A DNA stretch of 36,918 nucleotides, taken from positions 1-36,918 of the IMG/VR virus record IMGVR_UViG_3300045988_098643, one strand, 5' to 3'. This stretch comes from a virus. Below the pieces are notes generated by a model, which was not told where the DNA came from, made no database searches, and was given only the letters and a program-made list of their open reading frames with translations. The position numbers and the translations under genes are program-made. This document shows positions 1 to 36,918 of the stretch, piece by piece. Every line of letters starts with the position of its first letter. Positions within the stretch are counted from its first letter, which is position 1.

Positions 1-16
1 CCTTTACTGTAACTAT

Positions 17-45
17 AGTATATCATAGTATTAATACTATGTCAA
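17..45 (-). promoter_or_regulatory. Sigma-A-type promoter with palindromic operator (copy B)
   Basis: Minus strand reads TTGACA (45..40), 17-nt spacer, TATACT (22..17). The spacer is filled by the perfect palindrome CATAGTATTAATACTATG (24..41). Near-identical to 35861..35889. If the contig is circular it sits upstream of the CDS starting at 36869. Confidence 0.6.
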
Positions 46-235
46 GCTTTTTTTAAGTTTTTTTAGATTTTTTCAAATTATTTTCAAAAATTCTTCCAAT
101 TTTAATTTATACCCTCCCATACACGTTTTATAAGCTTTTTTCACATTACCTATACAATTACACCACTACACATTAAAAAGCCTTATACATTCGGTCTGAT
201 AAGGTCATTTTCATTTGATAATTCAATTTACACAT

Positions 236-266
236 AAAAAAAGAGGATAGCCAAAAAGCTACCCTC
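236..266 (-). terminator. Intrinsic terminator ending the lysis operon
   Basis: Minus strand GAGGGTAGC-TTTTT-GGCTATCCTC followed by TTTTTTT. A second weaker hairpin (CCTTAT/ATAAGG, 181..204) lies just downstream. Confidence 0.7.
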
Positions 267-411
267 AGTGTAATAAAAAATAAGTTACAAAAAATGATTT
301 TAATCAATACTATAAATTGTTTTTCTTTTCAACATTCCTACAAAGCATATATAACATTTTTATTATATTATATAGCTAATCTTCTTAGTACATATTTATC
401 ACTAAAAGTGA

Positions 412-441
412 TTACTCAACTTTACTCAATTTTACTCAACT
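412..441. repeat. 3 x 10-bp tandem repeat TTACTCAAYT
   Basis: ttactcaact ttactcaatt ttactcaact lies directly downstream of the holin stop codon, next to the small hairpin ATCACT-AAA-AGTGAT (398..412). Confidence 0.8.
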
Positions 442-442
442 T

Positions 443-646
443 TTATTTTTCTTTATTATAATTAATCGTGCTTATACCTAATATAGTACCTAAAAATGTA
501 TCCACAGCAGCCATACAATACACAACCAAATCAATATGTTCATATCCTAATTTACCGCCAATACCACCTACAAGGGTAGTCAACGCAGGCAAAAAGATAA
601 TAGCTATCCATTTCAACACATCATAACTCTTGTTACTTAACTTCAT
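443..646 (-). CDS. Holin (small two-TM protein, Dp-1-like by eye)
   Basis: 67 aa with two hydrophobic helices (WIAIIFLPALTTLVGGIGG and LVVYCMAAVDTFLGTILGI). Immediately follows the endolysin gene. Confidence 0.7.
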   Translation of the reverse strand: MKLSNKSYDVLKWIAIIFLPALTTLVGGIGGKLGYEHIDLVVYCMAAVDTFLGTILGISTINYNKEK

Positions 647-647
647 C

Positions 648-1583
648 TTATTTCCTCACTAGAAACTTACTTCTATCTTTGTTAAAATCTTCTGCCTTAT
701 CAGTCGCTTTTACGTGATAAGTTGCATATCCAGTCAATCCGTAATTCTTGCCCTCAATCTTGCCTAGATGGTCTCCACCAACTGCGATTATCGTATCTCC
801 CGATTTTACCATCCTACCAAAATCATAGTTGTATGGTGCTGGTGCAAGTAATGCTTTGTGTTCTTGTGCTATAATATATGCTTTTTGGTATTCGTCGTCT
901 AAATAAGTTACAACTGTGTTTTTCACACTGTCTTTTTGTTCTTTAGTCAATTCCAACTTTGCCACTCCTTTCACTTCTGCTTTTGTTTGAGGTCTGCTTA
1001 TTTTTTTAAGTCCGTAAAACTCTGCTATTGTATCTGCTGTGGCTTGTGCAATCTCTTTTCGTTTTTCTACATACAACTTGCAGTCTTCTCTATTAGTGTG
1101 GAATACATGTTCAATCAACATTCCAAGCTTAGCCTTGTTGCTGTATAGTACACCATAGTAATTACTTCCCCCCGGACTTGTAGGCTGTACATAAAAGCGT
1201 TCTGGATTTCTTGTTCTCCATCTAACACCTCTGTTTTTAGTGCCGATTGCACGTGAGATATTAGCACATAAGTTTTTCATCAACTGAGGACTATTTGCAT
1301 TGATGTCTCCGTAAATCTCAATACCTCTTACACTGCTATTCGCCGCGTTTGAATGTAGTGATATAAACAAATCATATCCCTGCGCCTTGTTTCCTCTAGC
1401 TGACAATGACGGATTATCAGTTATGCTGTTCCTTGTAGTGCCTACATAAAATCCGTATTTTTCTAGTTCTCTTTTGAGTACAAGACTGTATTTATAGTTG
1501 TTGTCGCCCTCGTTTCCAATTACTGAGCCACGGTTAAAATTGCGACCTGCACCGTGCCCTGGATCTAACATTATTTTTATCAT
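648..1583 (-). CDS. Endolysin, N-acetylmuramoyl-L-alanine amidase (Amidase_3-like) with a C-terminal putative wall-binding domain
   Basis: N-terminus MIKIMLDPGHGAG...LFISLHSNA is typical of MurNAc-LAA amidases. Lies in the lysis cassette. Confidence 0.9.
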   Translation of the reverse strand: MIKIMLDPGHGAGRNFNRGSVIGNEGDNNYKYSLVLKRELEKYGFYVGTTRNSITDNPSLSARGNKAQGYDLFISLHSNAANSSVRGIEIYGDINANSPQLMKNLCANISRAIGTKNRGVRWRTRNPERFYVQPTSPGGSNYYGVLYSNKAKLGMLIEHVFHTNREDCKLYVEKRKEIAQATADTIAEFYGLKKISRPQTKAEVKGVAKLELTKEQKDSVKNTVVTYLDDEYQKAYIIAQEHKALLAPAPYNYDFGRMVKSGDTIIAVGGDHLGKIEGKNYGLTGYATYHVKATDKAEDFNKDRSKFLVRK

Positions 1584-1595
1584 AAATTACACCTC

Positions 1596-1919
1596 CTACT
1601 TCAAAAATGGAAACACGTATAAAAGAAGTGCTCCTATACCAATCCCAATCACCGTTTTAACTACATAGTTTTTCAAGTCTTTTATTTCTTCCAGTTGTTT
1701 TTTTCTTTCTTCATCTTTTGAATTGTAGATATCATCTAACTTTGATGATAATACGTTGAAATTAGACTCTGTTTGTTTTTCTATGTTGTCTAGTCCTTTT
1801 TTCATGTACTCATAATCCTTTTGCATTAGTTGAATTGAGTAGTCTTGTCGTGATAACTCAGATTGTAATTCAGTTATTTTACTACTGTTTTCTGAAATCA
1901 AACATCTTAAATCTTCCAT
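1596..1919 (-). CDS. XhlA-like lysis-associated membrane protein (coiled coil plus C-terminal TM)
   Basis: 107 aa with a coiled-coil N-terminus and C-terminal TM VIGIGIGALLLYVFPFL. Lies directly upstream of the amidase, as in PBSX-type cassettes. Confidence 0.45.
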   Translation of the reverse strand: MEDLRCLISENSSKITELQSELSRQDYSIQLMQKDYEYMKKGLDNIEKQTESNFNVLSSKLDDIYNSKDEERKKQLEEIKDLKNYVVKTVIGIGIGALLLYVFPFLK

Positions 1920-1930
1920 TTGTCCTCCTT

Positions 1931-2461
1931 TTAGATTAGTCTTTTTATATTTCCATTGATGTCTTTGAAGTACGCTTTGCTTAATTTTCTAACCACGTTT
2001 TGTGAGTCTTTGTAATATGCTTTTGTTAAAGTTTCGTTATTGAATTTTGCTTTTATTTCTGCAATTTTTTCTCTACGAATATACCACTTTCCGTCTTTTA
2101 TTCCGTTTGTTGGATATGTGTTTTCTTCTGCAACTATTGATTCTATTAGGTCACCGCGTGTTTTGCCTTTTGTTATTTGAATTTTTATTAATTTGAGATA
2201 ACCATATCCTTGTGAGCCACCTCCCAAAGAAAAACCTTCTGTGATTTTATAATAGTCATTATTTAATACGTAATAATAACCTTCTGAATTTTCTACGTTG
2301 ACATTACCGTAATAACTAAAATTCCCACTAGAACTATAAAATTTATATACAGACACTTGTCTAGTGTATTTGCTAAATCTTTCAGTTCTTTCTGTACCCG
2401 AAATAGTTTTCGTTGAGTAGTAATCAGCAATTTCATACACATCATACTTATACTTCGCCAT
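1931..2461 (-). CDS. Hypothetical tail/baseplate-associated protein
   Basis: 176-aa ORF packed tightly after the tail fibre gene. Coding-like composition. Confidence 0.6.
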   Translation of the reverse strand: MAKYKYDVYEIADYYSTKTISGTERTERFSKYTRQVSVYKFYSSSGNFSYYGNVNVENSEGYYYVLNNDYYKITEGFSLGGGSQGYGYLKLIKIQITKGKTRGDLIESIVAEENTYPTNGIKDGKWYIRREKIAEIKAKFNNETLTKAYYKDSQNVVRKLSKAYFKDINGNIKRLI

Positions 2462-2464
2462 GCT

Positions 2465-4564
2465 CTACTCCTTTTCAAAAATTAGCGTGTTTGGAGCTAT
2501 GCTTGATGTGCTTGCACCTTTTTCGATTATAGCTATGTTTTTAACGGTGTCACTGCCGACTTTTTTATCTATATGATTACTGAACATGAATCTTGCATAA
2601 GCCTCAACTCTTTCATCTAATTCATCTACAACATTTTTATCTGCTTTCTCATCAACATTAGCTTGTACATTAGCTAAATCATTATTCCTAGCCTTTTGTG
2701 CAAGTTCGTTTTGCAAACCCTTAACATCACTTATGCTGTGTGTGTGAGATTTATCTGCTTTTTTATCTAACGCTGTAGATACGCTTGAAATACTTCTTGA
2801 GTTATCATTTAATAAGTCTCTCATGGTGTCCATTAACGCTGCGCCCATGCCGATTTTTGAATCAAGGGAATTACAAGTCTTAGTAAATTCATTAACACTT
2901 TCATCAAAACTTTTCTTAGATATAGCCGTATTTTCTCCATCTACATCAATTTTAACAATCCCTGCCGTCTTGCTTGTCGCTGCTTCGACTTTAAAATTAT
3001 CAACTTTTTCTGTTAGTTCTGTAGATAGCTTATCAATATCCTCTTTACTAGCTTTTGTACTTAATACCGATTTTAAATCAGTAATATCATCTGTTGTGTG
3101 TGTATGTTCTTTATCTGCTTTATTTTCACGTACATTATTTAAATTATCTTCAAAATATTTGTATGTGTTTCCTACTTTAATCATTGTTTCATCATGCGTC
3201 TTTTTCGATACAGCCATACTTTCGCCGTCTACATCAATTCTGACAATCCCTGCGACTGTACTTGTCGCCGTTGGAATAACTCCTTGCATCGTTTTATCCC
3301 AACCCTCGAACTTTCCAGCTCTGTCGCTTTCAGCTTTTGCTCTTTGTTTTTCTGCTTCAACACGATCACTTTCTTGTTGTTGTCTTGTGTTCTCATTTGA
3401 TTGACGTGTTTGTTCAGCGTTTTGTCGTTCAGTCTCTTTTGATGTTCTAGTTTTTTCAGATTCTTCTCTTGTTGTCTCCGATGTCGCTCTTTTGCTTTCT
3501 GCGTCAGCTCTTTGTTGTTCTTGTTCTTGTCTAGTGCTTTCGTGACTTGTTCTTGTGTCTTCTGATTTCTTTCTTGTGTCTTCTTGTGACTGTCTAAGTT
3601 TTTCTGCTTCAACTCTTTGTTGTTCTTGCGTTTGTCTAGTAGCTTCGTTTTGTTGTCTCCGTTCTTCGTTTTTGCTGTATTTTGTATCATTTTCAGCACG
3701 TGCCTTTTCTGCACTTATTCTTTTGTTTTCATTCTCTATTCTGATTTTTTCTGCATTATCTCTTTTTGTTTCCTCAGAATTTCTACTTGTTTCTGCAGTT
3801 ATTCTTTTTTGTTCGTCTGACTTTCTTGTACTTTCGTCTGCTTGGCGTTGAGTTTCGTTTGATTCACGTGTGCTCTCTTTTTGTTGACGTGCAGTCTCAT
3901 TTGATTGTCGTGTACTTTCGTTTGATTGTCTAGTTTTTTCTTGTGATGCTCTTGTATTTTCAGCACTCACTCTTTTCTTTTCCGCTTCAACTCTTGCGTT
4001 TTCTGTACTCAGTACGTCTTTCAATCCGTCTCTGATTTGTACTACTTCTGTATGCTTTTCTGCGATTTTACTTTCTACTGCTTCTTGTCTGACTAGACTT
4101 TCTTCAAATTTTCTTGATTGTTCATCTGCTCTGTCTAGTGCATCTTGCAGTTTTCCAAAGTCTACAACAAGGTCTTTTCCTACATTTCCGCCGTTTGCGA
4201 TACTTCTATAAACATCAACTTCTTTGATACGTGATTGTATCAAAGCATTTTTGCCCTCAAAAAGTGCAAGTTGTAGTTGTAGTTTTCCAGACTTACTAGC
4301 CATATCTGTTGATATATACACTTTGTAGAAGTCACCGTCTATTGTGCCTTTTGTGAAAAAAGACTTGTCGGGATAATTTGAATTTATCCCATAAAGTCGC
4401 ATTTCGTAGTTGCTTGATGCTTTGATTATTTCTCCGTTATTTGTGCTTACAAGTACTTTAAATCCACGTGTTTTTGTATCTCCTTGGACAATTGTGATGT
4501 CTTGTAAGTCGTTGCTATCAAAGTCAAGCACTAAATCTTTTAGTCCTATTTCGTCAAATCTCAT
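2465..4564 (-). CDS. Tail fibre / baseplate upper protein (BppU-like N-terminus, long heptad coiled coil, duplicated distal modules)
   Basis: N-terminus has DITIVQGDTKTRGFKV, about 33 heptads of ExxRxxx follow, and the motifs AGIV(R/K)IDVDGE and KADK(E/S)HTH are each duplicated. Confidence 0.8.
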   Translation of the reverse strand: MRFDEIGLKDLVLDFDSNDLQDITIVQGDTKTRGFKVLVSTNNGEIIKASSNYEMRLYGINSNYPDKSFFTKGTIDGDFYKVYISTDMASKSGKLQLQLALFEGKNALIQSRIKEVDVYRSIANGGNVGKDLVVDFGKLQDALDRADEQSRKFEESLVRQEAVESKIAEKHTEVVQIRDGLKDVLSTENARVEAEKKRVSAENTRASQEKTRQSNESTRQSNETARQQKESTRESNETQRQADESTRKSDEQKRITAETSRNSEETKRDNAEKIRIENENKRISAEKARAENDTKYSKNEERRQQNEATRQTQEQQRVEAEKLRQSQEDTRKKSEDTRTSHESTRQEQEQQRADAESKRATSETTREESEKTRTSKETERQNAEQTRQSNENTRQQQESDRVEAEKQRAKAESDRAGKFEGWDKTMQGVIPTATSTVAGIVRIDVDGESMAVSKKTHDETMIKVGNTYKYFEDNLNNVRENKADKEHTHTTDDITDLKSVLSTKASKEDIDKLSTELTEKVDNFKVEAATSKTAGIVKIDVDGENTAISKKSFDESVNEFTKTCNSLDSKIGMGAALMDTMRDLLNDNSRSISSVSTALDKKADKSHTHSISDVKGLQNELAQKARNNDLANVQANVDEKADKNVVDELDERVEAYARFMFSNHIDKKVGSDTVKNIAIIEKGASTSSIAPNTLIFEKE

Positions 4565-4567
4565 AAT

Positions 4568-4729
4568 TTACACCTCTTGCTTTTCTTCTGCTTTAAGTGA
4601 TTTCAAGTATTCAACATAAGCAATAACTCTTTGTTTGAAATTCAATCTATTCCCGATTTGCTCAATCTTAACTTCTCCCGATATCACTTTTTCAGCAAGC
4701 ATTTTGACTAATACCGATTTCTCTTTCAT
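4568..4729 (-). CDS. Small hypothetical protein (53 aa)
   Basis: Hand translation gives MKEKSVLVKMLAEKVISGEVKIEQIGNRL...EEKQEV. RBS AAGGGGGA lies upstream and the ORF fills the gap between two tail genes. Below the ORF-track cutoff. Confidence 0.5.
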   Translation of the reverse strand: MKEKSVLVKMLAEKVISGEVKIEQIGNRLNFKQRVIAYVEYLKSLKAEEKQEV

Positions 4730-4742
4730 TGTGAATCCCCCT

Positions 4743-5114
4743 TTACGCTTGTGGTTCTTCTGCTTTTTCTTCCTCGTTTGTAAACATGAGTAATAACTCT
4801 GTTACTTGATTTTCAAGTGCTGTTATTCTTTCATCTTTTTCTTTGATTTGTGCTTCTAGTTCGCTTTTGACTTCCGTTACAGCTATACTGCCTTTTCCCT
4901 CATCTTCTTCTGTCAACACTTTTGCTAATTCTTCTAAAACAAGCAAGTGTGCTGTTTGATTAAAAAAAGCTTCTTGACCTTTTTTTGCATCTGTTGCAAT
5001 ACTTCCACTTAAAAATACTTTTCTATCTGCCGATTCTAATTCAAATCCGATTCCTATTTCGTTTCCTGGTCTGAAATTTGTTCCATTGATTCTAATATCT
5101 AAATTTTGTTTCAT
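4743..5114 (-). CDS. Hypothetical tail-associated protein with C-terminal coiled coil
   Basis: The likely start is MKQNLDIRING (ATG at 5114 after AAAGGAAAAACAA). The longer track ORF would overlap the upstream gene. Confidence 0.65.
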   Translation of the reverse strand: MKQNLDIRINGTNFRPGNEIGIGFELESADRKVFLSGSIATDAKKGQEAFFNQTAHLLVLEELAKVLTEEDEGKGSIAVTEVKSELEAQIKEKDERITALENQVTELLLMFTNEEEKAEEPQA

Positions 5115-5128
5115 TTGTTTTTCCTTTC

Positions 5129-7948
5129 TTAACTCCAACTTAAAGTTCCGTCTGTATTAAAAATTATTGTTTTATTGCTCACAGTTATTCTGTTGCAATA
5201 TAAAATCCCTTCACAATCGAAGTTCGTATTGCAAGATACTCCGTGGCTTACATTTCTTATTTTTCGATAGCCTCCACTGTCAAGATACAGCCCACCTGCA
5301 TTGAGTTCGTAGAAATATCCAGCTCCAACAGCAGCAACTGTTCCGTCGATTTTAACTTCCCCACGACCACCTGTATCTCGTATCTTCACATATCCTGAAT
5401 TCGCTCCAAAATTTGCTGAAGTACCGTTAAATCGTGCAGTACTACCATAACCATTCACACCACTAGTAAATCCATTTCCATTGAATGTTCCTCTCGTGAT
5501 GTTACTTGCGTTCAAATTATCAACATTGATGTATTGTGCATTTATTGTTCCGCCATTGATTTTGTCCGCACTCAGACTACTGATTTTCGCACTTGTAATT
5601 GCTGCATCTTGTATTTCAGCTGTACCTATTGCTCCGTATCCGATTTTTGCATTTGTAATCGAAGCGTCTTTGATTTTCGCACTTGTAATTGCTGCATCTT
5701 GTATTTCAGCTGTACCTATTGCTCCGTATCCGATTTTTGCATTTGTAATCGAAGCGTCTTTGATTTTCGCATTCGTAATTGCACCGTCTTTGATTTCAGC
5801 ACTATCGATAGCTCCATAACCAATCTTTGCATTTGTAATTGCTCCATTTTCAATCTTCGCGTTTGTTATAGCACCGTCTTGTATTTCAGCTTTTCCAATC
5901 GCACCTGTACCGATTTTCGCATTAGTTATTGAGCCGTTCGCAATCTTCGCATTCGTGATTTCTCCGTCTTCGATTTTTGTCCTGTCTATCGCCGCATTTG
6001 CTATCTTCGCGTTTGTTATTTCTCCATCTTTGATTTTTGCTCTGTCTATTGCACTGTTTGCTATCTTTATGTTTGTGACAGCACCATTCTCTATCTTTGC
6101 ATTTGTAATAGCAGCGTTTTGAATGTGCACTCCTCGCACCGCATTTTGTGCGATTTTATCGCCGTCGATTGCATCATCTTGTATTTTTGAATTGCTTATA
6201 GCTCCACTCTGAATCTTTGAATTACTAACTGCATTGTCTTTCAACTTTGTATTATCGACTGCACCATTTCCGATTTTTGTGTTTGATACTGCACCGTCTT
6301 TGATTTTGTCATTCGTGATTGCTCCATCTTTGATTTTGCTTTCAGATACTGTACCTGTAATGATTTTGTCGCCATCGATTTTGTCAATGGATGTGCCGTC
6401 TACAATACTTCTTCCGTCAACTGATTTGATGATATCGCCGAAGTTGAATTCGCCTGTATCCAAATTCAGAAAACTTTTTGCGTTTTTGTCTTGTAGAATT
6501 CCTGTACGGACTAGGTTGGCGTTGAGTGTTCCAGAGTTTATCACGTCTGCAACAATACCCTCTCCAGTCGCCCACGTAGTCCAATCAAAAGTTCCGTCTG
6601 CACGTTTTCGATTTGATATAGCGACTTTTCCTGCACCTATCCAAATCCCTTTTGTTGGATTCTTGTCGATTGGTCTGTTGAATGTGTACAGACCTGGAGC
6701 AAGGTTATACTTGTTTCCACGCTTTAAATCGTATTTATACGCATCATCGTCAAACATCGACTTTTCTAGTTCATTTCTCATTTGCCCTAGATTAATCGTC
6801 ATCGACGTCTGCACTTCATCTTTCAGATTATCAATCTTCGACTCAATCAACTTCCCATAATCGACTTTTGCAATACTCAAATTATCGCCAAGTGTAACCT
6901 CTGAATTTTCTCTAGTTATCAGATTTCTTTTTATCTTGAACACTCTCGAACGATACTGCACATCTATATCTTTTCTAATTATGATTATAGAATCTCCAAG
7001 CTCCACTTCTCCGCTATCTCCAATCGTTGTTGATAGCTGCACCTTTGGTCTGCAGTTTTCAACCAACGTTTCATAAGCTTTTTGGATTAGTATGTTAGGG
7101 TCTTCGATTTCATCAAACACAACAATTTTATATCGTGCTTTTCCATCTGAAAATCCGTGTTGTAGTGTCATTTCAGGAATTTCTAAATAATCTTTTCCTT
7201 TAGCTTTATTGAGTGGATTTCCCTTTGATTTGCTCCACTCAATATCCGTTATCTGTATTCTTCTACCAAAACCGCCTGTCGCGTTTCCGTCTTCGTCGTA
7301 TTTTTCCTCGCCCTTACCACGTGGAACAATTGCCGTGAATACATTTTGTCTATCTATTTCCTTGTCTACATTTATGGCTTTATGTCCGTAAACATATCTA
7401 TTGTGCGTTACTTTTCCTCTTTTTTCGTAAACGTCCACATATCTTTTCGTTATTTTGTTTTCTGAAAATACCAGTCTGAAACCAAGCTCAACCTGAAAAC
7501 TTTCAATAAGTTTTGTCAATGCCTCAGCTCTAGTATTATCGTATAACATCAAATTAGCGTTTTTGTTTGTCAGTACTTTTCCGATTTCCCATCTACTGCC
7601 ATTAAGCACCTTGCCTAACGCAGTCGATACCGATGCATTTGTCAGCCTTTCTTCTCTGATATATCCGTAAAACATCATTTCATCATACACAACGTGTACA
7701 GCTGTTATTGATATTCCCTCTTCTGCAGTCTTTATGCTTACGATTTTATACAGTTGAAACGCCGTGTCGTCTGCTTGGTCTTTGTGTCCGATGTAAATTA
7801 CATCTTTCAACTTTTTAAACATATCCATTTCCACGACAACTTCCAATGTCATCGTCTCAGATAATCCCTCAGTTTGTTCCGCCGATATTACACTATCTTT
7901 GTATATTATGTCTGTTAGTTTTTCGTTTGCATCAAATAAATAAAACAC
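5129..7948 (-). CDS. Tail-associated lysin/Tal-like minor structural protein (prophage endopeptidase tail type) with a long 10-residue repeat domain
   Basis: 939 aa, positioned after Dit. The N-terminal part looks like a phage minor structural protein. The C-terminal half carries roughly 28 decapeptide repeats (G-A-I-T-N-A-K-I-x-D). Confidence 0.85.
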   Translation of the reverse strand: MFYLFDANEKLTDIIYKDSVISAEQTEGLSETMTLEVVVEMDMFKKLKDVIYIGHKDQADDTAFQLYKIVSIKTAEEGISITAVHVVYDEMMFYGYIREERLTNASVSTALGKVLNGSRWEIGKVLTNKNANLMLYDNTRAEALTKLIESFQVELGFRLVFSENKITKRYVDVYEKRGKVTHNRYVYGHKAINVDKEIDRQNVFTAIVPRGKGEEKYDEDGNATGGFGRRIQITDIEWSKSKGNPLNKAKGKDYLEIPEMTLQHGFSDGKARYKIVVFDEIEDPNILIQKAYETLVENCRPKVQLSTTIGDSGEVELGDSIIIIRKDIDVQYRSRVFKIKRNLITRENSEVTLGDNLSIAKVDYGKLIESKIDNLKDEVQTSMTINLGQMRNELEKSMFDDDAYKYDLKRGNKYNLAPGLYTFNRPIDKNPTKGIWIGAGKVAISNRKRADGTFDWTTWATGEGIVADVINSGTLNANLVRTGILQDKNAKSFLNLDTGEFNFGDIIKSVDGRSIVDGTSIDKIDGDKIITGTVSESKIKDGAITNDKIKDGAVSNTKIGNGAVDNTKLKDNAVSNSKIQSGAISNSKIQDDAIDGDKIAQNAVRGVHIQNAAITNAKIENGAVTNIKIANSAIDRAKIKDGEITNAKIANAAIDRTKIEDGEITNAKIANGSITNAKIGTGAIGKAEIQDGAITNAKIENGAITNAKIGYGAIDSAEIKDGAITNAKIKDASITNAKIGYGAIGTAEIQDAAITSAKIKDASITNAKIGYGAIGTAEIQDAAITSAKISSLSADKINGGTINAQYINVDNLNASNITRGTFNGNGFTSGVNGYGSTARFNGTSANFGANSGYVKIRDTGGRGEVKIDGTVAAVGAGYFYELNAGGLYLDSGGYRKIRNVSHGVSCNTNFDCEGILYCNRITVSNKTIIFNTDGTLSWS
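5581..5760. repeat. Exact 2 x 90-bp tandem duplication inside the Tal repeat domain
   Basis: 5581..5670 is identical base for base to 5671..5760. Each copy encodes KIKDASITNAKIGYGAIGTAEIQDAAITSA. Confidence 0.95.
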
Positions 7949-8797
7949 CTACAGCACCTTCTCCCTGAAATACACCTCAGTATTTTTGTATGAATTTGAG
8001 TACAGCTCATCTCTGTAATTTACCGCGAAATCCTCAAAATCAGAAAATATATCTAATTTATCTATCAAATTCTTACCGCTTGTATCTCTTACTTCTCCGT
8101 TTTTTATATCAAGCACGACGTCAATAACCTCGTGATTTGGATTATTAATCTTGATAAATGTTCCAGAAGTGATATTTTTAATCATCAAATTATCCATATC
8201 TTTAGAAATAAATGACCTTATTTCTTCTACGTCCGATTCATACTTGCCGATGTAGTTAAATTCTTTTTGCGTTCTAGGTTCAATAATAAATTTTTTTAAC
8301 GTCTTTCTGTACTTGTAAGGGTCTATACATTCAAACGTAAAATTTGATATAAAATTAAATTTATTTGCTTCTAACTCATTGAAATTAGATAACGTGCCGA
8401 TATAATAAAAATCTCCATCATCAGAAAAAGAAATCTGCACTTGCTCACGATTTGCGTAATATATCAAGTCGTTAAATCGTCTCAGTATTTCTTGCTCCGT
8501 TTGACACTCCAACAAATATTCAATCGTTAGAGTTCTAGACGGCAACGAAGAAAAACCAAACTTATTAGTCTGCACGGCTTTTCTTCTACCTCTAATCGAC
8601 GTTTTATTATTAATTTTGCTTATTTGATAGTTAGAGGTACTAATATTTCTACCGATAATCTCTCGCCCATACACATTCAAGGTCGTATACCCTGGAACAA
8701 CTCTGTCTAGATTAGTTCCATCAATAAAAACATCGATTATGTTTTCACGCTCAGGTGCTGTCTCATTGATATCTACAAATTTATATATTTTTTTCAC
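7949..8797 (-). CDS. Distal tail protein (Dit)
   Basis: 282 aa, lying between the tape measure and Tal genes (conserved synteny). Confidence 0.7.
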   Translation of the reverse strand: MKKIYKFVDINETAPERENIIDVFIDGTNLDRVVPGYTTLNVYGREIIGRNISTSNYQISKINNKTSIRGRRKAVQTNKFGFSSLPSRTLTIEYLLECQTEQEILRRFNDLIYYANREQVQISFSDDGDFYYIGTLSNFNELEANKFNFISNFTFECIDPYKYRKTLKKFIIEPRTQKEFNYIGKYESDVEEIRSFISKDMDNLMIKNITSGTFIKINNPNHEVIDVVLDIKNGEVRDTSGKNLIDKLDIFSDFEDFAVNYRDELYSNSYKNTEVYFREKVL

Positions 8798-8805
8798 ACC
8801 ATCAC

Positions 8806-11463
8806 CTATATCCTATACTCGCTCAGTCTAATTACTTCATCTTGCCTTTGTGTTATATCGTCCACAAACGCTTTAAATGTCTTGTCAAACATCTTGAATG
8901 TAATCTCAACAGGCTGTTTTGCCGTTGTGTCATTTTTCAATGTATGCGTGAAATTAGCATTACCTGACACATCGCCAAAACTACTGTTGAACTCACTAGA
9001 CGACTTATTAAACGTACTAATCATATCGCTTGCCATACTTTCAACTGCTTTTAATGGCTTTTTACTTGTGTCTTCAATACCTATCGCTGCTCCGAGCATC
9101 GTATTAATACCTATATCCTTAAAAACTCTAGATGGTGAGTGAATACCCAACAGCCTTTTAGCTCCGTTGATTGCATTACTTACAGCTCCAGTAACAGCTG
9201 ATATTAACCTATGAGCCGCACTTCTAACACCGTTTACAAAACCACTAATCAAGTTAGAACCAACAGACGCTGCACTTGAAATAAATCTTCTCGCACTATT
9301 TACAGCATTTTGGAACGCTTGACCTACAGTTCTTGGAAGCTGCGTAATTCTCGTTTTTACTGTACTCAACATATTTGATATAGCGTTTATTACATTGCTT
9401 TTCATTTCGTTAAACTTATTTACCGCCGATGTTTTCGCGTTTTGTACCGCATTTACAATAGTAGTTTTTATATTGTTAAAAATATTTGATGCAGTCGCTT
9501 TAATGCTATTCCAAATCTGCGACACATGACTTTTAAAAGTTTCCCATAACTGTTTGCCGATTTTTACGGCTATTTCAATTAGATTTTTAATAACTTGCTT
9601 TATACCTTCCCAAATTTGAGATGCAGCCTGCTTTATCTTCTCCCATATTTGTTTAAGAGAACTTTTAGCACCTTCCCAGTCTCCAGTTAATGTTTGTAAA
9701 AGAATCAGTATTGGTGTAATTATCACTATTTTAATCATTTCCCATACACCTTTTGCAATGCTTTTTATTCCGTCCCAAATTCCTTTTAAATTATCCTTAA
9801 CAGAATTCCACATATTCATAATCCATTCTTTGAATCCGTTCCAGACTTCTTTTACGCTATCCCATATATTAGTAGCACCTGATTTGATAGATTCCCACAA
9901 ATTTGAGAAGAACTCTTTCATTGTTTCCCATGCGTTTTTAACCCAATCAGTAAATGCCTGCCATTTATCTTTTACTGCTTCCCATAAGTTTGATGCCGTT
10001 TCTTTGATGGCTTGCCAAGTCGCCGAGAAAAACTCTTTTATGGCGTTCCAGATATTTATTACAGCATTTCTGAAATCTTCGTTTGTATTCCACAAATACA
10101 CAATTACACCGATAACCGCCGCAATTGCCACAACAACTAATCCCACTGGAGACGTTAAAAATCCGAACGCCTTACCTAATATTTCAAGTCCGCCTTTTAA
10201 ATTTCCGACAAATTCAAAAATGTCCGTTAAGTGCTTCAAGAATCCACCCAAAGCAAACACCACAGGACCAATCGCAGCCGCGAATATACCGATTTTCACA
10301 ATCATATCTTGTGTTGCAGGGTCTAGTTGATTAAACCAGTCTACCCATTCTTTTATTTTTTGAACAACGTCACGAATAAAAGGTCTCAACCTTTCCCCAA
10401 TCGCAATCGCCGCTCCTTCAACTGCCGATTTTAAAAGAACTAAGTCTCCATGTAAATTGTCATTCATAATCTTTGCCATCTCATCAGCAGACCCACTTGA
10501 ATTTTGTATAGCTGTAGTTAGTTTGTTGTAGTCTTCTTCACTTGCATTGATAATTCCAAGCATTCCACTCATCGCACGTTGCCCGAATATCATACTTGCG
10601 ATTTCTGCTTGTTGTGAGCCGTCTAGTCCTTGAAAACTATCTCTTAAAATATCTATAGTTTCATGCAGTGATTTTCCTTTAAAATCATCAGTACTTAACC
10701 CGATTAGTTCAAGCCCTTTGTTTACTTCTTTAGTTGGCTTTACTAACCTTGTGAACGCAGACCTTAATGATGTACCAGCTTGTGAACCTTTGATACCTGC
10801 ATTTGCCATTAATCCTACAGCAACTGCCGTGTCTTCGATTGAATATCCCAACGCACCTGCCACTGGAGCAGCGTATTTAAACGTTTCGCCCATCAATCCA
10901 ACATTGGTGTTTGAGTTAGTCGCAGCAGCAGCTAACACGTCACTAAATCTTGCAGCGTCCGTCGCTTTTAATCCAAACGCAGTTAATGAATCCGTTACGA
11001 TGTCTGATACAGTGCCCAAGTTTTCACCACTCGCAGCCGCTAAATTCATTATTGGTGGAAGTCCTGCAATCATTTGGTCAGTCTTCCAACCTGCCATACC
11101 CATGTATTTTAGTGCTTCTGCGGAATCTATTGCGGTGAATTTTGTAGTCGCACCCATTTTTTTAGCTATATCTTCAAGCCTTTTAAAATCTCCACCAGTA
11201 GCACCTGATATCGCCTTGACTTGACTCATCGCCGCTTCAAATTCTGATGCAGTCTTTACACTTTTAATCCCAACACCAACAAGTGGAGCAGTAACTCCCA
11301 ATGTCAACGCTTTTCCGATTCCTTGGAGTGATTCTCCCATCATCTGACTATTACTAACTGTTAAACCTTTTAATTTGTTTGTCTCGCCGTAAACTTGTTT
11401 CAGTGCGTTTTGGTACTTTGATATGTTTGCAGATATAACCGCAACAACGCTAAAACTATCCAT
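8806..11463 (-). CDS. Tape measure protein
   Basis: 885 aa with an internal TM segment and many W-x(10) periodic repeats ([28 protein letters not shown] and so on). Sits downstream of the G/T chaperones. Confidence 0.9.
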
Positions 11464-11474
11464 CTTCCACCTCC

Positions 11475-11809
11475 TTATCTGTTATTTAATTCTGCGATTT
11501 TAGACAATGCTTTTCTGTTAAATCTTTCTGTCTTATCGCTTTTATTACCTTTTAAATCTTCCAACGTTTGTTCATAATCGAATAAATCTTTAAATTCTGT
11601 AACCACGTATCTTCCATTCTTTCTAGTTAAATTCACTTGTCTATTTTGCCAAGCGGAGAATGATTCAAGATACATGCAATCCACAATATTTTTTCTATGA
11701 GCCTCAACTAAAACCTCGATTTCCCTAGGTCTCGTATCTTCAATCTCTCTTATGCTCATGGACGGGTACATTCTTTTAATCTCAATTATTATTTCTTTGT
11801 ATGTTTTTT
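11475..11809 (-). CDS. Tail assembly chaperone, -1 frame extension (gpT-like part of a G-T fusion)
   Basis: This frame is -1 relative to 11789..12175. It is open from the A6 run (11809..11804) through the annotated Met at 11771 (hand translation [17 protein letters not shown]). Confidence 0.6.
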
Positions 11810-12175
11810 GTTCGCTTGTTCTTCCTGAACGTCCTCTATTCTCTTGGTCAAGTCCGCCACCGACTTTCTCGTAAGTGGTTGCTTTTTTAACTCATCAATT
11901 AATTCCTCGCACAATTCTTCTAATTTGTCGTCCTCTGCGACTTTTACGATGTAATCTTCTATTACATCGTCTTTTACATCTTTGTTGATTAAACACGCTT
12001 TAATTGCGTTAAAAATGCCAACAACATTTTTCATTGCTATTTGTTGATACACCATACCAACACCGAATCCAAACTTAACTCCACTTGCTTCTACATAGTA
12101 TTCTCTATCTAAGAAATCTATCCCTGCGATGCTGAAATACAAGCTATAATCTCTACCATTTAATGTAATTACCAT
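11789..12175 (-). CDS. Tail assembly chaperone (gpG-like)
   Basis: 128 aa between the major tail and tape measure genes. Ends AAC AAA AAA CAT ACA AAG AAA TAA, which contains a slippery A-run. Confidence 0.7.
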   Translation of the reverse strand: MVITLNGRDYSLYFSIAGIDFLDREYYVEASGVKFGFGVGMVYQQIAMKNVVGIFNAIKACLINKDVKDDVIEDYIVKVAEDDKLEELCEELIDELKKQPLTRKSVADLTKRIEDVQEEQANKKHTKK

Positions 12176-12229
12176 TCATTTCTCCTTTTACTTTAAAAAA
12201 ATAAGGATAAGCAATTAATGCCTATCCTC

Positions 12230-12736
12230 TTATTCTGCTTTTTTTGTTGTGTCTTCAAATGCGTATGCAACAGCTTCTAATTGTTCATTAGTAAATGTTG
12301 CTTCGCCCTTTTGTCTTGTGAAATCAGTCTTAAAGCTACCGCTAATTTCCAATAAATCTTCGTTACCACTTTTCGCTGTAATTTCTGTTAGTGTACCTTG
12401 ACGATAAACCGCAGGGTATTTTTGTTTCTTCTTGAAACTTCCGTCCTCATCTGTCAAGTTCAATTCCCACAACTCCATTTTTTCGCCTGTTTGCATTGCT
12501 TCTTCCAAGTAATCATATATTGAATCTTTGTTATCTACAAACGTTGTGAATGAAATTTCTTCTTCTGTTGATGACGATGTGTTGATAGTCGCAAATTTTG
12601 TTTTTGAGCTGTCACTATCCGCAGACAACTTAACTTCGTGTTCTGTTTCATATATCATCAATTTTGCGTTTTCTTCTTTTTGTTTCGATAACTTTCTCCA
12701 CAATAAAACGACGTCTTTACCTTTTACTGCTCCCAT
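12230..12736 (-). CDS. Major tail protein (TP901-1-like by size and position)
   Basis: 168 aa. Position upstream of the chaperones. Strong RBS context. Confidence 0.7.
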   Translation of the reverse strand: MGAVKGKDVVLLWRKLSKQKEENAKLMIYETEHEVKLSADSDSSKTKFATINTSSSTEEEISFTTFVDNKDSIYDYLEEAMQTGEKMELWELNLTDEDGSFKKKQKYPAVYRQGTLTEITAKSGNEDLLEISGSFKTDFTRQKGEATFTNEQLEAVAYAFEDTTKKAE

Positions 12737-12745
12737 TTATTCCTC

Positions 12746-13135
12746 CTATAAAAAGCTAAAATCCAATTCTAATATTCCGTGGAGTAACATCTTATCTGTT
12801 GTGTTATCTCCAGTGATTTGAATATTAGAATCATTTAAAGAAAATCTATATCCGTTTTCTTTTTTCGTCTCTTTTATACGTTGCAAACACTTATTTATCA
12901 ACTCCGAAAAACTCCCTCTTTTAGTGTATTCATCACTATAAAAGTGAATTCTCATTGTTACTTTTGCTCCGTATCCCCATTTTGTCCTTATGTCATCTGA
13001 AAAACACTCGCCAATGTAAACAATAGGATACTCAACTCCCAAACCTGGAAGATACTCGTATATATGCTTTTCATCTACAATCCCAGCTAATGTTTTTCGT
13101 GTAAATTTGATTATGTCATTAATTGGTGATTTCAT
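12746..13135 (-). CDS. Tail terminator / tail completion protein
   Basis: 129 aa. Assigned by synteny between the gp10-like and major tail genes. Confidence 0.55.
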   Translation of the reverse strand: MKSPINDIIKFTRKTLAGIVDEKHIYEYLPGLGVEYPIVYIGECFSDDIRTKWGYGAKVTMRIHFYSDEYTKRGSFSELINKCLQRIKETKKENGYRFSLNDSNIQITGDNTTDKMLLHGILELDFSFL

Positions 13136-13476
13136 TTTTTAAATAACTTGTTTGTTCTTTCTACGAATTCTTTAGTCGCCTTGTCATACGCAGGTCGTAC
13201 ATACGGCTGAGCATTCATCTTCCTAGTTCCATACTCAACGTATCCTGCATAATTTGCCGTAGGTTCTATTTTTGCCGTTAATCCAAGGTCTTTGATTGTG
13301 ATAAAAATACTTCGCTTTAAAAATCCCGTGTCGACTGGCACACGCCTTTGTTCTTCAATATGACACATCGACCCACAATGTTTTACAATTTTGGTCATTT
13401 CCGTTTGTGCCAATTTTGGAGCTTTTTTAAAGTAATTCATCAACTCATTCAAGCCTTTAAATTCAATACTAGCCAT
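13132..13476 (-). CDS. HK97 gp10-family head-tail joining protein
   Basis: Motifs VPVDTGFLKRSI and AGYVEYGTRKMNAQPYVRPA. The likely start is MASIEF at 13476 after GGGAG. Confidence 0.8.
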   Translation of the reverse strand: MASIEFKGLNELMNYFKKAPKLAQTEMTKIVKHCGSMCHIEEQRRVPVDTGFLKRSIFITIKDLGLTAKIEPTANYAGYVEYGTRKMNAQPYVRPAYDKATKEFVERTNKLFKK

Positions 13477-13771
13477 TATCAACACTCCCATAAATTGCAA
13501 CATCGTCTCTGTATGTTTGAATAGATTTGATTTTGTACAGCTTATTTTTGTATTTAACTAAGTTGAAATCAAAATCGATGCCGTTTTTCATTCTGAATAC
13601 TTTTGTATCAGTTTCTATATCTCCAAATAAAAGTTTTTTATTCTCAGCCGATACGCCACTCACATACGCCATCTTTTCTACAACCTCAACATATTTGTTT
13701 ATCGTGTCGCCTGTGTCGTAATCGTACTCAGTCTTTGATTTTATAAGCTTAATTGACTTGTCATATCTCAT
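13469..13771 (-). CDS. Head-tail adaptor / head closure protein
   Basis: 100 aa. The pattern (AYVSGVSAENKKLLFGD...KVFRMK...YKIKSI) fits the phage head-tail joining family. Supported by synteny. Confidence 0.65.
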   Translation of the reverse strand: MRYDKSIKLIKSKTEYDYDTGDTINKYVEVVEKMAYVSGVSAENKKLLFGDIETDTKVFRMKNGIDFDFNLVKYKNKLYKIKSIQTYRDDVAIYGSVDNG

Positions 13772-14118
13772 AGAAATCTCACGACCTTATCGCTGTAATA
13801 TTCGTCCTCATCGTCTTCCTTTAAAAACCTATCAATATCTTCCAGATACTCATCAAAATCCTTGGAGAGGTATGTTGCAGAATGACCCTCAACGGATTCA
13901 CTCTGCATTCCCTCGCTACCAACTCTATTAAACCTTTTGATACTAACTTCAATTACAATATAGTTGAGTTTTTCTGGTATTTTCTCATACTTTTTAGGAA
14001 GATAGCTTTTTAATCTTTCTTCTACTAACTCAACTATATTTTTGATTAATTCCTTTTGAGTATCTGTAATATTTTTATCTGGGAAGACTAAAGAACAAAC
14101 TCTTTCTACATTTCCCAT
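13768..14118 (-). CDS. Head-tail connector (gp6-like)
   Basis: 116 aa immediately downstream of the major capsid gene. Confidence 0.6.
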   Translation of the reverse strand: MGNVERVCSLVFPDKNITDTQKELIKNIVELVEERLKSYLPKKYEKIPEKLNYIVIEVSIKRFNRVGSEGMQSESVEGHSATYLSKDFDEYLEDIDRFLKEDDEDEYYSDKVVRFL

Positions 14119-14124
14119 TTTTAA

Positions 14125-15009
14125 CTACGCAGCTGGATTTGCTGTAGATGCTTTAGGTGCTTCAATAGTTACTTTGATAACTCCGTCAAGTCTTTCAGCA
14201 AATAACGCAATTGCAGACAATGTTACTGTTTCCGCAGTTAATCTTTGAATATTTACATCTTTTGTTACGCCGATTACTCCAGTTGAATCTGTCACAAAAT
14301 CAAACGCCTTGTTGATTTCTCCGCCCGATACTTGTGCGTACGCTAAACATAAGTTATCAGATGCTGTTGCGTATAGTGTTCCTTTTTTCACTGATGTTGT
14401 GATAATTGCAATATCAGCTCCCAAGAAGCTTTGAACGTAATTCAATCCAAATTCTTTTTGAATTGTAATATTAGCTGATGCTAAGTAGTCCGCACAATCT
14501 AACGGATTCACAAACACAATAGTGTTTACTCCGTCATCTTCAAATATAGTTTGAACAGAGCCCCAACCTTGTGCGATTGCTCCTTTCAATCCTGTTCCTT
14601 TTGTTTTTCCTTTTGCTGTGTCTAATTGTGTAAAGAATCTTGTTCTGATGTCTTTTTGCAATTCTTTTACCAACTCAGCATCAGTCATACTTACAGCTCT
14701 TTCAAATCCAAACTTTTGGATATCTTCCGCAGACACTGCTTTTCTATGCTTGTTAAAAGCTAATTCAATTGGTTCTGCTTCTTCCATTTCAACCTTTGAC
14801 AATGGAATTAAGTCTCCTTTGTCAACATTACCATCTTGTAATGTTACCTTTGACTTGTATGTTTTGATTACTGAACCAACTGGCATTGGTAGTTTTCTTT
14901 CGATGCCCAACATTTGTTGTAATGTTGTCATCTTCTTTCCGAATACTTCTGCGAAATCAATTGATTGTGCTTTTACTAATGTTTCTGTTAAATTTTCTAA
15001 TTTTGCCAT
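14125..15009 (-). CDS. Major capsid protein
   Basis: 294 aa preceded by a scaffold gene. RBS AAGGAG upstream. Confidence 0.8.
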   Translation of the reverse strand: MAKLENLTETLVKAQSIDFAEVFGKKMTTLQQMLGIERKLPMPVGSVIKTYKSKVTLQDGNVDKGDLIPLSKVEMEEAEPIELAFNKHRKAVSAEDIQKFGFERAVSMTDAELVKELQKDIRTRFFTQLDTAKGKTKGTGLKGAIAQGWGSVQTIFEDDGVNTIVFVNPLDCADYLASANITIQKEFGLNYVQSFLGADIAIITTSVKKGTLYATASDNLCLAYAQVSGGEINKAFDFVTDSTGVIGVTKDVNIQRLTAETVTLSAIALFAERLDGVIKVTIEAPKASTANPAA

Positions 15010-15021
15010 TTTTAATACTCC

Positions 15022-15606
15022 TTATCTAAATAGTTCCATATTTGCAGCAATTAGTTTTCTACGTTCAACTGGGTCTTTGACTTCAAATATATCTTTTTTA
15101 CTTAAAGTCTTATTATTTGACATTCTTTTTGGTGGAGTTGATTTCAATCTTTCGTCGACTTCTTTTTCCACCGCTGAGTTAAAGTTTTCGATAAAAGCTT
15201 TGATGTTTTCTTTTGTTTTGTCCGCATCTTCTGTAATGATTGACGAAATCAAATCATCTGAGATACTGATGTTATTTTCTTGCAACATCTTTCTTGATAC
15301 GCTTATCATTTCGCTTTTTGTCTTTTCACTTCTCAGCTTTTGCAGTTCTTCTTCTAATTGCTTTCTTTCATACTCAGCCTTTTCAGCTTCGTCCATCTGT
15401 GCAAGTTTTTGTGCTTCAGAAATTTTCTTTTCTTGTTCCAACTTCCACTTTTTAAATTTGCTGTTAATAATTTGATTTACATCTTCATCAGTGTATTTCT
15501 TTTCTGACTGCTCTTTTTTTACATTTTCATCTTTTTTCGTTTCTTTTTCAGTCGATTCATCTACACTTTGTTTTGTTTCATCAATTATTTCTTTGTTATC
15601 TTCCAT
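15022..15606 (-). CDS. Scaffolding protein
   Basis: Highly charged, helical, K/E-rich protein upstream of the capsid gene. The likely start is MEDNKE (ATG at 15606 after GGAGG). Confidence 0.75.
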   Translation of the reverse strand: MEDNKEIIDETKQSVDESTEKETKKDENVKKEQSEKKYTDEDVNQIINSKFKKWKLEQEKKISEAQKLAQMDEAEKAEYERKQLEEELQKLRSEKTKSEMISVSRKMLQENNISISDDLISSIITEDADKTKENIKAFIENFNSAVEKEVDERLKSTPPKRMSNNKTLSKKDIFEVKDPVERRKLIAANMELFR

Positions 15607-15739
15607 TTTTCCCTCCATAATTTAAAGTTATAATGCTTAACTATTATTTCCCTAGTTTTAACGTCTGCAAGGCTTCGACAATAAAAAACATCATGTATTT
15701 CTACACAATGTTTGATTTATATTATTAATTTGTCACACT

Positions 15740-15776
15740 AAAAAAGCACCTCTAACATTTATCTTGTTAGTGTGCT
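15740..15776 (-). terminator. Intrinsic terminator after the MuF / small-ORF pair
   Basis: Minus strand AGCACACTAAC-loop-GTTAGAGGTGC (imperfect stem) followed by TTTTTT. Confidence 0.5.
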
Positions 15777-15941
15777 CTATTTAATTAATTGTTCAATTTC
15801 ATCATAGTTAACAAATTCAGTATACGTATCATCTTCCTTGTCAATATCACAAATGTATGCTTTTTGTTCTTCAAGAATTTCTACTACGCTTGCTTCATAT
15901 CCTGATTTCAATTTTATTCTATCGTACAAGTCAATTTTCAT
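15777..15941 (-). CDS. Small acidic protein, DUF4926-like by eye
   Basis: Hand translation gives MKIDLYDRIKLKSGYEASVVEILEEQKAYICDIDKEDDTYTEFVNYDEIEQLIK. The ATG lies 2 nt after the MuF stop. Below the track cutoff. Confidence 0.55.
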   Translation of the reverse strand: MKIDLYDRIKLKSGYEASVVEILEEQKAYICDIDKEDDTYTEFVNYDEIEQLIK

Positions 15942-15943
15942 CG

Positions 15944-17242
15944 CTATTTTCTCCCTTGTTTTTTCGATTTTTTCCTGTTAGTTATATATGCACTTGTTAA
16001 TCTTTTTCCTTTTTTTTCTTCAATCCAAGCTGTTAAAACATTAGCTATTCTATTATTAGCTCCCTTTAATTCAATAATTTGTTCAAAAAGATTACCATAT
16101 CCATTGTTTCCTTTTTCTATGAAGCTTCCTTCGTCGATGTTTTCTAAAATATTTTCAATTAAATCCTTGTAGTTATCCTTAGTATAACCTAAAACTTCTT
16201 CAAACGCGTATGCCTTATCTGGAGCCTTATCATAATCCAAAGCATATTCTGTAAACTTCCTTTCATCTATATTATACCCTGAATCTTGTTCTTCGTCAAT
16301 GTTATAATACGCAGCAATCGAACACCTACAAAACGGATGCATAGGTGGCAATTCATCGCCAATATCTGAATTTTCTATATCGAAAACGTGGTTATTAAAT
16401 GGTGCACATATATGACACGCTCCAGGTTCCGCAATCCACATATACTTTTCATATCCGCTTTTTCTCATCAAATTCAAGCCTGTGTTTACCTGCACTCTTG
16501 CAGACTCCGTCACAGCTAACCTAAACGCATTGTAGAACGCATTTTGTCTTCCTGTGTCGTCCATTTCTTCGCTTAAATTTTCTTCAAGCTTTCTTGCCCA
16601 CGTTCTTGGATTATCCCCCAATAACATTGAATTGTGGATTCCTGATTGCAAGTTACCTCTCATCTTATATCCATTAGCCCAAATTCTGTCGCTGAAATTA
16701 GCCGATTTGAAATCTCCGTTTATAATTGCATCTGAGTTTCTGATAAAATCCTCATAAAAGTCTGGGTCTAATCCTAATATTCCTGCTTGTCTTCTAGTTT
16801 CTTCTATCAAATCTTCTTTCAATCTTCCGTACAGCATATCAGTTTCTTTTCCCGATAATCTCATCTGTTCAATCAATATTTCGTGCTTCATCAGCTCTAA
16901 CCTTGACATTCTCATCTTCAAGTTATACAACTTTAATTCATCGTTAGCTCTCTTTGAAAAATCCTTGTTTTTCACATACTCCTTAACACGATTCACAAAC
17001 TTTTCTACATCAGTTTTATCCGCTAACTTCATCGCTTCGTCAATCGTTATACCCTCTGATTTCGCATATCTAATATACAGTCTTTCCAATCGTCGTTGTA
17101 TTTCGTCCTGCGTTGAGTTGTACATCTTCTGTAATTCTGCACGATACTTTTTATCGTCTGTAATCTTATTTTTGATATGTTCAAGTTCACGCTTTCTGAT
17201 GTACTCTCGATGTTGTTTTAAATATTTATCTCTACTGTTCAT
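15944..17242 (-). CDS. Minor head protein (SPP1 gp7/MuF family) with a C-terminal DUF6883-like extension
   Basis: MuF-like core ending PPMHPFCRCSI. The extra ~115 aa (FTEYALDYDKAPDKAYAFEEVLGYTKDNY...YGNLFEQ...VLTAWIEEKKGKRLTSAYI) matches the DUF6883 pattern as I recall it. Confidence 0.8.
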   Translation of the reverse strand: MNSRDKYLKQHREYIRKRELEHIKNKITDDKKYRAELQKMYNSTQDEIQRRLERLYIRYAKSEGITIDEAMKLADKTDVEKFVNRVKEYVKNKDFSKRANDELKLYNLKMRMSRLELMKHEILIEQMRLSGKETDMLYGRLKEDLIEETRRQAGILGLDPDFYEDFIRNSDAIINGDFKSANFSDRIWANGYKMRGNLQSGIHNSMLLGDNPRTWARKLEENLSEEMDDTGRQNAFYNAFRLAVTESARVQVNTGLNLMRKSGYEKYMWIAEPGACHICAPFNNHVFDIENSDIGDELPPMHPFCRCSIAAYYNIDEEQDSGYNIDERKFTEYALDYDKAPDKAYAFEEVLGYTKDNYKDLIENILENIDEGSFIEKGNNGYGNLFEQIIELKGANNRIANVLTAWIEEKKGKRLTSAYITNRKKSKKQGRK

Positions 17243-18551
17243 CTTCGCTTCTCATATCGTCATATGTTATTACTGGCTGTGATTCTTCTTTCATTTTTTC
17301 AAGCTCAGCTTTGACATCTGGAATAATTGACAAGTTATTCAACATAGTTTCCTCGCTCACTAAATTCTTCAAATTCAATCCAATTTGACTTTCTTCTAAA
17401 ATATTTGACGGTACATTTCGTGTAAACTTGAATTCTATGTCTTTCAAATCGTCCTGCTTAATCTTGCTGTTTGCCACATTGCTTATTATTCTATATCTTG
17501 TGTATAGTGATTTTTGGAATTTACGCTCTTTTGTAATCGCTAAATTGCTCATTGACAATAGCTTATATTTCAACGCAATCCCTGAGCTTGTTCCAAAATT
17601 CTCGTCATTTATGTTCGCCACCATCGACAAAGCAAATATTTGCTTTTCAAGCCTGTTGATTAAATTTTCTTGTGTTTCGTCTGCATTTGGTTTGTTCATA
17701 AACTCAACGATTAGCTTGTCCGTCGTCGCACCTGCAAGGTTAATTATCCTGTTAGACTTAATCATTCTTAAATCTTCATATTTTAACCTAGCACCTAAAA
17801 TCTTTAAATAAGCGTCCGCGAAATAATCCACATCATTAGCCTTTTCGCTCATCGCCTTATTATATGCATCAATCAACGATTCAACATTTTCAAACGCCCC
17901 TTGCTTTTCTTCATTTTCGATGTATTCAATAATTGGAACAACGTGAAACTGATTAGCTTCTTCTTCCGTGAATATCAGCTCTCCATCTTCGTTTGTTTCA
18001 AAATATCTGATGTAGTTTTCATCTGATATTGAGCCACTTATCTTTTCGTCTTTTATTTGATATCTAACCCCAAACATCACGTCTTCCGTGATTGAATTAT
18101 CACGGATAACAAAACATTGACGTGGATCTACAGCCGTTGAATTGACCATCGCATTATTATCCAGGAATAACAATTCAAACGCATGTCCATAAATACTGCA
18201 CATCTTCGATATCTCAGCGTTAACATCATCAATCGAATTATACGCTCTGAATAAATTGATATTATCACTCACGCTGTCGTTTATATGCGTAACTTTTACT
18301 GGAATACCAATAAAAAAACCATTGAATGTGTCAACGATATATTTTGCATAATTGAACACAAGTCTGTTGTCAGGCTTAAACTCAGGTTTACTATCCTGAT
18401 ATAAAATATCGTGTAAACCAATGTACATATCGTGTAATTTTTGATACCTTACACATAAACTCTTATGTTTGTTTATAAACTCTAATAAAAGCTCCTCATT
18501 TATTTCTTTTTCTTTATCTAAATAAAAAGTTTTATCTAAATACTCAATCAT
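17232..18551 (-). CDS. Portal protein (SPP1 gp6-like)
   Basis: 439 aa between terL and the MuF gene. Acidic C-terminus. Confidence 0.85.
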   Translation of the reverse strand: MIEYLDKTFYLDKEKEINEELLLEFINKHKSLCVRYQKLHDMYIGLHDILYQDSKPEFKPDNRLVFNYAKYIVDTFNGFFIGIPVKVTHINDSVSDNINLFRAYNSIDDVNAEISKMCSIYGHAFELLFLDNNAMVNSTAVDPRQCFVIRDNSITEDVMFGVRYQIKDEKISGSISDENYIRYFETNEDGELIFTEEEANQFHVVPIIEYIENEEKQGAFENVESLIDAYNKAMSEKANDVDYFADAYLKILGARLKYEDLRMIKSNRIINLAGATTDKLIVEFMNKPNADETQENLINRLEKQIFALSMVANINDENFGTSSGIALKYKLLSMSNLAITKERKFQKSLYTRYRIISNVANSKIKQDDLKDIEFKFTRNVPSNILEESQIGLNLKNLVSEETMLNNLSIIPDVKAELEKMKEESQPVITYDDMRSEDEQ

Positions 18552-18552
18552 T

Positions 18553-19776
18553 TTAAATTCCTTCCTCGAATAAGTTTACACTCACACTATCTACTTCGTG
18601 ACTGTATAACGCATATCTCAACGCGTCTAACACGTCATCATATAGCTTTATAGTGTCTCCTGTGTCCTTATTCCAAATATAGCTATATATTTCCTCTCTA
18701 AACCTCTTAGCACTACTGCAAATATACAAGTTGTCAGTCTTGAATTGTTTTGCTACAAATTCAATTCCTGCCATTCTCTCTTTGCTAGCATTTCTTGCAT
18801 CTATTCCGCAGTCTATAAATCGTTGTACATACTCAGGTCTTGCAGTATCGCAGAAATAAGGAATATCTCCGTATCTTTCGTTGATATCTATTGCGATATT
18901 TTCCCAATAATCTATTTCTTTCAAGGTCTCAGCATGTTCTTCTAACATGTAATACTTACCATCATACCCTTTGCCTATTACTACAATCGCACCATAGTGC
19001 TTATATCCCCAGTCAACACCACAAAAGGTACATTGATATGCCTTTTGTGTTTTCGGCTCGAAATAGTGCTTATTTTTGTCGAAATCAGCATACACAACTC
19101 CCTCTCCACTGACCCAGTCTCCATCGATGTCTCTTTCGTAAAACATTCCAGACGGAGTGGACGCTTTTATGTTTTTGATATATCTATCAGATAAAAAAGT
19201 GTTGTCATCTAAGCGGAATTTGTGTTCAAGGATATTGTCGTCTGGATTGAGTATATAATCTTTCAGCAGCCAATGTTCTGGATTATCTGGATTGGTGTCT
19301 ACCAATACCCTTGCTCCTTCTCCTGAGCATCTTGATATGATTTCCGCAAATACTTCCTTACGTGCTAACGATGCTTCGTTTATGTATGCACCGAAAGCGG
19401 TCATACCACGAATACCGCCAAGCCCAGCAATAGTTCCTGTAAAAGCTTGTACAATTTTAACTCCAAATAGTTTGAATGAACCGTGTCTGTCGAATTTAAA
19501 ATCAATGCCGTATTTGTTTGTCAGCTCACTCAATACGTTATTTTGTATCGTCTTAGAACTAACTCCCGCCAAAATATACATAGGTTCATCAATTCCGCTT
19601 TTAGCAGCAATCTTTTTAACTCTTATTAGTTCTCGAAGAAATAAATCATTATTGATTTGAGTTTTTCCACTTCTCTTAGCTCCATGGAGTATTGATATGA
19701 ACCAGTCTTTTTTTAATACATCTTTGTACACTTCCTGCTGCTTTTTTGTGTAAATCAAATCGATATTACTACCCAT
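18553..19776 (-). CDS. terL: Terminase large subunit
   Basis: Walker A HGAKRSGKT, an ATPase domain followed by a nuclease domain, and position upstream of the portal gene. Confidence 0.9.
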   Translation of the reverse strand: MGSNIDLIYTKKQQEVYKDVLKKDWFISILHGAKRSGKTQINNDLFLRELIRVKKIAAKSGIDEPMYILAGVSSKTIQNNVLSELTNKYGIDFKFDRHGSFKLFGVKIVQAFTGTIAGLGGIRGMTAFGAYINEASLARKEVFAEIISRCSGEGARVLVDTNPDNPEHWLLKDYILNPDDNILEHKFRLDDNTFLSDRYIKNIKASTPSGMFYERDIDGDWVSGEGVVYADFDKNKHYFEPKTQKAYQCTFCGVDWGYKHYGAIVVIGKGYDGKYYMLEEHAETLKEIDYWENIAIDINERYGDIPYFCDTARPEYVQRFIDCGIDARNASKERMAGIEFVAKQFKTDNLYICSSAKRFREEIYSYIWNKDTGDTIKLYDDVLDALRYALYSHEVDSVSVNLFEEGI

Positions 19777-20236
19777 CGTTAACCATCTCTTTATCTAACA
19801 ATTCAAAATATTTCTGCATTTCTTTATTTTCGAAGTTAGTTTCTTCTACCGCTTTTCTATCTTTCCATTTGTCAGACTGTCTGTTCTTTAACCAAAATAT
19901 CAACGCTGTAACATTTGGTGGTATCCACTTTTTATTTTTCTTAATTCTTTTGGTTTGAATTCCGTTTGTGTCTGTAATAAAAGTTTCTACTTCTTCAACA
20001 AAATACCCTACTCCTGCTTTATGCAGTGCTTGTTCTGCCTCACAATCAAACACAACCTTACCTCTTTTTAAGGCGTCACTAATGAGGTCGTACTTGTTTT
20101 TCCATTCATACAGCGTTTTTCTGTTAATCCCTATGTTTTCGGCTATTTGTTCATCAGTAAGCCCATCCATTGCCCACGATTTTAATAATATTAAGTTTTC
20201 TTCTTTAAGCCATTCCTGATACTTACCTCTAGCCAC
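19769..20236 (-). CDS. terS: Terminase small subunit (HTH type)
   Basis: N-terminal HTH (LTDEQIAENIGINRKTLYEWKNKY). Overlaps the terL start. Confidence 0.8.
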   Translation of the reverse strand: MARGKYQEWLKEENLILLKSWAMDGLTDEQIAENIGINRKTLYEWKNKYDLISDALKRGKVVFDCEAEQALHKAGVGYFVEEVETFITDTNGIQTKRIKKNKKWIPPNVTALIFWLKNRQSDKWKDRKAVEETNFENKEMQKYFELLDKEMVNDG

Positions 20237-20283
20237 TACATTTCTCCCACATACACATTTTTGTTTGTGCTAGTTTTATATTT

Positions 20284-21306
20284 TTATTCTTTTTTTCCTA
20301 GCACTTTTAAAACTGTATCTTTTTTGTTTTTATAGTAATTAATCATTTCACCTGCGAAACTCTCTTTTGCTAGTCTGTGTCCTCCGCTGGTGGTTTGGTC
20401 TAACCCTTTAAAAGGATATGCCGTTCCTATTTGTTTCATTTTTTCTGTTGGTTTAGGTCTTTCTCCATTTAAGATATGGTTCAAGTTAAACTTATTAGGC
20501 TTGAATCCCTCCATATCTCCACACCCACAACAACACAAACTATCCCCCAAATTTCTAGTTCTATTCTCTCCTGAGTAAAACTTCAACCCATACTTATGAG
20601 CTTCTTGCTTTATTTCTAGTAAATCGTGCTTTATAACTTGAAGTGGATATACATAGTCCCCACCAATTTTAATTAAGCCCTCTTTCTTTTTATTGAATTT
20701 CATTCCCTCTAAAATTATTCCATATACTCCCGCGTCTTTGATTTTAGGTATATTACCCAAGACTTCATCTTTAACTTCAGTAATATGCGGCTGTATCCTA
20801 AAAATAACTCTTTTAACGTGCGGTGATATCTTTTTAGCTATGTTTAGTCGTTCCTCGTACGTTGGACACCCTTGCTCTATTTTGTCATAGCTACTACACA
20901 CCGCGGATATTTGAACTACACAATTGCACTTCGATAATATCTCTATGTATTTGTCATCTTTCAACAAAATACCCTTCGTAGAAATAATAAAAGGGTATTG
21001 AGTTTTTGCTAAATACTTCAAACACTCATACGTAATCCCATACTTTTTTTCAATTGGTTGCAGCGGATCGCTCATCCCTCCAATGTGTAAAGGTATATTC
21101 CAATCACACCACTGTGTATTCTGATTCCTTTTACCCTCAACAAAATTTTTCAAAGCTATTAGTCCTTCATTTGGCTTTATATTTTTAAACATATCTTTAT
21201 TTTTGCTAGTTGCAAAACAATACTCACATCTATGACTACACCCACGATACGTGTCAAACCTAATCGGCACGTCGCATAAATACACTTGGCTTCCACAATC
21301 AGGCAT
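20284..21306 (-). CDS. Radical SAM protein (SplB/COG1533-like by eye)
   Basis: CxxxCxxC motif (YRGCSHRCEYCFA) near the N-terminus and a Cys-rich C-terminal patch (LCCCGCG). The likely start MPDCG (ATG 21306 after GAGGAGG) overlaps the upstream stop as ATGCCTGA. Confidence 0.8.
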   Translation of the reverse strand: MPDCGSQVYLCDVPIRFDTYRGCSHRCEYCFATSKNKDMFKNIKPNEGLIALKNFVEGKRNQNTQWCDWNIPLHIGGMSDPLQPIEKKYGITYECLKYLAKTQYPFIISTKGILLKDDKYIEILSKCNCVVQISAVCSSYDKIEQGCPTYEERLNIAKKISPHVKRVIFRIQPHITEVKDEVLGNIPKIKDAGVYGIILEGMKFNKKKEGLIKIGGDYVYPLQVIKHDLLEIKQEAHKYGLKFYSGENRTRNLGDSLCCCGCGDMEGFKPNKFNLNHILNGERPKPTEKMKQIGTAYPFKGLDQTTSGGHRLAKESFAGEMINYYKNKKDTVLKVLGKKE

Positions 21307-21859
21307 TATTAATCGCCTCCTCAATTATTCTTTCTACGATTACATCTTTAGTAACCTTGTCAATATACTTCAAAATTATATCTTCATCTTGCTTGGGAAA
21401 TTCGAAACTCACATTAAAACTATCTGCTTCCCCTTTCGTGCTTGATAAATAATCCATTTCGTCTATATAATCCTCAAACTTCATATCTTCAAAACCTAAG
21501 CTTGACATATCTATATTCGAAATCTCACTCAATTCACTCTCAAGTAGCTCATAATTCCAAGAAGCTAACTCTGATACTTTATTGTCTGCTAATCTAAAAG
21601 CTTTTATTTGTGCTTCACTCAAATCATCTGCAACAATACACGGAACTTCCTCTATCCCTAATTTCTTTGCAGCTTTTAACCTCGTGTGTCCGTTTACGAT
21701 TTCATTTTCAGAATCTATTACTATAGGCACTTTAAATCCGAAATTTTTTATTGAACTTGCAACTGCATCAACAGCGTTTTCGTTGTCTCTTGGATTATTG
21801 ATGTATGGAATAAGTTCCTCAACGTTTTTATAGACTATGTTTTCAATTTTCTTTTTCAA
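21299..21859 (-). CDS. ParB N-terminal/nuclease-like domain protein
   Basis: Motif LIPYINNPRDNENAVDAVASSIKNFGFKVPIVID...IVNGHTRLKAAKKLG. The probable start is TTG at 21859 after AGGAGAAAAGAA. The longer track ORF reads through a terminator. Confidence 0.75.
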   Translation of the reverse strand: MKKKIENIVYKNVEELIPYINNPRDNENAVDAVASSIKNFGFKVPIVIDSENEIVNGHTRLKAAKKLGIEEVPCIVADDLSEAQIKAFRLADNKVSELASWNYELLESELSEISNIDMSSLGFEDMKFEDYIDEMDYLSSTKGEADSFNVSFEFPKQDEDIILKYIDKVTKDVIVERIIEEAINNA

Positions 21860-21892
21860 TTCTTTTCTCCTTTCTCCTCTTTTTACGCAAAA

Positions 21893-21920
21893 CAAAAAGC
21901 CGATATTTTTAAATATCGAC
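21893..21920 (-). terminator. Intrinsic terminator between the late regulator and the late operon
   Basis: Minus strand GTCGATAT-TTAAAA-ATATCGGC followed by TTTTTGTTTT. Confidence 0.55.
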
Positions 21921-22045
21921 TTTAAGTTAAAATATAAAAATAATAGAAGGTGAATATATAGCAATCCTTATCTATTCCCAATATCATAATATCATAATAA
22001 GTATATGTTTTTGTCTCAATATTTTCGCAATCCCTTGTTTTTTTA

Positions 22046-22477
22046 TCAATCTTCTGCGTATAACAAAAGTCCAAATTCTTCTAACGCCCTGTTTGATATT
22101 TTGTATAAATTACCTCGACTATAACTGTAATGTCTACATAGCTTATCAATATTGCACCTTTCTCCATACATTTTAAGTAGCAACTCTTTTTCGAATTCTT
22201 TCATTCCCTCAAAACATTTCTCTACCGCTTTACAACTTTGCAACATTATTTTTTTATTCTTTTCAAGCATATCTAAATCACTTATGATATCAAGTAATGA
22301 ATCTTCATACCTACTACCGCCGCCAAAATTTGGAGCAACACTCATATCAATCCCTTTTACCCTTAGTTTTTTATCTTGCAGCTCCCTCATTTTTTCATCA
22401 ACTGCAAGTAGTCTCTCTTTTGTCAAATAATATTTCCTAATTTCCCTGGATAGTTTATTCCTCGTGTAACTATTCAA
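22046..22477 (-). CDS. Late gene transcriptional activator (ArpU/RinA/DUF1492-like, sigma-70 region-4-like)
   Basis: 143 aa with a C-terminal HTH-like segment (CRHYSYSRGNLYKISNRALEEF). Sits just upstream of the packaging genes. Confidence 0.6.
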   Translation of the reverse strand: MNSYTRNKLSREIRKYYLTKERLLAVDEKMRELQDKKLRVKGIDMSVAPNFGGGSRYEDSLLDIISDLDMLEKNKKIMLQSCKAVEKCFEGMKEFEKELLLKMYGERCNIDKLCRHYSYSRGNLYKISNRALEEFGLLLYAED

Positions 22478-22488
22478 TCCGCATCACC

Positions 22489-22830
22489 TCAAAATTTAAC
22501 GTAGTTATCTACATTTAATCCAGTTTCTTCTTTAATCGCTGCAATCATATCATCGAAACTAACATATTGATTTTCTAAACAATCTATTTGTTCAGCAAAC
22601 TCAAATAAGAATTTTTCTAGTCTTTTCTTTCCAAATCCCCACTTATCGCGTAAAACAATAAGCGGCACATAAGCTATAACCCTCAACGCTTTATCCGTCA
22701 CATCGTCTTTTATTTCTTCTCTAAATTTGTCAATTCCTTTATTTATTTCTGCGTGGAGCTGCTCTTGTGTAAATCGATATGTTGGAACTTTTGTCTTTAT
22801 TCCTGCTTTTCTGCGTTCTTTACGATTCAT
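22489..22830 (-). CDS. Hypothetical phage protein
   Basis: 113-aa ORF, tightly packed with its neighbours. Confidence 0.6.
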   Translation of the reverse strand: MNRKERRKAGIKTKVPTYRFTQEQLHAEINKGIDKFREEIKDDVTDKALRVIAYVPLIVLRDKWGFGKKRLEKFLFEFAEQIDCLENQYVSFDDMIAAIKEETGLNVDNYVKF

Positions 22831-23336
22831 TATAAATCAGCCTCTTTTACAAAAACGCCGTTTATCATCTTACCTTTCCTACTGCTAATCTCATCATAAG
22901 CTAATTGAACACATTCTCTTAAATCTGTTTTATATTCAAAAGCGATTGATTCTAATAATCTTACCAATTTTAAAACACAAGAATCTTTATAAGGTTCATA
23001 GCAAACACTAAGATTGAGAATTTGCCCTGATATCTTTTCAATCATATTTTCTTTTGTTCTGTATCTTCCAAAATCTTGAACATAATTTTGACAAATAACG
23101 TTATTATTTAACATACAACCAATAACTAATGTAACATAAACATCGCCGACGCTATCTTTAATCAAATCAATATCATTTTTGCAGATGCCTTTTATAAGCT
23201 CACTCATTTCTTCAATTGTCTTCATTGCTTGTCCTTGAATAGTTCCTTTTTTGTCTATTTCGCGTTCTTTAGCCCATTCAATAATTTTTGTATTTAATTC
23301 ATCAATTCCCATTTCTTTCTCCTTTTCTTCAATCAT
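22830..23336 (-). CDS. MazG-like nucleotide pyrophosphohydrolase
   Basis: Pattern QAMKTIEEMSELIKGI...DSVGDVYVTLV is typical of small phage MazG-like proteins. Confidence 0.6.
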   Translation of the reverse strand: MIEEKEKEMGIDELNTKIIEWAKEREIDKKGTIQGQAMKTIEEMSELIKGICKNDIDLIKDSVGDVYVTLVIGCMLNNNVICQNYVQDFGRYRTKENMIEKISGQILNLSVCYEPYKDSCVLKLVRLLESIAFEYKTDLRECVQLAYDEISSRKGKMINGVFVKEADL

Positions 23337-23371
23337 TCCAACTTTTTTTGCAAGTTCATTTAAACTTGTTT

Positions 23372-23767
23372 TTAACCTTTCAAAATAGTATTTTTCATCA
23401 AATCTTTATTTTCGTAAATATTACCTGCAACAGAATAGTTTTCACATTCCATTATACTTTGACAAATCCCCTCGTTTTTCCAATCTAGGTAATACGTATA
23501 ATCAGTTTCATCAAATTCTATAGTCGCATAATCCCAACTATCATTTTCGAAACTACCCTCATCTGTTAATATATCTCCTTCGTAAATTTCTTCGCCATTT
23601 TCATCAAATAATCCTGTCGATTGCATTAGTTCGTATTGTCCCTCTTGTAGCTCTCTCCAATCACTAAAAGCGTCTAGAACTTCAACCTTCATATAATCAT
23701 CTGTTGTTGTAACTCTGACTCTATCGTCCATATAGTTTATGCTTTTATCCCAAACTCTAAATTTCAT
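23372..23767 (-). CDS. YopX family protein
   Basis: MKFRVWDK...LMQSTGLFDENGEEIYEGDIL...VAGNIYENKDL matches the YopX pattern. Confidence 0.85.
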   Translation of the reverse strand: MKFRVWDKSINYMDDRVRVTTTDDYMKVEVLDAFSDWRELQEGQYELMQSTGLFDENGEEIYEGDILTDEGSFENDSWDYATIEFDETDYTYYLDWKNEGICQSIMECENYSVAGNIYENKDLMKNTILKG

Positions 23768-24099
23768 CTAATCTCCCTAAAATCATATTGATTATCGTAT
23801 TTTTTTAAAAACATCTTCTTTTTCAACTTATAGACATCTGTCAAAACACCTTTAACATCTTCTACAATAGCCTTGCCATCGTTATCGATGTATAAAAAGT
23901 CTGCAACATACTCAATCTTTTTATGTTTTACTCCGTTTTTATCAAAGAATTCATCTTGTAGCAAGAATCTAGGTTGAAGTACTAGATTCTTAATTTCTCC
24001 TGCTCTTAAAAACAATTTTAATTCACAATATCTCTGAGCTTCTCTTTTGCTGTCAAAGGTGTGTCCATCAATCTTGATTTTTTTTGCATTATACTTGCT
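23764..24099 (-). CDS. DUF1064 family protein (5' boundary unresolved)
   Basis: The first canonical start (TTG) is at 24015. The conserved N-terminus SKYNAKKIKIDGHTFDSKREAQRYCELKL is encoded in frame upstream with no ATG, GTG or TTG. Confidence 0.6.
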   Translation of the reverse strand, partial: SKYNAKKIKIDGHTFDSKREAQRYCELKLFLRAGEIKNLVLQPRFLLQDEFFDKNGVKHKKIEYVADFLYIDNDGKAIVEDVKGVLTDVYKLKKKMFLKKYDNQYDFREIR

Positions 24100-24997
24100 A
24101 TATCTTCTCGTTATTCTTATTCTCCCTCATCTTTTTAAACTCCTCTTGCATCCTTTGCATAGCAATAGCATTTGTATTTACCTTTGATTTCTCAGTTACG
24201 TCATCGTCTTGTTTCGGTCTGTAATAAGTCTCTTTCTTTTTGAAATTATTTCTAGGCTTATCCTCACCAGTTTTTTTCTTGTTTAACACACCACGAATAT
24301 ATGCTAATGTTCTAACTCCATTTTGTTCAGCTATTTCAATAGCTTCCTTGACCCACTCATAACTATACTCATTCATATAATCACGTAACATATTCGCACT
24401 ATAAGGTGTTATCAAACCAAAACCACAATCTTCATATAGTTTTATTAGCTCAGCCAACTTTGGATTATCTAAATCCATTTCTTCTGGAGGGGGAACAACA
24501 CCTGTAGTGTTATTACTCATTATTAATTCATTATTACTCATTATTGTTTGTTTCTTTTTGATTTCTTTTTGATTTCTTTCTGTTTTATTTTTGATTTCTT
24601 TTTGATTTCTTTCTGTTTTATTTTTGATTTCTTTCTGTGTTACTTCTGTGTTACTTTTTGTGTTTTCGTTATCTTGGTAAACATCGTAATTTACAATGCT
24701 ATAAGTGGTTTTTTTGTTGTCACTTTTATAGCTAATCATGTTTTCATCACTTAACAAATTTAAAAACTTTTTTACTTTCGTAATGCTCCAACCCCAGCGT
24801 TCGGATAATTTTCTGAGGGACGTTATTTTTTCGCCCCTCTTTATTTCAACCAAGCTTCCATTAAAAATGATTTTATTGTCCTCGTGATTGGCTAATAAAA
24901 GCAAATCAATCCATGCTTGACCTCTTGAAAAAGGCTTATCCTCCCACATTTTGTTGTCTTGTATCTTCCTATGAATACTAATCCAACCATAAGCCAT
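24098..24997 (-). CDS. Replisome organizer / DnaD-domain replication initiator
   Basis: N-terminus WISIHRKIQDNKMWEDKPFSRGQAWIDLLLLAN. C-terminal DnaD-like segment (EWVKEAIEIAEQNGVRTLAYIRGVL). Internal 11-aa tandem repeat. Confidence 0.8.
   Translation of the reverse strand: MAYGWISIHRKIQDNKMWEDKPFSRGQAWIDLLLLANHEDNKIIFNGSLVEIKRGEKITSLRKLSERWGWSITKVKKFLNLLSDENMISYKSDNKKTTYSIVNYDVYQDNENTKSNTEVTQKEIKNKTERNQKEIKNKTERNQKEIKKKQTIMSNNELIMSNNTTGVVPPPEEMDLDNPKLAELIKLYEDCGFGLITPYSANMLRDYMNEYSYEWVKEAIEIAEQNGVRTLAYIRGVLNKKKTGEDKPRNNFKKKETYYRPKQDDDVTEKSKVNTNAIAMQRMQEEFKKMRENKNNEKI
24558..24656. repeat. Iteron-like 11-bp repeats (probable ori) inside the replisome organizer gene
   Basis: TTGATTTCTTT occurs at 24558, 24569, 24591, 24602 and 24624, in 33-bp units. 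CTGTGTTACTT x2 follows at 24635..24656. Confidence 0.65.
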
Positions 24998-25008
24998 TTA
25001 ATCACTCC

Positions 25009-25434
25009 CTAAAACGGTAAATCACTATCAAATGATTCTTGTCCGCTCATACCCAAATCGGCTGGATTGCTATATCCTTGATTAGTATTATTATCTTTAT
25101 TTGACTCAACAAAATCAAAACTATCAACCACCACATCAGTTGTATAAATTCTTTGCCCATCTTTTTCGTACGATCCCGTTTGAATGTGACCTGTAATCGC
25201 AATTCTATTTCCTTTGTGGAAATAATTACCTATATTCTCCGCCGTTTTCCCCCATGCCATACAACTAATAAAATCAGCCGTAGGATATCCGTTGTTTTCT
25301 GCCTCTTGTCTTTTTTCTTTACTTAGCTTTCTATTTACCGCTACTACAAACCTCGCATTCGCCATTTCTATATTTGATGCATATCTCAATTCAGCATCTC
25401 TTGTCAATCTTCCCATTAAACTCACATTATTCAT
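25009..25434 (-). CDS. ssb: Single-stranded DNA-binding protein
   Basis: OB-fold N-terminus (MNNVSLMGRLTRDAELRY) and an acidic C-terminal tail ending DSDLPF. Confidence 0.9.
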   Translation of the reverse strand: MNNVSLMGRLTRDAELRYASNIEMANARFVVAVNRKLSKEKRQEAENNGYPTADFISCMAWGKTAENIGNYFHKGNRIAITGHIQTGSYEKDGQRIYTTDVVVDSFDFVESNKDNNTNQGYSNPADLGMSGQESFDSDLPF

Positions 25435-26172
25435 TTACTCCTCCTTGCATACCTCTACTGGTACTCCTAATTTCTTCTCTATACTATCTCTTATCAATTC
25501 CTCGTCGCTATTGCCATCACTAAGGTGTAATACATATACTCTCTTTAATCTCGTCATTTTAACGTCTTCTAGTGCCTCTAAAATAGTTTCCAAACTCATA
25601 TGATTTTTAACTATACGATTTCTCAGACTAACATTGATTTTTCCACACTCTACACGCTCATCTAAAGCTGACTTCACATAATTACATTCAATCATCAGGA
25701 CATCGCAGGCAGGTATTTTATATTTCATATATGCAGTATCCGTCACAAAGACAACGGATTCTTCTTTATCATATCTGCCATAAGTCCCGATATAATAACT
25801 GACGGGCTCTGATACGTCGTGGACGGCTTCGAAAGGTAAAACCATTATCCCATCGATTACTTCTGAATAATATCGTGCATTTTCAAACGGTCTAAAAGTT
25901 TTTAACCTATGACCACTAACTCCCAATGCTTCTGCCGTTCCTTTTGTCATATAACAGTCAACTCCTGCTTTCATCAAATCCTTAACTGCCTTGGCGTGAT
26001 CCATATGCTCATGCGTTACTAAGCAAAAATCTACATCAGACACTTTATAATTCAACGCTTTTTGTATCTTCTTAAAAGGTAGTCCGCATTCAAGTAATAT
26101 CTTCGTATTGTTTATATTGACCAGGTAGCAATTTCCGCTGCTACCTGAGCCAATCGTCTTAACATCTATCAT
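25435..26172 (-). CDS. Metallo-beta-lactamase-fold hydrolase/nuclease
   Basis: HxHxDH motif (THEHMDHAKA). Confidence 0.8.
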   Translation of the reverse strand: MIDVKTIGSGSSGNCYLVNINNTKILLECGLPFKKIQKALNYKVSDVDFCLVTHEHMDHAKAVKDLMKAGVDCYMTKGTAEALGVSGHRLKTFRPFENARYYSEVIDGIMVLPFEAVHDVSEPVSYYIGTYGRYDKEESVVFVTDTAYMKYKIPACDVLMIECNYVKSALDERVECGKINVSLRNRIVKNHMSLETILEALEDVKMTRLKRVYVLHLSDGNSDEELIRDSIEKKLGVPVEVCKEE

Positions 26173-26181
26173 TTCACGCTC

Positions 26182-27036
26182 CTAAAATGGTGCTTGATTA
26201 TTGTTTGTTTCTTCAATTTCAGCTTCGATTATTTCTCCTGTTTCTACGTCTACATTTTCAGGAATTTCTTCTATTTCAACTACTTCCTTGTTTGCAAATT
26301 CTTTCTTGTCTTCTTCTAGTTCTCTGTCTGTATCCTCTATTGTTTTGTTCATAAAGTCTGCAATCTTGTCACTATCATCACTAGTAGATACATAATATTT
26401 ACAAGCACGATTAATAACTGTTTTTATCGCCATTTGGTCAGGGAAGTTCTTATGTGCTCCGCTATTTCCTTTCATACTTCCTTGATTCCAGGCGTTATGA
26501 ATTTGATTAATATCCATGTACTCAGTGTGTAATATTTCGTTATCTCCAAGTATCAAAGCAAAAGCTCCAATCAGATTTTTACTGTCTCGATTAAGACCTG
26601 GACAAAACTCCAATATTTTTTGTCTTCCAGTAAGAATGTCAAATCCCAACTCGAACTTATCGCCTTTATAGACGGCGTAACCTTTTACGTCTTTTACGCC
26701 GTTAATTCTTTTTGTAAGTGCTATCGTTCCAAGGTAGCTTCTGCTCATCGTCAATTTATTTCCATAGGCTATAAAGTAACATTGCTCCTTGCTTGGATTA
26801 AGTCCTTGTGTCGCCATGTCTAATAAACTATTTGCGATACTTTCTTGTGTACAGGCTTGTAATACTGGCTTTTTATCTCGCGTTTGTGTCTCCTGTAATA
26901 CCAAATATGCACTCTTTAATGCGTTACTAACGCTGTAGTTATTTGGAAGTTCTATGCTTCCTTTGTTTTGCATTTCCGCAATTCTATTTTGTACGCTGTC
27001 TACAATTGTTTTTTCTTGTTTTGCTAATTCGTTCAT
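26182..27036 (-). CDS. recT: RecT-family single-strand annealing recombinase
   Basis: 284 aa with a RecT-like core (ACTQESIANSLLDMATQGLNPSKEQCYFIAYGNKL) and an acidic C-terminus. Confidence 0.8.
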   Translation of the reverse strand: MNELAKQEKTIVDSVQNRIAEMQNKGSIELPNNYSVSNALKSAYLVLQETQTRDKKPVLQACTQESIANSLLDMATQGLNPSKEQCYFIAYGNKLTMSRSYLGTIALTKRINGVKDVKGYAVYKGDKFELGFDILTGRQKILEFCPGLNRDSKNLIGAFALILGDNEILHTEYMDINQIHNAWNQGSMKGNSGAHKNFPDQMAIKTVINRACKYYVSTSDDSDKIADFMNKTIEDTDRELEEDKKEFANKEVVEIEEIPENVDVETGEIIEAEIEETNNNQAPF

Positions 27037-27038
27037 TT

Positions 27039-28979
27039 TTATTCTCCTTTTACAACTAATTCTTTATCATCTGATACAAACAACTTCACGATTTGTCCGT
27101 CTGTATCTATTATTTTGTTTACACTTTCAGCATTATCTACAAAAATCGGAACACTTGCATCTAATTTCTTTGATATTGTGTTTATAATGTCCAATCCTGC
27201 GTTGATTTTTCCTGCATTATTTACATCTGAATAAGGCACGCCTTTTACTGTTGCTTCGCACGTCTCAACAATTCCACCATTTACTTGTGTATCAAATAGT
27301 TTGAATTTCACGTCTTTAAACATTTCATTGATTTTGTCTTGCACTAAATCTGTGTAAATCTTGATGTATTCTTCTGTCAGATACACAATTCTTTGATTAT
27401 TTTCATACTCTTTCGCCAAATCTTTTTCAGTTTTTTCGTACAGCTTAACCTTTTTGTCGATTTCTGCATTGAGTTCCTTTTTAGCAAGTTTTTGTATCAT
27501 CTGTTCCAGGTCTCTTTTGTAATTTTCTTTTAAGTCTTTTAGTCTTGAATTATCAACACTTGCAATAGATTTCAATTCTTTTTTTATCTTTTCAATTGCT
27601 TTTTCGTGTTCCTTGTATTCATCTGGAAGTTGCTTGATTTCAGGCACTTTTCTAGTTTCTGTAAACTCTCCTAGTAAGTCCAAATGTTGCTTGTCGCCTA
27701 ATATTGTGGCGTTCATCTTATCAATTTCTTTTTTTATCCTTGTTATATCGTCTTCAGCTGCGTTGATATTTATCTTTATTTGATTAGCTTGTCTTTCAAT
27801 TTCCGCTAATTTTTCAGCCTTGTTTTTATTGAAATTAGCTATAATTTCATTCTTCTTGTCCTCGTCAAACTCTTTTCCACAAACTGGACAATTTAACGAT
27901 TCATTAAATTCTTTGCCATTTTCCTCTACCCATCTACTTCTTGATGCGTTCAAGTTTTCATTGTTTTTATCTATTGACTGTTGAAATATAGCTATGTTTT
28001 GTTCTTTGAATTTCTTGTCATCTTCGTTGTTTTCAATTTCTTTTTCCAGTCTTTCTTTTGTATCGTAGAAAGCTTGTCTCTTCTTTTCATAATCCGTGTT
28101 TACTCTTGAAACTTGTTGATTATTGAAATTATCAACTTCTGCTTTTATATCACGCATTTTATCGATATGTTCTTGTATTTCTGCATTCTTTTTCGTGATA
28201 ATATCAACGCTATCATTTGAACTTGATAATGTATCGTCTATTTCTTTGATTTTTTCTTCTGTTTCTTTTTTAATTACTTCAAGCGATTCAAAATCTATGT
28301 CTGACTTGCTTTTTATCAGCTCATCAATTCTGATTGGAATGTCTTCCAAATCGTCGTTAATCTTCTTCATACTTGATTTCGCCATCGCCTTTAATTCATC
28401 TATCGTGTAGTTATCCAAATCAAGCTCTTTCAAGTCTTTGTTTGCTTTTAATATCTCGTTTTTATCCACATCATCAATCAGTGATAAAAGCATTGTTCTA
28501 CGCTCTTTTTTATCTAAAATCGCATTGAAATAAATTGGATTTGATAATAAGTTAAATGACTTTTCATCAATCAGACTGCCCACACGATTGTTGTAGTCTG
28601 ATTTTTTAATCGGTACAGAATTTATATAATAATCAGTCGTGTTTCCTGTGAATGTTTCTTGTGTACTTCCTCTTTTCTTGCTCCAGATTTCCTTATACAC
28701 TTTCATCAACTCAATTTGTTGTCCGTCTGCCTCAATAATTCCAGTAACCTTGCACTCGATATTATGAATAACGTCTCCATTTTTGTTTATTGGTTTGATA
28801 TTGAAGTCTTTTCTGTTTGTGCTATCTTTATCCCACAGTAACCAACTGTACGCATCAAATACAGTTGTCTTTCCAGTTCCATTTCTACCGCTTATATGTG
28901 TTGTCTTTGCGAAATCAACCACCAAACTTTCAATACCTTTAAAGTTTTCTATTGTTAATTCAATTAATTTTATTTTCAT
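27039..28979 (-). CDS. SbcC/Rad50-like AAA ATPase with coiled coil and zinc hook
   Basis: Walker A GRNGTGKTT, a long coiled coil, a central CPVCGKEF (CxxC hook) and a C-terminal signature/Walker B region (IFVDNAE). Confidence 0.8.
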   Translation of the reverse strand: MKIKLIELTIENFKGIESLVVDFAKTTHISGRNGTGKTTVFDAYSWLLWDKDSTNRKDFNIKPINKNGDVIHNIECKVTGIIEADGQQIELMKVYKEIWSKKRGSTQETFTGNTTDYYINSVPIKKSDYNNRVGSLIDEKSFNLLSNPIYFNAILDKKERRTMLLSLIDDVDKNEILKANKDLKELDLDNYTIDELKAMAKSSMKKINDDLEDIPIRIDELIKSKSDIDFESLEVIKKETEEKIKEIDDTLSSSNDSVDIITKKNAEIQEHIDKMRDIKAEVDNFNNQQVSRVNTDYEKKRQAFYDTKERLEKEIENNEDDKKFKEQNIAIFQQSIDKNNENLNASRSRWVEENGKEFNESLNCPVCGKEFDEDKKNEIIANFNKNKAEKLAEIERQANQIKININAAEDDITRIKKEIDKMNATILGDKQHLDLLGEFTETRKVPEIKQLPDEYKEHEKAIEKIKKELKSIASVDNSRLKDLKENYKRDLEQMIQKLAKKELNAEIDKKVKLYEKTEKDLAKEYENNQRIVYLTEEYIKIYTDLVQDKINEMFKDVKFKLFDTQVNGGIVETCEATVKGVPYSDVNNAGKINAGLDIINTISKKLDASVPIFVDNAESVNKIIDTDGQIVKLFVSDDKELVVKGE

Positions 28980-29064
28980 ATTTTGTCCTTTCGTGATATA
29001 ATCACATTGAATAATATTTTTTCTTATCGGCTGTGTTTGTAGTGGGACACAGTCGTTTTTCCTT

Positions 29065-29250
29065 TTATAACTTTTTTAAATAAGTTCCTCTATAAAAACC
29101 TTGTACTCCTACTTCTTTTTCAAAATCTACCACCAATAAATGTTTGAAATACGCGTCTAGTTCTTCTTTTAGCTTGTATAGTGAGTTATCATAAAGAGTT
29201 CTCATACAGTCATTGGTTATTTCAAAATCTATAGTTGCTCTAAATTTCAT
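29065..29250 (-). CDS. Hypothetical protein
   Basis: 61-aa ORF in the early operon. Confidence 0.45.
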   Translation of the reverse strand: MKFRATIDFEITNDCMRTLYDNSLYKLKEELDAYFKHLLVVDFEKEVGVQGFYRGTYLKKL

Positions 29251-29260
29251 ATTTACTCCT

Positions 29261-30058
29261 TTACATTTCGTCTATTTCTTTAGCTAAATTAATAGCTATA
29301 TTCAAGCTATTTTTGTTTCTCATTCTTTGCCAACAGCTATTATTTCTAGACCATTTGAATCCTTTTCTTTTCAATAGTGATCTCACATCTTCATCAGGCT
29401 TATATCCAAAATGCATTTCTACACGATTTGTTTCATCATTTGAAATCACTGTGCAATTATCAAATTCTATTTCTTCATAATCCATTTCATCAAGCTCTTT
29501 TAATTGGTCTAATCTTTTTTCAGCCGACTTAATCATTGCATTTAAATTGCTCAATATATAGCTTGGTGCAGGTTTTTTATTGAAGCTATAATCTTCATCA
29601 ATTCTTTTATTGATTTCTTCTGCTTTCTCATCGCTTAAATCTTCAAAACCCACCATCGTCTTATGCTTTCTGTAGTACTTATTCATATCCTTGTATCTTT
29701 GTTGTCTCGCTTTTAATTTCGATATTTTATCTTCTAAGAGTTCGATAGCTTGTGGATTGTCGCTGCTTATAGCTGTATTGTTTTTAGCTGCTGCAAGTTT
29801 ATCACCGTAATATTCAGCTTGTTCTTGCTTTTCTATGCTCTTTTTTATGTTAGCATCAATTCTGTCTCTATCTCGTCTCGCCTTCTTTTCTGAGTAATGT
29901 CCTATCAGAATTGGCTGACCTAGTGGAATTGTATCTTGTATCTTTCTTGCGTCTTTAAAAGCATCTACGCTTTCAGATCTCATCTTGTCTGCTTTTTCTC
30001 TTAATCTTTCAATTCTTGCTTCTTTTCTTTCAAAATAGTCTTTTCTACCTACTGCCAT
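29261..30058 (-). CDS. DUF3560-like protein
   Basis: Pattern RIERLREKADKMRSES...PLGQPILIGHYSEKKARRDRDRI is typical of the DUF3560 family as I recall it. Confidence 0.6.
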   Translation of the reverse strand: MAVGRKDYFERKEARIERLREKADKMRSESVDAFKDARKIQDTIPLGQPILIGHYSEKKARRDRDRIDANIKKSIEKQEQAEYYGDKLAAAKNNTAISSDNPQAIELLEDKISKLKARQQRYKDMNKYYRKHKTMVGFEDLSDEKAEEINKRIDEDYSFNKKPAPSYILSNLNAMIKSAEKRLDQLKELDEMDYEEIEFDNCTVISNDETNRVEMHFGYKPDEDVRSLLKRKGFKWSRNNSCWQRMRNKNSLNIAINLAKEIDEM

Positions 30059-30360
30059 TTTTTTACACCTCTTATTGCCATATTTTTAAAAATATTTACA
30101 TTTTCTTTTACTTTTTCTGAAATTTCTTCTGATAATTTGGAATCTTTATTTACATAGCTATCGCCAATTTTTAAATTAAATCTGTTTTTATCTTTTTCTT
30201 CTTTTGCTTTCGTTCTAACCCTTAAATTAGCTATATAATGTCTGTCGATTTCTGCGTTAAATTTTTCTTCAAACAAAGCTTTTAATTCTACATTTTTCAT
30301 ACTTAAATGCTCAAGTAGAAACTGTATTTGTATTTCTGAATATTTACTTTTTCTGCCCAT
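30049..30360 (-). CDS. Hypothetical protein
   Basis: The likely start is MGRKSKYSE (TAATG overlap with the upstream stop). Confidence 0.55.
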   Translation of the reverse strand: MGRKSKYSEIQIQFLLEHLSMKNVELKALFEEKFNAEIDRHYIANLRVRTKAKEEKDKNRFNLKIGDSYVNKDSKLSEEISEKVKENVNIFKNMAIRGVKKWQ

Positions 30361-30584
30361 TATTCCTCGTCCGCGTTGCTTAAATAACAAATCAACATTT
30401 CCAAATAATCTTTAGCTTTTAATAAGTCGTCTAATCCGTTTTTGTCGTTGTATCTGATTAGGTATTTCAACGTATTACACAAGTAAAATCCGTCTTCAAC
30501 TTTGCAATTATTCTTTTTAGCTATATCTAAAATTATCCTCATGGCGTTTTCGCCACTTATCATGTATCGATTTTTATTTTCCAT
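30360..30584 (-). CDS. DUF3310-like small protein
   Basis: Pattern CNTLKYLIRYNDKNGLDDLLKAKDYLEML resembles DUF3310. Confidence 0.5.
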   Translation of the reverse strand: MENKNRYMISGENAMRIILDIAKKNNCKVEDGFYLCNTLKYLIRYNDKNGLDDLLKAKDYLEMLICYLSNADEE

Positions 30585-30803
30585 TTACAAAAACCTACTC
30601 GTAATTACTAATAAATTCAATAAAATTAAGAACCCTAAAATTCTCATTGACATATCACAAATAAGCTTCATATCTTCTAGTTTTCCAGAAGCTTCTTTTT
30701 TCTTCTTGATTTTTATTTTTCTGCTTTTTCTTTTTAAATCTTCAAAACTAGGTCTTTCAATTCCTACCCAAGCTCTATCATAACTTTCTAATTTCTTTTC
30801 CAT
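30585..30803 (-). CDS. Small tail-anchored membrane protein
   Basis: 72 aa with a basic middle (KRKSRKIKIKKKK) and a hydrophobic C-terminus (ILGFLILLNLLVI). Confidence 0.5.
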   Translation of the reverse strand: MEKKLESYDRAWVGIERPSFEDLKRKSRKIKIKKKKEASGKLEDMKLICDMSMRILGFLILLNLLVITSRFL

Positions 30804-30812
30804 AATTTCCTC

Positions 30813-31073
30813 CTACATTTGATTTCTTTTTAAAAATTCTTTTACATCTTCCAACAAATAATATCTTTTTCCGCCTATTTTTGTTGATTTTAATCCCATA
30901 ATTCTGTAGTTTGCTAATGTGTTGTAACTAACATCTAAGCACTCACTGCTCATAACATAATCTTCAGTCATAATTTCTCTTGTGTTATCTGTAGTCTGAT
31001 TTTCACGTGGAATAAAATCTCGTATTCTATCAGCTAACTTTTCTACAAAATCATCTGATAATGTAATTTCCAT
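30813..31073 (-). CDS. HTH DNA-binding protein (excisionase/MerR-like HTH_17 type)
   Basis: C-terminal segment LDVSYNTLANYRIMGLKSTKIGGKRYYLLEDVKEFL. Second gene of the early rightward-equivalent operon. Confidence 0.55.
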   Translation of the reverse strand: MEITLSDDFVEKLADRIRDFIPRENQTTDNTREIMTEDYVMSSECLDVSYNTLANYRIMGLKSTKIGGKRYYLLEDVKEFLKRNQM

Positions 31074-31123
31074 ATTACCCTCCTTTAACTTGATTTTAAA
31101 TCAGGTTTTTGATTAAAAAAAAA

Positions 31124-31309
31124 TTAATTTTTTATTTCAGATATGCTTATATCAAAATATTCACCAATTTCAATTAATTTGCTTAGCTTAATCATACCAG
31201 GATTTTTTTCCCAATCACAATAAGTTTGTGTTGAAATTCCAAGGTATTCAGCCATTTCTTTTTGTGTTTTATCTTTTCTAGCTCTTAATTCTTTTAAACT
31301 ATATTTCAT
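31124..31309 (-). CDS. Cro-like XRE-family repressor
   Basis: 61 aa, HTH LKELRARKDKTQKEMAEYLGISTQTYCDWE. Divergent from cI. Confidence 0.85.
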   Translation of the reverse strand: MKYSLKELRARKDKTQKEMAEYLGISTQTYCDWEKNPGMIKLSKLIEIGEYFDISISEIKN

Positions 31310-31350
31310 ATCCTATACTCATACCTCCTTGTCTTTCTTAGTCTAAATAT

Positions 31351-31458
31351 ATTATATACTTGATTTTAAGTAAAGTCAATACTTTTCTTGATTTTTTATC
31401 AAGTATTTCAAGAATTTTATCAAAATATCTTGATTTTTAGTCTAGTTAGAGTTATAAT
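31351..31458. promoter_or_regulatory. Lysis/lysogeny switch: divergent promoters plus three TTGAT/ATCAA operator-like inverted repeats
   Basis: Minus-strand promoter: TTGACT (31379..31374), 17 nt, TATAAT (31356..31351). Plus-strand promoter: TTGATT (31430..31435), 17 nt, TATAAT (31453..31458). Inverted repeats at 31359..31379, 31387..31403 (CTTGATTTTTTATCAAG) and 31419..31434 (ATCAAAATATCTTGAT). Confidence 0.7.
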
Positions 31459-31491
31459 TTAACCATAAAATATAAAAAATGAGGTGAAATT

Positions 31492-32154
31492 ATGAATACT
31501 TTCGGTAAAAACGTTAGGTTTTTAAGGCGTATGCGTGGTATTTCACAAGACCAATTAGCTGATAAATTAGGTTACAAGTCATTTACAACTATCCAAAGGT
31601 GGGAAACTGGAGACAATGAACCTAACTTGTCAACCATAAAAAAAGTTGCTGAAATATTTCAAATAGATATTGATAAACTTATCAAGGAAGATTTGGATAG
31701 CAAAAGCGACATCAAAATCATTGGACGTGCTAATGTTATGCGTTCATATAAATATATTGATTCTAGTGCCGCTGCTGGAAAGCCAATCCCTATCGAAGGT
31801 CAAAACTACTCAAAACTATCTGTACCCGATTCTATGCTTGGTAAGTATGCAAATCAAGACATCTTCTTTATAAATATCTCCGGAGATAGTATGAATAAAA
31901 TAATCCCTGATGGTTCCCTTGTAGGTATACTTGAGTTTAAAAGTATTTATGACATCCAAGACGGAGACATCGTCGCCTTTAATCACGACTACTGCTACTC
32001 TGTTAAGCGATATTTCTACGACCAAGAACACAACCGAATAATCTTTAGACCAGAATCTACTAATCCGCGACATACCGACATAATCTATAACTTGGACGAA
32101 GAAGAAGTTCAAATTATAGGAAAAGTCGTTATGTATAACGTAATGCTCGATTAA
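31492..32154 (+). CDS. CI-like repressor (XRE HTH plus S24 LexA-type autopeptidase)
   Basis: N-terminal HTH (LRRMRGISQDQLADKLGY) and C-terminal GDSM...VKRY Ser/Lys dyad context. Confidence 0.9.
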   Translation: MNTFGKNVRFLRRMRGISQDQLADKLGYKSFTTIQRWETGDNEPNLSTIKKVAEIFQIDIDKLIKEDLDSKSDIKIIGRANVMRSYKYIDSSAAAGKPIPIEGQNYSKLSVPDSMLGKYANQDIFFINISGDSMNKIIPDGSLVGILEFKSIYDIQDGDIVAFNHDYCYSVKRYFYDQEHNRIIFRPESTNPRHTDIIYNLDEEEVQIIGKVVMYNVMLD

Positions 32155-32176
32155 AAACACTAAAAGGAGAAACTAT

Positions 32177-33580
32177 ATGAATACAGACAAAAAACCATTT
32201 TATTATAACAGAATATTTTTGAACTTATTATTTATATTTGGTGGTCTAACTTTAATCCCACCATTCATAATTTTAGGAGTTCCAATTCTCGTATTGGCGT
32301 TTGTACTTAATAAAAAAGCAAACGCAAAATATCCACAATACTCAATCAAAAACATTGAAGAATTTGAAGAAAAAAACAAACTATTAGGTGATATTGAACA
32401 AATAAAAAAACAAAAAGAAAACACAGTTGAGGAAGCAAATAAGCTAAAAGAACAAACTGAAAAAGAGCACGAAGAACTAATAGAAAAAACTGAAAAAGAA
32501 TATGAACGCCTAAAAGAATCTAAAATAAAAGAAATCGAAGACTTAGAAAAAATTATAGATGATTATTCTAAAGAATTAACTGTTAAATACATTGATACTA
32601 GAGACTACAGCGATATTACATCTGCCCAGATAAAAAATGAAATTTCACTTGTTAATTTAAAAATCAAAGAATTAATAAAATCGGGAAAAGCTGTTAGAAT
32701 ATCCTACTCAGATTCTAATAAAAGAGATAACAACTTAACTAAACAAATACTTAAAAATTTCACATCTGACGCTAATATCATACTAAATAAACTAACACTA
32801 TCCAATGTAGACTCATCAAGAGCAAGAATAATCAAAGCCTTTGAATTAACGAATAAAATTTTTGCAGAAGATTATATACAAATAAAAAAAGAGTATTTAA
32901 ATTTAAAACTTGAAGAATTAAATCTTTACCATCAATATAATCTTAAATTAGAGCAAGAAAAAGAACAACAAAAAGCTATCAGAGAGCAAATGGTAGAAGA
33001 AGAAAAAGTTCGTAGAGAAATAGAAAGAGAAAAAAGAAAGATTGAAAAAGAAGAAATTCAATTTAGAAATGAACAAAATAAATTAATGTTATATTTAAAC
33101 AAAGCAAAAGACGATATCGAAAAGAAATTATATCTTGATAAAATCAAGGATTTGGAAGAAAAACTTAAACTACTTGAATCAGATAAAAAGAACGTATTTG
33201 ATAGAGAAGCAAATACTCGTGCAGGATTCGTGTATGTAATATCCAACATTGGCTCTTTCGGCGAAGACATCTACAAAATAGGAATGACAAGAAGACTAGA
33301 ACCAATGGATAGAATCAAAGAACTTGGCAGTGCTTCCGTTCCTTTTGAATTTGATGTCCATGCAATGATATTTTCAGACGATGCTCCAAGCTTAGAAACA
33401 ACCTTGCATCAAAAATTCAGGGATAGAGAAGTTAATAAAGTAAATCAACGCAAAGAATTCTTCAAAGTACCACTATCAGAAATAGAACAAGTAGTAAAAG
33501 AAAACTACAACGCCACTGTTGAATTTACAGAAATAGCTAAAGCAGAACAATACAGACAAACTTTAGCTATGACTAAATAA
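32177..33580 (+). CDS. Membrane-anchored coiled-coil protein with a DUF4041-like region and a C-terminal T5orf172/MUG113 (GIY-YIG superfamily) domain
   Basis: N-terminal TM (LLFIFGGLTLIPPFIILGVPILVLAFVL), a long K/E coiled coil, and a C-terminus GFVYVISN...YKIGMTRRLEPMDRIKELGSASVPFEFDVHAMIF...LHQKFRDREVNK...EFF. Confidence 0.75.
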   Translation: MNTDKKPFYYNRIFLNLLFIFGGLTLIPPFIILGVPILVLAFVLNKKANAKYPQYSIKNIEEFEEKNKLLGDIEQIKKQKENTVEEANKLKEQTEKEHEELIEKTEKEYERLKESKIKEIEDLEKIIDDYSKELTVKYIDTRDYSDITSAQIKNEISLVNLKIKELIKSGKAVRISYSDSNKRDNNLTKQILKNFTSDANIILNKLTLSNVDSSRARIIKAFELTNKIFAEDYIQIKKEYLNLKLEELNLYHQYNLKLEQEKEQQKAIREQMVEEEKVRREIEREKRKIEKEEIQFRNEQNKLMLYLNKAKDDIEKKLYLDKIKDLEEKLKLLESDKKNVFDREANTRAGFVYVISNIGSFGEDIYKIGMTRRLEPMDRIKELGSASVPFEFDVHAMIFSDDAPSLETTLHQKFRDREVNKVNQRKEFFKVPLSEIEQVVKENYNATVEFTEIAKAEQYRQTLAMTK

Positions 33581-33618
33581 CAAAAAAATACCCCCGCGTA
33601 AAAATACGCAGGGATACT

Positions 33619-33677
33619 AGAGCATATAAAATATACTCACAATTCGCACTTGTATTATATCACGTATGCTCTTTTTT
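33619..33677 (+). terminator. Long imperfect hairpin plus T6, probable terminator of the cI operon
   Basis: AGAGCATA (33619..33626) pairs with TATGCTCT (33665..33672), with partial internal pairing, followed by TTTTTT. Preceded by the GC-rich hairpin CCCGCGTA-AAAA-TACGCAGGG (33593..33613). Confidence 0.45.
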
Positions 33678-33693
33678 AAAAAGGAGTTAATTT

Positions 33694-34770
33694 ATGAAAA
33701 TCACAAAATATAAAAAAGACACTCAAACGCTGTACAAAGTCCAAGCCTACATCGGCACATACGACAATGGCGTAAAGTGTGAGATTTCGCGTGCTGGATT
33801 TAAAACACAAAAAGAATGCAAGGATCTAGTAAATAAATTAAAATACGAATTTAAAAGTAACAAAAACAACAAAAAGAAAAAAACAATAACATTTTCAAAA
33901 ATATATCAACAATGGTTAAAAAACTATTCACTCACAGTAAAAGAAACTACACTCGCGAAAACTAAACAGATTTTCAATAATCATATTTTAGTAGTATTTA
34001 AAGATAAAGACATCAACAAAATAACCTCTTTTGACTGTCAAGGCTTCATAAATTCTTTAACCTCATACGCAACGGGTAAGAAAATCTACGACTACGCTAA
34101 ATCAGTTATGGAGTACGCATTTAAACTTAGCTTAATCAAAGAAAATCCATTTGAAAAAGTTATAATTCCTCAATTTAAAAAATATAAAAAGCACATAAAT
34201 TATCTTGATAAAGAAGAAGTTAAAAAATTAATGGAAGTAATCGATGATGAAATGTGGTACGCGTATTTCAGGCTGCTAATCTATGCAGGTCTGAGAAAAT
34301 CGGAAGCTTTGGCACTACATTGGAGTGATATAGATTTTAAGAAATCAACAATAACGATAAATCACACTATTGGATTTGGAGATAATAGCAAACTAATCCG
34401 TCAAGCTCCAAAAACAGAATCATCACAAGATGAAATATTGTTAGATGCAGAAACCTTACAGATTTTAAGAAATCTTAAAAAAACAACATCAAGTATTATA
34501 GTATTTAACAATAACGGCAAGTACATCTATCCGTCTCGTGTAGGTGAAGCTCTCACCAAATACACAACACTTGCTAATATAAAAAGAATAAGAGTTCACG
34601 ATTTGCGACACACTCACGCAAGTTTACTGATATCAAGCGGAGCAAGTATAAAAGCAGTACAGCAAAGGTTAAGACACGCGGATATCAAGACCACGATGAA
34701 CATTTACGCCCATTTAACCAAAGACGCGGAAAAAGATTCGCTTGACAATTTTGTGAATTATATCGGATAA
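33694..34770 (+). CDS. int: Tyrosine recombinase / phage integrase
   Basis: C-terminal catalytic region VHDLRHTHASLLISSG...TTMNIYAHL. SAM-like N-terminal domain. Confidence 0.9.
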   Translation: MKITKYKKDTQTLYKVQAYIGTYDNGVKCEISRAGFKTQKECKDLVNKLKYEFKSNKNNKKKKTITFSKIYQQWLKNYSLTVKETTLAKTKQIFNNHILVVFKDKDINKITSFDCQGFINSLTSYATGKKIYDYAKSVMEYAFKLSLIKENPFEKVIIPQFKKYKKHINYLDKEEVKKLMEVIDDEMWYAYFRLLIYAGLRKSEALALHWSDIDFKKSTITINHTIGFGDNSKLIRQAPKTESSQDEILLDAETLQILRNLKKTTSSIIVFNNNGKYIYPSRVGEALTKYTTLANIKRIRVHDLRHTHASLLISSGASIKAVQQRLRHADIKTTMNIYAHLTKDAEKDSLDNFVNYIG

Positions 34771-34990
34771 ACTCGGTAAATACTCTGTAAATATTTTTAA
34801 AACGTTGAAATTATAAGGTTCGTAGGATACTCCTCATCTCCACCATATATTTTCAAATTAGCTCATTACAACTCAAAACGTTGATAAATGGGCTTTTTTA
34901 TTTTTTTAATGTCGGTATTTTTATCTAAATATCTCAAGTTTTTTCAAAATTTTTCGGTAAAACTTTCGGTAAGAATTTTTCTGCACTGAT
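34771..34990. other. Candidate attP region
   Basis: Lies directly downstream of int. Contains a tRNA/tmRNA 3'-end-like string GGTTCG...CATCTCCACCA (34818..34846), flanking direct repeats AAAACGTTGA (34799 and 34875), and (T)CGGTAA-type motifs at 34773, 34912, 34954 and 34966. Confidence 0.35.
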
Positions 34991-35030
34991 TTTATACAGT
35001 TTCTTGCATATTTTAGTCTGATTTTGAATA

Positions 35031-35057
35031 TAAAAAAAGAGAGTCGCTGAACTCTCT
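35031..35057 (-). terminator. Intrinsic terminator for the 35816..35202 transcript
   Basis: Minus strand AGAGAGT-TCAGCG-ACTCTCT followed by TTTTTTT. Confidence 0.65.
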
Positions 35058-35114
35058 AATTTATTTTATACATTTTGATTTTGTGTTGCCGTTTTGTTGC
35101 ATAAGTTATAGCTA

Positions 35115-35142
35115 TTGACTTTTTAATTTATTACGATATAAT
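35115..35142 (+). promoter_or_regulatory. Sigma-A-type promoter (chassis copy 2)
   Basis: TTGACT-16 nt-TATAAT. 27 of 28 nt are identical to 36101..36128. Confidence 0.7.
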
Positions 35143-35148
35143 TAAATC

Positions 35149-35228
35149 ATCAAGCATAGTTTGAGTATGATGTAATCATATAGGTATTAGAAAGGCACTC
35201 ATTAAAGAGTGCTTTTTCTTTTTTCTTC
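35149..35228 (+). ncRNA. Small RNA (~80 nt) carrying a solitary 36-nt type II-A-like CRISPR repeat mimic (35159..35194)
   Basis: The consensus promoter lies 7 nt upstream of the predicted start. The intrinsic terminator is GCACTC-ATTAAA-GAGTGC plus a T-run (35195..35228). There is no ORF. The body GTTTGAGTATGATGTAATCATATAGGTATTAGAAAG resembles GTTTTAG-type II-A repeats. Confidence 0.45.
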
Positions 35229-35816
35229 TTCCAGTCTTTCTCTAATTTCTTTCATTTGTCTCCAGTCGTATGTTCCCTTTGCGTAAATTCTAGCATCAAC
35301 TCTATTTTTAAAACCTTCATATATTTCTAAAATTTGTTCATAATTAAAGTTATATAAATATAAATCTTTTATATCGTGTGATAAATACATATCTAAAATA
35401 TAAATTTCTTTTAAAGTATCGTGTTTTTCTTTTCCATCGTAGTCGTCTTCTAAATAAAGTAATACATTATTGATTTGAACTATAGTTTCATTATCGTATA
35501 GTTTTAAAATACATCTTCCAATTTTTTTCTTTAATTCTAAATCATTTTCTCTGTTTCTGTGGTAGCACATTTCAAATAACATTTCTGCAACGAAATCTTC
35601 GTCGAAATCTAATTCCCCATCGCATTCTTCATTTAACATATTCCAAACTGGAAGCGATAATAAATAACAATGAAAACATTCGATAGCAGCTATTATTTTT
35701 TCTTCATCTGTATTAATATCTTTATCTATATAGTTATAACTTTCAATATTTTGTTTTCCGTTCAACCATCTTGTGTTGTTTTTGATTTCTATACTTTCTA
35801 ATTTTAAATTCTTCAT
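35202..35816 (-). CDS. Acidic 205-aa hypothetical protein (candidate anti-defence protein)
   Basis: Starts MKNLKLESIE with ATG at 35816 after AAAAGGAGAAAAAAG. Driven by the palindrome-bearing promoter. No domain recognised by eye. Confidence 0.7.
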   Translation of the reverse strand: MKNLKLESIEIKNNTRWLNGKQNIESYNYIDKDINTDEEKIIAAIECFHCYLLSLPVWNMLNEECDGELDFDEDFVAEMLFEMCYHRNRENDLELKKKIGRCILKLYDNETIVQINNVLLYLEDDYDGKEKHDTLKEIYILDMYLSHDIKDLYLYNFNYEQILEIYEGFKNRVDARIYAKGTYDWRQMKEIRERLEEEKRKSTL

Positions 35817-35860
35817 CTTTTTTCTCCTTTTATTTTTTACATTTCCTTTACTGTAACTAT

Positions 35861-35889
35861 AGTATAACATAGTATTAATACTATGTCAA
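35861..35889 (-). promoter_or_regulatory. Sigma-A-type promoter with palindromic operator (copy A)
   Basis: Minus strand TTGACA (35889..35884), 17 nt, TATACT (35866..35861). The perfect 18-bp palindrome CATAGTATTAATACTATG lies at 35868..35885. Confidence 0.7.
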
Positions 35890-35892
35890 CCA

Positions 35893-36090
35893 TTATTTCA
35901 ATTTTTTTTCAATTAAATTTTTAAACTCAATTAATTCTTCTTTTGTCGCAAACTCTCTTATATATCGTCTACAGCTCGACCTCAAAGAACTAATTCTTTT
36001 TCTTTCTCGTGCCTCAGGATTATTTTTTAAATACCTTTTGTCTGCTTCTAATTGTTGCTCAATGTCTTTATAGCCTTTTCTTTTTGTCAT
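35893..36090 (-). CDS. Small basic 65-aa protein (candidate regulator of the duplicated promoters)
   Basis: Starts MTKRKGYKDIEQQ with ATG at 36090 after GGAGAAATGT. Helical and basic (RERKRISSLRSSCRRYIREF). The track ORF start at 36141 reads into the array promoter. Confidence 0.6.
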   Translation of the reverse strand: MTKRKGYKDIEQQLEADKRYLKNNPEARERKRISSLRSSCRRYIREFATKEELIEFKNLIEKKLK

Positions 36091-36100
36091 ACATTTCTCC

Positions 36101-36128
36101 TTGACTTTTTTATTTATTACGATATAAT
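36101..36128 (+). promoter_or_regulatory. Sigma-A-type promoter (chassis copy 1) of the mini-array
   Basis: TTGACT-16 nt-TATAAT. A mirrored ATTATA (36133..36138) forms a possible overlapping divergent -10 box. Confidence 0.7.
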
Positions 36129-36141
36129 ATAAATTATACAA

Positions 36142-36230
36142 ATAGTTCCCGCAAACGCGGGTGTGACCCTTTATAGTTAAGGGTAAGATCTAACGATCTC
36201 AATTAGTTCCTGCAAACGCAGGGAAGGAAG
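36142..36230 (+). CRISPR. Cas-less mini-CRISPR array: two type I-E-like 28-nt repeats flanking one 33-nt spacer
   Basis: R1 is ATAGTTCCCGCAAACGCGGGTGTGACCC (36142..36169). The spacer is TTTATAGTTAAGGGTAAGATCTAACGATCTCAA (36170..36202). R2 is TTAGTTCCTGCAAACGCAGGGAAGGAAG (36203..36230), with a compensatory stem change and a degenerate 3' end. Confidence 0.65.
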
Positions 36231-36258
36231 CTCTCTTTATGAGAGCTTTTCTTATTTT
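36227..36258 (+). terminator. Intrinsic terminator of the mini-array transcript
   Basis: GAAGCTCTC-TTTAT-GAGAGCTTT followed by TTTCTTATTTT. Overlaps the stop codon of the convergent CDS at 36252. Confidence 0.7.
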
Positions 36259-36869
36259 CTATATTTATTTACTACATTTATGTCAGTAGTTTCAAAAGTG
36301 TTGCCATCGACAGTTATATAATAAGTTGGTAGCTCATCATCATCGTATATAGGACCAGTAATACTTGCTTTATCATCATTTTCTAGGCACTTTTCGCTTT
36401 CTCTTATAGACTCTCTATCTTCAAGCATTTGTCTTCTCACAGCATTTATCACATTATCAAGTTCGTCTCTAGTAATATCAATTTTTTTATCTCTCCATCT
36501 TTGACATTCTTCTTGTTCCAGATCTAAAAAACCATGGTATAAATCTCCATATATGTTTTGAGGACTATTTTTTTCTTTAACTTTTTTGTATTTTTTTAAT
36601 AACTCTTGATAATAATCTTCGTTCCAAGCTCTTTGGCTTTCAATTTCTCTTTTAAAGTTGTTTATATAAATTTTTAATGATTTTTCAAGCGTATCGTGAT
36701 TATAAGAATCTTCTTCAAGAAATTTTGTAATCAAATCTCTATAATCTTTTTTTGTCATCTTTTCTACATTTCTGTTATACATTCCACAAATGTAACTAAA
36801 GTCTGTATTTGACTTCACTCTATACTCTTCGAATTCTTCCCATAATTCTTCTAAATTTTTATCTTTCAT
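36252..36869 (-). CDS. Acidic 205-aa hypothetical protein (candidate anti-defence protein)
   Basis: Starts MKDKNLEELWEEFEEY after AAAGGAGAAAAATT. Its 5' UTR and RBS are homologous to those of 35202..35816, but the proteins are unrelated by eye. Confidence 0.7.
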   Translation of the reverse strand: MKDKNLEELWEEFEEYRVKSNTDFSYICGMYNRNVEKMTKKDYRDLITKFLEEDSYNHDTLEKSLKIYINNFKREIESQRAWNEDYYQELLKKYKKVKEKNSPQNIYGDLYHGFLDLEQEECQRWRDKKIDITRDELDNVINAVRRQMLEDRESIRESEKCLENDDKASITGPIYDDDELPTYYITVDGNTFETTDINVVNKYRK

Positions 36870-36896
36870 AATTTTTCTCCTTTATTTTTTGTTCTA

Positions 36897-36918
36897 CCTT
36901 TACTGTAACTATAGTATA
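36897..36918. repeat. 22-nt terminal identity with window positions 1..22
   Basis: CCTTTACTGTAACTATAGTATA occurs at both ends of the window and at 35845..35866. Confidence 0.95.

What the first reader, a model, noticed from the sequence alone, without database searches (positions are those of the whole stretch)
35115..35228. Solitary type II-A-like CRISPR repeat expressed as a stand-alone small RNA (candidate RNA anti-CRISPR or tracrRNA sponge)
A second copy of the array promoter (TTGACT-16-TATAAT) drives an ~80-nt ORF-less transcript that ends at a strong intrinsic terminator. Its body (35159..35194) is GTTTGAGTATGATGTAATCATATAGGTATTAGAAAG, 36 nt long. It begins like GTTTTAG-type II-A repeats. 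It resembles the S. aureus Cas9 repeat as I remember it (GTTTTAGTACTCTGTAATTTTAGGTATGAGGTAGAC): 17 of the first 22 positions match, and TAGGTATTAG aligns with TAGGTATGAG after a 2-nt indel. Only about 10 nt precede it in the transcript, so no usable spacer is present. A lone repeat could pair with tracrRNA and load Cas9 with a non-functional or very short guide. This would parallel the solitary repeat units described as RNA anti-CRISPRs in other CRISPR types.
Basis: partly seen in the sequence, partly recalled or inferred. Interest (0 to 1): 0.8.

Follow-up and report, generated by a model that had tools for sequence, protein, structure and literature searches.

The report
Phage-encoded lone Cas9 CRISPR-repeat decoy RNA
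A temperate phage carries, under its own strong promoter, a single copy of the CRISPR repeat used by the Cas9 system of Helcococcus bovis; it most likely makes a small decoy RNA that ties up the Cas9 helper RNA (tracrRNA) and so blunts immunity. This kind of phage counter-defence is already described, but not for this host.

Summary
Window 35115-35228 has a near-consensus promoter, about 10 transcribed leader nt, a 36-nt repeat-like body and an intrinsic terminator, with no ORF. A near-identical promoter at 36101-36128 drives a two-repeat mini-array.

A degenerate pattern built from the 36-mer hit one locus among 185,579 species genomes. That locus is a 22-repeat array beside cas9-cas1-cas2-csn2 (type II-A) in Helcococcus bovis KG197.
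- Repeat nt 1-18 are identical; overall 30/33 with a 2-nt gap (E 1e-5 in the window).
- The phage RNA pairs with that locus's tracrRNA anti-repeat at -33 kcal/mol (host repeat -41.9; shuffles -11.3 +/- 2.9).
- The host Cas9 is SpCas9-like, so the S. aureus resemblance was only a lead.

Two further copies exist, one in a related element and one in a conjugative-element-like contig. Both keep the repeat mimic unchanged while the leader varies.

The phage attachment site lies elsewhere, at a tRNA-like CCA end (34823-34845). This excludes an attP role.

No leader match to the cas9 promoter was found, so it fails the defining test of a promoter-silencing viral scaRNA.

Best reading: a type II-A solitary-repeat RNA anti-CRISPR acting as a tracrRNA/Cas9 decoy. 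It is a new member of a known kind. Expression and activity are untested.

The parts
35115..35142 (+). Sigma-70-type promoter TTGACT-16-TATAAT of the solitary-repeat RNA gene
   Evidence: 11 of 12 consensus positions. It is 27/28 identical to the mini-array promoter at 36101-36128. The same promoter precedes the same RNA in L030.
35143..35158 (+). Leader TAAATCATCAAGCATA. The inferred transcription start is near 35149, giving a 5' tail of about 10 nt (the would-be guide). Positions 35150-35155 can pair with repeat nt 1-6 (35159-35164).
   Evidence: Sequence and fold. The leader varies among the three copies: C>T, G>A (which turns a G.U pair into A-U in the small hairpin) and a 1-nt loop insertion. 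No 3'-anchored match of 8 nt or more in L006 or L008; the only one in L009 is an 8-mer inside the cas9 coding region.
35159..35194 (+). Solitary 36-nt mimic of the Helcococcus bovis type II-A CRISPR repeat, in crRNA sense. Nt 1-18 (35159-35176) and the block at 35179-35189 are identical to the host repeat. An internal hairpin lies at 35165-35181.
   Evidence: 30/33 identity, E 1.2e-5. Pairs with the host tracrRNA anti-repeat at -33.0 kcal/mol. Its first 35 nt are invariant in L029 and L030.
35190..35228 (+). Intrinsic terminator: stem-loop GAAAGGCACTC-ATTAAA-GAGTGCTTTTT plus a T-tract. It overlaps the stop codon of the convergent 204-aa gene.
   Evidence: The stem is kept and the loop varies in L029 and L030.
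35202..35816 (-). Convergent 204-aa gene of unknown function, the variable protein cargo of the cassette. In L030 it is replaced by an unrelated 103-aa gene.
   Evidence: No hit in Pfam, PHROGs, PADLOC, NCBIfam or PDB. The AlphaFold model is unusable, pLDDT 40.
35861..35889 (-). Promoter TTGACA-17-TATACT of the 204-aa gene, containing the perfect palindrome CATAGTATTAATACTATG (35868-35885), a possible operator. A second copy spans window 1-44 across the circular junction and serves the 205-aa gene.
   Evidence: (D14, D18). The operator role is inferred.
35893..36090 (-). 65-aa three-helix protein (PHROG 2277, unknown function). It is conserved next to the CRISPR-mimic RNA cassettes in L029, and by sequence reading in L030, L040 and L041.
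   Evidence: Foldseek against PDB gave no significant match.
36101..36128 (+). Second copy of the promoter, driving the mini-array
36142..36250 (+). Mini-array. Repeat 1 spans 36142-36169 (hairpin CCCGCAAACGCGGG plus TGTGACCC). A 33-nt spacer spans 36170-36202. The truncated repeat 2 spans 36203-36222 (hairpin CCTGCAAACGCAGG, with compensatory changes). Terminator 36226-36250. It looks type I-E-like, from memory of Streptococcus and Lactobacillus I-E repeats.
   Evidence: (D8, spacing 61). The subtype assignment was not tested; no matching array was found.
36252..36869 (-). 205-aa gene of unknown function, the last gene of the accessory island
34823..34845 (+). Phage attachment-site core (TAGGATACTCCTCATCTCCACCA, a tRNA- or tmRNA-like 3' end with CCA). 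It is about 310 nt upstream of the repeat mimic.
   Evidence: The prophage-junction contig L007 is identical to the window up to 34845 and then diverges. The same core is present in the related phage L010.
33694..34770 (+). Tyrosine integrase
   Evidence: The closest named relatives are from Finegoldia, Helcococcus bovis and Anaerococcus, about 45% identical.

Best explanation
The locus is a stand-alone small-RNA gene in a roughly 2-kb accessory island of a temperate siphophage of Helcococcus, a Peptoniphilaceae genus. The RNA is about 75-80 nt long. It has a leader of about 10 nt, a 36-nt copy of the host type II-A CRISPR repeat in crRNA orientation, and a terminator hairpin.

Proposed mechanism:
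- Repeat nt 1-18 are identical to the host repeat. These positions form the lower stem, the bulge position and the first 11 bp of the upper stem of the crRNA:tracrRNA duplex.
- The RNA should therefore anneal to the host tracrRNA just as a pre-crRNA repeat does.
- The duplex would be bound by Cas9, and probably cut by RNase III.
- The guide would be at most about 10 nt, too short for cleavage.
- Made in excess from a consensus promoter, the RNA would titrate tracrRNA and Cas9 away from real crRNAs. It would be an RNA anti-CRISPR (decoy or sponge) protecting the prophage, or the infecting phage, from Cas9.

Shown here: the sequence anatomy, the cognate repeat, the cas operon and tracrRNA in H. 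bovis, the predicted pairing, conservation of the mimic across three mobile-element contexts, and a location away from attP.

Inferred: the transcription start and expression, Cas9 loading, RNase III processing, the inhibitory effect, and the identity of the natural host strain.
For: Cognate system
- A pattern derived from the 36-mer hit only H. bovis KG197 among the GTDB species genomes.
- That locus has 22 perfect 36-nt repeats with 30-nt spacers, directly downstream of cas9 (1323 aa), cas1, cas2 and csn2.
- A tracrRNA gene with its own promoter lies divergent from cas9. Its anti-repeat pairs with the repeat as a 7-bp lower stem, a 2-nt bulge and a long upper stem.

Mimicry and pairing
- 30/33 identity, E 1.2e-5.
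- Duplex with the anti-repeat: -33.0 kcal/mol, against -41.9 for the true repeat and -11.3 +/- 2.9 (minimum -23.3) for 300 shuffles.
- Full-length cofold: -65.2, against -49.1 for the two monomers summed.

Gene-like packaging
- Consensus promoter, terminator and no ORF.
- The same promoter type drives other CRISPR-mimic RNAs: an I-E-like mini-array in the window and I-B-like mini-arrays in L029, L040 and L041.

Selection on the mimic rather than the leader
- In three contexts (this phage; L029; the conjugative-element-like L030) the first 35 nt of the mimic are invariant. The leader, promoter spacer, terminator loop and neighbouring gene all vary.
- No array with the phage-specific variant was found in the genome, viral or metagenome scans.

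Accessory nature
- A related phage (integrase 77% identical) has the same att core but lacks the whole island.

Precedent
- Solitary repeat units act as RNA anti-CRISPRs (PMC10651486).
- Phage scaRNA-like RNAs are proposed to sequester tracrRNA and Cas9 (bioRxiv 10.64898/2026.06.01.729453).
Against: - There is no expression data, and the transcription start is only predicted.
- No type II solitary repeat has been shown experimentally to inhibit Cas9. Tested Racrs are I-C, I-E, I-F and V-A. The one viral scaRNA tested did not repress with its native guide.
- The host link is indirect. None of 44 spacers from H. bovis-type arrays matches the phage. The integrase is only about 45% identical to named Peptoniphilaceae proteins.
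- The predicted RNA is strongly self-structured (-22 kcal/mol, z = -3.8).
- In the minimum-energy cofold the leader hairpin keeps repeat nt 1-6 away from the tracrRNA lower-stem strand. This could weaken productive Cas9 loading.
- Neighbouring proteins have no recognisable Acr or Aca similarity.
Confidence: 0.6

Rival explanations
1. It is a viral scaRNA in the strict sense. The leader of about 10-11 nt acts as a short guide. With tracrRNA it directs Cas9 to bind, without cutting, a promoter (cas9's own, another host gene, or a phage gene) and so silences it.
For: - The architecture (promoter, about 10-11 nt, repeat mimic) matches the vscaRNAs and scaRNAs of bioRxiv 10.64898/2026.06.01.729453.
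- The 11-mer CATCAAGCATA adjoining the repeat occurs once more in the phage, at 2498-2508 on the minus strand. That site is inside the 3' end of the 699-aa tail gene. 0.026 such matches are expected by chance.
Against: - No 3'-anchored leader match of 8 nt or more exists in L006 or L008. Both contain the whole cas9-upstream intergenic region and the tracrRNA gene. The only match in L009 is an 8-mer inside the cas9 coding region.
- No host scaRNA sharing the guide was seen. The spacer before the degenerate terminal repeat has no second site in L006.
- The leader is the least conserved part. It differs at what would be seed positions, and one copy has a 1-nt insertion next to the repeat.
- The self-match is not preserved by the leader variants, and the PAM is unknown.
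Confidence: 0.15
2. It is a non-functional relic or a DNA-level element. A repeat was picked up from a host array by illegitimate recombination. It is kept by chance, or serves as a homology patch for recombination with host arrays, and has no RNA function.
For: - Phages do occasionally carry array fragments.
- No expression or activity data exist.
- Its blastn bit score of 36.2 is below the 41.1 cut-off used by SRUFinder.
Against: - The unit is trimmed exactly to one repeat. It lies between a consensus promoter and a terminator, in crRNA sense.
- The first 35 nt of the mimic are invariant in three different mobile-element contexts while the flanks diverge.
- The same promoter module drives other CRISPR-derived RNAs.
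- 18 nt of uninterrupted identity is short for homologous recombination (established knowledge).
Confidence: 0.1
3. The repeat-like sequence is the phage attachment site. It would let the prophage integrate into host CRISPR repeats and disrupt the array, as I recall was described for a Streptococcus pyogenes phage (Varble et al. 2021, from memory).
For: It lies only about 390 nt downstream of the integrase gene. PMC10651486 mentions integration into arrays as one earlier speculation about solitary repeats.
Against: - The prophage-junction contig L007 matches the window up to ...CTCATCTCCACCA (34845) and then diverges into other DNA. The crossover is therefore at a tRNA-like CCA end about 310 nt upstream of the repeat mimic.
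- A related phage has the same core but no repeat mimic.
- The H. bovis KG197 array is uninterrupted.
Confidence: 0.02
4. It is an unrelated regulatory small RNA, for example an antisense or antitoxin-like partner of the convergent 204-aa gene. Its likeness to a CRISPR repeat would then be incidental.
For: - It is convergent with the 204-aa gene and overlaps its 3' end (35202-35228).
- The same convergent layout is seen with a different protein gene in L030.
- The RNA is strongly structured.
Against: - The overlap covers only the terminator.
- The partner gene changes between copies while the repeat mimic does not.
- The match to the host repeat is far beyond chance.
Confidence: 0.05

Closest known systems
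Viral solitary repeat units acting as RNA anti-CRISPRs (Racrs; Camara-Wilpert et al., Nature 2023, PMC10651486)
   Same: - A single CRISPR-repeat mimic in an intergenic region of a (pro)phage.
- It lies directly downstream of a promoter and is not linked to cas genes.
- It matches the subtype present in the presumed host.
- The proposed action is sequestration of CRISPR components.
- The same element also occurs on a second kind of mobile element (L030).
   Different: - Proven Racrs act on type I-C, I-E, I-F and V-A systems. There the repeat hairpin is bound directly by Cas6, Cas5, Cas7 or Cas12a.
- Here the first partner must be an RNA, the tracrRNA, because type II repeats are recognised as a duplex.
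- Type II solitary repeats were only counted in that survey, not tested.
- This element is less similar to the host repeat (30/33 with an indel, bit score 36) than the SRUFinder cut-off.
Viral scaRNAs (vscaRNAs) and Cas9-regulating scaRNAs (Feussner et al., bioRxiv 2026, 10.64898/2026.06.01.729453); Francisella scaRNA
   Same: - A phage-encoded short leader plus repeat mimic that pairs with the tracrRNA anti-repeat of a type II-A system.
- Expected to sequester tracrRNA and Cas9.
   Different: - Defined vscaRNAs share an 11-nt guide with a host scaRNA and match the cas9 promoter. Here no such match or host scaRNA was found, and the leader is variable.
- The host genus (Helcococcus, Peptoniphilaceae) was not named in the passages of that preprint I read (Gemella, Lactobacillus and Streptococcus were).
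- An Acr or Aca neighbour could not be recognised.
Viral single-guide RNAs (vsgRNAs) derived from tracr-L (same preprint); S. pyogenes tracr-L (Workman et al. 2021, as cited there)
   Same: A phage small RNA that subverts Cas9 mainly by sequestration and carries a guide too short for cleavage.
   Different: vsgRNAs contain the repeat, the anti-repeat and the tracrRNA tail in one molecule and bind Cas9 on their own. This RNA has only the repeat half and depends on the host tracrRNA.
Viral CRISPR-like regulatory RNAs from mini-arrays (Cracr; bioRxiv 10.1101/2024.10.29.618823)
   Same: These are the nearest parallel for the neighbouring mini-array (36142-36250) driven by the same promoter. Together the two genes look like an RNA-based anti-CRISPR island.
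   Different: Those are type I and V repeat-spacer-repeat units with promoter-targeting spacers. The finding itself has no second repeat and no usable spacer.

Membership tests
Solitary repeat unit / Racr candidate (PMC10651486) | Matches a known CRISPR repeat (SRUFinder: identity >= 90%, coverage >= 90%, bit score >= 41.1) | tested here: inconclusive
   Against the H. bovis repeat: 30/33 = 90.9% identity and 33/36 = 92% coverage. The blastn-short bit score is 36.2, below 41.1 (thresholds). My BLAST settings may differ from theirs.
Solitary repeat unit / Racr candidate (PMC10651486) | Truly solitary: no other full or partial repeat within 100 bp | tested here: met
   The 36-mer is unique in the window with up to 3 mismatches. 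No local direct repeat of it was found.
Solitary repeat unit / Racr candidate (PMC10651486) | Intergenic, on a virus or plasmid, usually just downstream of a promoter | tested here: met
   The window is a complete temperate phage with terminase, portal, tail, lysis and integrase genes. There is no ORF over the element. A consensus promoter ends 16 nt upstream.
Solitary repeat unit / Racr candidate (PMC10651486) | Host carries a CRISPR-Cas system of the matching subtype | tested here: met
   H. bovis KG197 has cas9-cas1-cas2-csn2 plus a 22-repeat array plus a tracrRNA gene. Close relatives L008 and L009 have the same. That this species is the phage's host is inferred.
Solitary repeat unit / Racr candidate (PMC10651486) | Binds Cas components and inhibits interference | not testable with these tools
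   Needs expression, pull-down and plaque or plasmid interference assays.
Viral scaRNA (bioRxiv 10.64898/2026.06.01.729453) | Repeat-like element of at least 20 nt, over 80% identical, including repeat nt 1, complementary to the tracrRNA anti-repeat | tested here: met
   Nt 1-18 are identical and overall identity is 30/33. The duplex with the anti-repeat is -33.0 kcal/mol against -11.3 +/- 2.9 for shuffles.
Viral scaRNA (bioRxiv 10.64898/2026.06.01.729453) | The 10-15 nt upstream of the repeat match the cas9 promoter region perfectly over at least 10 nt anchored at the 3' end, next to a PAM | tested here: not met
   No 3'-anchored match of 8 nt or more in L006 or L008, including the cas9-upstream intergenic regions. 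The only hit in L009 is an 8-mer inside the cas9 coding region. Caveat: only three host loci were available and the PAM is unknown.
Viral scaRNA (bioRxiv 10.64898/2026.06.01.729453) | Shares its guide with a host-encoded Cas9-regulating scaRNA | tested here: not met
   The only scaRNA-like candidate in L006 is the last spacer plus the degenerate terminal repeat. Its 3' end is ...CGCTACGCTCAA, which differs from the phage leader, and it has no second site in the locus.
Viral scaRNA (bioRxiv 10.64898/2026.06.01.729453) | Encoded near an Acr or Aca gene | tested here: inconclusive
   The neighbours (204, 65 and 205 aa; 103 aa in L030) hit no family or solved structure. Structure models were of low confidence or gave no match. 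Palindromes within their promoters (35868-35885) resemble acr-operator layouts, but this is inference only.
CRISPR array or mini-array | Two or more repeats separated by a spacer | tested here: not met
   Single copy. The mini-array at 36142-36250 has an unrelated repeat.
tracrRNA / viral sgRNA | Anti-repeat followed by a nexus and 3' hairpins, or a repeat:anti-repeat stem-loop plus a tracr tail | tested here: not met
   The element is in repeat sense, complementary to the H. bovis anti-repeat. It is followed only by one terminator hairpin. Rfam gave no hit.
attP that mimics a CRISPR repeat (integration into arrays) | The crossover core coincides with the repeat-like sequence | tested here: not met
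   The junction contig L007 diverges after window 34845, about 310 nt upstream of the mimic. The same core occurs without the mimic in L010.

The most novel reading that the evidence does not exclude
Mobile elements of Peptoniphilaceae may share a modular RNA anti-CRISPR cassette. One conserved promoter (TTGACTTTTTwATT...TATAAT-TAAAT) would be plugged onto mimics of whichever CRISPR types the host carries: a type II-A solitary repeat, an I-E-like mini-array or I-B-like mini-arrays. Each cassette is paired with a variable protein gene.

Within this system the II-A unit would be a dedicated tracrRNA sponge. Its own leader hairpin (UCAAGC/GUUUGA, strengthened to UCAAAC in the other copies) would hide the lower-stem nucleotides. 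The phage-specific change at repeat nt 19-22 sits where RNase III would be expected to cut (position recalled from S. pyogenes). tracrRNA would then be trapped in a duplex that Cas9 cannot use.

That mechanism would differ both from protein-sequestering Racrs and from promoter-silencing vscaRNAs and vsgRNAs.
Probability: 0.15. Interest if true: 0.7.

Novelty: new member of a known kind. Interest (0 to 1): 0.5.

Why it matters
- Experimental evidence that a bare repeat mimic can disarm Cas9 is still missing. Tested Racrs are class 1 or Cas12a. The one viral scaRNA assayed was inactive with its native guide.
- This locus offers a clean test case. The cognate repeat, the tracrRNA gene and the cas operon are all identified. 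Three natural variants keep the mimic but change the leader. A sister cassette under the same promoter carries a mini-array of another CRISPR type.
- If active, it would show that tracrRNA itself is a target of phage counter-defence.
- It would extend RNA anti-CRISPRs to an under-studied veterinary genus. Helcococcus bovis was isolated from dairy-cow uterus (PMC11420031).
- Such an RNA could also serve as a small genetically encoded off-switch for SpCas9-like enzymes that use dual guide RNAs.

Tried and rejected
Searches that found nothing useful
- Rfam over the window, over 34700-36300 at E <= 10, and over the H. bovis locus. No CRISPR-DR or tracrRNA family was hit; only chance terminator-like hits appeared.
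- GenBank phages: no nucleotide relatives. TerL and endolysin protein searches pointed only broadly to Bacillota phages.
- IMG/VR scans for the 32-mer, the 22-mer core and the promoter: nothing.
- IMG/VR scan for the 18-mer: chance hits inside genes, plus H. bovis-type arrays in two isolate-derived contigs.
- Relatives of the 204-aa protein in IMG/VR: only two weak partial hits.

Host link
- I looked for spacers against this phage among 44 spacers from KG197 and the IMG/VR arrays. None matched, the best being 14-18 nt. The phage-host link is therefore not confirmed by spacers.

Leader as a guide
- No cas9-promoter match was found. The 11-nt self-match at 2498-2508 is probably chance: 0.026 expected, and the leader variants do not keep it.

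attP hypothesis
- Rejected by the junction contig.

Neighbouring proteins as Acr or Aca
- Pfam, PHROGs, PADLOC, NCBIfam and PDB sequence searches were all negative.
- The two cargo proteins are not homologous to each other.
- The AlphaFold single-sequence model of the 204-aa protein was unusable, pLDDT 40.
- The 65-aa model (pLDDT 72) gave no Foldseek match in PDB.
- No known Acr domain was found in ten other small phage ORFs.

Mini-array
- The I-E-like repeat core found only chance GC-rich coding hits in IMG/VR. Its cognate system remains unidentified.

S. aureus repeat

Failed scripts
- Two Python scripts hit the time limit: one search printed only its spacer-BLAST table and one search printed nothing. 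Both analyses were rerun in smaller form.
Full report
**What is in the window**

The window is a complete temperate siphophage genome of 36.9 kb with about 34% GC. Its ends overlap: 1-22 equals 36897-36918. It encodes terminase, portal and head, tail and lysis genes, a CI-like repressor and a tyrosine integrase at 33694-34770. The same genome was assembled as contigs of about 36.9 kb in two ENA samples, and partly in two Logan samples. It has no nucleotide relative among GenBank phages or in IMG/VR.

**Checking the observation**

- TTGACT-16-TATAAT lies at 35115-35142.
- The 36-mer GTTTGAGTATGATGTAATCATATAGGTATTAGAAAG lies at 35159-35194 and is unique in the window.
- A strong terminator lies at 35190-35217 with a T-tract after it.
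- There is no ORF on that strand.
- A near-identical promoter at 36101-36128 (27/28 nt) precedes a two-repeat mini-array with its own terminator.

Only 16 nt separate the -10 box from the repeat. The transcribed leader is therefore about 10 nt. The start site is inferred.

**Finding the cognate system**

I built a degenerate pattern from the 36-mer, GTTTGAGTANNNTGTAATN{2,6}TAGGTAT. I scanned one genome from each of 185,579 species with it. It hit exactly one locus, in Helcococcus bovis KG197, 22 times at 66-nt spacing.

That locus (L006) contains:
- cas9 (1323 aa), cas1, cas2 and csn2, which is a type II-A operon;
- 22 perfect repeats GTTTGAGTATGATGTAATTTCGTATAGGTATTAAAC with 30-nt spacers, plus a degenerate terminal repeat (Pfam calls in the near-identical locus L008).

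Upstream of cas9, and divergent from it, lies a tracrRNA gene.
- It has a TTGACA-17-AATAAT promoter.
- Its anti-repeat pairs with the repeat at -41.9 kcal/mol, as a 7-bp lower stem, a 2-nt bulge and a long upper stem.
- Hairpins and a terminator follow.

The Cas9 is SpCas9-like (E about 1e-135 to S. pyogenes Cas9 chains; best PDB match 9jwk, E 1e-246). It is only distantly related to the S. aureus type (E about 1e-24).

**How good is the mimic**

Phage and host repeats are identical at nt 1-18. They then differ (CA against TTCG), are identical again for 11 nt (TATAGGTATTA), and differ at the 3' end.
- blastn-short: 30/33 identity, E 1.2e-5 for the window.
- An exact 18-mer match is expected 6e-6 times.
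- The phage 36-mer pairs with the tracrRNA anti-repeat at -33.0 kcal/mol. Three hundred shuffles give -11.3 +/- 2.9, with a minimum of -23.3.
- For full-length RNAs the heterodimer is favoured by about 16 kcal/mol over the separate folds.

From established sgRNA anatomy, the lower stem, the bulge and the first base pairs of the upper stem are what Cas9 needs from the repeat. Those positions are the ones kept. The phage-specific changes begin at nt 19. That is about where RNase III cuts in S. pyogenes (my knowledge), and beyond the part retained in mature crRNA.

**Other copies**

A metagenome scan for the phage-specific core found two more copies.
- L029 lies in a related element with the same 65-aa and 204-aa genes.
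- L030 lies next to relaxase-like and CHAP-domain genes typical of conjugative elements, judged by reading their translations. Its convergent gene encodes a different, 103-aa protein.

In all three, the first 35 nt of the mimic are invariant. The following parts vary:
- the leader: C>T, G>A and a 1-nt insertion next to the repeat;
- the promoter spacer;
- the terminator loop;
- the neighbouring gene.

No array carrying the phage-type variant turned up anywhere. Selection therefore appears to act on the repeat mimic and not on a guide.

The leader changes also preserve a small hairpin between the leader (UCAAGC or UCAAAC) and repeat nt 1-6. With three sequences this is only suggestive.

**Genomic setting**

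Contig L007 is a prophage junction. It equals the window up to ...CTCATCTCCACCA (34845) and then diverges. The attachment core is therefore a tRNA- or tmRNA-like 3' end, about 310 nt upstream of the mimic.

A related phage (integrase 77% identical) has the same core but goes straight from attP to the lysis genes. About 2 kb, roughly 35040 through the circular junction to about 105, is therefore an accessory island. It contains:
- the solitary-repeat RNA gene;
- a 204-aa gene;
- a 65-aa gene;
- the mini-array;
- a 205-aa gene.

In a lysogen this island sits at the prophage end, with its own promoters and terminators.

The same promoter family drives I-B-like mini-arrays in L029 and in two IMG/VR phages, and another hairpin RNA in L040. 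The island proteins have no recognisable family or structure.

**Mechanism**

The best-supported explanation is a type II-A RNA anti-CRISPR. The RNA anneals to tracrRNA like a pre-crRNA repeat. It would occupy tracrRNA, and probably Cas9, with a guide too short to license cleavage. This lowers the pool available to real crRNAs.

Shown: the anatomy, the cognate system, the predicted pairing and the conservation pattern. Inferred: expression, processing, loading and inhibition.

Rivals:
- The strict viral-scaRNA model, in which a short guide silences the cas9 promoter, fails its defining test. There is no 3'-anchored leader match of 8 nt or more in or upstream of the cas operon in L006 or L008, and only an 8-mer inside cas9 in L009. 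No host scaRNA sharing the guide was seen. It keeps some probability because only three host loci were available.
- An 11-nt self-match at 2498-2508 (0.026 expected) is probably chance.
- The attP idea is contradicted by the junction data.
- A relic or an unrelated sRNA is unlikely given the packaging and conservation.

**Comparison with what is known**

Solitary repeat units in phages were shown to be RNA anti-CRISPRs for types I-C, I-E, I-F and V-A. They were catalogued for all types except VI (PMC10651486).

A 2026 preprint describes phage sgRNAs. It also describes 29 phage scaRNA-like RNAs for Cas9, which are predicted to sequester tracrRNA and silence cas9. The one tested was inactive with its native guide.

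A second preprint describes viral mini-array RNAs that silence cas promoters. That is the likely parallel for the neighbouring mini-array.

The present element works like these and fits the solitary-repeat definition. It does not meet the guide-based definition of a vscaRNA. I therefore file it as a new member of a known kind, in a new host lineage, with an unusual pairing of two CRISPR-mimic RNA genes under one promoter type.

**Verdict**

- Observation: confirmed.
- Interpretation: supported at the level that sequence analysis can reach.
- Function: untested.
- Interest: moderate (0.5). It is not a new principle, but it is a well-defined and experimentally tractable case for the still-open question of whether a bare repeat can disarm Cas9 through tracrRNA.

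Noticed in passing
window 36101-36250 (+): A second small-RNA gene with the same promoter. It is a repeat-spacer-repeat mini-array with 61-nt spacing.
- Repeat hairpins are CCCGCAAACGCGGG and CCTGCAAACGCAGG, which differ by compensatory changes.
- After the first hairpin comes TGTGACCC, which looks like a type I-E 5' handle (from memory).
- The second repeat is cut off right after its hairpin, so exactly one crRNA-like RNA would be made.
- The 33-nt spacer is itself hairpin-rich.
- No cognate array or target was found.
   Followed up: partly
L029 about 590-820 (- strand); L040 about 9100-9370; L041 about 6900-7170: Other elements carry type I-B-like mini-arrays in place of the I-E-like one. 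Their repeats end in ...TTGGAATGTAAAT, there are 2-3 repeats, and the last is truncated. They lie behind the same TTGACT-16-TATAAT/TAAAT promoter, next to a homologue of the 65-aa gene. Their AT-rich spacers resemble each other. The promoter-plus-CRISPR-mimic cassette looks modular.
   Followed up: partly
window 32177-33580 (+): The 467-aa DUF4041/T5orf172 protein next to the integrase matches the PD-Lambda-1 anti-phage defence family (PADLOC E 2e-120). The prophage therefore seems to carry both a defence gene and counter-defence RNAs.
   Followed up: no
window 34799-34886 and 34823-34845: The attachment core ends in a tRNA- or tmRNA-like ...TCTCCACCA. It is flanked by direct repeats AAAACGTTGA(A/T)A at 34799-34810 and 34875-34886, which may be integrase arm sites. 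The target gene in the host was not identified; L007 holds only 14 nt of host flank.
   Followed up: partly
window 35861-35889 and 1-44 (- strand): The promoters of the 204-aa and 205-aa genes are duplicated modules with a perfect 18-nt palindrome (CATAGTATTAATACTATG) between the -35 and -10 boxes. L030 has a different palindrome (ATACCTTAAAAGGTAT) at the same place. This is reminiscent of Aca-controlled acr promoters. The conserved 65-aa three-helix protein is a candidate regulator.
   Followed up: partly
window 2498-2508 (- strand): The 11 nt next to the repeat mimic (CATCAAGCATA) recur once, inside the 3' end of the 699-aa tail-repeat gene. 0.026 such matches are expected by chance. The leader variants in L029 and L030 do not keep it.
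   Followed up: partly
L015 / L024 / L017 (IMGVR_UViG_2889533087_000001 and 2889856599_000001): Two isolate-derived 'viral' contigs hold H. bovis-type arrays split into blocks: 26 repeats, a 1.5-kb gap with two unknown ORFs, then 3 repeats ending in AACC. A lone full repeat lies 2.1 kb further on. Nearby are a serine recombinase, ABC-3C-like genes and a ParE/RelB pair. Something has apparently inserted into the array.
   Followed up: partly
L040 about 8380-8530 (- strand): A further copy of the promoter type (TTGACTTTTTAACCTTTTTAGTATAAT) drives a different ORF-less hairpin RNA (atagatagaaagcagg...cctgcttgtctatctat) with its own terminator. Its nature is unknown.
   Followed up: no
window 25435-26172 (-): The metallo-beta-lactamase-fold protein in the RecT/SSB module carries a weak precomputed hit to the anti-Pycsar Apyc1 family.
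   Followed up: no
window 5491-6366 and 3369-4011 (- strand genes): Long in-frame periodic repeats lie inside the 939-aa and 699-aa tail proteins. The units are 30/90 nt in the first and 21/42 nt in the second.
   Followed up: no

What the first reader, a model, noticed from the sequence alone, without database searches (positions are those of the whole stretch)
35115..36147. One promoter/leader chassis reused with two different CRISPR-repeat payloads
35115..35142 and 36101..36128 are 27/28 identical (TTGACTTTTTWATTTATTACGATATAAT). In both units the hexamer ATAGTT starts exactly 14 nt after the -10 box, at 35156 and 36142. Downstream the payloads are unrelated: one is I-E-like, the other II-A-like. 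Both end in a plus-strand terminator that abuts or overlaps the stop codon of a convergent protein gene. This modular arrangement suggests a family of phage RNA cassettes, each aimed at a different host CRISPR type.
Basis: seen in the sequence. Interest (0 to 1): 0.7.

Follow-up and report, generated by a model that had tools for sequence, protein, structure and literature searches.

The report
Phage RNA decoys against host CRISPR
A temperate phage of the human commensal Finegoldia magna carries two small RNA genes behind near-identical strong promoters: one copies the host's own CRISPR type I-E self-regulating RNA, the other a single type II-A CRISPR repeat. They are well-supported new examples of the recently described RNA anti-CRISPRs.

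Summary
Two 28-nt consensus promoters (27/28 identical; none expected by chance) each drive a short non-coding unit that ends in a terminator touching the stop codon of a convergent gene.

The window is a complete, circularly permuted 36.9-kb temperate Finegoldia magna phage. Both units lie in the accessory island between the lysis genes and attP.

- **Unit 2 (36101-36256)** is a full-length homologue of a crRNA-like regulator (CreR-like) found just upstream of cas3 in a Finegoldia-type I-E locus. Its spacer-like part pairs with the cas3 leader at positions 1-16, except the flipped positions 6 and 12. That site is flanked by the AAC PAM I derived from natural protospacers. This matches a viral "Cracr".
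- **Unit 1 (35115-35227)** is a single sense-strand copy of the F. magna II-A repeat (31/36). It pairs with the predicted tracrRNA, has no tracr tail and no detectable guide target. It is a solitary-repeat Racr candidate.

Related Finegoldia prophages use the same promoter for a third payload, I-B two-spacer mini-arrays. In 387 kb examined, all 47 promoter matches with six or fewer mismatches precede a repeat payload.

This is a new member of a known kind. No expression or functional data were available.

The parts
35115..35142 (+). Promoter copy 1 (TTGACT, 16 nt, TATAAT) driving the II-A unit
   Evidence: (family D4). The same promoter precedes II-A payloads in L011, L016, L017, L020, L023 and L026.
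35143..35158 (+). Short leader. The transcription start is inferred near 35147-35150. TCAAGC (35150-35155) can pair with the repeat start GTTTGA.
   Evidence: The MFE fold shows a 6-bp leader-repeat hairpin. In relatives the stem TCAAAC is kept while the loop varies from 3 to 7 nt. The start site is inferred, not measured.
35159..35192 (+). Solitary type II-A repeat-like element in crRNA-sense orientation. It matches the F. magna repeat GTTTGAGAATGATGTAATTTCATATAGGTATTAAAC at 31 of 36 positions: A8 to T, a 2-nt deletion, and two changes at the 3' end.
   Evidence: Alignment A2. Repeat sequence from PMC5762925 and the L029 array. Orientation from the L029 cas9-cas1-cas2-csn2-array order. Predicted duplex with the tracrRNA anti-repeat is -31.3 kcal/mol, against -39.0 for the canonical repeat and a mean of -9.7 for shuffles.
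35190..35227 (+). Intrinsic terminator of unit 1: hairpin 35190-35217 plus a T tract. It overlaps the stop codon of the convergent 204-aa gene.
36101..36128 (+). Promoter copy 2 driving the I-E unit. Its -35 box lies back-to-back with the ribosome-binding site of the 65-aa gene.
36142..36170 (+). First I-E repeat-like element (psiR1, 29 nt): ATAGTT, hairpin CCCGC-AAAC-GCGGG, then TGTGACCCT. The last 8 nt are the predicted 5' handle.
   Evidence: It aligns with psiR1 of the host CreR-like gene upstream of cas3 in L040.
36171..36202 (+). Spacer-like segment (psiS, 32 nt): TTATAGTTAAGGGTAAGATCTAACGATCTCAA. From the handle's last C, the first 16-18 nt are identical to the host CreR-like RNA (14-16 nt of psiS proper). 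Positions 1-16 are complementary to the cas3 leader except positions 6 and 12.
   Evidence: It is the best hit in the 13.8-kb locus, and 0 of 2000 shuffles reach it. The site is flanked by AAC, which is the PAM derived from natural protospacers. No protospacer was found in IMG/VR or in the held phage loci.
36203..36231 (+). Second I-E repeat-like element (psiR2). Its hairpin CCTGC-AAAC-GCAGG carries a compensatory C-G to U-A change. Its 3' part is degenerate and merges into the terminator.
   Evidence: pairs 57-66 and 119-128 change on both sides.
36226..36256 (+). Intrinsic terminator of unit 2, abutting the stop codon of the convergent 205-aa gene. It is homologous to the terminator of the host CreR-like gene.
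35202..35816 (-). 204-aa protein gene of unknown family, convergent with unit 1. Candidate protein anti-defence gene (inferred from context only).
   Evidence: No Pfam, PHROG, NCBIfam or PDB match. Homologues occur in Finegoldia genomes.
35893..36090 (-). 65-aa protein gene (phrog_2277, unknown function), the most conserved gene of these islands
   Evidence: The AlphaFold model is three helices with mean pLDDT 72 and has no significant PDB match.
36252..36869 (-). 205-aa protein gene of unknown family, convergent with unit 2
35861..35889 (-). Second shared promoter type, for the protein genes: TTGACA, 17 nt, TATACT, containing the palindrome CATAGTATTAATACTATG. This copy precedes the 204-aa gene.
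   Evidence: (D1, I7).
17..45 (-). Second copy of the palindrome-containing promoter. It precedes the 205-aa gene across the circular junction.
34830..34845 (.). attP core CTCCTCATCTCCACCA, identical to the 3' end of a host tRNA. In the lysogen the RNA island sits directly downstream of that tRNA.
   Evidence: Comparison of the circular form (window, L001) with the prophage junction in L003 (output). ARAGORN finds no complete tRNA in the window.

Best explanation
The two units are phage-encoded RNA anti-CRISPR genes. They sit in the accessory island of a temperate Finegoldia magna siphophage. Each has its own strong constitutive promoter and terminator, and each is directed at a different host CRISPR-Cas type.

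**Unit 2 (I-E)** is a stolen copy of the host's crRNA-like cas autoregulator (a CreR-type RNA). The inferred steps are as follows. Cas6e cuts at the two hairpins. The result is a crRNA-like RNA with an 8-nt handle, a 32-nt spacer-like segment and a 3' hairpin. This RNA loads into Cascade. It pairs over only 16 PAM-proximal nucleotides with a site about +10 to +28 in the cas3 leader, next to an AAC PAM. Cascade therefore binds but cannot complete the R-loop or recruit Cas3. It blocks transcription of the cas3-cse1-...-cas2 operon and also competes with immune crRNAs for Cas proteins. This is the published Cracr mechanism.

**Unit 1 (II-A)** is a solitary repeat. It most likely base-pairs with the host tracrRNA and loads Cas9 with an RNA whose roughly 10-nt leader is too short to guide cleavage. 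That would titrate tracrRNA and Cas9 away from real crRNAs, as a Racr-type decoy does.

**What is shown:** sequence homology, predicted structure, complementarity, PAM, genomic context and family distribution.
**What is inferred:** transcription, processing, and any effect on immunity.
For: **Host and context**
- Cluster members of the island and phage proteins are annotated Finegoldia.
- The contig is circular and complete: same-order contigs of 36.9 kb, and a 22-nt terminal overlap.
- The island lies between holin/lysin and attP/integrase.

**Unit 2**
- L040 holds a complete I-E operon, confirmed by Pfam. Its repeat core matches the F. magna 09T408 repeat exactly.
- Directly upstream of cas3, L040 carries promoter, psiR1, psiS, psiR2 and terminator. 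The phage unit aligns to this element end to end, including the terminator.
- There are 16-18 identical nucleotides from the handle's last C into the spacer-like segment.
- The phage segment pairs with the cas3 leader at positions 1-5, 7-11 and 13-16. This is the best hit in the whole locus, and 0 of 2000 shuffles reach it.
- The site is flanked by AAC. The same PAM flanks three independent natural protospacers in this phage.
- Both Cas6e-type hairpins are kept through compensatory changes.

**Unit 1**
- Identity to the host repeat is 31/36, in crRNA sense.
- The predicted duplex with the tracrRNA anti-repeat is strong.
- There is no tracr tail.
- Seven variants are conserved across elements.

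**Family**
- All 47 promoter matches with six or fewer mismatches precede II-A, I-E or I-B payloads.

**Arms race**
- Finegoldia II-A and I-E spacers match this phage at or near full length, and an I-B spacer matches it partially. II-A spacers also hit island genes of related prophages.

**Literature**
- Racr: PMC10651486.
- CreR and Cracr: bioRxiv 10.1101/2024.10.29.618823.
- vscaRNA: bioRxiv 10.64898/2026.06.01.729453.
Against: - No expression, processing or functional data exist for any of these RNAs.
- L040 is a metagenomic contig. I assign it to Finegoldia only because its repeat core matches the F. magna 09T408 repeat. The cas3 leader of this phage's actual host was not seen.
- The spacer-like segment of unit 2 has the canonical 32-nt length. 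The Salmonella I-E Cracrs described had shortened ones (21-24 nt).
- The divergent I-E cassette in L017 matches the L040 leader only partly: 9 of its first 10 nt at a site 14 nt upstream.
- For unit 1, decoy action on type II has not been demonstrated for a bare repeat. In the published test, the one native vscaRNA tested did not repress unless its guide was lengthened.
- The leader-repeat hairpin could hinder tracrRNA pairing.
- One strain, from a clade in which the II-A repeat was not reported, carries a II-A cassette.
Confidence: 0.75

Rival explanations
1. Unit 1 is not a passive decoy but a viral scaRNA. Its short leader would act as a truncated guide. Together with host tracrRNA it would send Cas9 to bind, without cutting, the cas9 promoter or another promoter and repress it.
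For: The architecture matches the vscaRNAs described in bioRxiv 10.64898/2026.06.01.729453: a short 5' segment followed by a repeat, phage-borne, next to small unknown genes. The inferred leader length of about 10-14 nt is in the range that allows binding without cleavage. By analogy, unit 2 does copy a host regulator.
Against: - The five leader variants show no match beyond 5-7 PAM-proximal nucleotides in about 1 kb around the cas9 start, which includes both the cas9 and the tracrRNA promoter regions, of a Finegoldia II-A locus. Nothing better appears elsewhere in the II-A loci.
- No host scaRNA-like partial repeat was found in the II-A locus fragments.
- The part of the leader next to the repeat, where the seed would lie, is the most variable part among variants (ATA, AATA, ACATA, TTAAAAA). 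The conserved part is shared with the I-E cassettes and so belongs to the promoter chassis.
- The single 11-nt match in the phage itself, at 2508, lacks the NAA-type PAM.
Confidence: 0.15
2. The units are virus-borne mini-CRISPR arrays. They would borrow host Cas proteins to cleave competing phages or plasmids, giving superinfection exclusion.
For: Unit 2 has repeat, a 32-nt spacer and repeat with the canonical 61-nt period. It is oriented like the lysogeny genes, so it could be expressed from the prophage. Viral mini-arrays of this kind are known (reviewed in PMC11656645; listed, not read).
Against: - There is no protospacer for the unit 2 spacer in IMG/VR, even allowing every sixth base to vary, nor in any held phage locus.
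- The 'spacer' is instead shared with a host regulatory RNA and matches the cas3 leader only partially.
- It is conserved across elements rather than variable.
- Unit 1 has no spacer of usable length.
Confidence: 0.05
3. The similarity is incidental. On this view these are generic strong promoters plus bidirectional terminators, or cis-antisense regulators of the convergent genes. The repeat-like sequences would be decaying relics with no role in CRISPR.
For: A relaxed version of the promoter precedes ordinary protein genes in one IMG/VR phage contig (L047/L048). The terminators also serve the convergent protein genes. Rfam has no match.
Against: - The association of the 28-mer with repeat payloads is perfect: 47 of 47.
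- The payloads are conserved over many independent contigs, and their hairpins are kept by compensatory changes.
- The three payload types correspond exactly to the three CRISPR types reported in Finegoldia.
- The match to the cas3 leader carries the correct PAM.
- Overlap with the convergent genes is limited to the terminator.
Confidence: 0.05

Closest known systems
Cracr RNAs: viral crRNA-like RNAs that repress cas or creT promoters (Liu et al., bioRxiv 10.1101/2024.10.29.618823), and their cellular models, the CreR RNAs
   Same: Unit 2 is phage-borne and lies outside any cas locus. It has the psiR-psiS-psiR layout. It shares its PAM-proximal spacer-like sequence with a host crRNA-like gene upstream of cas3. 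It is only partially complementary to the cas leader, next to a functional PAM. The published screening criterion of at least 9 shared PAM-proximal bases is exceeded.
   Different: - The spacer-like segment has the canonical 32-nt length, not a shortened one, and its distal half is a stable hairpin.
- There is a single spacer-like segment with its own promoter and terminator.
- The unit is combined in one island with RNA units against other CRISPR types. The paper reports that arrayed Cracrs always target variants of one type.
- Finegoldia is not mentioned in that paper's main text.
- Function was not tested here.
Racrs / solitary repeat units (Camara-Wilpert et al. 2023, PMC10651486)
   Same: Unit 1 is a single repeat mimic in a phage intergenic region. 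It lies immediately downstream of a strong promoter, matches the CRISPR subtype of its host, and sits among small unknown genes.
   Different: The validated Racrs act on type I and type V-A systems by forming aberrant Cas subcomplexes. A type II repeat must act through tracrRNA, which has not been shown. Finegoldia is absent from that paper and from its held supplements.
Viral scaRNAs, viral sgRNAs and rAcrIIA1 (bioRxiv 10.64898/2026.06.01.729453 and 10.64898/2026.06.03.729762)
   Same: These are phage RNAs that subvert Cas9 by mimicking its RNA partners. The vscaRNA layout is a short 5' segment plus a repeat.
   Different: Unit 1 lacks the tracrRNA tail, so it is not an sgRNA mimic. Its leader shows no match to the cas9 promoter or to a host scaRNA.
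Virus-borne mini-CRISPR arrays for inter-viral conflict (from my own knowledge of Medvedeva et al. 2019 and Faure et al. 2019)
   Same: Repeat-spacer-repeat units without cas genes in a viral genome.
   Different: The spacer has no viral target. It matches a host regulatory RNA and the cas3 leader instead.

Membership tests
Cracr (viral crRNA-like cas repressor) | Encoded on a virus or plasmid, outside a CRISPR-cas locus | tested here: met
   Complete temperate phage genome with no cas genes.
Cracr (viral crRNA-like cas repressor) | Homology to a host CreR/CreA RNA, including at least 9 PAM-proximal nucleotides of the spacer-like part | tested here: met
   A 16-18 nt exact match that starts at the handle's last C (14-16 nt of psiS proper), and an end-to-end alignment with the element upstream of cas3 in L040.
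Cracr (viral crRNA-like cas repressor) | Partial complementarity to a cas (or creT) promoter or leader, next to a PAM | tested here: met
   Positions 1-16 pair except 6 and 12. The flank is AAC. 0 of 2000 shuffles reach this. The AAC PAM was derived from three natural protospacers. The locus is a metagenomic Finegoldia-type I-E locus, not the phage's proven host.
Cracr (viral crRNA-like cas repressor) | Cas-dependent processing, repression of cas transcription, and relief of interference | not testable with these tools
   Needs sRNA-seq, RT-qPCR and plaque assays.
Racr / solitary repeat unit | A single repeat-like sequence similar to a known CRISPR repeat, not next to other repeats or cas genes, in an intergenic region of a mobile element | tested here: met
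   Unit 1 is 31/36 identical to the F. magna II-A repeat and is the only such copy in the window.
Racr / solitary repeat unit | A promoter immediately upstream, and a host that carries the matching subtype | tested here: met
   The consensus promoter lies 16 nt upstream. Finegoldia has II-A loci with this repeat.
Racr / solitary repeat unit | Sequesters Cas components and inhibits interference | not testable with these tools
   Only the predicted duplex with tracrRNA is available: -31.3 kcal/mol.
Viral scaRNA | A truncated guide identical to a host scaRNA or tracr-L guide and matching the cas9 promoter | tested here: not met
   No more than 7 PAM-proximal matches around cas9. No host scaRNA-like element in the II-A locus fragments. 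Essentially one cas9-upstream sequence was available (L033, with L029 near-identical).
Viral sgRNA / rAcrIIA1 | Fused repeat, anti-repeat and tracrRNA tail | tested here: not met
   After the repeat only a terminator follows. There is no similarity to the predicted tracrRNA tail.
Viral mini-CRISPR array (inter-element conflict) | A spacer matching another virus or plasmid | tested here: not met
   No hit in IMG/VR or in the held phage loci.

The most novel reading that the evidence does not exclude
Finegoldia mobile elements may maintain a plug-and-play RNA anti-CRISPR toolkit. One strong promoter and terminator chassis would receive RNAs taken from each of the host's three CRISPR types: the I-E cas regulator, I-B crRNA-like units and the II-A repeat. 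These would be shuffled as independent cassettes. The II-A unit would be a guide-less tracrRNA/Cas9 sponge whose leader-repeat hairpin and altered bulge make dead complexes. That would be a type II Racr mechanism, which has not yet been demonstrated experimentally.
Probability: 0.35. Interest if true: 0.6.

Novelty: new member of a known kind. Interest (0 to 1): 0.45.

Why it matters
RNA anti-CRISPRs were described only between 2023 and 2026, mostly in Proteobacteria and streptococci. This locus adds a natural case in an understudied Gram-positive anaerobic coccus that is an opportunistic pathogen.

- One phage family counters three co-resident CRISPR types using separately transcribed RNA cassettes built on one promoter.
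- The analysis points to a previously unreported crRNA-like element upstream of cas3 in a Finegoldia-type I-E locus. It also gives its likely operator in the cas3 leader and an AAC PAM. All three can be tested directly.
- The II-A solitary repeat is a compact candidate for asking whether a bare repeat can inhibit Cas9 through tracrRNA.
- The shared promoter is a practical search handle for further anti-defence RNAs, and for the unknown small proteins around them, which are candidate protein anti-CRISPRs.

Tried and rejected
- **Rfam:** no match at gathering score or at E up to 10.
- **Known phages:** no nucleotide match. A lysin tblastn gave only distant hits.
- **Exact 28-mer:** absent from IMG/VR and from the GTDB species representatives.
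- **Unit 2 spacer:** absent from IMG/VR.
- **Wrong register:** my first scan for the CreR target used a register 2 nt off and missed the site. It was corrected.
- **Leader of unit 1 as a Cas9 guide:** no target near cas9. The single 11-nt hit in the phage, at 2508, lacks the PAM.
- **Host scaRNA-like element in the II-A loci:** none found.
- **Island proteins:** no Pfam, PHROG (apart from the unknown-function phrog_2277), NCBIfam or PDB sequence hits.
- **65-aa protein:** the AlphaFold model, three helices with pLDDT 72, gave no significant Foldseek hit in the PDB. The idea that it is an Aca-type regulator remains untested.
- **Search with the 204-aa protein in IMG/VR:** it found only distant partial matches in one contig.
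- **Host I-B locus:** I could not retrieve one.
Full report
**1. The observation**

The two strings at 35115-35142 and 36101-36128 are 27/28 identical. Each is a near-consensus sigma-70 promoter: TTGACT, 16 nt, TATAAT. With up to three mismatches they are the only matches in the window, and 100 shuffles gave none.

Each is followed by a short structured region and a plus-strand intrinsic terminator. The scan found 6 terminator-like sites in the region against 0.5 expected. The first terminator overlaps the stop codon of the minus-strand 204-aa gene (35202-35816). The second abuts the stop codon of the 205-aa gene (36252-36869).

ATAGTT does start 14 nt after each -10 box. Relatives show this to be a coincidence, because the distance from the -10 box to the repeat varies.

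**2. What the window is**

- Contigs of 36.9 kb with the same genes in the same circular order, plus a 22-nt terminal overlap, show a complete, circularly permuted phage genome.
- It encodes a CI-like repressor, a tyrosine integrase, siphovirus structural genes, an amidase and a holin.
- Exact and near-exact copies of its proteins are annotated Finegoldia magna or Finegoldia sp. One 'C. difficile' assembly is the exception and is probably contaminated.
- The units lie between the lysis genes and attP. The attP core CTCCTCATCTCCACCA (34830-34845) equals a tRNA 3' end at the prophage junction in L003 (output).

**3. Host CRISPR types**

Brüggemann et al. (PMC5762925, Table S2) list three repeat types in Finegoldia:

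| Type | Repeat |
|---|---|
| II-A | GTTTGAGAATGATGTAATTTCATATAGGTATTAAAC |
| I-E | GTTATACCCGCACACGCGGGGATGATCCT (61-nt period) |
| I-B | ATTAAAATCTA.CCA...TGGAATGTAAAT |

I fetched a II-A locus, L029, with the order cas9-cas1-cas2-csn2-array. I also fetched a complete I-E locus, L040, with cas3-cse1-cse2-cas7-cas5-cas6e-cas1-cas2 and the array.

Published and metagenomic Finegoldia spacers match this phage:

| Spacer type | Position in window | Note |
|---|---|---|
| II-A | 34818-34847 | 29/30 |
| I-E | 424-454 | |
| I-E | 886-914, 3825-3856, 4088-4119 | all with a 5' AAC PAM |
| I-B | 35980-36002 | partial, 23 nt |

II-A spacers also hit island genes of related prophages.

**4. Unit 2 (36101-36256)**

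Its layout is psiR1 (36142-36170), a 32-nt spacer-like segment (36171-36202), psiR2 (36203-36231) and a terminator. Both repeat-like elements keep a Cas6e-type hairpin. psiR2 carries a compensatory C-G to U-A change.

The decisive result comes from L040. Immediately upstream of cas3, L040 carries a small gene with the same layout. The phage unit aligns to it from psiR1 through the terminator. There are 16-18 identical nucleotides running from the handle's last C into the spacer-like segment. This position and layout are those of the Cas-regulating CreR RNAs.

In the correct register, the phage segment pairs with a site on the antisense strand of the cas3 leader: AAC|TTATAATTAAGTGTAA.

- The site lies about +10 to +28 from a TTGACA, 17 nt, TAAATT promoter.
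- Positions 1-16 all pair except 6 and 12. From established knowledge of type I-E Cascade, these are the positions flipped out and not read.
- It is the best hit in the 13.8-kb locus, and none of 2000 shuffles reaches it.
- The flanking AAC equals the PAM I derived independently from natural protospacers.
- Pairing stops after position 16, which fits binding without Cas3 cleavage.

This satisfies the published sequence criteria for a Cracr.

**5. Unit 1 (35115-35227)**

- Positions 35159-35192 match the II-A repeat at 31 of 36 positions. The orientation is the sense of the array, which lies downstream of csn2 on the cas strand.
- Upstream of cas9, on the opposite strand, lies a predicted tracrRNA with promoter, anti-repeat, tail and terminator.
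- The unit's repeat forms a -31.3 kcal/mol duplex with that anti-repeat. The canonical repeat gives -39.0 and shuffles average -9.7.
- The unit has no tracr tail, so it is not an sgRNA mimic.
- Its leader shows no convincing target around cas9 or in the phage. No host scaRNA-like element was found.
- The leader's conserved TCAAAC/TCAAGC can pair with the repeat start, and the loop varies among seven variants. The same bases occur in I-E cassettes, so this structure is uncertain.

I therefore read unit 1 as a solitary-repeat Racr candidate acting through tracrRNA. The vscaRNA reading is the main rival.

**6. The family**

I fetched contigs carrying relatives of the island proteins. They gave 19 distinct promoter-plus-payload strings.

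- In 387 kb, all 47 matches with six or fewer mismatches precede a payload: 17 II-A, 15 I-E, 15 I-B. None of the 59 matches with 7-9 mismatches does.
- The I-B payload is a two-spacer mini-array with three repeat-like elements and a terminator.
- Combinations differ between elements:

| Element | Payloads |
|---|---|
| L017 | all three types |
| L016 | two I-B plus II-A |
| L018, L019, L021 | I-B plus I-E |
| Window | I-E plus II-A |

- A relaxed promoter pattern found two more I-B cassettes in IMG/VR. It also found similar promoters before ordinary genes in one unrelated 60.7-kb phage contig. The promoter skeleton is thus generic, and only the close 28-mer is specific to the cassettes.

**7. 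Comparison with what is known, and novelty**

Racrs (2023), Cracrs (preprint first posted 2024; the 2026 version was read), viral sgRNAs and scaRNAs (2026) and rAcrIIA1 (2026) already define this biology. None of the texts I searched mentions Finegoldia.

- Unit 2 is a new member of the Cracr kind.
- Unit 1 is a new solitary-repeat candidate for type II-A, a class without functional proof.
- The organisational point appears not to have been described: independent cassettes against three CRISPR types built on one promoter. The Cracr paper notes that arrayed Cracrs target variants of a single type.

**8. Verdict**

This is a new member of a known kind, of moderate interest. All functional steps remain inferred.

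Noticed in passing
window 35861-35889 (-) and 17-45 (-); also L016-L025: A second shared promoter type precedes the protein genes of these islands. It is TTGACA, 17 nt, TATACT, and it encloses the perfect palindrome CATAGTATTAATACTATG. It is followed by a conserved leader TATAGTTACAGTAAAGG. The layout resembles an operator-controlled acr-type promoter. The regulator is unknown.
   Followed up: partly
L040 about 10095-10215 (-): A metagenomic Finegoldia-type I-E locus carries a crRNA-like mini-array (CreR-like) between an HTH gene and cas3. It has its own promoter and terminator. Its spacer-like segment pairs with the cas3 leader over 12 effective positions next to an AAC PAM.
   Followed up: yes
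window 34818-34847, 424-454, 886-914, 3825-3856, 4088-4119, 35980-36002: Natural Finegoldia spacers of types II-A, I-E and I-B match this phage. The I-B match lies inside the 65-aa island gene. The I-E protospacers share a 5' AAC PAM. II-A protospacers in related loci suggest a 3' NAA-type PAM.
   Followed up: partly
window 34830-34845; L003 near 10960: The attP core CTCCTCATCTCCACCA equals the 3' end of a host tRNA. In the lysogen the RNA island lies directly downstream of that tRNA, and the integrase lies at the far end of the prophage.
   Followed up: partly
window 32177-33580 (+): A 467-aa gene between the repressor and the integrase has DUF4041 (SNIPE) and T5orf172/MUG113 domains. This is a candidate prophage-encoded defence nuclease.
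   Followed up: no
window 25435-26172 (-): A 245-aa metallo-beta-lactamase-fold protein next to RecT has a weak precomputed hit to the Anti-Pycsar Apyc1 family. It could be a cyclic-nucleotide-degrading anti-defence gene.
   Followed up: no
L032 2634-2987 (F. magna DSM 20470): One complete and one truncated II-A repeat lie about 290 nt apart with no cas genes nearby. The truncated copy runs into a hairpin that resembles part of the tracrRNA region. It looks like the scar of a deleted II-A locus.
   Followed up: no
PMC5762925 Table S2, F. magna ATCC 29328 'arrays' (28-nt and 25-nt repeats): Three short 'arrays' have heterogeneous I-E-like repeats with varying loops and stems. They resemble multi-unit crRNA-like (Cracr or CreR) arrays more than true CRISPR arrays. 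The sequence could not be fetched.
   Followed up: no
L047/L048 (IMGVR_UViG_3300032038_000093): A 60.7-kb phage contig uses three or four promoters very like the chassis (TTGACTTTTTTATTTTAGGGTATATAAT TAAAT) in front of ordinary protein genes. This suggests a common strong promoter form in AT-rich Firmicute phages.
   Followed up: no
L027 (Helcococcus sueciensis DSM 17243): A different genus carries a II-A array with the same 36-nt repeat as F. magna. The II-A cassette could therefore be effective beyond Finegoldia.
   Followed up: no
window 2498-2508 (-): An 11-nt exact match to the leader of unit 1 (CATCAAGCATA) lies inside the 699-aa tail gene. About 0.02 such matches are expected by chance. 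It lacks the inferred Cas9 PAM and is probably a chance match.
   Followed up: partly

What the first reader, a model, noticed from the sequence alone, without database searches (positions are those of the whole stretch)
35202..36918. Acr/Aca-like architecture: duplicated consensus promoter with an 18-bp perfect palindrome driving two unrelated acidic 205-aa proteins, plus a small basic protein
An ~85-nt block is present twice, at 35817..35889 and at 36870..36918 continuing into 1..45. Each block contains TTGACA-17-TATACT, the palindrome CATAGTATTAATACTATG filling the spacer, a conserved 5' UTR and the RBS. Each copy drives a different D/E-rich 205-aa protein with no domain I recognise. A 65-aa basic helical protein (35893..36090) lies between them, and its stop codon is 3 nt from the -35 box of copy A. 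A strong promoter with an embedded inverted repeat, novel acidic proteins and a small autoregulator is the known layout of anti-CRISPR (acr-aca) operons. Here it is physically interleaved with the two CRISPR-repeat RNAs. The 65-aa protein has no obvious HTH by eye, so it may represent a new regulator class.
Basis: partly seen in the sequence, partly recalled or inferred. Interest (0 to 1): 0.75.

Follow-up and report, generated by a model that had tools for sequence, protein, structure and literature searches.

The report
Aca13-controlled anti-CRISPR locus, Finegoldia phage
This end of a temperate Finegoldia magna phage genome is an anti-CRISPR locus of a known design: a small repressor of the published Aca13 family sits between two near-identical promoters carrying its likely binding site, and these drive two new, uncharacterised acidic proteins, each paired with a small RNA that copies a CRISPR repeat.

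Summary
The window is a circular 36.9-kb temperate phage genome, probably of Finegoldia magna. Two promoters (TTGACA-17-TATACT, 64 of 73 nt identical) each hold CATAGTATTAATACTATG between the -35 and -10 boxes. They drive two unrelated acidic proteins of 204 and 205 aa with no match in any library searched.

The 65-aa basic protein between them is not a new regulator class. It belongs to the Aca13 family: 43% identity to the C-terminal Aca13 domain of AcrIIA32, and a family profile hits PDB 8YE6_B at E=1e-19. Aca13 is a published non-HTH repressor that binds inverted repeats between the -35 and -10 boxes of anti-CRISPR promoters on both sides of its gene.

In related prophages the same promoter scaffold carries different inverted repeats, and these change with the regulator, not with the gene driven.

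Each protein gene converges on a small RNA gene. The 205-aa protein is always paired with a type I-E repeat RNA, and phage copies of the 204-aa protein with a type II repeat RNA.

The locus is therefore a new member of a known kind. The regulator assignment is strong. Anti-CRISPR activity of the two proteins is inferred, not shown.

The parts
1..45 (-). Promoter copy B, upstream part: -35 TTGACA at 45..40, spacer with the palindrome, -10 TATACT at 22..17. It continues across the circular junction into 36896..36870. Bases 1-22 duplicate 36897-36918.
24..41 (.). Inverted repeat CATAGTATTAATACTATG of copy B. Predicted operator of the Aca13-family protein.
36870..36918 (-). Promoter copy B, downstream part: end of the -10 region, 5' UTR and RBS (AAAGGAG) of orfB.
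36252..36869 (-). orfB: 205 aa, pI 4.9, no known family. Candidate anti-CRISPR; context suggests it acts against type I-E.
36226..36250 (.). Hairpin shared by the converging orfB and sRNA2 transcripts. It has a proper T-tract only on the + strand, so it terminates sRNA2. On the minus strand it is followed by CCTTCCC, so read-through from orfB into the aca13-like gene is plausible.
   Evidence: sequence
36101..36128 (+). Promoter of sRNA2 (TTGACT-16-TATAAT, 11 of 12). It is 96% identical to the sRNA1 promoter and overlaps the RBS of the aca13-like gene on the other strand.
36135..36256 (+). sRNA2: two type I-E-like repeats (36143-36169 and 36204-36230, start-to-start 61 nt). The second has a compensatory change in the stem (CCCGC/GCGGG to CCTGC/GCAGG). 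They flank a conserved 34-nt segment. Candidate RNA anti-CRISPR of the Racr or Cracr kind.
35893..36090 (-). aca13-like gene: 65 aa, pI 10, predicted three-helix protein. Predicted repressor of both palindrome promoters.
35861..35889 (-). Promoter copy A: TTGACA-17-TATACT with TG before the -10 box. The -35 box begins 3 nt after the aca13-like stop codon.
35867..35886 (.). Inverted repeat of copy A (20 bp perfect, ACATAGTATTAATACTATGT). Predicted Aca13 operator.
35817..35860 (-). 5' UTR and RBS of orfA, conserved with copy B.
35202..35816 (-). orfA: 204 aa, pI 4.8, no known family. Candidate anti-CRISPR; context suggests it acts against type II.
35190..35217 (.). Hairpin terminator shared by the converging orfA and sRNA1 transcripts.
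35115..35142 (+). Promoter of sRNA1 (TTGACT-16-TATAAT, 11 of 12).
35149..35225 (+). sRNA1: a short leader (about 10-15 nt), then a 36-nt type II repeat-like sequence at 35159-35194 (GTTTGAGTATGATGTAATCATATAGGTATTAGAAAG), then a terminator. Candidate solitary-repeat or viral scaRNA-like RNA.

Best explanation
This is an Aca13-controlled anti-CRISPR (anti-defence) island at the lysin-proximal end of a temperate Finegoldia magna phage.

Proposed mechanism. Two strong sigma-70-type promoters express orfB and orfA when no repressor is present, for example on entry into a cell. The 65-aa protein is a member of the non-HTH Aca13 family. It is probably made by read-through from orfB, because the intervening hairpin has no U-tract on that strand. 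It binds, presumably as a dimer, to the inverted repeat between -35 and -10 of both promoters. This blocks RNA polymerase and shuts both genes down, the promoter upstream of its own gene and the one downstream.

The two acidic proteins are most likely type-specific inhibitors. orfB would act on type I-E and orfA on type II. Each is inherited as a unit with a convergently transcribed small RNA carrying repeats of that CRISPR type, and that RNA is itself a candidate RNA anti-CRISPR.

What is shown: homology of the regulator to Aca13; position and duplication of the operator; co-variation of operator with regulator across phages; the protein-RNA pairing.

What is inferred: DNA binding and repression by this particular protein; read-through expression; anti-CRISPR activity and type specificity of orfA and orfB.
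For: Genome and host.
- CI (S24 peptidase plus HTH), Cro, integrase, terminase, amidase and holin are present, and the genome is circular.
- Homologues of orfA are named Finegoldia magna by their sources.

The regulator is an Aca13 homologue.
- BLASTP against AcrIIA32 residues 88-141 gives 43% identity over 56 aa, E=2e-11.
- phmmer against PDB gives E=5e-5 to 8YE6_B 'A32'.
- A profile of 59 family members hits 8YE6_B residues 88-141 at E=1e-19.
- PMC12282945 shows that this C-terminal domain is Aca13. It has no canonical HTH and binds inverted repeats between -35 and -10 of acr promoters upstream and downstream of its gene. K92, W99, R107 and S111 are essential.
- The AlphaFold2 model of the window protein is three helices with pLDDT 90.

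The operator.
- It occurs only at the two promoters and not in the cI/cro region.
- Related prophages keep the TTGACA-17-TATAMT scaffold but carry other inverted repeats, matched to their own regulator variant.
- The 64-aa variant goes with ATATACCTTAAAAGGTATAT on promoters of three different cargoes (L008, L014).
- Its close 63-aa relative goes with ATATAACTTTTAAGTTATAT, a change made symmetrically in both half-sites (L013).
- The 59-aa variant goes with TATAATACnnGTATTATA (L012, L019).
- A 71-aa protein goes with TTATACAAGTGTATAA (L020, L021).
- orfB homologues are found under three different inverted repeats, so the repeat follows the regulator and not the cargo.
- A Fusobacterium-type phage (L265) and Streptococcus phage Javan5 also have an inverted repeat between -35 and -10 next to family members.

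Protein-RNA modules.
- Every orfB homologue locus (window, L007-L010, L020-L022) has the two-repeat I-E RNA converging on it.
- Every phage-borne orfA homologue (window, L014-L017, L018/L019) has the type II repeat-like RNA.
- Other cargo proteins pair with I-B repeat RNAs.

CRISPR context.
- F. magna plasmid pFMC carries a I-E Cascade and an array with a similar repeat.
- Real type II arrays use the same repeat family as sRNA1.
- Co-location of RNA anti-CRISPRs with acr and aca genes is documented (PMC10651486; bioRxiv 10.64898/2026.06.01.729453; 10.1101/2024.10.29.618823).

orfA and orfB have typical Acr traits.
- Both have a narrow distribution: 30 and 6 clusters among 5.8 billion proteins.
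- Neither matches Pfam, PHROGs, PADLOC, NCBIfam or PDB sequences.
Against: - No experiment. Binding, repression and CRISPR inhibition are all untested for these sequences.
- orfA and orfB show no similarity to any known Acr, and about 205 aa is large for an Acr.
- In PMC12282945 only one of three unknown genes under acr-aca13 promoters inhibited the Cas9s tested. Aca13 control alone is therefore a moderate predictor.
- Of the four residues essential in AcrIIA32, only S111 is identical (S35). W99 is Y20, R107 is K31 and K92 is Q13. Q13 is, however, the family-wide nearly invariant residue.
- One related locus is discordant. In L019 the promoter of the orfA homologue carries the window-type repeat next to a 59-aa regulator whose other promoter has a different repeat. 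Co-variation is therefore not perfect. Transfer of the whole module is a sufficient explanation but is unproven.
- Plasmid-borne orfA homologues (307-315 aa) have neither the RNA nor this promoter.
- An orfB-like domain is embedded in 690-920-aa phage proteins. The one whose contig I read is encoded right after the portal gene. This fits a broader or different role.
- No separate promoter for the aca13-like gene was found. Its expression by read-through is an inference from the missing U-tract.
Confidence: 0.72

Rival explanations
1. The regulator is Aca13-like, but the cargo proteins are not CRISPR inhibitors. They would counter other defences, such as restriction or abortive infection, or act as lysogenic-conversion or superinfection-exclusion genes. 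In that case they merely share a variable region with the CRISPR-repeat RNAs.
For: - Aca-type regulators also control non-Acr anti-defence genes (bioRxiv 10.64898/2026.07.27.740549).
- Two of three Aca13-controlled candidates in PMC12282945 showed no Cas9 inhibition.
- In Streptococcus phage Javan5 the family member lies beside an Abi gene and paratox.
- Plasmid homologues of orfA sit among SSB, DpnD-PcfM and DarA_C genes without any repeat RNA.
- The orfB-like domain occurs inside large phage proteins, one of them encoded next to the portal gene.
Against: The pairing is strict: orfB with the I-E RNA and phage orfA with the type II RNA. It holds across loci that differ in regulator, operator and neighbouring module. 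That is hard to explain if the protein and the RNA act on unrelated targets.
Confidence: 0.2
2. orfA and orfB are accessory factors of the RNAs rather than inhibitors in their own right. They might bind, stabilise or load the repeat RNAs onto Cas proteins, or protect complexes loaded with the viral RNA.
For: - Each protein gene and its RNA gene form a convergent unit sharing one hairpin.
- Published cases show Acr proteins that discriminate between host-guide and viral-RNA complexes: AcrIIA25.1 with vsgRNA and AcrIF24 with Cracr.
Against: - orfB has no recognisable RNA-binding domain or fold.
- Both proteins are strongly acidic (pI 4.8 and 4.9), which is unusual for RNA binders.
- orfA homologues exist without the RNA on plasmids.
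Confidence: 0.06
3. The palindrome is bound by some other factor, such as a host regulator or another phage protein, and the 65-aa protein has a different role. The duplication would then only reflect duplication of a promoter cassette.
For: - A perfect 18-bp palindrome is not rare in this genome.
- L019 shows the window-type repeat next to a different regulator variant.
Against: - The 65-aa protein is homologous to a protein shown to bind exactly this kind of site at exactly this promoter position.
- The repeat co-varies with the regulator variant in five of six locus types.
- The repeat is absent from the cI/cro operator region.
Confidence: 0.03

Closest known systems
acr-aca13 loci of Streptococcus prophages (Aca13 = C-terminal domain of AcrIIA32; PMC8934645 and PMC12282945)
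   Same: - The regulator is homologous (43% identity; profile E=1e-19).
- It has no HTH and is predicted helical.
- The inverted repeat lies between -35 and -10.
- The same operator is found on promoters upstream and downstream of the aca gene.
- The locus lies at the lysin-proximal end of a temperate phage.
- The cargo consists of small unknown proteins.
   Different: - The host is Finegoldia (Tissierellia), not Streptococcus.
- The regulator is free-standing, not fused to an Acr domain.
- The operator sequence is different.
- The cargo proteins are unrelated to AcrIIA3, 27, 32 or 35 and are about 205 aa long.
- Each cargo gene is paired with a convergent CRISPR-repeat RNA gene, and the repeats include type I ones.
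Aca14, the ribbon-helix-helix Aca of Pasteurella multocida (bioRxiv 10.64898/2026.07.27.740549)
   Same: It is a small non-HTH repressor. An AT-rich inverted repeat overlaps the core promoter elements. One regulator controls two adjacent anti-defence operons.
   Different: There is no sequence similarity (BLASTP finds no alignment). The window protein is predicted to be all-helical with no beta-strand. Aca14 matches Pfam RHH_1 and the window protein does not.
RNA anti-CRISPR islands: Racr solitary repeats (PMC10651486), viral crRNA-like regulators or Cracr (10.1101/2024.10.29.618823), and viral sgRNA and scaRNA (10.64898/2026.06.01.729453)
   Same: Phage-encoded small RNAs carrying CRISPR repeats lie next to acr or aca genes. 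Cooperation between the RNAs and co-encoded Acr proteins has been reported.
   Different: Here the arrangement is a repeated cassette: a palindrome promoter, a protein gene, a shared hairpin, and an RNA gene with its own conserved promoter reading the other way. The cassettes shuffle between phages, and I-E, type II and I-B cassettes occur in one phage lineage. None of these RNAs has been tested.

Membership tests
Aca13 (anti-CRISPR-associated repressor, non-HTH) | Sequence homology to Aca13, the C-terminal domain of AcrIIA32 (residues about 88-141) | tested here: met
   BLASTP gives 43% identity over 56 aa, E=2e-11. phmmer against PDB 8YE6_B gives E=5e-5. The family profile gives E=1e-19.
Aca13 (anti-CRISPR-associated repressor, non-HTH) | Small helical protein without a canonical helix-turn-helix | tested here: met
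   The AlphaFold2 model has three helices (10-23, 25-47, 50-64) with pLDDT 90. There is no HTH or other Pfam or NCBIfam match above cut-off.
Aca13 (anti-CRISPR-associated repressor, non-HTH) | Inverted repeat between the -35 and -10 elements of promoters both upstream and downstream of the aca gene | tested here: met
   An identical 18-bp repeat fills the 17-nt spacer region of both promoters. The same arrangement, with other repeats, is seen in related loci.
Aca13 (anti-CRISPR-associated repressor, non-HTH) | Conservation of the residues essential for repression in AcrIIA32 (K92, W99, R107, S111) | tested here: inconclusive
   The aligned residues are Q13, Y20, K31 and S35. One is identical and two are conservative. 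K92 aligns with the family's nearly invariant Q.
Aca13 (anti-CRISPR-associated repressor, non-HTH) | Specific DNA binding to the inverted repeat and repression of the promoters | not testable with these tools
   Only indirect evidence is available: the repeat co-varies with the regulator variant across phages, with one discordant promoter in L019.
Anti-CRISPR proteins (Acr), for orfA and orfB | Inhibition of a CRISPR-Cas system | not testable with these tools
Context only: Aca13-type control and pairing with CRISPR-repeat RNAs.
Anti-CRISPR proteins (Acr), for orfA and orfB | Homology to a described Acr family | tested here: not met
   No matches in Pfam, PHROGs, PADLOC or NCBIfam. No matches among PDB sequences. 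No tblastn hit in 50,697 phage genomes. Foldseek of the orfB model against PDB and BFVD finds nothing at E<=0.001. A dedicated Acr database was not available.
Anti-CRISPR proteins (Acr), for orfA and orfB | Encoded in an operon or locus controlled by a known Aca | tested here: met
   Both genes start 44-45 nt downstream of promoters carrying the predicted Aca13 operator.
Aca14 / ribbon-helix-helix regulators | N-terminal beta-strand followed by two helices; match to RHH profiles; similarity to WP_005725436 | tested here: not met
   BLASTP finds no alignment. There is no RHH Pfam match, whereas Aca14 itself matches RHH_1. The model has no strand.

The most novel reading that the evidence does not exclude
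The locus is built from exchangeable two-component anti-CRISPR cassettes. In each, a type-specific Acr protein has co-evolved with a convergently transcribed repeat RNA aimed at the same CRISPR type: orfB with I-E, orfA with type II, and other proteins with I-B.

Because the orfB transcript probably reads through, antisense to the I-E RNA gene, Aca13 repression would switch the cassette. Early on it would give protein-based inhibition. Later, or in the lysogen, it would give RNA-based inhibition.

If true, orfA and orfB would be two new Acr families. They might, like AcrIIA25.1 and AcrIF24, spare Cas complexes loaded with the viral RNA.
Probability: 0.3. Interest if true: 0.7.

Novelty: new member of a known kind. 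Interest (0 to 1): 0.5.

Why it matters
- It extends the experimentally defined Aca13 regulator family from Streptococcus to phages of Finegoldia and, by the family search, of Fusobacterium, Clostridium and Enterococcus. It also gives a natural series of regulator-operator pairs for studying how this non-HTH fold reads DNA.
- It nominates two new protein families, and several more in related phages, as anti-CRISPR candidates. Each comes with a specific, testable prediction of its target type, read from the partner RNA.
- If the protein-RNA pairing is functional, searching for such cassettes would be a direct way to find type-specific Acrs in poorly studied Gram-positive anaerobes.

Tried and rejected
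- Ribbon-helix-helix or Aca14-like regulator. I suspected this by eye from related small proteins. It is rejected for the window protein: no BLASTP alignment to Aca14, no RHH profile match, and an all-helical model.
- Palindrome as a CI/Cro operator. Rejected: it is absent from the cI-cro intergenic region, which has its own repeats built on TTGAT/ATCAAG.
- Near and protein-level searches of 50,697 phage genomes with the locus and with orfA and orfB gave no match.
- Rfam search of the region found only chance-level hits.
- A protein-pattern scan of IMG/VR with the small protein confirmed nothing. A DNA-pattern scan gave only 3 loci.
- Foldseek of the small-protein model against PDB gave no hits. 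The Aca13 domain may not be modelled in 8YE6; I did not check this.
- Foldseek of the orfB model against PDB and BFVD gave nothing significant.
- The genome-contig scan used too loose a pattern (GATGTAAT-gap-ATAGGTAT).
- I searched for targets of the I-E inter-repeat segment and of the sRNA1 leader in the loci at hand. There was no promoter target. The only result was the similarity to the pFMC array trailer, listed under things noticed in passing.
Full report
WHAT THE WINDOW IS

The 36,918-base window has identical 22-bp ends, so it is a circularly permuted genome of 36,896 bp with 33% G+C. It encodes the following:
- a CI-type repressor (HTH plus S24 peptidase, 31492-32154);
- a Cro-like HTH protein (31309..31124);
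- a tyrosine integrase (33694-34770);
- a large terminase, an amidase (1583..648) and a Dp-1-type holin (646..443);
- a PD-Lambda-1 defence gene between cI and int (32177-33580).

No related phage is in the 50,697-genome phage collection at the DNA level. Homologues of the locus proteins come from metagenomes and from records named Finegoldia magna. The finding lies between the lysis genes and the attachment-site/integrase region. This is where temperate phages of Gram-positive bacteria commonly keep accessory genes; that statement is my own background knowledge.

CHECK OF THE OBSERVATION

All stated features are present.

On the minus strand, copy A reads TTGACATAGTATTAATACTATGTTATACT, followed by a 44-nt leader with AAAAGGAG and the ATG of a 204-aa ORF (35816..35202). 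Copy B reads TTGACATAGTATTAATACTATGATATACT, followed by a related leader and the ATG of a 205-aa ORF (36869..36252). Copy B runs across the circular junction.

The two 73-nt blocks share 64 positions. The 18-mer palindrome occurs only at these two places even with 3 mismatches allowed, against 0.05 expected. The promoter scan scores copy A 11 of 12, with a TG before the -10 box.

The two proteins are acidic (pI 4.8 and 4.9). They are unrelated to each other (hhalign probability 0.1%). The 65-aa ORF (36090..35893, pI 10.0) ends 3 nt before the -35 box of copy A.

One caution applies. A perfect palindrome of 18 bp or more arises in about a quarter of Markov-1 simulations of this genome. The palindrome alone is therefore not the signal. 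Its exact duplication at the same promoter position is.

THE SMALL PROTEIN IS AN Aca13 HOMOLOGUE

Pfam gives nothing above cut-off, and PHROGs gives only an unannotated family, phrog_2277. tblastn finds relatives at the ends of Streptococcus agalactiae prophages and in Fusobacterium phage FNU4.

A profile search of 5.8 billion proteins returns 373 small proteins (about 56-80 aa). The named ones come from Streptococcus, Fusobacterium, Clostridium, Enterococcus and unclassified phages. A profile of 59 of them hits one solved structure, 8YE6 chain B 'A32', at residues 88-141 with E=1e-19. The window protein alone hits it at E=5e-5. It aligns pairwise at 43% identity over 56 residues, E=2e-11.

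A32 is AcrIIA32. PMC12282945 shows the following about it:
- Its C-terminal domain is Aca13.
- Aca13 lacks a canonical HTH and contacts DNA through a 'coiled alpha-helix'.
- It binds inverted repeats lying between the -35 and -10 elements.
- It represses acr promoters both upstream and downstream of its gene.
- K92, W99, R107 and S111 are essential.
- Genes under such promoters were used to find a new Acr, AcrIIA35.

The AlphaFold2 model of the window protein is three helices at pLDDT 90. The residues aligned with the four essential ones are Q13, Y20, K31 and S35. The regulator is therefore a member of a described family, not a new class.

I first suspected a ribbon-helix-helix protein like the recently described Aca14. 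That is not supported for this protein.

THE OPERATOR FOLLOWS THE REGULATOR

Contigs encoding homologues of orfA and orfB and three IMG/VR contigs give several related Finegoldia prophage ends. All keep the promoter scaffold TTGACA/T-17-TATAMT, but the spacer holds different inverted repeats. The small protein encoded just upstream differs accordingly:

| Locus | Regulator | Inverted repeat |
|---|---|---|
| window | 65 aa | CATAGTATTAATACTATG, twice |
| L008, L014 | 64 aa | ATATACCTTAAAAGGTATAT, on promoters of three different cargoes |
| L013 | 63 aa, close relative of the 64-aa form | ATATAACTTTTAAGTTATAT, the same base changed in both half-sites |
| L012, L019 | 59 aa | TATAATAC-nn-GTATTATA |
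| L020, L021 | 71 aa, different C-terminal half | TTATACAAGTGTATAA, twice |

orfB homologues sit behind three different repeats, so the repeat tracks the regulator and not the cargo.

A Fusobacterium-type locus (L265, CATACTTGTTCAAGTATG) and Streptococcus phage Javan5 (TATAGTACATGTACTATA) show the same design.

There is one exception. In L019 the promoter of the orfA homologue carries the window-type repeat and leader beside the 59-aa regulator. I read this as acquisition of the whole orfA cassette. It does mean that co-variation is not perfect.

THE CARGO PROTEINS

orfA has 30 homologue clusters, all from Finegoldia-type sources. Phage copies are 204-266 aa. Copies of 307-315 aa lie on F. magna plasmid pFMC and similar contigs, among SSB, DpnD-PcfM and DarA_C genes. 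These long copies have a second copy of a unit of about 50 aa.

orfB has only 6 clusters in the indexed search. An exhaustive profile search of 1.84 billion representatives adds one free-standing 204-aa relative. It also finds an orfB-like domain inside 690-920-aa phage proteins. One of these lies directly after the portal gene and carries an HExxH motif. The C-terminal motif ITGPIYDDDxxPTYYI...ET.D..V..YR occurs in three more large proteins.

The orfB model (pLDDT 85) has seven helices, then a three-stranded sheet and a final helix. It has no significant match in PDB or BFVD.

Neither protein matches Pfam, PHROGs, PADLOC, NCBIfam or any PDB sequence. Cargo proteins of the related loci are equally unknown. 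This profile fits Acr proteins: narrow distribution, no known family, acidic, behind an Aca operator. It does not prove Acr function.

THE PROTEIN-RNA CASSETTES

On the + strand, two promoters that are 96% identical (TTGACT-16-TATAAT, 35115-35142 and 36101-36128) face the 3' ends of orfA and orfB. Each drives a short structured RNA ending in a hairpin with a T-tract.

sRNA2 has two type I-E-like repeats 61 nt apart. The second has a compensatory change in the stem. F. magna plasmid pFMC carries cse1-cas7-cas5-cas6e and an array with the repeat GTTTTACCCGCACATGCGGGGGTGTTCCT.

sRNA1 has a 36-nt sequence of a type II repeat family. Real arrays with 36-nt repeats and a 66-nt period use this family, for example GTTTGAGAATGATGTAATTTCATATGGGAATCAAGC.

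Across the loci fetched:
- every orfB homologue is followed by the I-E RNA;
- every phage orfA homologue is followed by the type II-like RNA;
- other cargo proteins (188 aa in L008; 159 plus 158 aa in L014; the L012 pair) are followed by RNAs with type I-B-like repeats.

The cassettes recombine between phages that differ in regulator and operator.

Recent work describes phage RNAs that mimic repeats or regulatory guides, and reports that they cluster and cooperate with Acr and Aca genes (PMC10651486; 10.1101/2024.10.29.618823; 10.64898/2026.06.01.729453). The general idea is therefore known. The regular cassette form seen here is, as far as I could find, not described.

HOW IT MOST LIKELY WORKS

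Without repressor, the two near-consensus promoters express orfB and orfA.

The hairpin after orfB has a U-tract only for the sRNA strand. On the orfB strand it is followed by CCTTCCC, and no separate promoter for the aca13-like gene was detected. orfB transcripts therefore probably continue into that gene, which would make an orfB-aca13 operon.

The Aca13-like protein then occupies the repeats that span the spacer and touch both hexamers. This shuts down its own synthesis and that of both cargo proteins, as shown for Streptococcus Aca13.

The partner RNAs are made from their own promoters. Because transcription is convergent, repression of the protein promoters could relieve interference on the RNA genes. 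That last step is speculation.

The assignments of orfB to type I-E and orfA to type II rest only on the pairing.

VERDICT

The acr-aca reading is supported at the level of the regulator and architecture. The 'new regulator class' idea is not supported.

The locus is a new member of a known kind. It has two new candidate Acr families and an unusually regular protein-RNA cassette organisation. Confidence is about 0.9 in the Aca13 assignment and about 0.5-0.6 that both cargo proteins are CRISPR inhibitors.

Noticed in passing
window 36170-36185; L008 about 6660-6680; L023 (NC_010371 pFMC) about 1540-1560 on the minus strand: The first 16 nt after repeat 1 of sRNA2 are TTTATAGTTAAGGGTA in the window and TTTATAGTTAAGAGTA in L008. 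They match TTTATATTTAAGAGTA (14/16 and 15/16). That segment is a 16-nt stretch flanked by degenerate I-E repeats at the trailer end of the CRISPR array on F. magna plasmid pFMC, and the match is in the same register relative to the repeat. This is the pattern expected if sRNA2 copies a host crRNA-like regulator (a Cracr-type RNA). No promoter target was found in the loci at hand.
   Followed up: partly
window 35143-35194: In sRNA1 the type II repeat-like 36-mer is preceded by only about 10-15 transcribed nt. This leader differs by small indels between phages: window ..ATCATCAAGCATA, L014 ..ATTATCAAACAAGCA, L019 ..ATCATCAAACACATA. The layout resembles the viral scaRNAs with truncated guides that target cas9 promoters. 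I could not retrieve a Finegoldia cas9 promoter to test this.
   Followed up: partly
L020 1571-1786 and L021 4717-4932: In these prophages the regulator position is held by a 71-aa protein. Its N-terminal third resembles the Aca13 family (YKTSEARRRANAKW). By eye, its C-terminal part looks like strand-helix-helix (KRFNIVFNVEEDKKIIDFLYSQENKNQFIKNLLEKEL), the layout described for Aca14. It comes with its own repeat, TTATACAAGTGTATAA, on both promoters. There is no Pfam match and no BLASTP alignment to Aca14.
   Followed up: partly
L019 1140-1225: This promoter is discordant. The orfA homologue here is driven by a promoter with the window-type repeat (CATAGTATTAATACTAT) and leader, although the adjacent 59-aa regulator goes with TATAATACGGGTATTATA on the other promoter. 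This suggests that whole cassettes, promoter included, move between phages.
   Followed up: partly
L024 5001-7622 (P0157); also P0158, P0159, P0161-P0163: An orfB-like domain, or only its C-terminal motif of about 55 aa, is embedded in phage proteins of 525-920 aa. These share a conserved N-terminus and a C-terminal region with an HExxH motif. P0157 is encoded directly after the portal gene and a DUF6275 gene. None has a Pfam match.
   Followed up: partly
L023 (NC_010371 pFMC) 2598-6566: F. magna plasmid pFMC carries cse1, cas7e, cas5e, cas6e and a CRISPR array. No cas3, cas1 or cas2 is annotated next to them. The array has degenerate repeats at both ends. A 315-aa orfA homologue lies about 5 kb away on the same plasmid.
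   Followed up: no
L001 (Fusobacterium phage FNU4) 1315-2898: In FNU4 the Aca13-like sequence is the N-terminal part of a 142-aa protein. The next gene is annotated 'putative CRISPR-associated protein Cas5'. Neither protein has a Pfam match.
   Followed up: partly
window 32177-33580: A 467-aa protein between cI and the integrase matches the PD-Lambda-1 defence family (E=2e-120) and has DUF4041 and T5orf172 domains. The phage therefore carries a defence gene as well as the counter-defence locus.
   Followed up: no
L008 4890-4915; L013, L019, L020 leaders of the first promoter: The 5' leaders of the first palindrome promoter in several related loci share a hairpin, TGTAATC-AAGAA-GATTACA. The window's two leaders instead share ATAGTTACAGTAAAGG. 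Whether these are RNA control elements like those reported for Aca1 and Aca2 was not examined.
   Followed up: no
window 35115-35142 and 36101-36128; the same element in L007-L022: The promoter of the small RNA genes (TTGACTTTTTWATTYATT..TATAAT) is conserved across all related loci, whatever RNA it drives. At the second copy its -35 region overlaps the RBS of the aca13-like gene on the opposite strand.
   Followed up: partly

Follow-up and report, generated by a model that had tools for sequence, protein, structure and literature searches.

A cas-less type I-E mini-CRISPR array on a temperate phage of Finegoldia magna, a candidate RNA anti-CRISPR

The array and its surroundings in the phage genome

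The window (here the whole stretch of DNA that was analyzed, 36,918 nucleotides of IMG/VR record IMGVR_UViG_3300045988_098643) is a complete, circularly permuted temperate siphovirus, and Pfam annotation of its genes revealed no cas gene. In an accessory region, with the lysis genes on one side and the attP site on the other, we observed a compact unit that consists of a promoter, a 28-nt repeat (R1), a spacer (S1), a terminal degenerate repeat (R2), and an intrinsic terminator (Table 1). A sequence-only reading of this DNA had described the unit as a phage-borne, cas-less array with a promoter and terminator of its own, and these elements could all be located: the starts of R1 and R2 are 61 nt apart, i.e., a 28-nt repeat plus a 33-nt spacer, and both the promoter and the terminator recur in all relatives. 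The distance between promoter and R1, previously given as 14 nt, was found to be 13 nt.

Within R1, 6 nt are followed by a CCCGC stem, an AAAC loop, a GCGGG stem, and finally TGTGACCC, the predicted source of the 5′ handle of a CRISPR RNA (crRNA). R2 keeps the hairpin (CCTGC/GCAGG) through one compensatory pair relative to the R1 stem (C>T / G>A) and has GAAGGAAG in place of the handle part, confirming the earlier observation that it is degenerate on the handle side only. The 18-mer common to R1 and R2, AGTTCCYGCAAACGCRGG, yielded exactly two matches in the window at ≤3 mismatches, compared to 0.02 expected from shuffles, and a covariance model built from the repeats likewise matched only the R1 and R2 sites within the window, while phage units and host repeats scored alike in it. 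The predicted 124-nt transcript has a folding energy of −45.3 kcal/mol (z = −5.4), and terminator-like sites are enriched in the region (6 observed versus 0.5 expected). A scan of the whole window against Rfam, whose CRISPR-DR families give no match even to genuine F. magna repeats, returned nothing at gathering thresholds and chance-level matches only under permissive settings.

Table 1. Features of the mini-array locus, and sites in the window that are matched by host spacers.
Feature	Position	Strand	Details
Protospacer	886..918	-	29/33 match to F. magna I-E spacer L132_10594; PAM AA
Protospacer	4088..4120	-	31/33 match to F. magna I-E spacer L132_11082; PAM AA
Protospacer	8142..8174	-	32/33 match to F. 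magna I-E spacer L131_15646; PAM AA; sole mismatch at seed position 7
attP core	34817..34845	+	window and integrated-prophage junction L002 identical up to 34845 (...CTCATCTCCACCA)
Second copy of promoter	35115..35142	+	96% identical over 28 nt to mini-array promoter; precedes solitary-repeat unit
Solitary F. magna 36-nt CRISPR repeat copy	35159..35194	+	GTTTGAGTATGATGTAATCATATAGGTATTAGAAAG; 32/36 identical to published GTTTGAGAATGATGTAATTTCATATAGGTATTAAAC, 2-nt deletion
Terminator of solitary-repeat RNA	35195..35228	+	tail-to-tail with 204-aa gene
204-aa gene	35202..35816	-	convergent with solitary-repeat RNA
65-aa basic protein gene (phrog_2277)	35893..36090	-	conserved in the locus in all relatives
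Sigma-70-type promoter	36101..36128	+	TTGACT, 16 nt, TATAAT; 11/12 to consensus; ends 13 nt before R1
Repeat R1	36142..36169	+	ATAGTTCCCGCAAACGCGGGTGTGACCC; I-E-like; covariance model 43.6 bits
Spacer S1	36170..36202	+	33 nt; TTTATAGTTAAGGGTAAGATCTAACGATCTCAA
Terminal degenerate repeat R2	36203..36230	+	TTAGTTCCTGCAAACGCAGGGAAGGAAG; covariance model 36.3 bits
Intrinsic terminator	36226..36258	+	GCTCTC-TTTAT-GAGAGC + T-run; hairpin 36226-36250; tail-to-tail with the convergent 205-aa gene, shared
205-aa gene	36252..36869	-	convergent with mini-array, always linked; 6 homologue clusters and 18 contigs, all with array downstream

The product of the convergent 205-aa gene gave no family match, and its structural model (pLDDT 78) gave no fold match at E ≤ 0.001 in the PDB or BFVD. 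We also considered the hairpin pair as a type I or type III toxin-antitoxin RNA, or as operator or iteron sites for the 65-aa gene, and dropped both readings because the repeats are CRISPR repeats that are conserved together with the promoter and terminator. A conserved hairpin between handle and spacer was discarded as a selected feature as well, being significant only in the variant of the window (z = −2.5), with relatives folding differently.

A second repeat cassette lies in the same region, where a copy of the array promoter precedes a solitary copy of the 36-nt CRISPR repeat of F. magna. This solitary repeat, together with its promoter and terminator, is also found in L122, L123, and L125. 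It does not represent the attP site, as integration into a CRISPR array would have it, since the attachment core ends elsewhere, at 34845. Assignment of the unit to the DUF3800-I RNA family was likewise rejected, given a score of 29 bits versus a cut-off of 44 and an alignment that rests on the AT-rich promoter and terminator. In relatives, the same promoter precedes a mini-array of the Finegoldia 30-nt (I-B-like) repeat, and its two “spacers” share the 5′ end (G/A)TATTTGTAATT. Taken together, the 36-nt repeat, the I-E array, and the 30-nt repeat mini-array of the relatives indicate that the locus covers every host repeat class. As a tentative model, which we consider somewhat more doubtful than not, copies of one promoter (TTGACTTTTTWATT...TATAAT) would drive mimics of each of these classes (30-nt I-B-like, 28-nt I-E, and 36-nt type II-like) in a standardized island on Finegoldia mobile elements, where each RNA lies tail-to-tail with a protein gene and the cassettes are apparently shuffled by recombination at the shared promoter.

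The host, its I-E system, and its repeats

The host of the phage is F. magna, a human commensal. A related prophage is flanked by F. magna genes, and a Cas7e named as F. magna led us to complete I-E loci (cas3-cse1-cse2-cas7-cas5-cas6e-cas1-cas2) with the repeat GTTATACCCGCACACGCGGGGATGATCC, which is the same as the I-E repeat published for an F. magna isolate. The scan of one genome collection had missed this repeat because it demanded GGGNGTGA, where the F. magna repeat reads GGGGATGA; the host was instead reached via the prophage flanks and Cas7e. Another I-E locus (L128-L130) was excluded as the host locus, as it comes from another organism (Peptostreptococcaceae oral taxon 929 or Fenollaria-like). 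The end of the attP core, CTCATCTCCACCA, looks like a tRNA or tmRNA 3′ end. Neither the phage nor the locus showed DNA similarity to entries in INPHARED or PLSDB, and the phage had no DNA match in IMG/VR either; Finegoldia elements and phages are almost absent from the collections that were searched.

Judging from spacer matches, the phage is under CRISPR pressure from the F. magna I-E system: three host spacers match the window at sites with an AA PAM (Table 1), and other F. magna I-E spacers match related contigs, up to 33/33. Among the spacers of 98 other I-E arrays, none matched the phage convincingly. The check for a suitable host that the sequence-only reading had proposed was thus positive, with F. 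magna having a complete I-E system, a related repeat, and spacers against the phage.

The 21-nt core of R1 was found in 98 genomic stretches, nearly all of them real arrays with a 61-nt period, and it forms the core of real I-E repeats in about 90 genomes, which substantiates the assignment of the repeats as type I-E-like. The Streptococcus-type repeat that the sequence-only reading had named for comparison, GTTTTTCCCGCACACGCGGGGGTGATCC, also proved to be real and widespread. R1 is identical to the Neofamilia-type repeat at 24/28 positions, to the Streptococcus type at 22/28, and to the F. magna repeat at 20/28. An expected match to the host repeat was borne out in terms of type and relatedness, but not of identity in the window. 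The repeats of relatives come closer to the F. magna repeat (22-23/28), and some of their units carry the host-identical stem-loop CCCGCACACGCGGG and the last 7 nt ATGATCC; their 5-bp stem is the same as in the host, with an ACAC loop in several units. Loading of a crRNA with the handle of the window may be inefficient because this handle (GTGACCC) differs from that of the host (ATGATCC) at 2/7 positions. The AAAC loop of the window occurred in no genuine repeat array among the 98 matched stretches, the single AAAC match (L036) being isolated and on a high-GC contig. Searches for the repeat motif in IMG/VR gave chance matches in high-GC coding DNA or none, and those in JGI metagenomes gave none.

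The closest comparison is with the I-E arrays of the Streptococcus/Gardnerella/Peptoniphilaceae group, including F. magna, which share with the mini-array a 28-nt repeat, 32-33-nt spacers, a 61-nt period, the CCCGC/GCGGG stem, a 4-nt loop, and a GATCC-type 3′ end. In contrast to that group, the mini-array has no leader, no cas genes, one spacer, an AAAC loop, and a diverged 5′ flank and handle. The repeats are thus of a type that matches the host I-E system, with the stem-loop and handle that processing and loading require preserved and with putative recognition by Cas6e, as for mini-arrays borne by mobile genetic elements.

Conservation of the array and a search for spacer targets

All 18 related contigs, which were found via the neighboring 205-aa protein, carry the array with the same promoter and terminator and with one or two spacers, and the carriers comprise phages as well as an element with TraG/T4SS genes. 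Among the seven array variants, the −35 and −10 hexamers are invariant while the sequence between them varies, the terminator changes in its loop only, and the terminal repeat unit R2 is common to all relatives. The stem is 100% paired across the variants, in which compensatory replacement of C-G by U-A has occurred twice, each time at another position, and both spacing and hairpin, for which conservation in related phages had been put forward as decisive, are hence retained. Relatives contain three repeats and two spacers (S1 and S2). Because the closest relative has two spacers, the single-spacer array of the window is, by this comparison, a deletion derivative of a two-spacer array; the earlier description as a single-spacer array thus applies to the window, but not to the original state. 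Such an array departs from a canonical chromosomal I-E array, which has a leader, an adjacent cas operon, and many spacers that turn over, whereas here the same one or two spacers occur in all seven variants with no cas genes.

S1 and S2 begin with T and have the canonical length of 32-33 nt, as in host spacers. S1 is present in three sequence variants across the 18 related contigs, and S2 (32-33 nt) carries a 1-nt deletion in two lineages. The first 12 nt of S1 and the first 17 nt of S2 are invariant and only distal positions vary: all nine variable positions of S1 and S2 lie beyond nt 12, for which we estimate roughly p = 0.02 under even change, with few independent events. This confinement hints at a seed-dependent guide rather than mere filler. 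The content of S1 and S2 was inherited unchanged across elements whose neighboring gene has 82-95% DNA identity.

The proposed search for a spacer match did not yield a target. No protospacer for S1 or S2 was found in the window, the 18 related contigs, INPHARED (chance level), PLSDB, IMG/VR, or JGI metagenomes, where the coverage of Finegoldia is very poor, and no spacer match was found in published Finegoldia spacer tables. Three matches in JGI metagenomes were judged to be due to chance because they stop at the 22 nt that were given in the search pattern. Across the 21 kb of the I-E locus of F. magna (loci L131-L135), with the promoter region of cas3 included, no PAM-proximal match to S1 or S2 exceeded chance, and only scattered 9-nt runs inside genes were seen, all of them without an AA PAM; the covariance model detected no CreR-like element or degenerate repeat outside the array there. 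The absence of a target is weak evidence, since Finegoldia phages are nearly missing from the collections that were searched.

Proposed role and relation to known systems

From these data, we conclude with high confidence that a temperate F. magna phage carries a genuine type I-E mini-CRISPR without cas genes, in the form of a small RNA gene that has a strong promoter and a terminator of its own. In the mechanism that we propose, host Cas6e would cut a transcript of ~120 nt at the base of both repeat hairpins, yielding a crRNA of ~61 nt with a 7-8-nt handle from R1, a 33-nt spacer, and the hairpin of R2. This crRNA would be loaded into the host Cascade, and the RNA of the mini-array would compete with the ~30 crRNAs of the host for Cas6e and Cascade, form unproductive complexes, or redirect Cascade. 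The most likely role, to which we assign a probability of about 0.5-0.55, is that of an RNA anti-CRISPR of the Racr/Cracr kind that blunts the I-E immunity of the host against the phage or prophage. Competition by a non-targeting crRNA or by repeat RNA has been reported to inhibit immunity (PMC10651486), and I-E arrays with two spacers in prophages have been reported to be anti-CRISPRs (10.1101/2024.10.29.618823). In favor of such a role, the repeats are diverged, nonidentical copies of the host repeats, and no spacer target was found in the collections searched. Between a guide and a decoy, the context leans to an anti-CRISPR because a copy of the array promoter also precedes a single repeat of another CRISPR type, and this 36-nt cassette cannot guide cleavage because it has no spacer. 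Against it stand the canonical spacers that start with T, the host-perfect handle and hairpin of relatives, as a working guide needs, and the occurrence of an I-E array in only 1/17 published Finegoldia genomes.

The main rival to an anti-CRISPR role, which is possible but which we consider rather unlikely, assumes that a crRNA chosen by the phage (S1, or S1 and S2 in relatives) serves as a guide in conflicts between mobile elements, where it would give Cascade-Cas3 targets among competing Finegoldia phages, plasmids, and conjugative elements and would cause superinfection exclusion as in archaeal virus mini-arrays. The host-like length and first nucleotide of the spacers, the stem-loop and 7-nt handle that relatives share with the host, and the invariant first 12 nt (S1) and 17 nt (S2) would suit such a guide; most spacers in viral mini-arrays target related viruses (review PMC11656645), and a target is easily missed in collections with almost no Finegoldia elements. 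The data are harder to reconcile with a guide in that no protospacer appeared in any of the sequence sets listed above, that the 1-nt deletion in S2 would break full-length pairing with a fixed target, that the same two spacers persist unchanged in content across diverged elements, and that the sister cassette is spacerless. Some of the same observations would fit a regulatory crRNA-like RNA of the Cracr/CreR kind, in which partial PAM-proximal pairing reprograms Cascade so that it represses a promoter of the host (of cas genes, a CRISPR-guarding toxin, or another defense gene) without cleavage. In both spacers, invariance is confined to the PAM-proximal third, and S2 tolerates an indel. The division between R1, which has retained the handle part, and R2, which has retained the hairpin part only, corresponds to that described in creR/creA genes (10.1101/2023.03.10.532045). 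One reported format of Cracrs is a prophage I-E array of two or three spacers, and the common 5′ end of the I-B-like array spacers is as expected for variants of one target. We nonetheless regard such regulation as improbable, considering that neither an above-chance PAM-proximal match nor a CreR-like element was found in the I-E locus of F. magna with its cas3 promoter region, and that the spacers have a full length of 33 nt, compared to 21-24 nt in Salmonella Cracr and 22 nt in the CreR-like element upstream of Gardnerella cas3.

Last, the unit could be an inert relic, i.e., a host array fragment acquired by chance, or a hairpin pair that acts at the DNA level as a site for protein binding, recombination, or attachment. 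Its near-symmetric hairpins fold about equally well on both strands, it extends into the region upstream of the 65-aa gene, which lies on the opposite strand, and recombination between cassettes seems to have taken place at the copies of the shared promoter. Yet promoter, spacing, and terminator are conserved in seven variants on phages and the TraG/T4SS element, the stems changed in a compensatory manner, the orientation is that of the transcribed strand of host arrays, the R2 stem gains an additional G-U pair only on the + strand, and attP lies elsewhere, all of which renders this explanation very improbable.

The array shares features with several known systems. Like virus-borne mini-arrays (PMC11656645; validated in the Saccharolobus portogloboviruses SPV1/SPV2), it has one or two spacers of canonical length, host-type repeats, and no cas genes on the virus, and it would depend on host Cas proteins; two repeats (at 36142 and 36203) flank a 33-nt spacer on a cas-less element whose host has a cas operon. 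It differs in that its repeats have diverged from those of the host (20-23/28), that its spacers do not match related viruses, that it has its own promoter and terminator, and that it sits beside mimics of other host repeat classes; repeats identical to the host's and spacers against related viruses are typical rather than defining of such mini-arrays, and the coverage of Finegoldia is very poor. With the Racr RNAs (RacrIF1 and RacrIE1/2; PMC10651486), the shared features are a small prophage RNA that mimics a repeat, a strong promoter directly upstream (within 250 bp), a match to the host subtype, a location among small uncharacterized genes in an accessory locus, and the proposed competition for Cas proteins. 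Unlike Racr RNAs, the I-E unit is not solitary but contains two repeats and a full spacer, and a complete crRNA would be expected from it instead of an aberrant sub-complex; the solitary-repeat unit at 35159-35194, on the other hand, fits the Racr format.

Cracr arrays (e.g., CracrIE of a Salmonella prophage; bioRxiv 10.1101/2024.10.29.618823) resemble the present one in being prophage I-E arrays in which degenerate repeats accompany one to three spacer-like units, with putative Cas6e processing, crRNA competition, and a stacked format, and the split of handle and hairpin between the two repeats follows the same pattern. In contrast, the spacers here are 33 nt long rather than shortened to 21-24 nt, no host CreR/CreA element or promoter target, a match to which defines Cracrs, was found in the F. 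magna I-E loci (L131-L135), and separate cassettes for each CRISPR type share a promoter, whereas Cracr arrays combine variants of one type in a single array. The host CreR/CreA degenerate mini-CRISPRs (bioRxiv 10.1101/2023.03.10.532045) likewise have a first repeat that keeps the 5′ handle part and a last repeat that keeps the hairpin part only; these, however, sit inside cas loci and regulate cas or toxin promoters, whereas the present array is phage-borne and the examined F. magna I-E locus contains no such element.

The feature itself is thus of a kind that is already known (mini-arrays, Racr, and Cracr). Few virus-encoded CRISPR RNAs have been described, and the array contributes a well-resolved example from F. 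magna, a Gram-positive anaerobe and opportunistic pathogen of skin, wounds, and implants whose phages are almost unknown, with the host, the host array, anti-phage spacers, and seven variants in hand. These natural variants differ in spacer number (one or two), in the stem (three versions), and in the handle (host-perfect or diverged), and they form an experimental series that can probe what Cas6e and Cascade need from a foreign crRNA. That one promoter accompanies mimics of two repeat classes in this phage, and of three in relatives, suggests that RNA counter-defense can be modular and extend over several CRISPR types, a property reported so far mainly for variants within one type. If the tentative island model is true, a single locus would disarm or reprogram all CRISPR systems of the host via RNA, possibly together with partner proteins.

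Genome context and anatomy of the mini-array

The window sequence is also present as a 36,914-bp ENA metagenome contig, in which the 205-aa gene is followed by the holin and amidase genes of the window start, and the last 22 nt of the window recur as its own first 22 nt; the window is thus a circularly permuted, complete genome. Its genes (terminase, SPP1-type portal, tape measure, Dit, tail endopeptidase, RecT, SSB, a CI-like repressor, a PD-Lambda-1 defence gene, and an integrase) are those of a temperate siphovirus and include no cas gene, in agreement with the cas-less character claimed by the sequence-only reading. The PD-Lambda-1-type protein (32177-33580), flanked by the repressor and the integrase, carries SNIPE/T5orf172 domains (PADLOC E = 2e-120). 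A second contig with the same integrase (L002) is identical to the window through 34845 (...CTCATCTCCACCA) and continues beyond it as host-like DNA, so attP ends at 34845. Since the mini-array occupies the accessory stretch that separates the lysis genes from attP in a complete phage genome, it is truly phage-borne, as had been proposed.

R1, R2, and their 61-nt spacing were found exactly where the sequence-only reading had placed them, while the gap between promoter and R1, given there as 14 nt, measured 13 nt. The 18-mer common to R1 and R2 has only two sites in the 36.9-kb window with three mismatches allowed (shuffles, 0.02 matches). The predicted transcript forms a row of hairpins (-45.3 kcal/mol, z = -5.4); the opposite strand folds about equally well, but a G-U pair that lengthens the R2 stem forms on the + strand alone.

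A scan with TTCCCGCANACGCGGGNGTGA across genomes, one for each species, gave 98 stretches, nearly all of them genuine arrays whose period is 61 nt (Streptococcus, Gardnerella, Peptoniphilaceae, Aerococcus, Criibacterium, and others). The R1 motif, previously called I-E-like, hence recovers genuine arrays, and the repeat named at that stage (GTTTTTCCCGCACACGCGGGGGTGATCC) is real, being the consensus of many of them. The consensus nearest to R1 was GTAGTTCCCGCACACGCGGGGGTGATCC (Neofamilia, 24/28). The AAAC loop of R1 occurred in no genuine array among the 98 stretches, its sole match (L036) being isolated on a high-GC contig. Judged by its repeats, the mini-array is CRISPR-derived.

Features of the mini-array, its neighbours, and matching host spacers (window coordinates unless another contig is named)
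Feature	Position	Strand	Details
Promoter	36101-36128	+	TTGACT-16-TATAAT
R1	36142-36169	+	ATAGTTCCCGCAAACGCGGGTGTGACCC
S1	36170-36202	+	33-nt spacer; R1-R2 period 61 nt
R2	36203-36230	+	TTAGTTCCTGCAAACGCAGGGAAGGAAG
Terminator	36226-36258	+	Hairpin, then T-run
Second small RNA gene	35115-35228		Promoter copy, solitary repeat, terminator
Promoter copy	35115-35142	+	28 nt, 27/28 identical to that of the mini-array
Solitary repeat	35159-35194	+	36-nt class, GTTTGAGTATGATGTAATCATATAGGTATTAGAAAG; then terminator
Protospacer	8142-8174		32/33 to F. magna I-E spacer
Protospacer	4088-4120		31/33 to F. magna I-E spacer
Protospacer	886-918		29/33 to F. magna I-E spacer
30-nt-repeat cassette	L112, about 5440-5739	-	Also in L120, L121, L122-L126, L139
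Single-spacer arrays	L112-L118		R, S1, terminal repeat
Two-spacer arrays	L119-L127, L139, L140		R, S2, R, S1, terminal repeat

Host I-E system and conservation among relatives

The host flank of the related prophage L112/L117 encodes proteins in 90% clusters named Finegoldia magna. One Cas7e cluster contains an F. magna-named protein, and its contigs (L131-L135) carry a complete I-E locus, ordered cas3-cse1-cse2-cas7-cas5-cas6e-cas1-cas2/DnaQ, whose arrays hold as many as 31 copies of GTTATACCCGCACACGCGGGGATGATCC. Table S2 of PMC5762925 lists this repeat for F. magna isolate 09T408, the sole genome among its 17 to have such an array. A search for a host I-E system with a matching repeat, as the sequence-only reading had suggested, accordingly yielded a complete locus whose repeat agrees with the phage units at 20-23 of 28 positions. 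Some of the relatives' units have a stem-loop identical to that of the host repeat, likewise end in ATGATCC, and reach 22-23/28 overall; window R1 reaches 20/28 and ends in GTGACCC. In S. thermophilus, I-E crRNAs are 61 nt long with a 7-nt 5' handle, and if this format holds here the relatives' handle would be host-perfect. Another I-E locus, Peptostreptococcaceae/Fenollaria-like and without cas1 and cas2 (L128-L130, about 12560-14100), has strikingly heterogeneous repeats, with several stem and loop variants in one array.

The I-E arrays of L128-L135 (L131-L135 from F. magna, L128-L130 from another organism) supplied 81 distinct spacers. Five of them had significant matches, all five belonging to arrays L131 and L132 of F. 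magna, and three of the five match the window. Further F. magna I-E spacers match relatives of the phage, at up to 33/33, and the dinucleotide upstream of six protospacers was AA in five cases and TA in one. In the 32/33 match, the one mismatch lies at window 8168, spacer position 7. This position falls inside the I-E seed, in which escape mutations are to be expected, so the mismatch fits a CRISPR escape mutation. With host spacers matching both the window and its relatives, the phage lives under I-E pressure from its host.

Homologues of the 205-aa gene fell into six clusters (76-91% identity). All 18 contigs that encode them have the array immediately downstream of the gene, under the same promoter and ended by the same terminator. 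Seven array variants were found, the window's included; those of L122-L127 reside in an element with TraG/T4SS genes. Because the closest relative, L140 (205-aa protein 91% identical), has two spacers and the same S1, the window array is most simply explained as a two-spacer form shortened by deletion between repeats. Across variants, both promoter hexamers (-35 and -10) are invariant, while the 16 nt between them vary. Stems come in three versions (CCCGC/GCGGG, CTCGC/GCGAG, and CCTGC/GCAGG), and in 13 phage and host repeats 65 of 65 pair cells were paired, with both-side changes at two pairs; shifting the pairing register lowered the paired fraction to 20-55%. This pattern points to selection acting on an RNA hairpin. 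Hairpins not conserved in spacing or structure among related phages would have spoken against the sequence-only reading; spacing and hairpin are conserved instead, and together with the pairing and the compensatory changes this rules out chance hairpins and an inert relic.

A single-spacer I-E mini-array of the same layout (full repeat, 33-nt spacer, hairpin-only repeat, terminator) occurs in a Peptostreptococcus MAG (L091, 1524-1612, - strand), on a 2.8-kb contig without clear genes that is otherwise unrelated to this phage.

Neighbouring cassettes under a shared promoter

All CRISPR-mimic cassettes use copies of one promoter, have individual terminators, and sit tail-to-tail with a protein gene. 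Repeats of 36 nt with spacers of ~30 nt are typical of type II, and F. magna Cas9 has a usable sgRNA. The solitary repeat, also present in the relatives L122, L123, and L125, is preceded by a leader of only about 10-13 nt and followed by a terminator common to the convergent 204-aa gene; over 32 of 36 positions it aligns identically, with a 2-nt deletion, to GTTTGAGAATGATGTAATTTCATATAGGTATTAAAC, a repeat reported as F. magna-specific (PMC5762925). With regard to the presumed type II system of the host, the RNA of this unit is a candidate anti-CRISPR of the solitary-repeat kind, or else a candidate short-guide RNA. A third cassette, found in relatives, is a two-spacer array whose repeats match published Finegoldia 30-nt (I-B-like) repeats at 25-27 of 30 positions and whose terminal repeat, without the handle part, precedes the terminator. 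Its two "spacers" both start (G/A)TATTTGTAATT and contain palindromes. In L116 (about 5560-5705, - strand) and L117 (about 1415-1559, - strand) its slot is filled by a hairpin-rich short RNA with a similar promoter, TTGACTTTTTAACC...TATAAT. By repeat similarity, these elements hold mimics of every Finegoldia repeat class. The same att-proximal sequence stands directly before the I-E array in L112 and before the solitary-repeat unit in the window, an arrangement suggesting cassette exchange through recombination at the promoter they have in common.

The upstream regions of the 204-aa and 205-aa genes are near-identical (window 35848-35890, and 36899-36918 continuing into 1-47), each with a perfect palindrome, ACATAGTATTAATACTATGT, beside a TTGACA-17-TATACT promoter. 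The palindrome looks like a common operator on which the conserved 65-aa phrog_2277 protein might act, by analogy with Aca-controlled anti-CRISPR operons. A match to this protein in Fusobacterium phage FNU4 (L003, OQ808964.1, 1315-2898) lies inside a longer hypothetical CDS and adjoins a gene annotated "putative CRISPR-associated protein Cas5"; other homologues occur in Streptococcus agalactiae prophages, at the lysogeny-conversion end near paratox and Abi genes.

Function of the mini-array RNA

The anatomy fits three published classes: mini-arrays directing the host's Cas proteins at rival viruses (PMC11656645); Racr decoys, where competition by non-targeting crRNA inhibits too (PMC10651486); and Cracr regulatory RNAs, a class that takes in prophage I-E arrays of two or three spacers (10.1101/2024.10.29.618823) and is modelled on host CreR/CreA elements (10.1101/2023.03.10.532045). 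That the crRNA directs host Cas proteins at rivals is possible but rather unlikely: no S1 or S2 protospacer was found in the window, related contigs, INPHARED, PLSDB, IMG/VR, JGI metagenomes, or published Finegoldia spacer tables (a weak negative, since the searched collections lack the phage itself), and the sister cassette is a bare repeat, unable to guide cleavage. S1 of the window and L112 agree at 29/33, against 86% DNA identity for the neighbouring gene, and thus diverges about as fast, indicating weak sequence constraint.

A Cracr-type regulatory crRNA appears improbable. None of the nine variable sites of S1 and S2 falls within the first 12 nt, which hints at seed-only pairing (nominal p about 0.02; few events), and two lineages show a 1-nt deletion in S2; yet both spacers are full length, the 21-kb F. 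magna I-E locus contains no PAM-proximal S1 or S2 match above chance, and a covariance model detected no degenerate repeat outside the array there. Because the sister cassette is a bare repeat, all host repeat classes are covered, and the host targets the phage, we take an RNA anti-CRISPR to be the most likely role, mainly from locus context. The mini-array RNA would be processed and loaded like a crRNA and so act against the host system.

Separately, host chromosomes carry units consisting of a promoter, an I-E repeat, a 22-nt spacer-like stretch (TTCTATGTTTTGCGATATATAG), a degenerate repeat, and a terminator (L083, 6488-6563, - strand; likewise L054, L075, and L108 in Gardnerella and L015 in Arcanobacterium). 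Downstream in L083, the next large ORFs are cas3/cse1/cse2/cas7-like by size and order alone. From this arrangement, the unit resembles an autoregulatory mini-CRISPR of the host CreR type, and it is conserved in two genera.

Overall, the structural interpretation of a cas-less I-E mini-CRISPR with promoter and terminator was correct, and the mini-array is real and biologically meaningful, of a kind already described between 2019 and 2026. What is new is a member from Finegoldia phages, which IMG/VR and INPHARED lack, and a set of promoter-standardised cassettes covering several CRISPR types.
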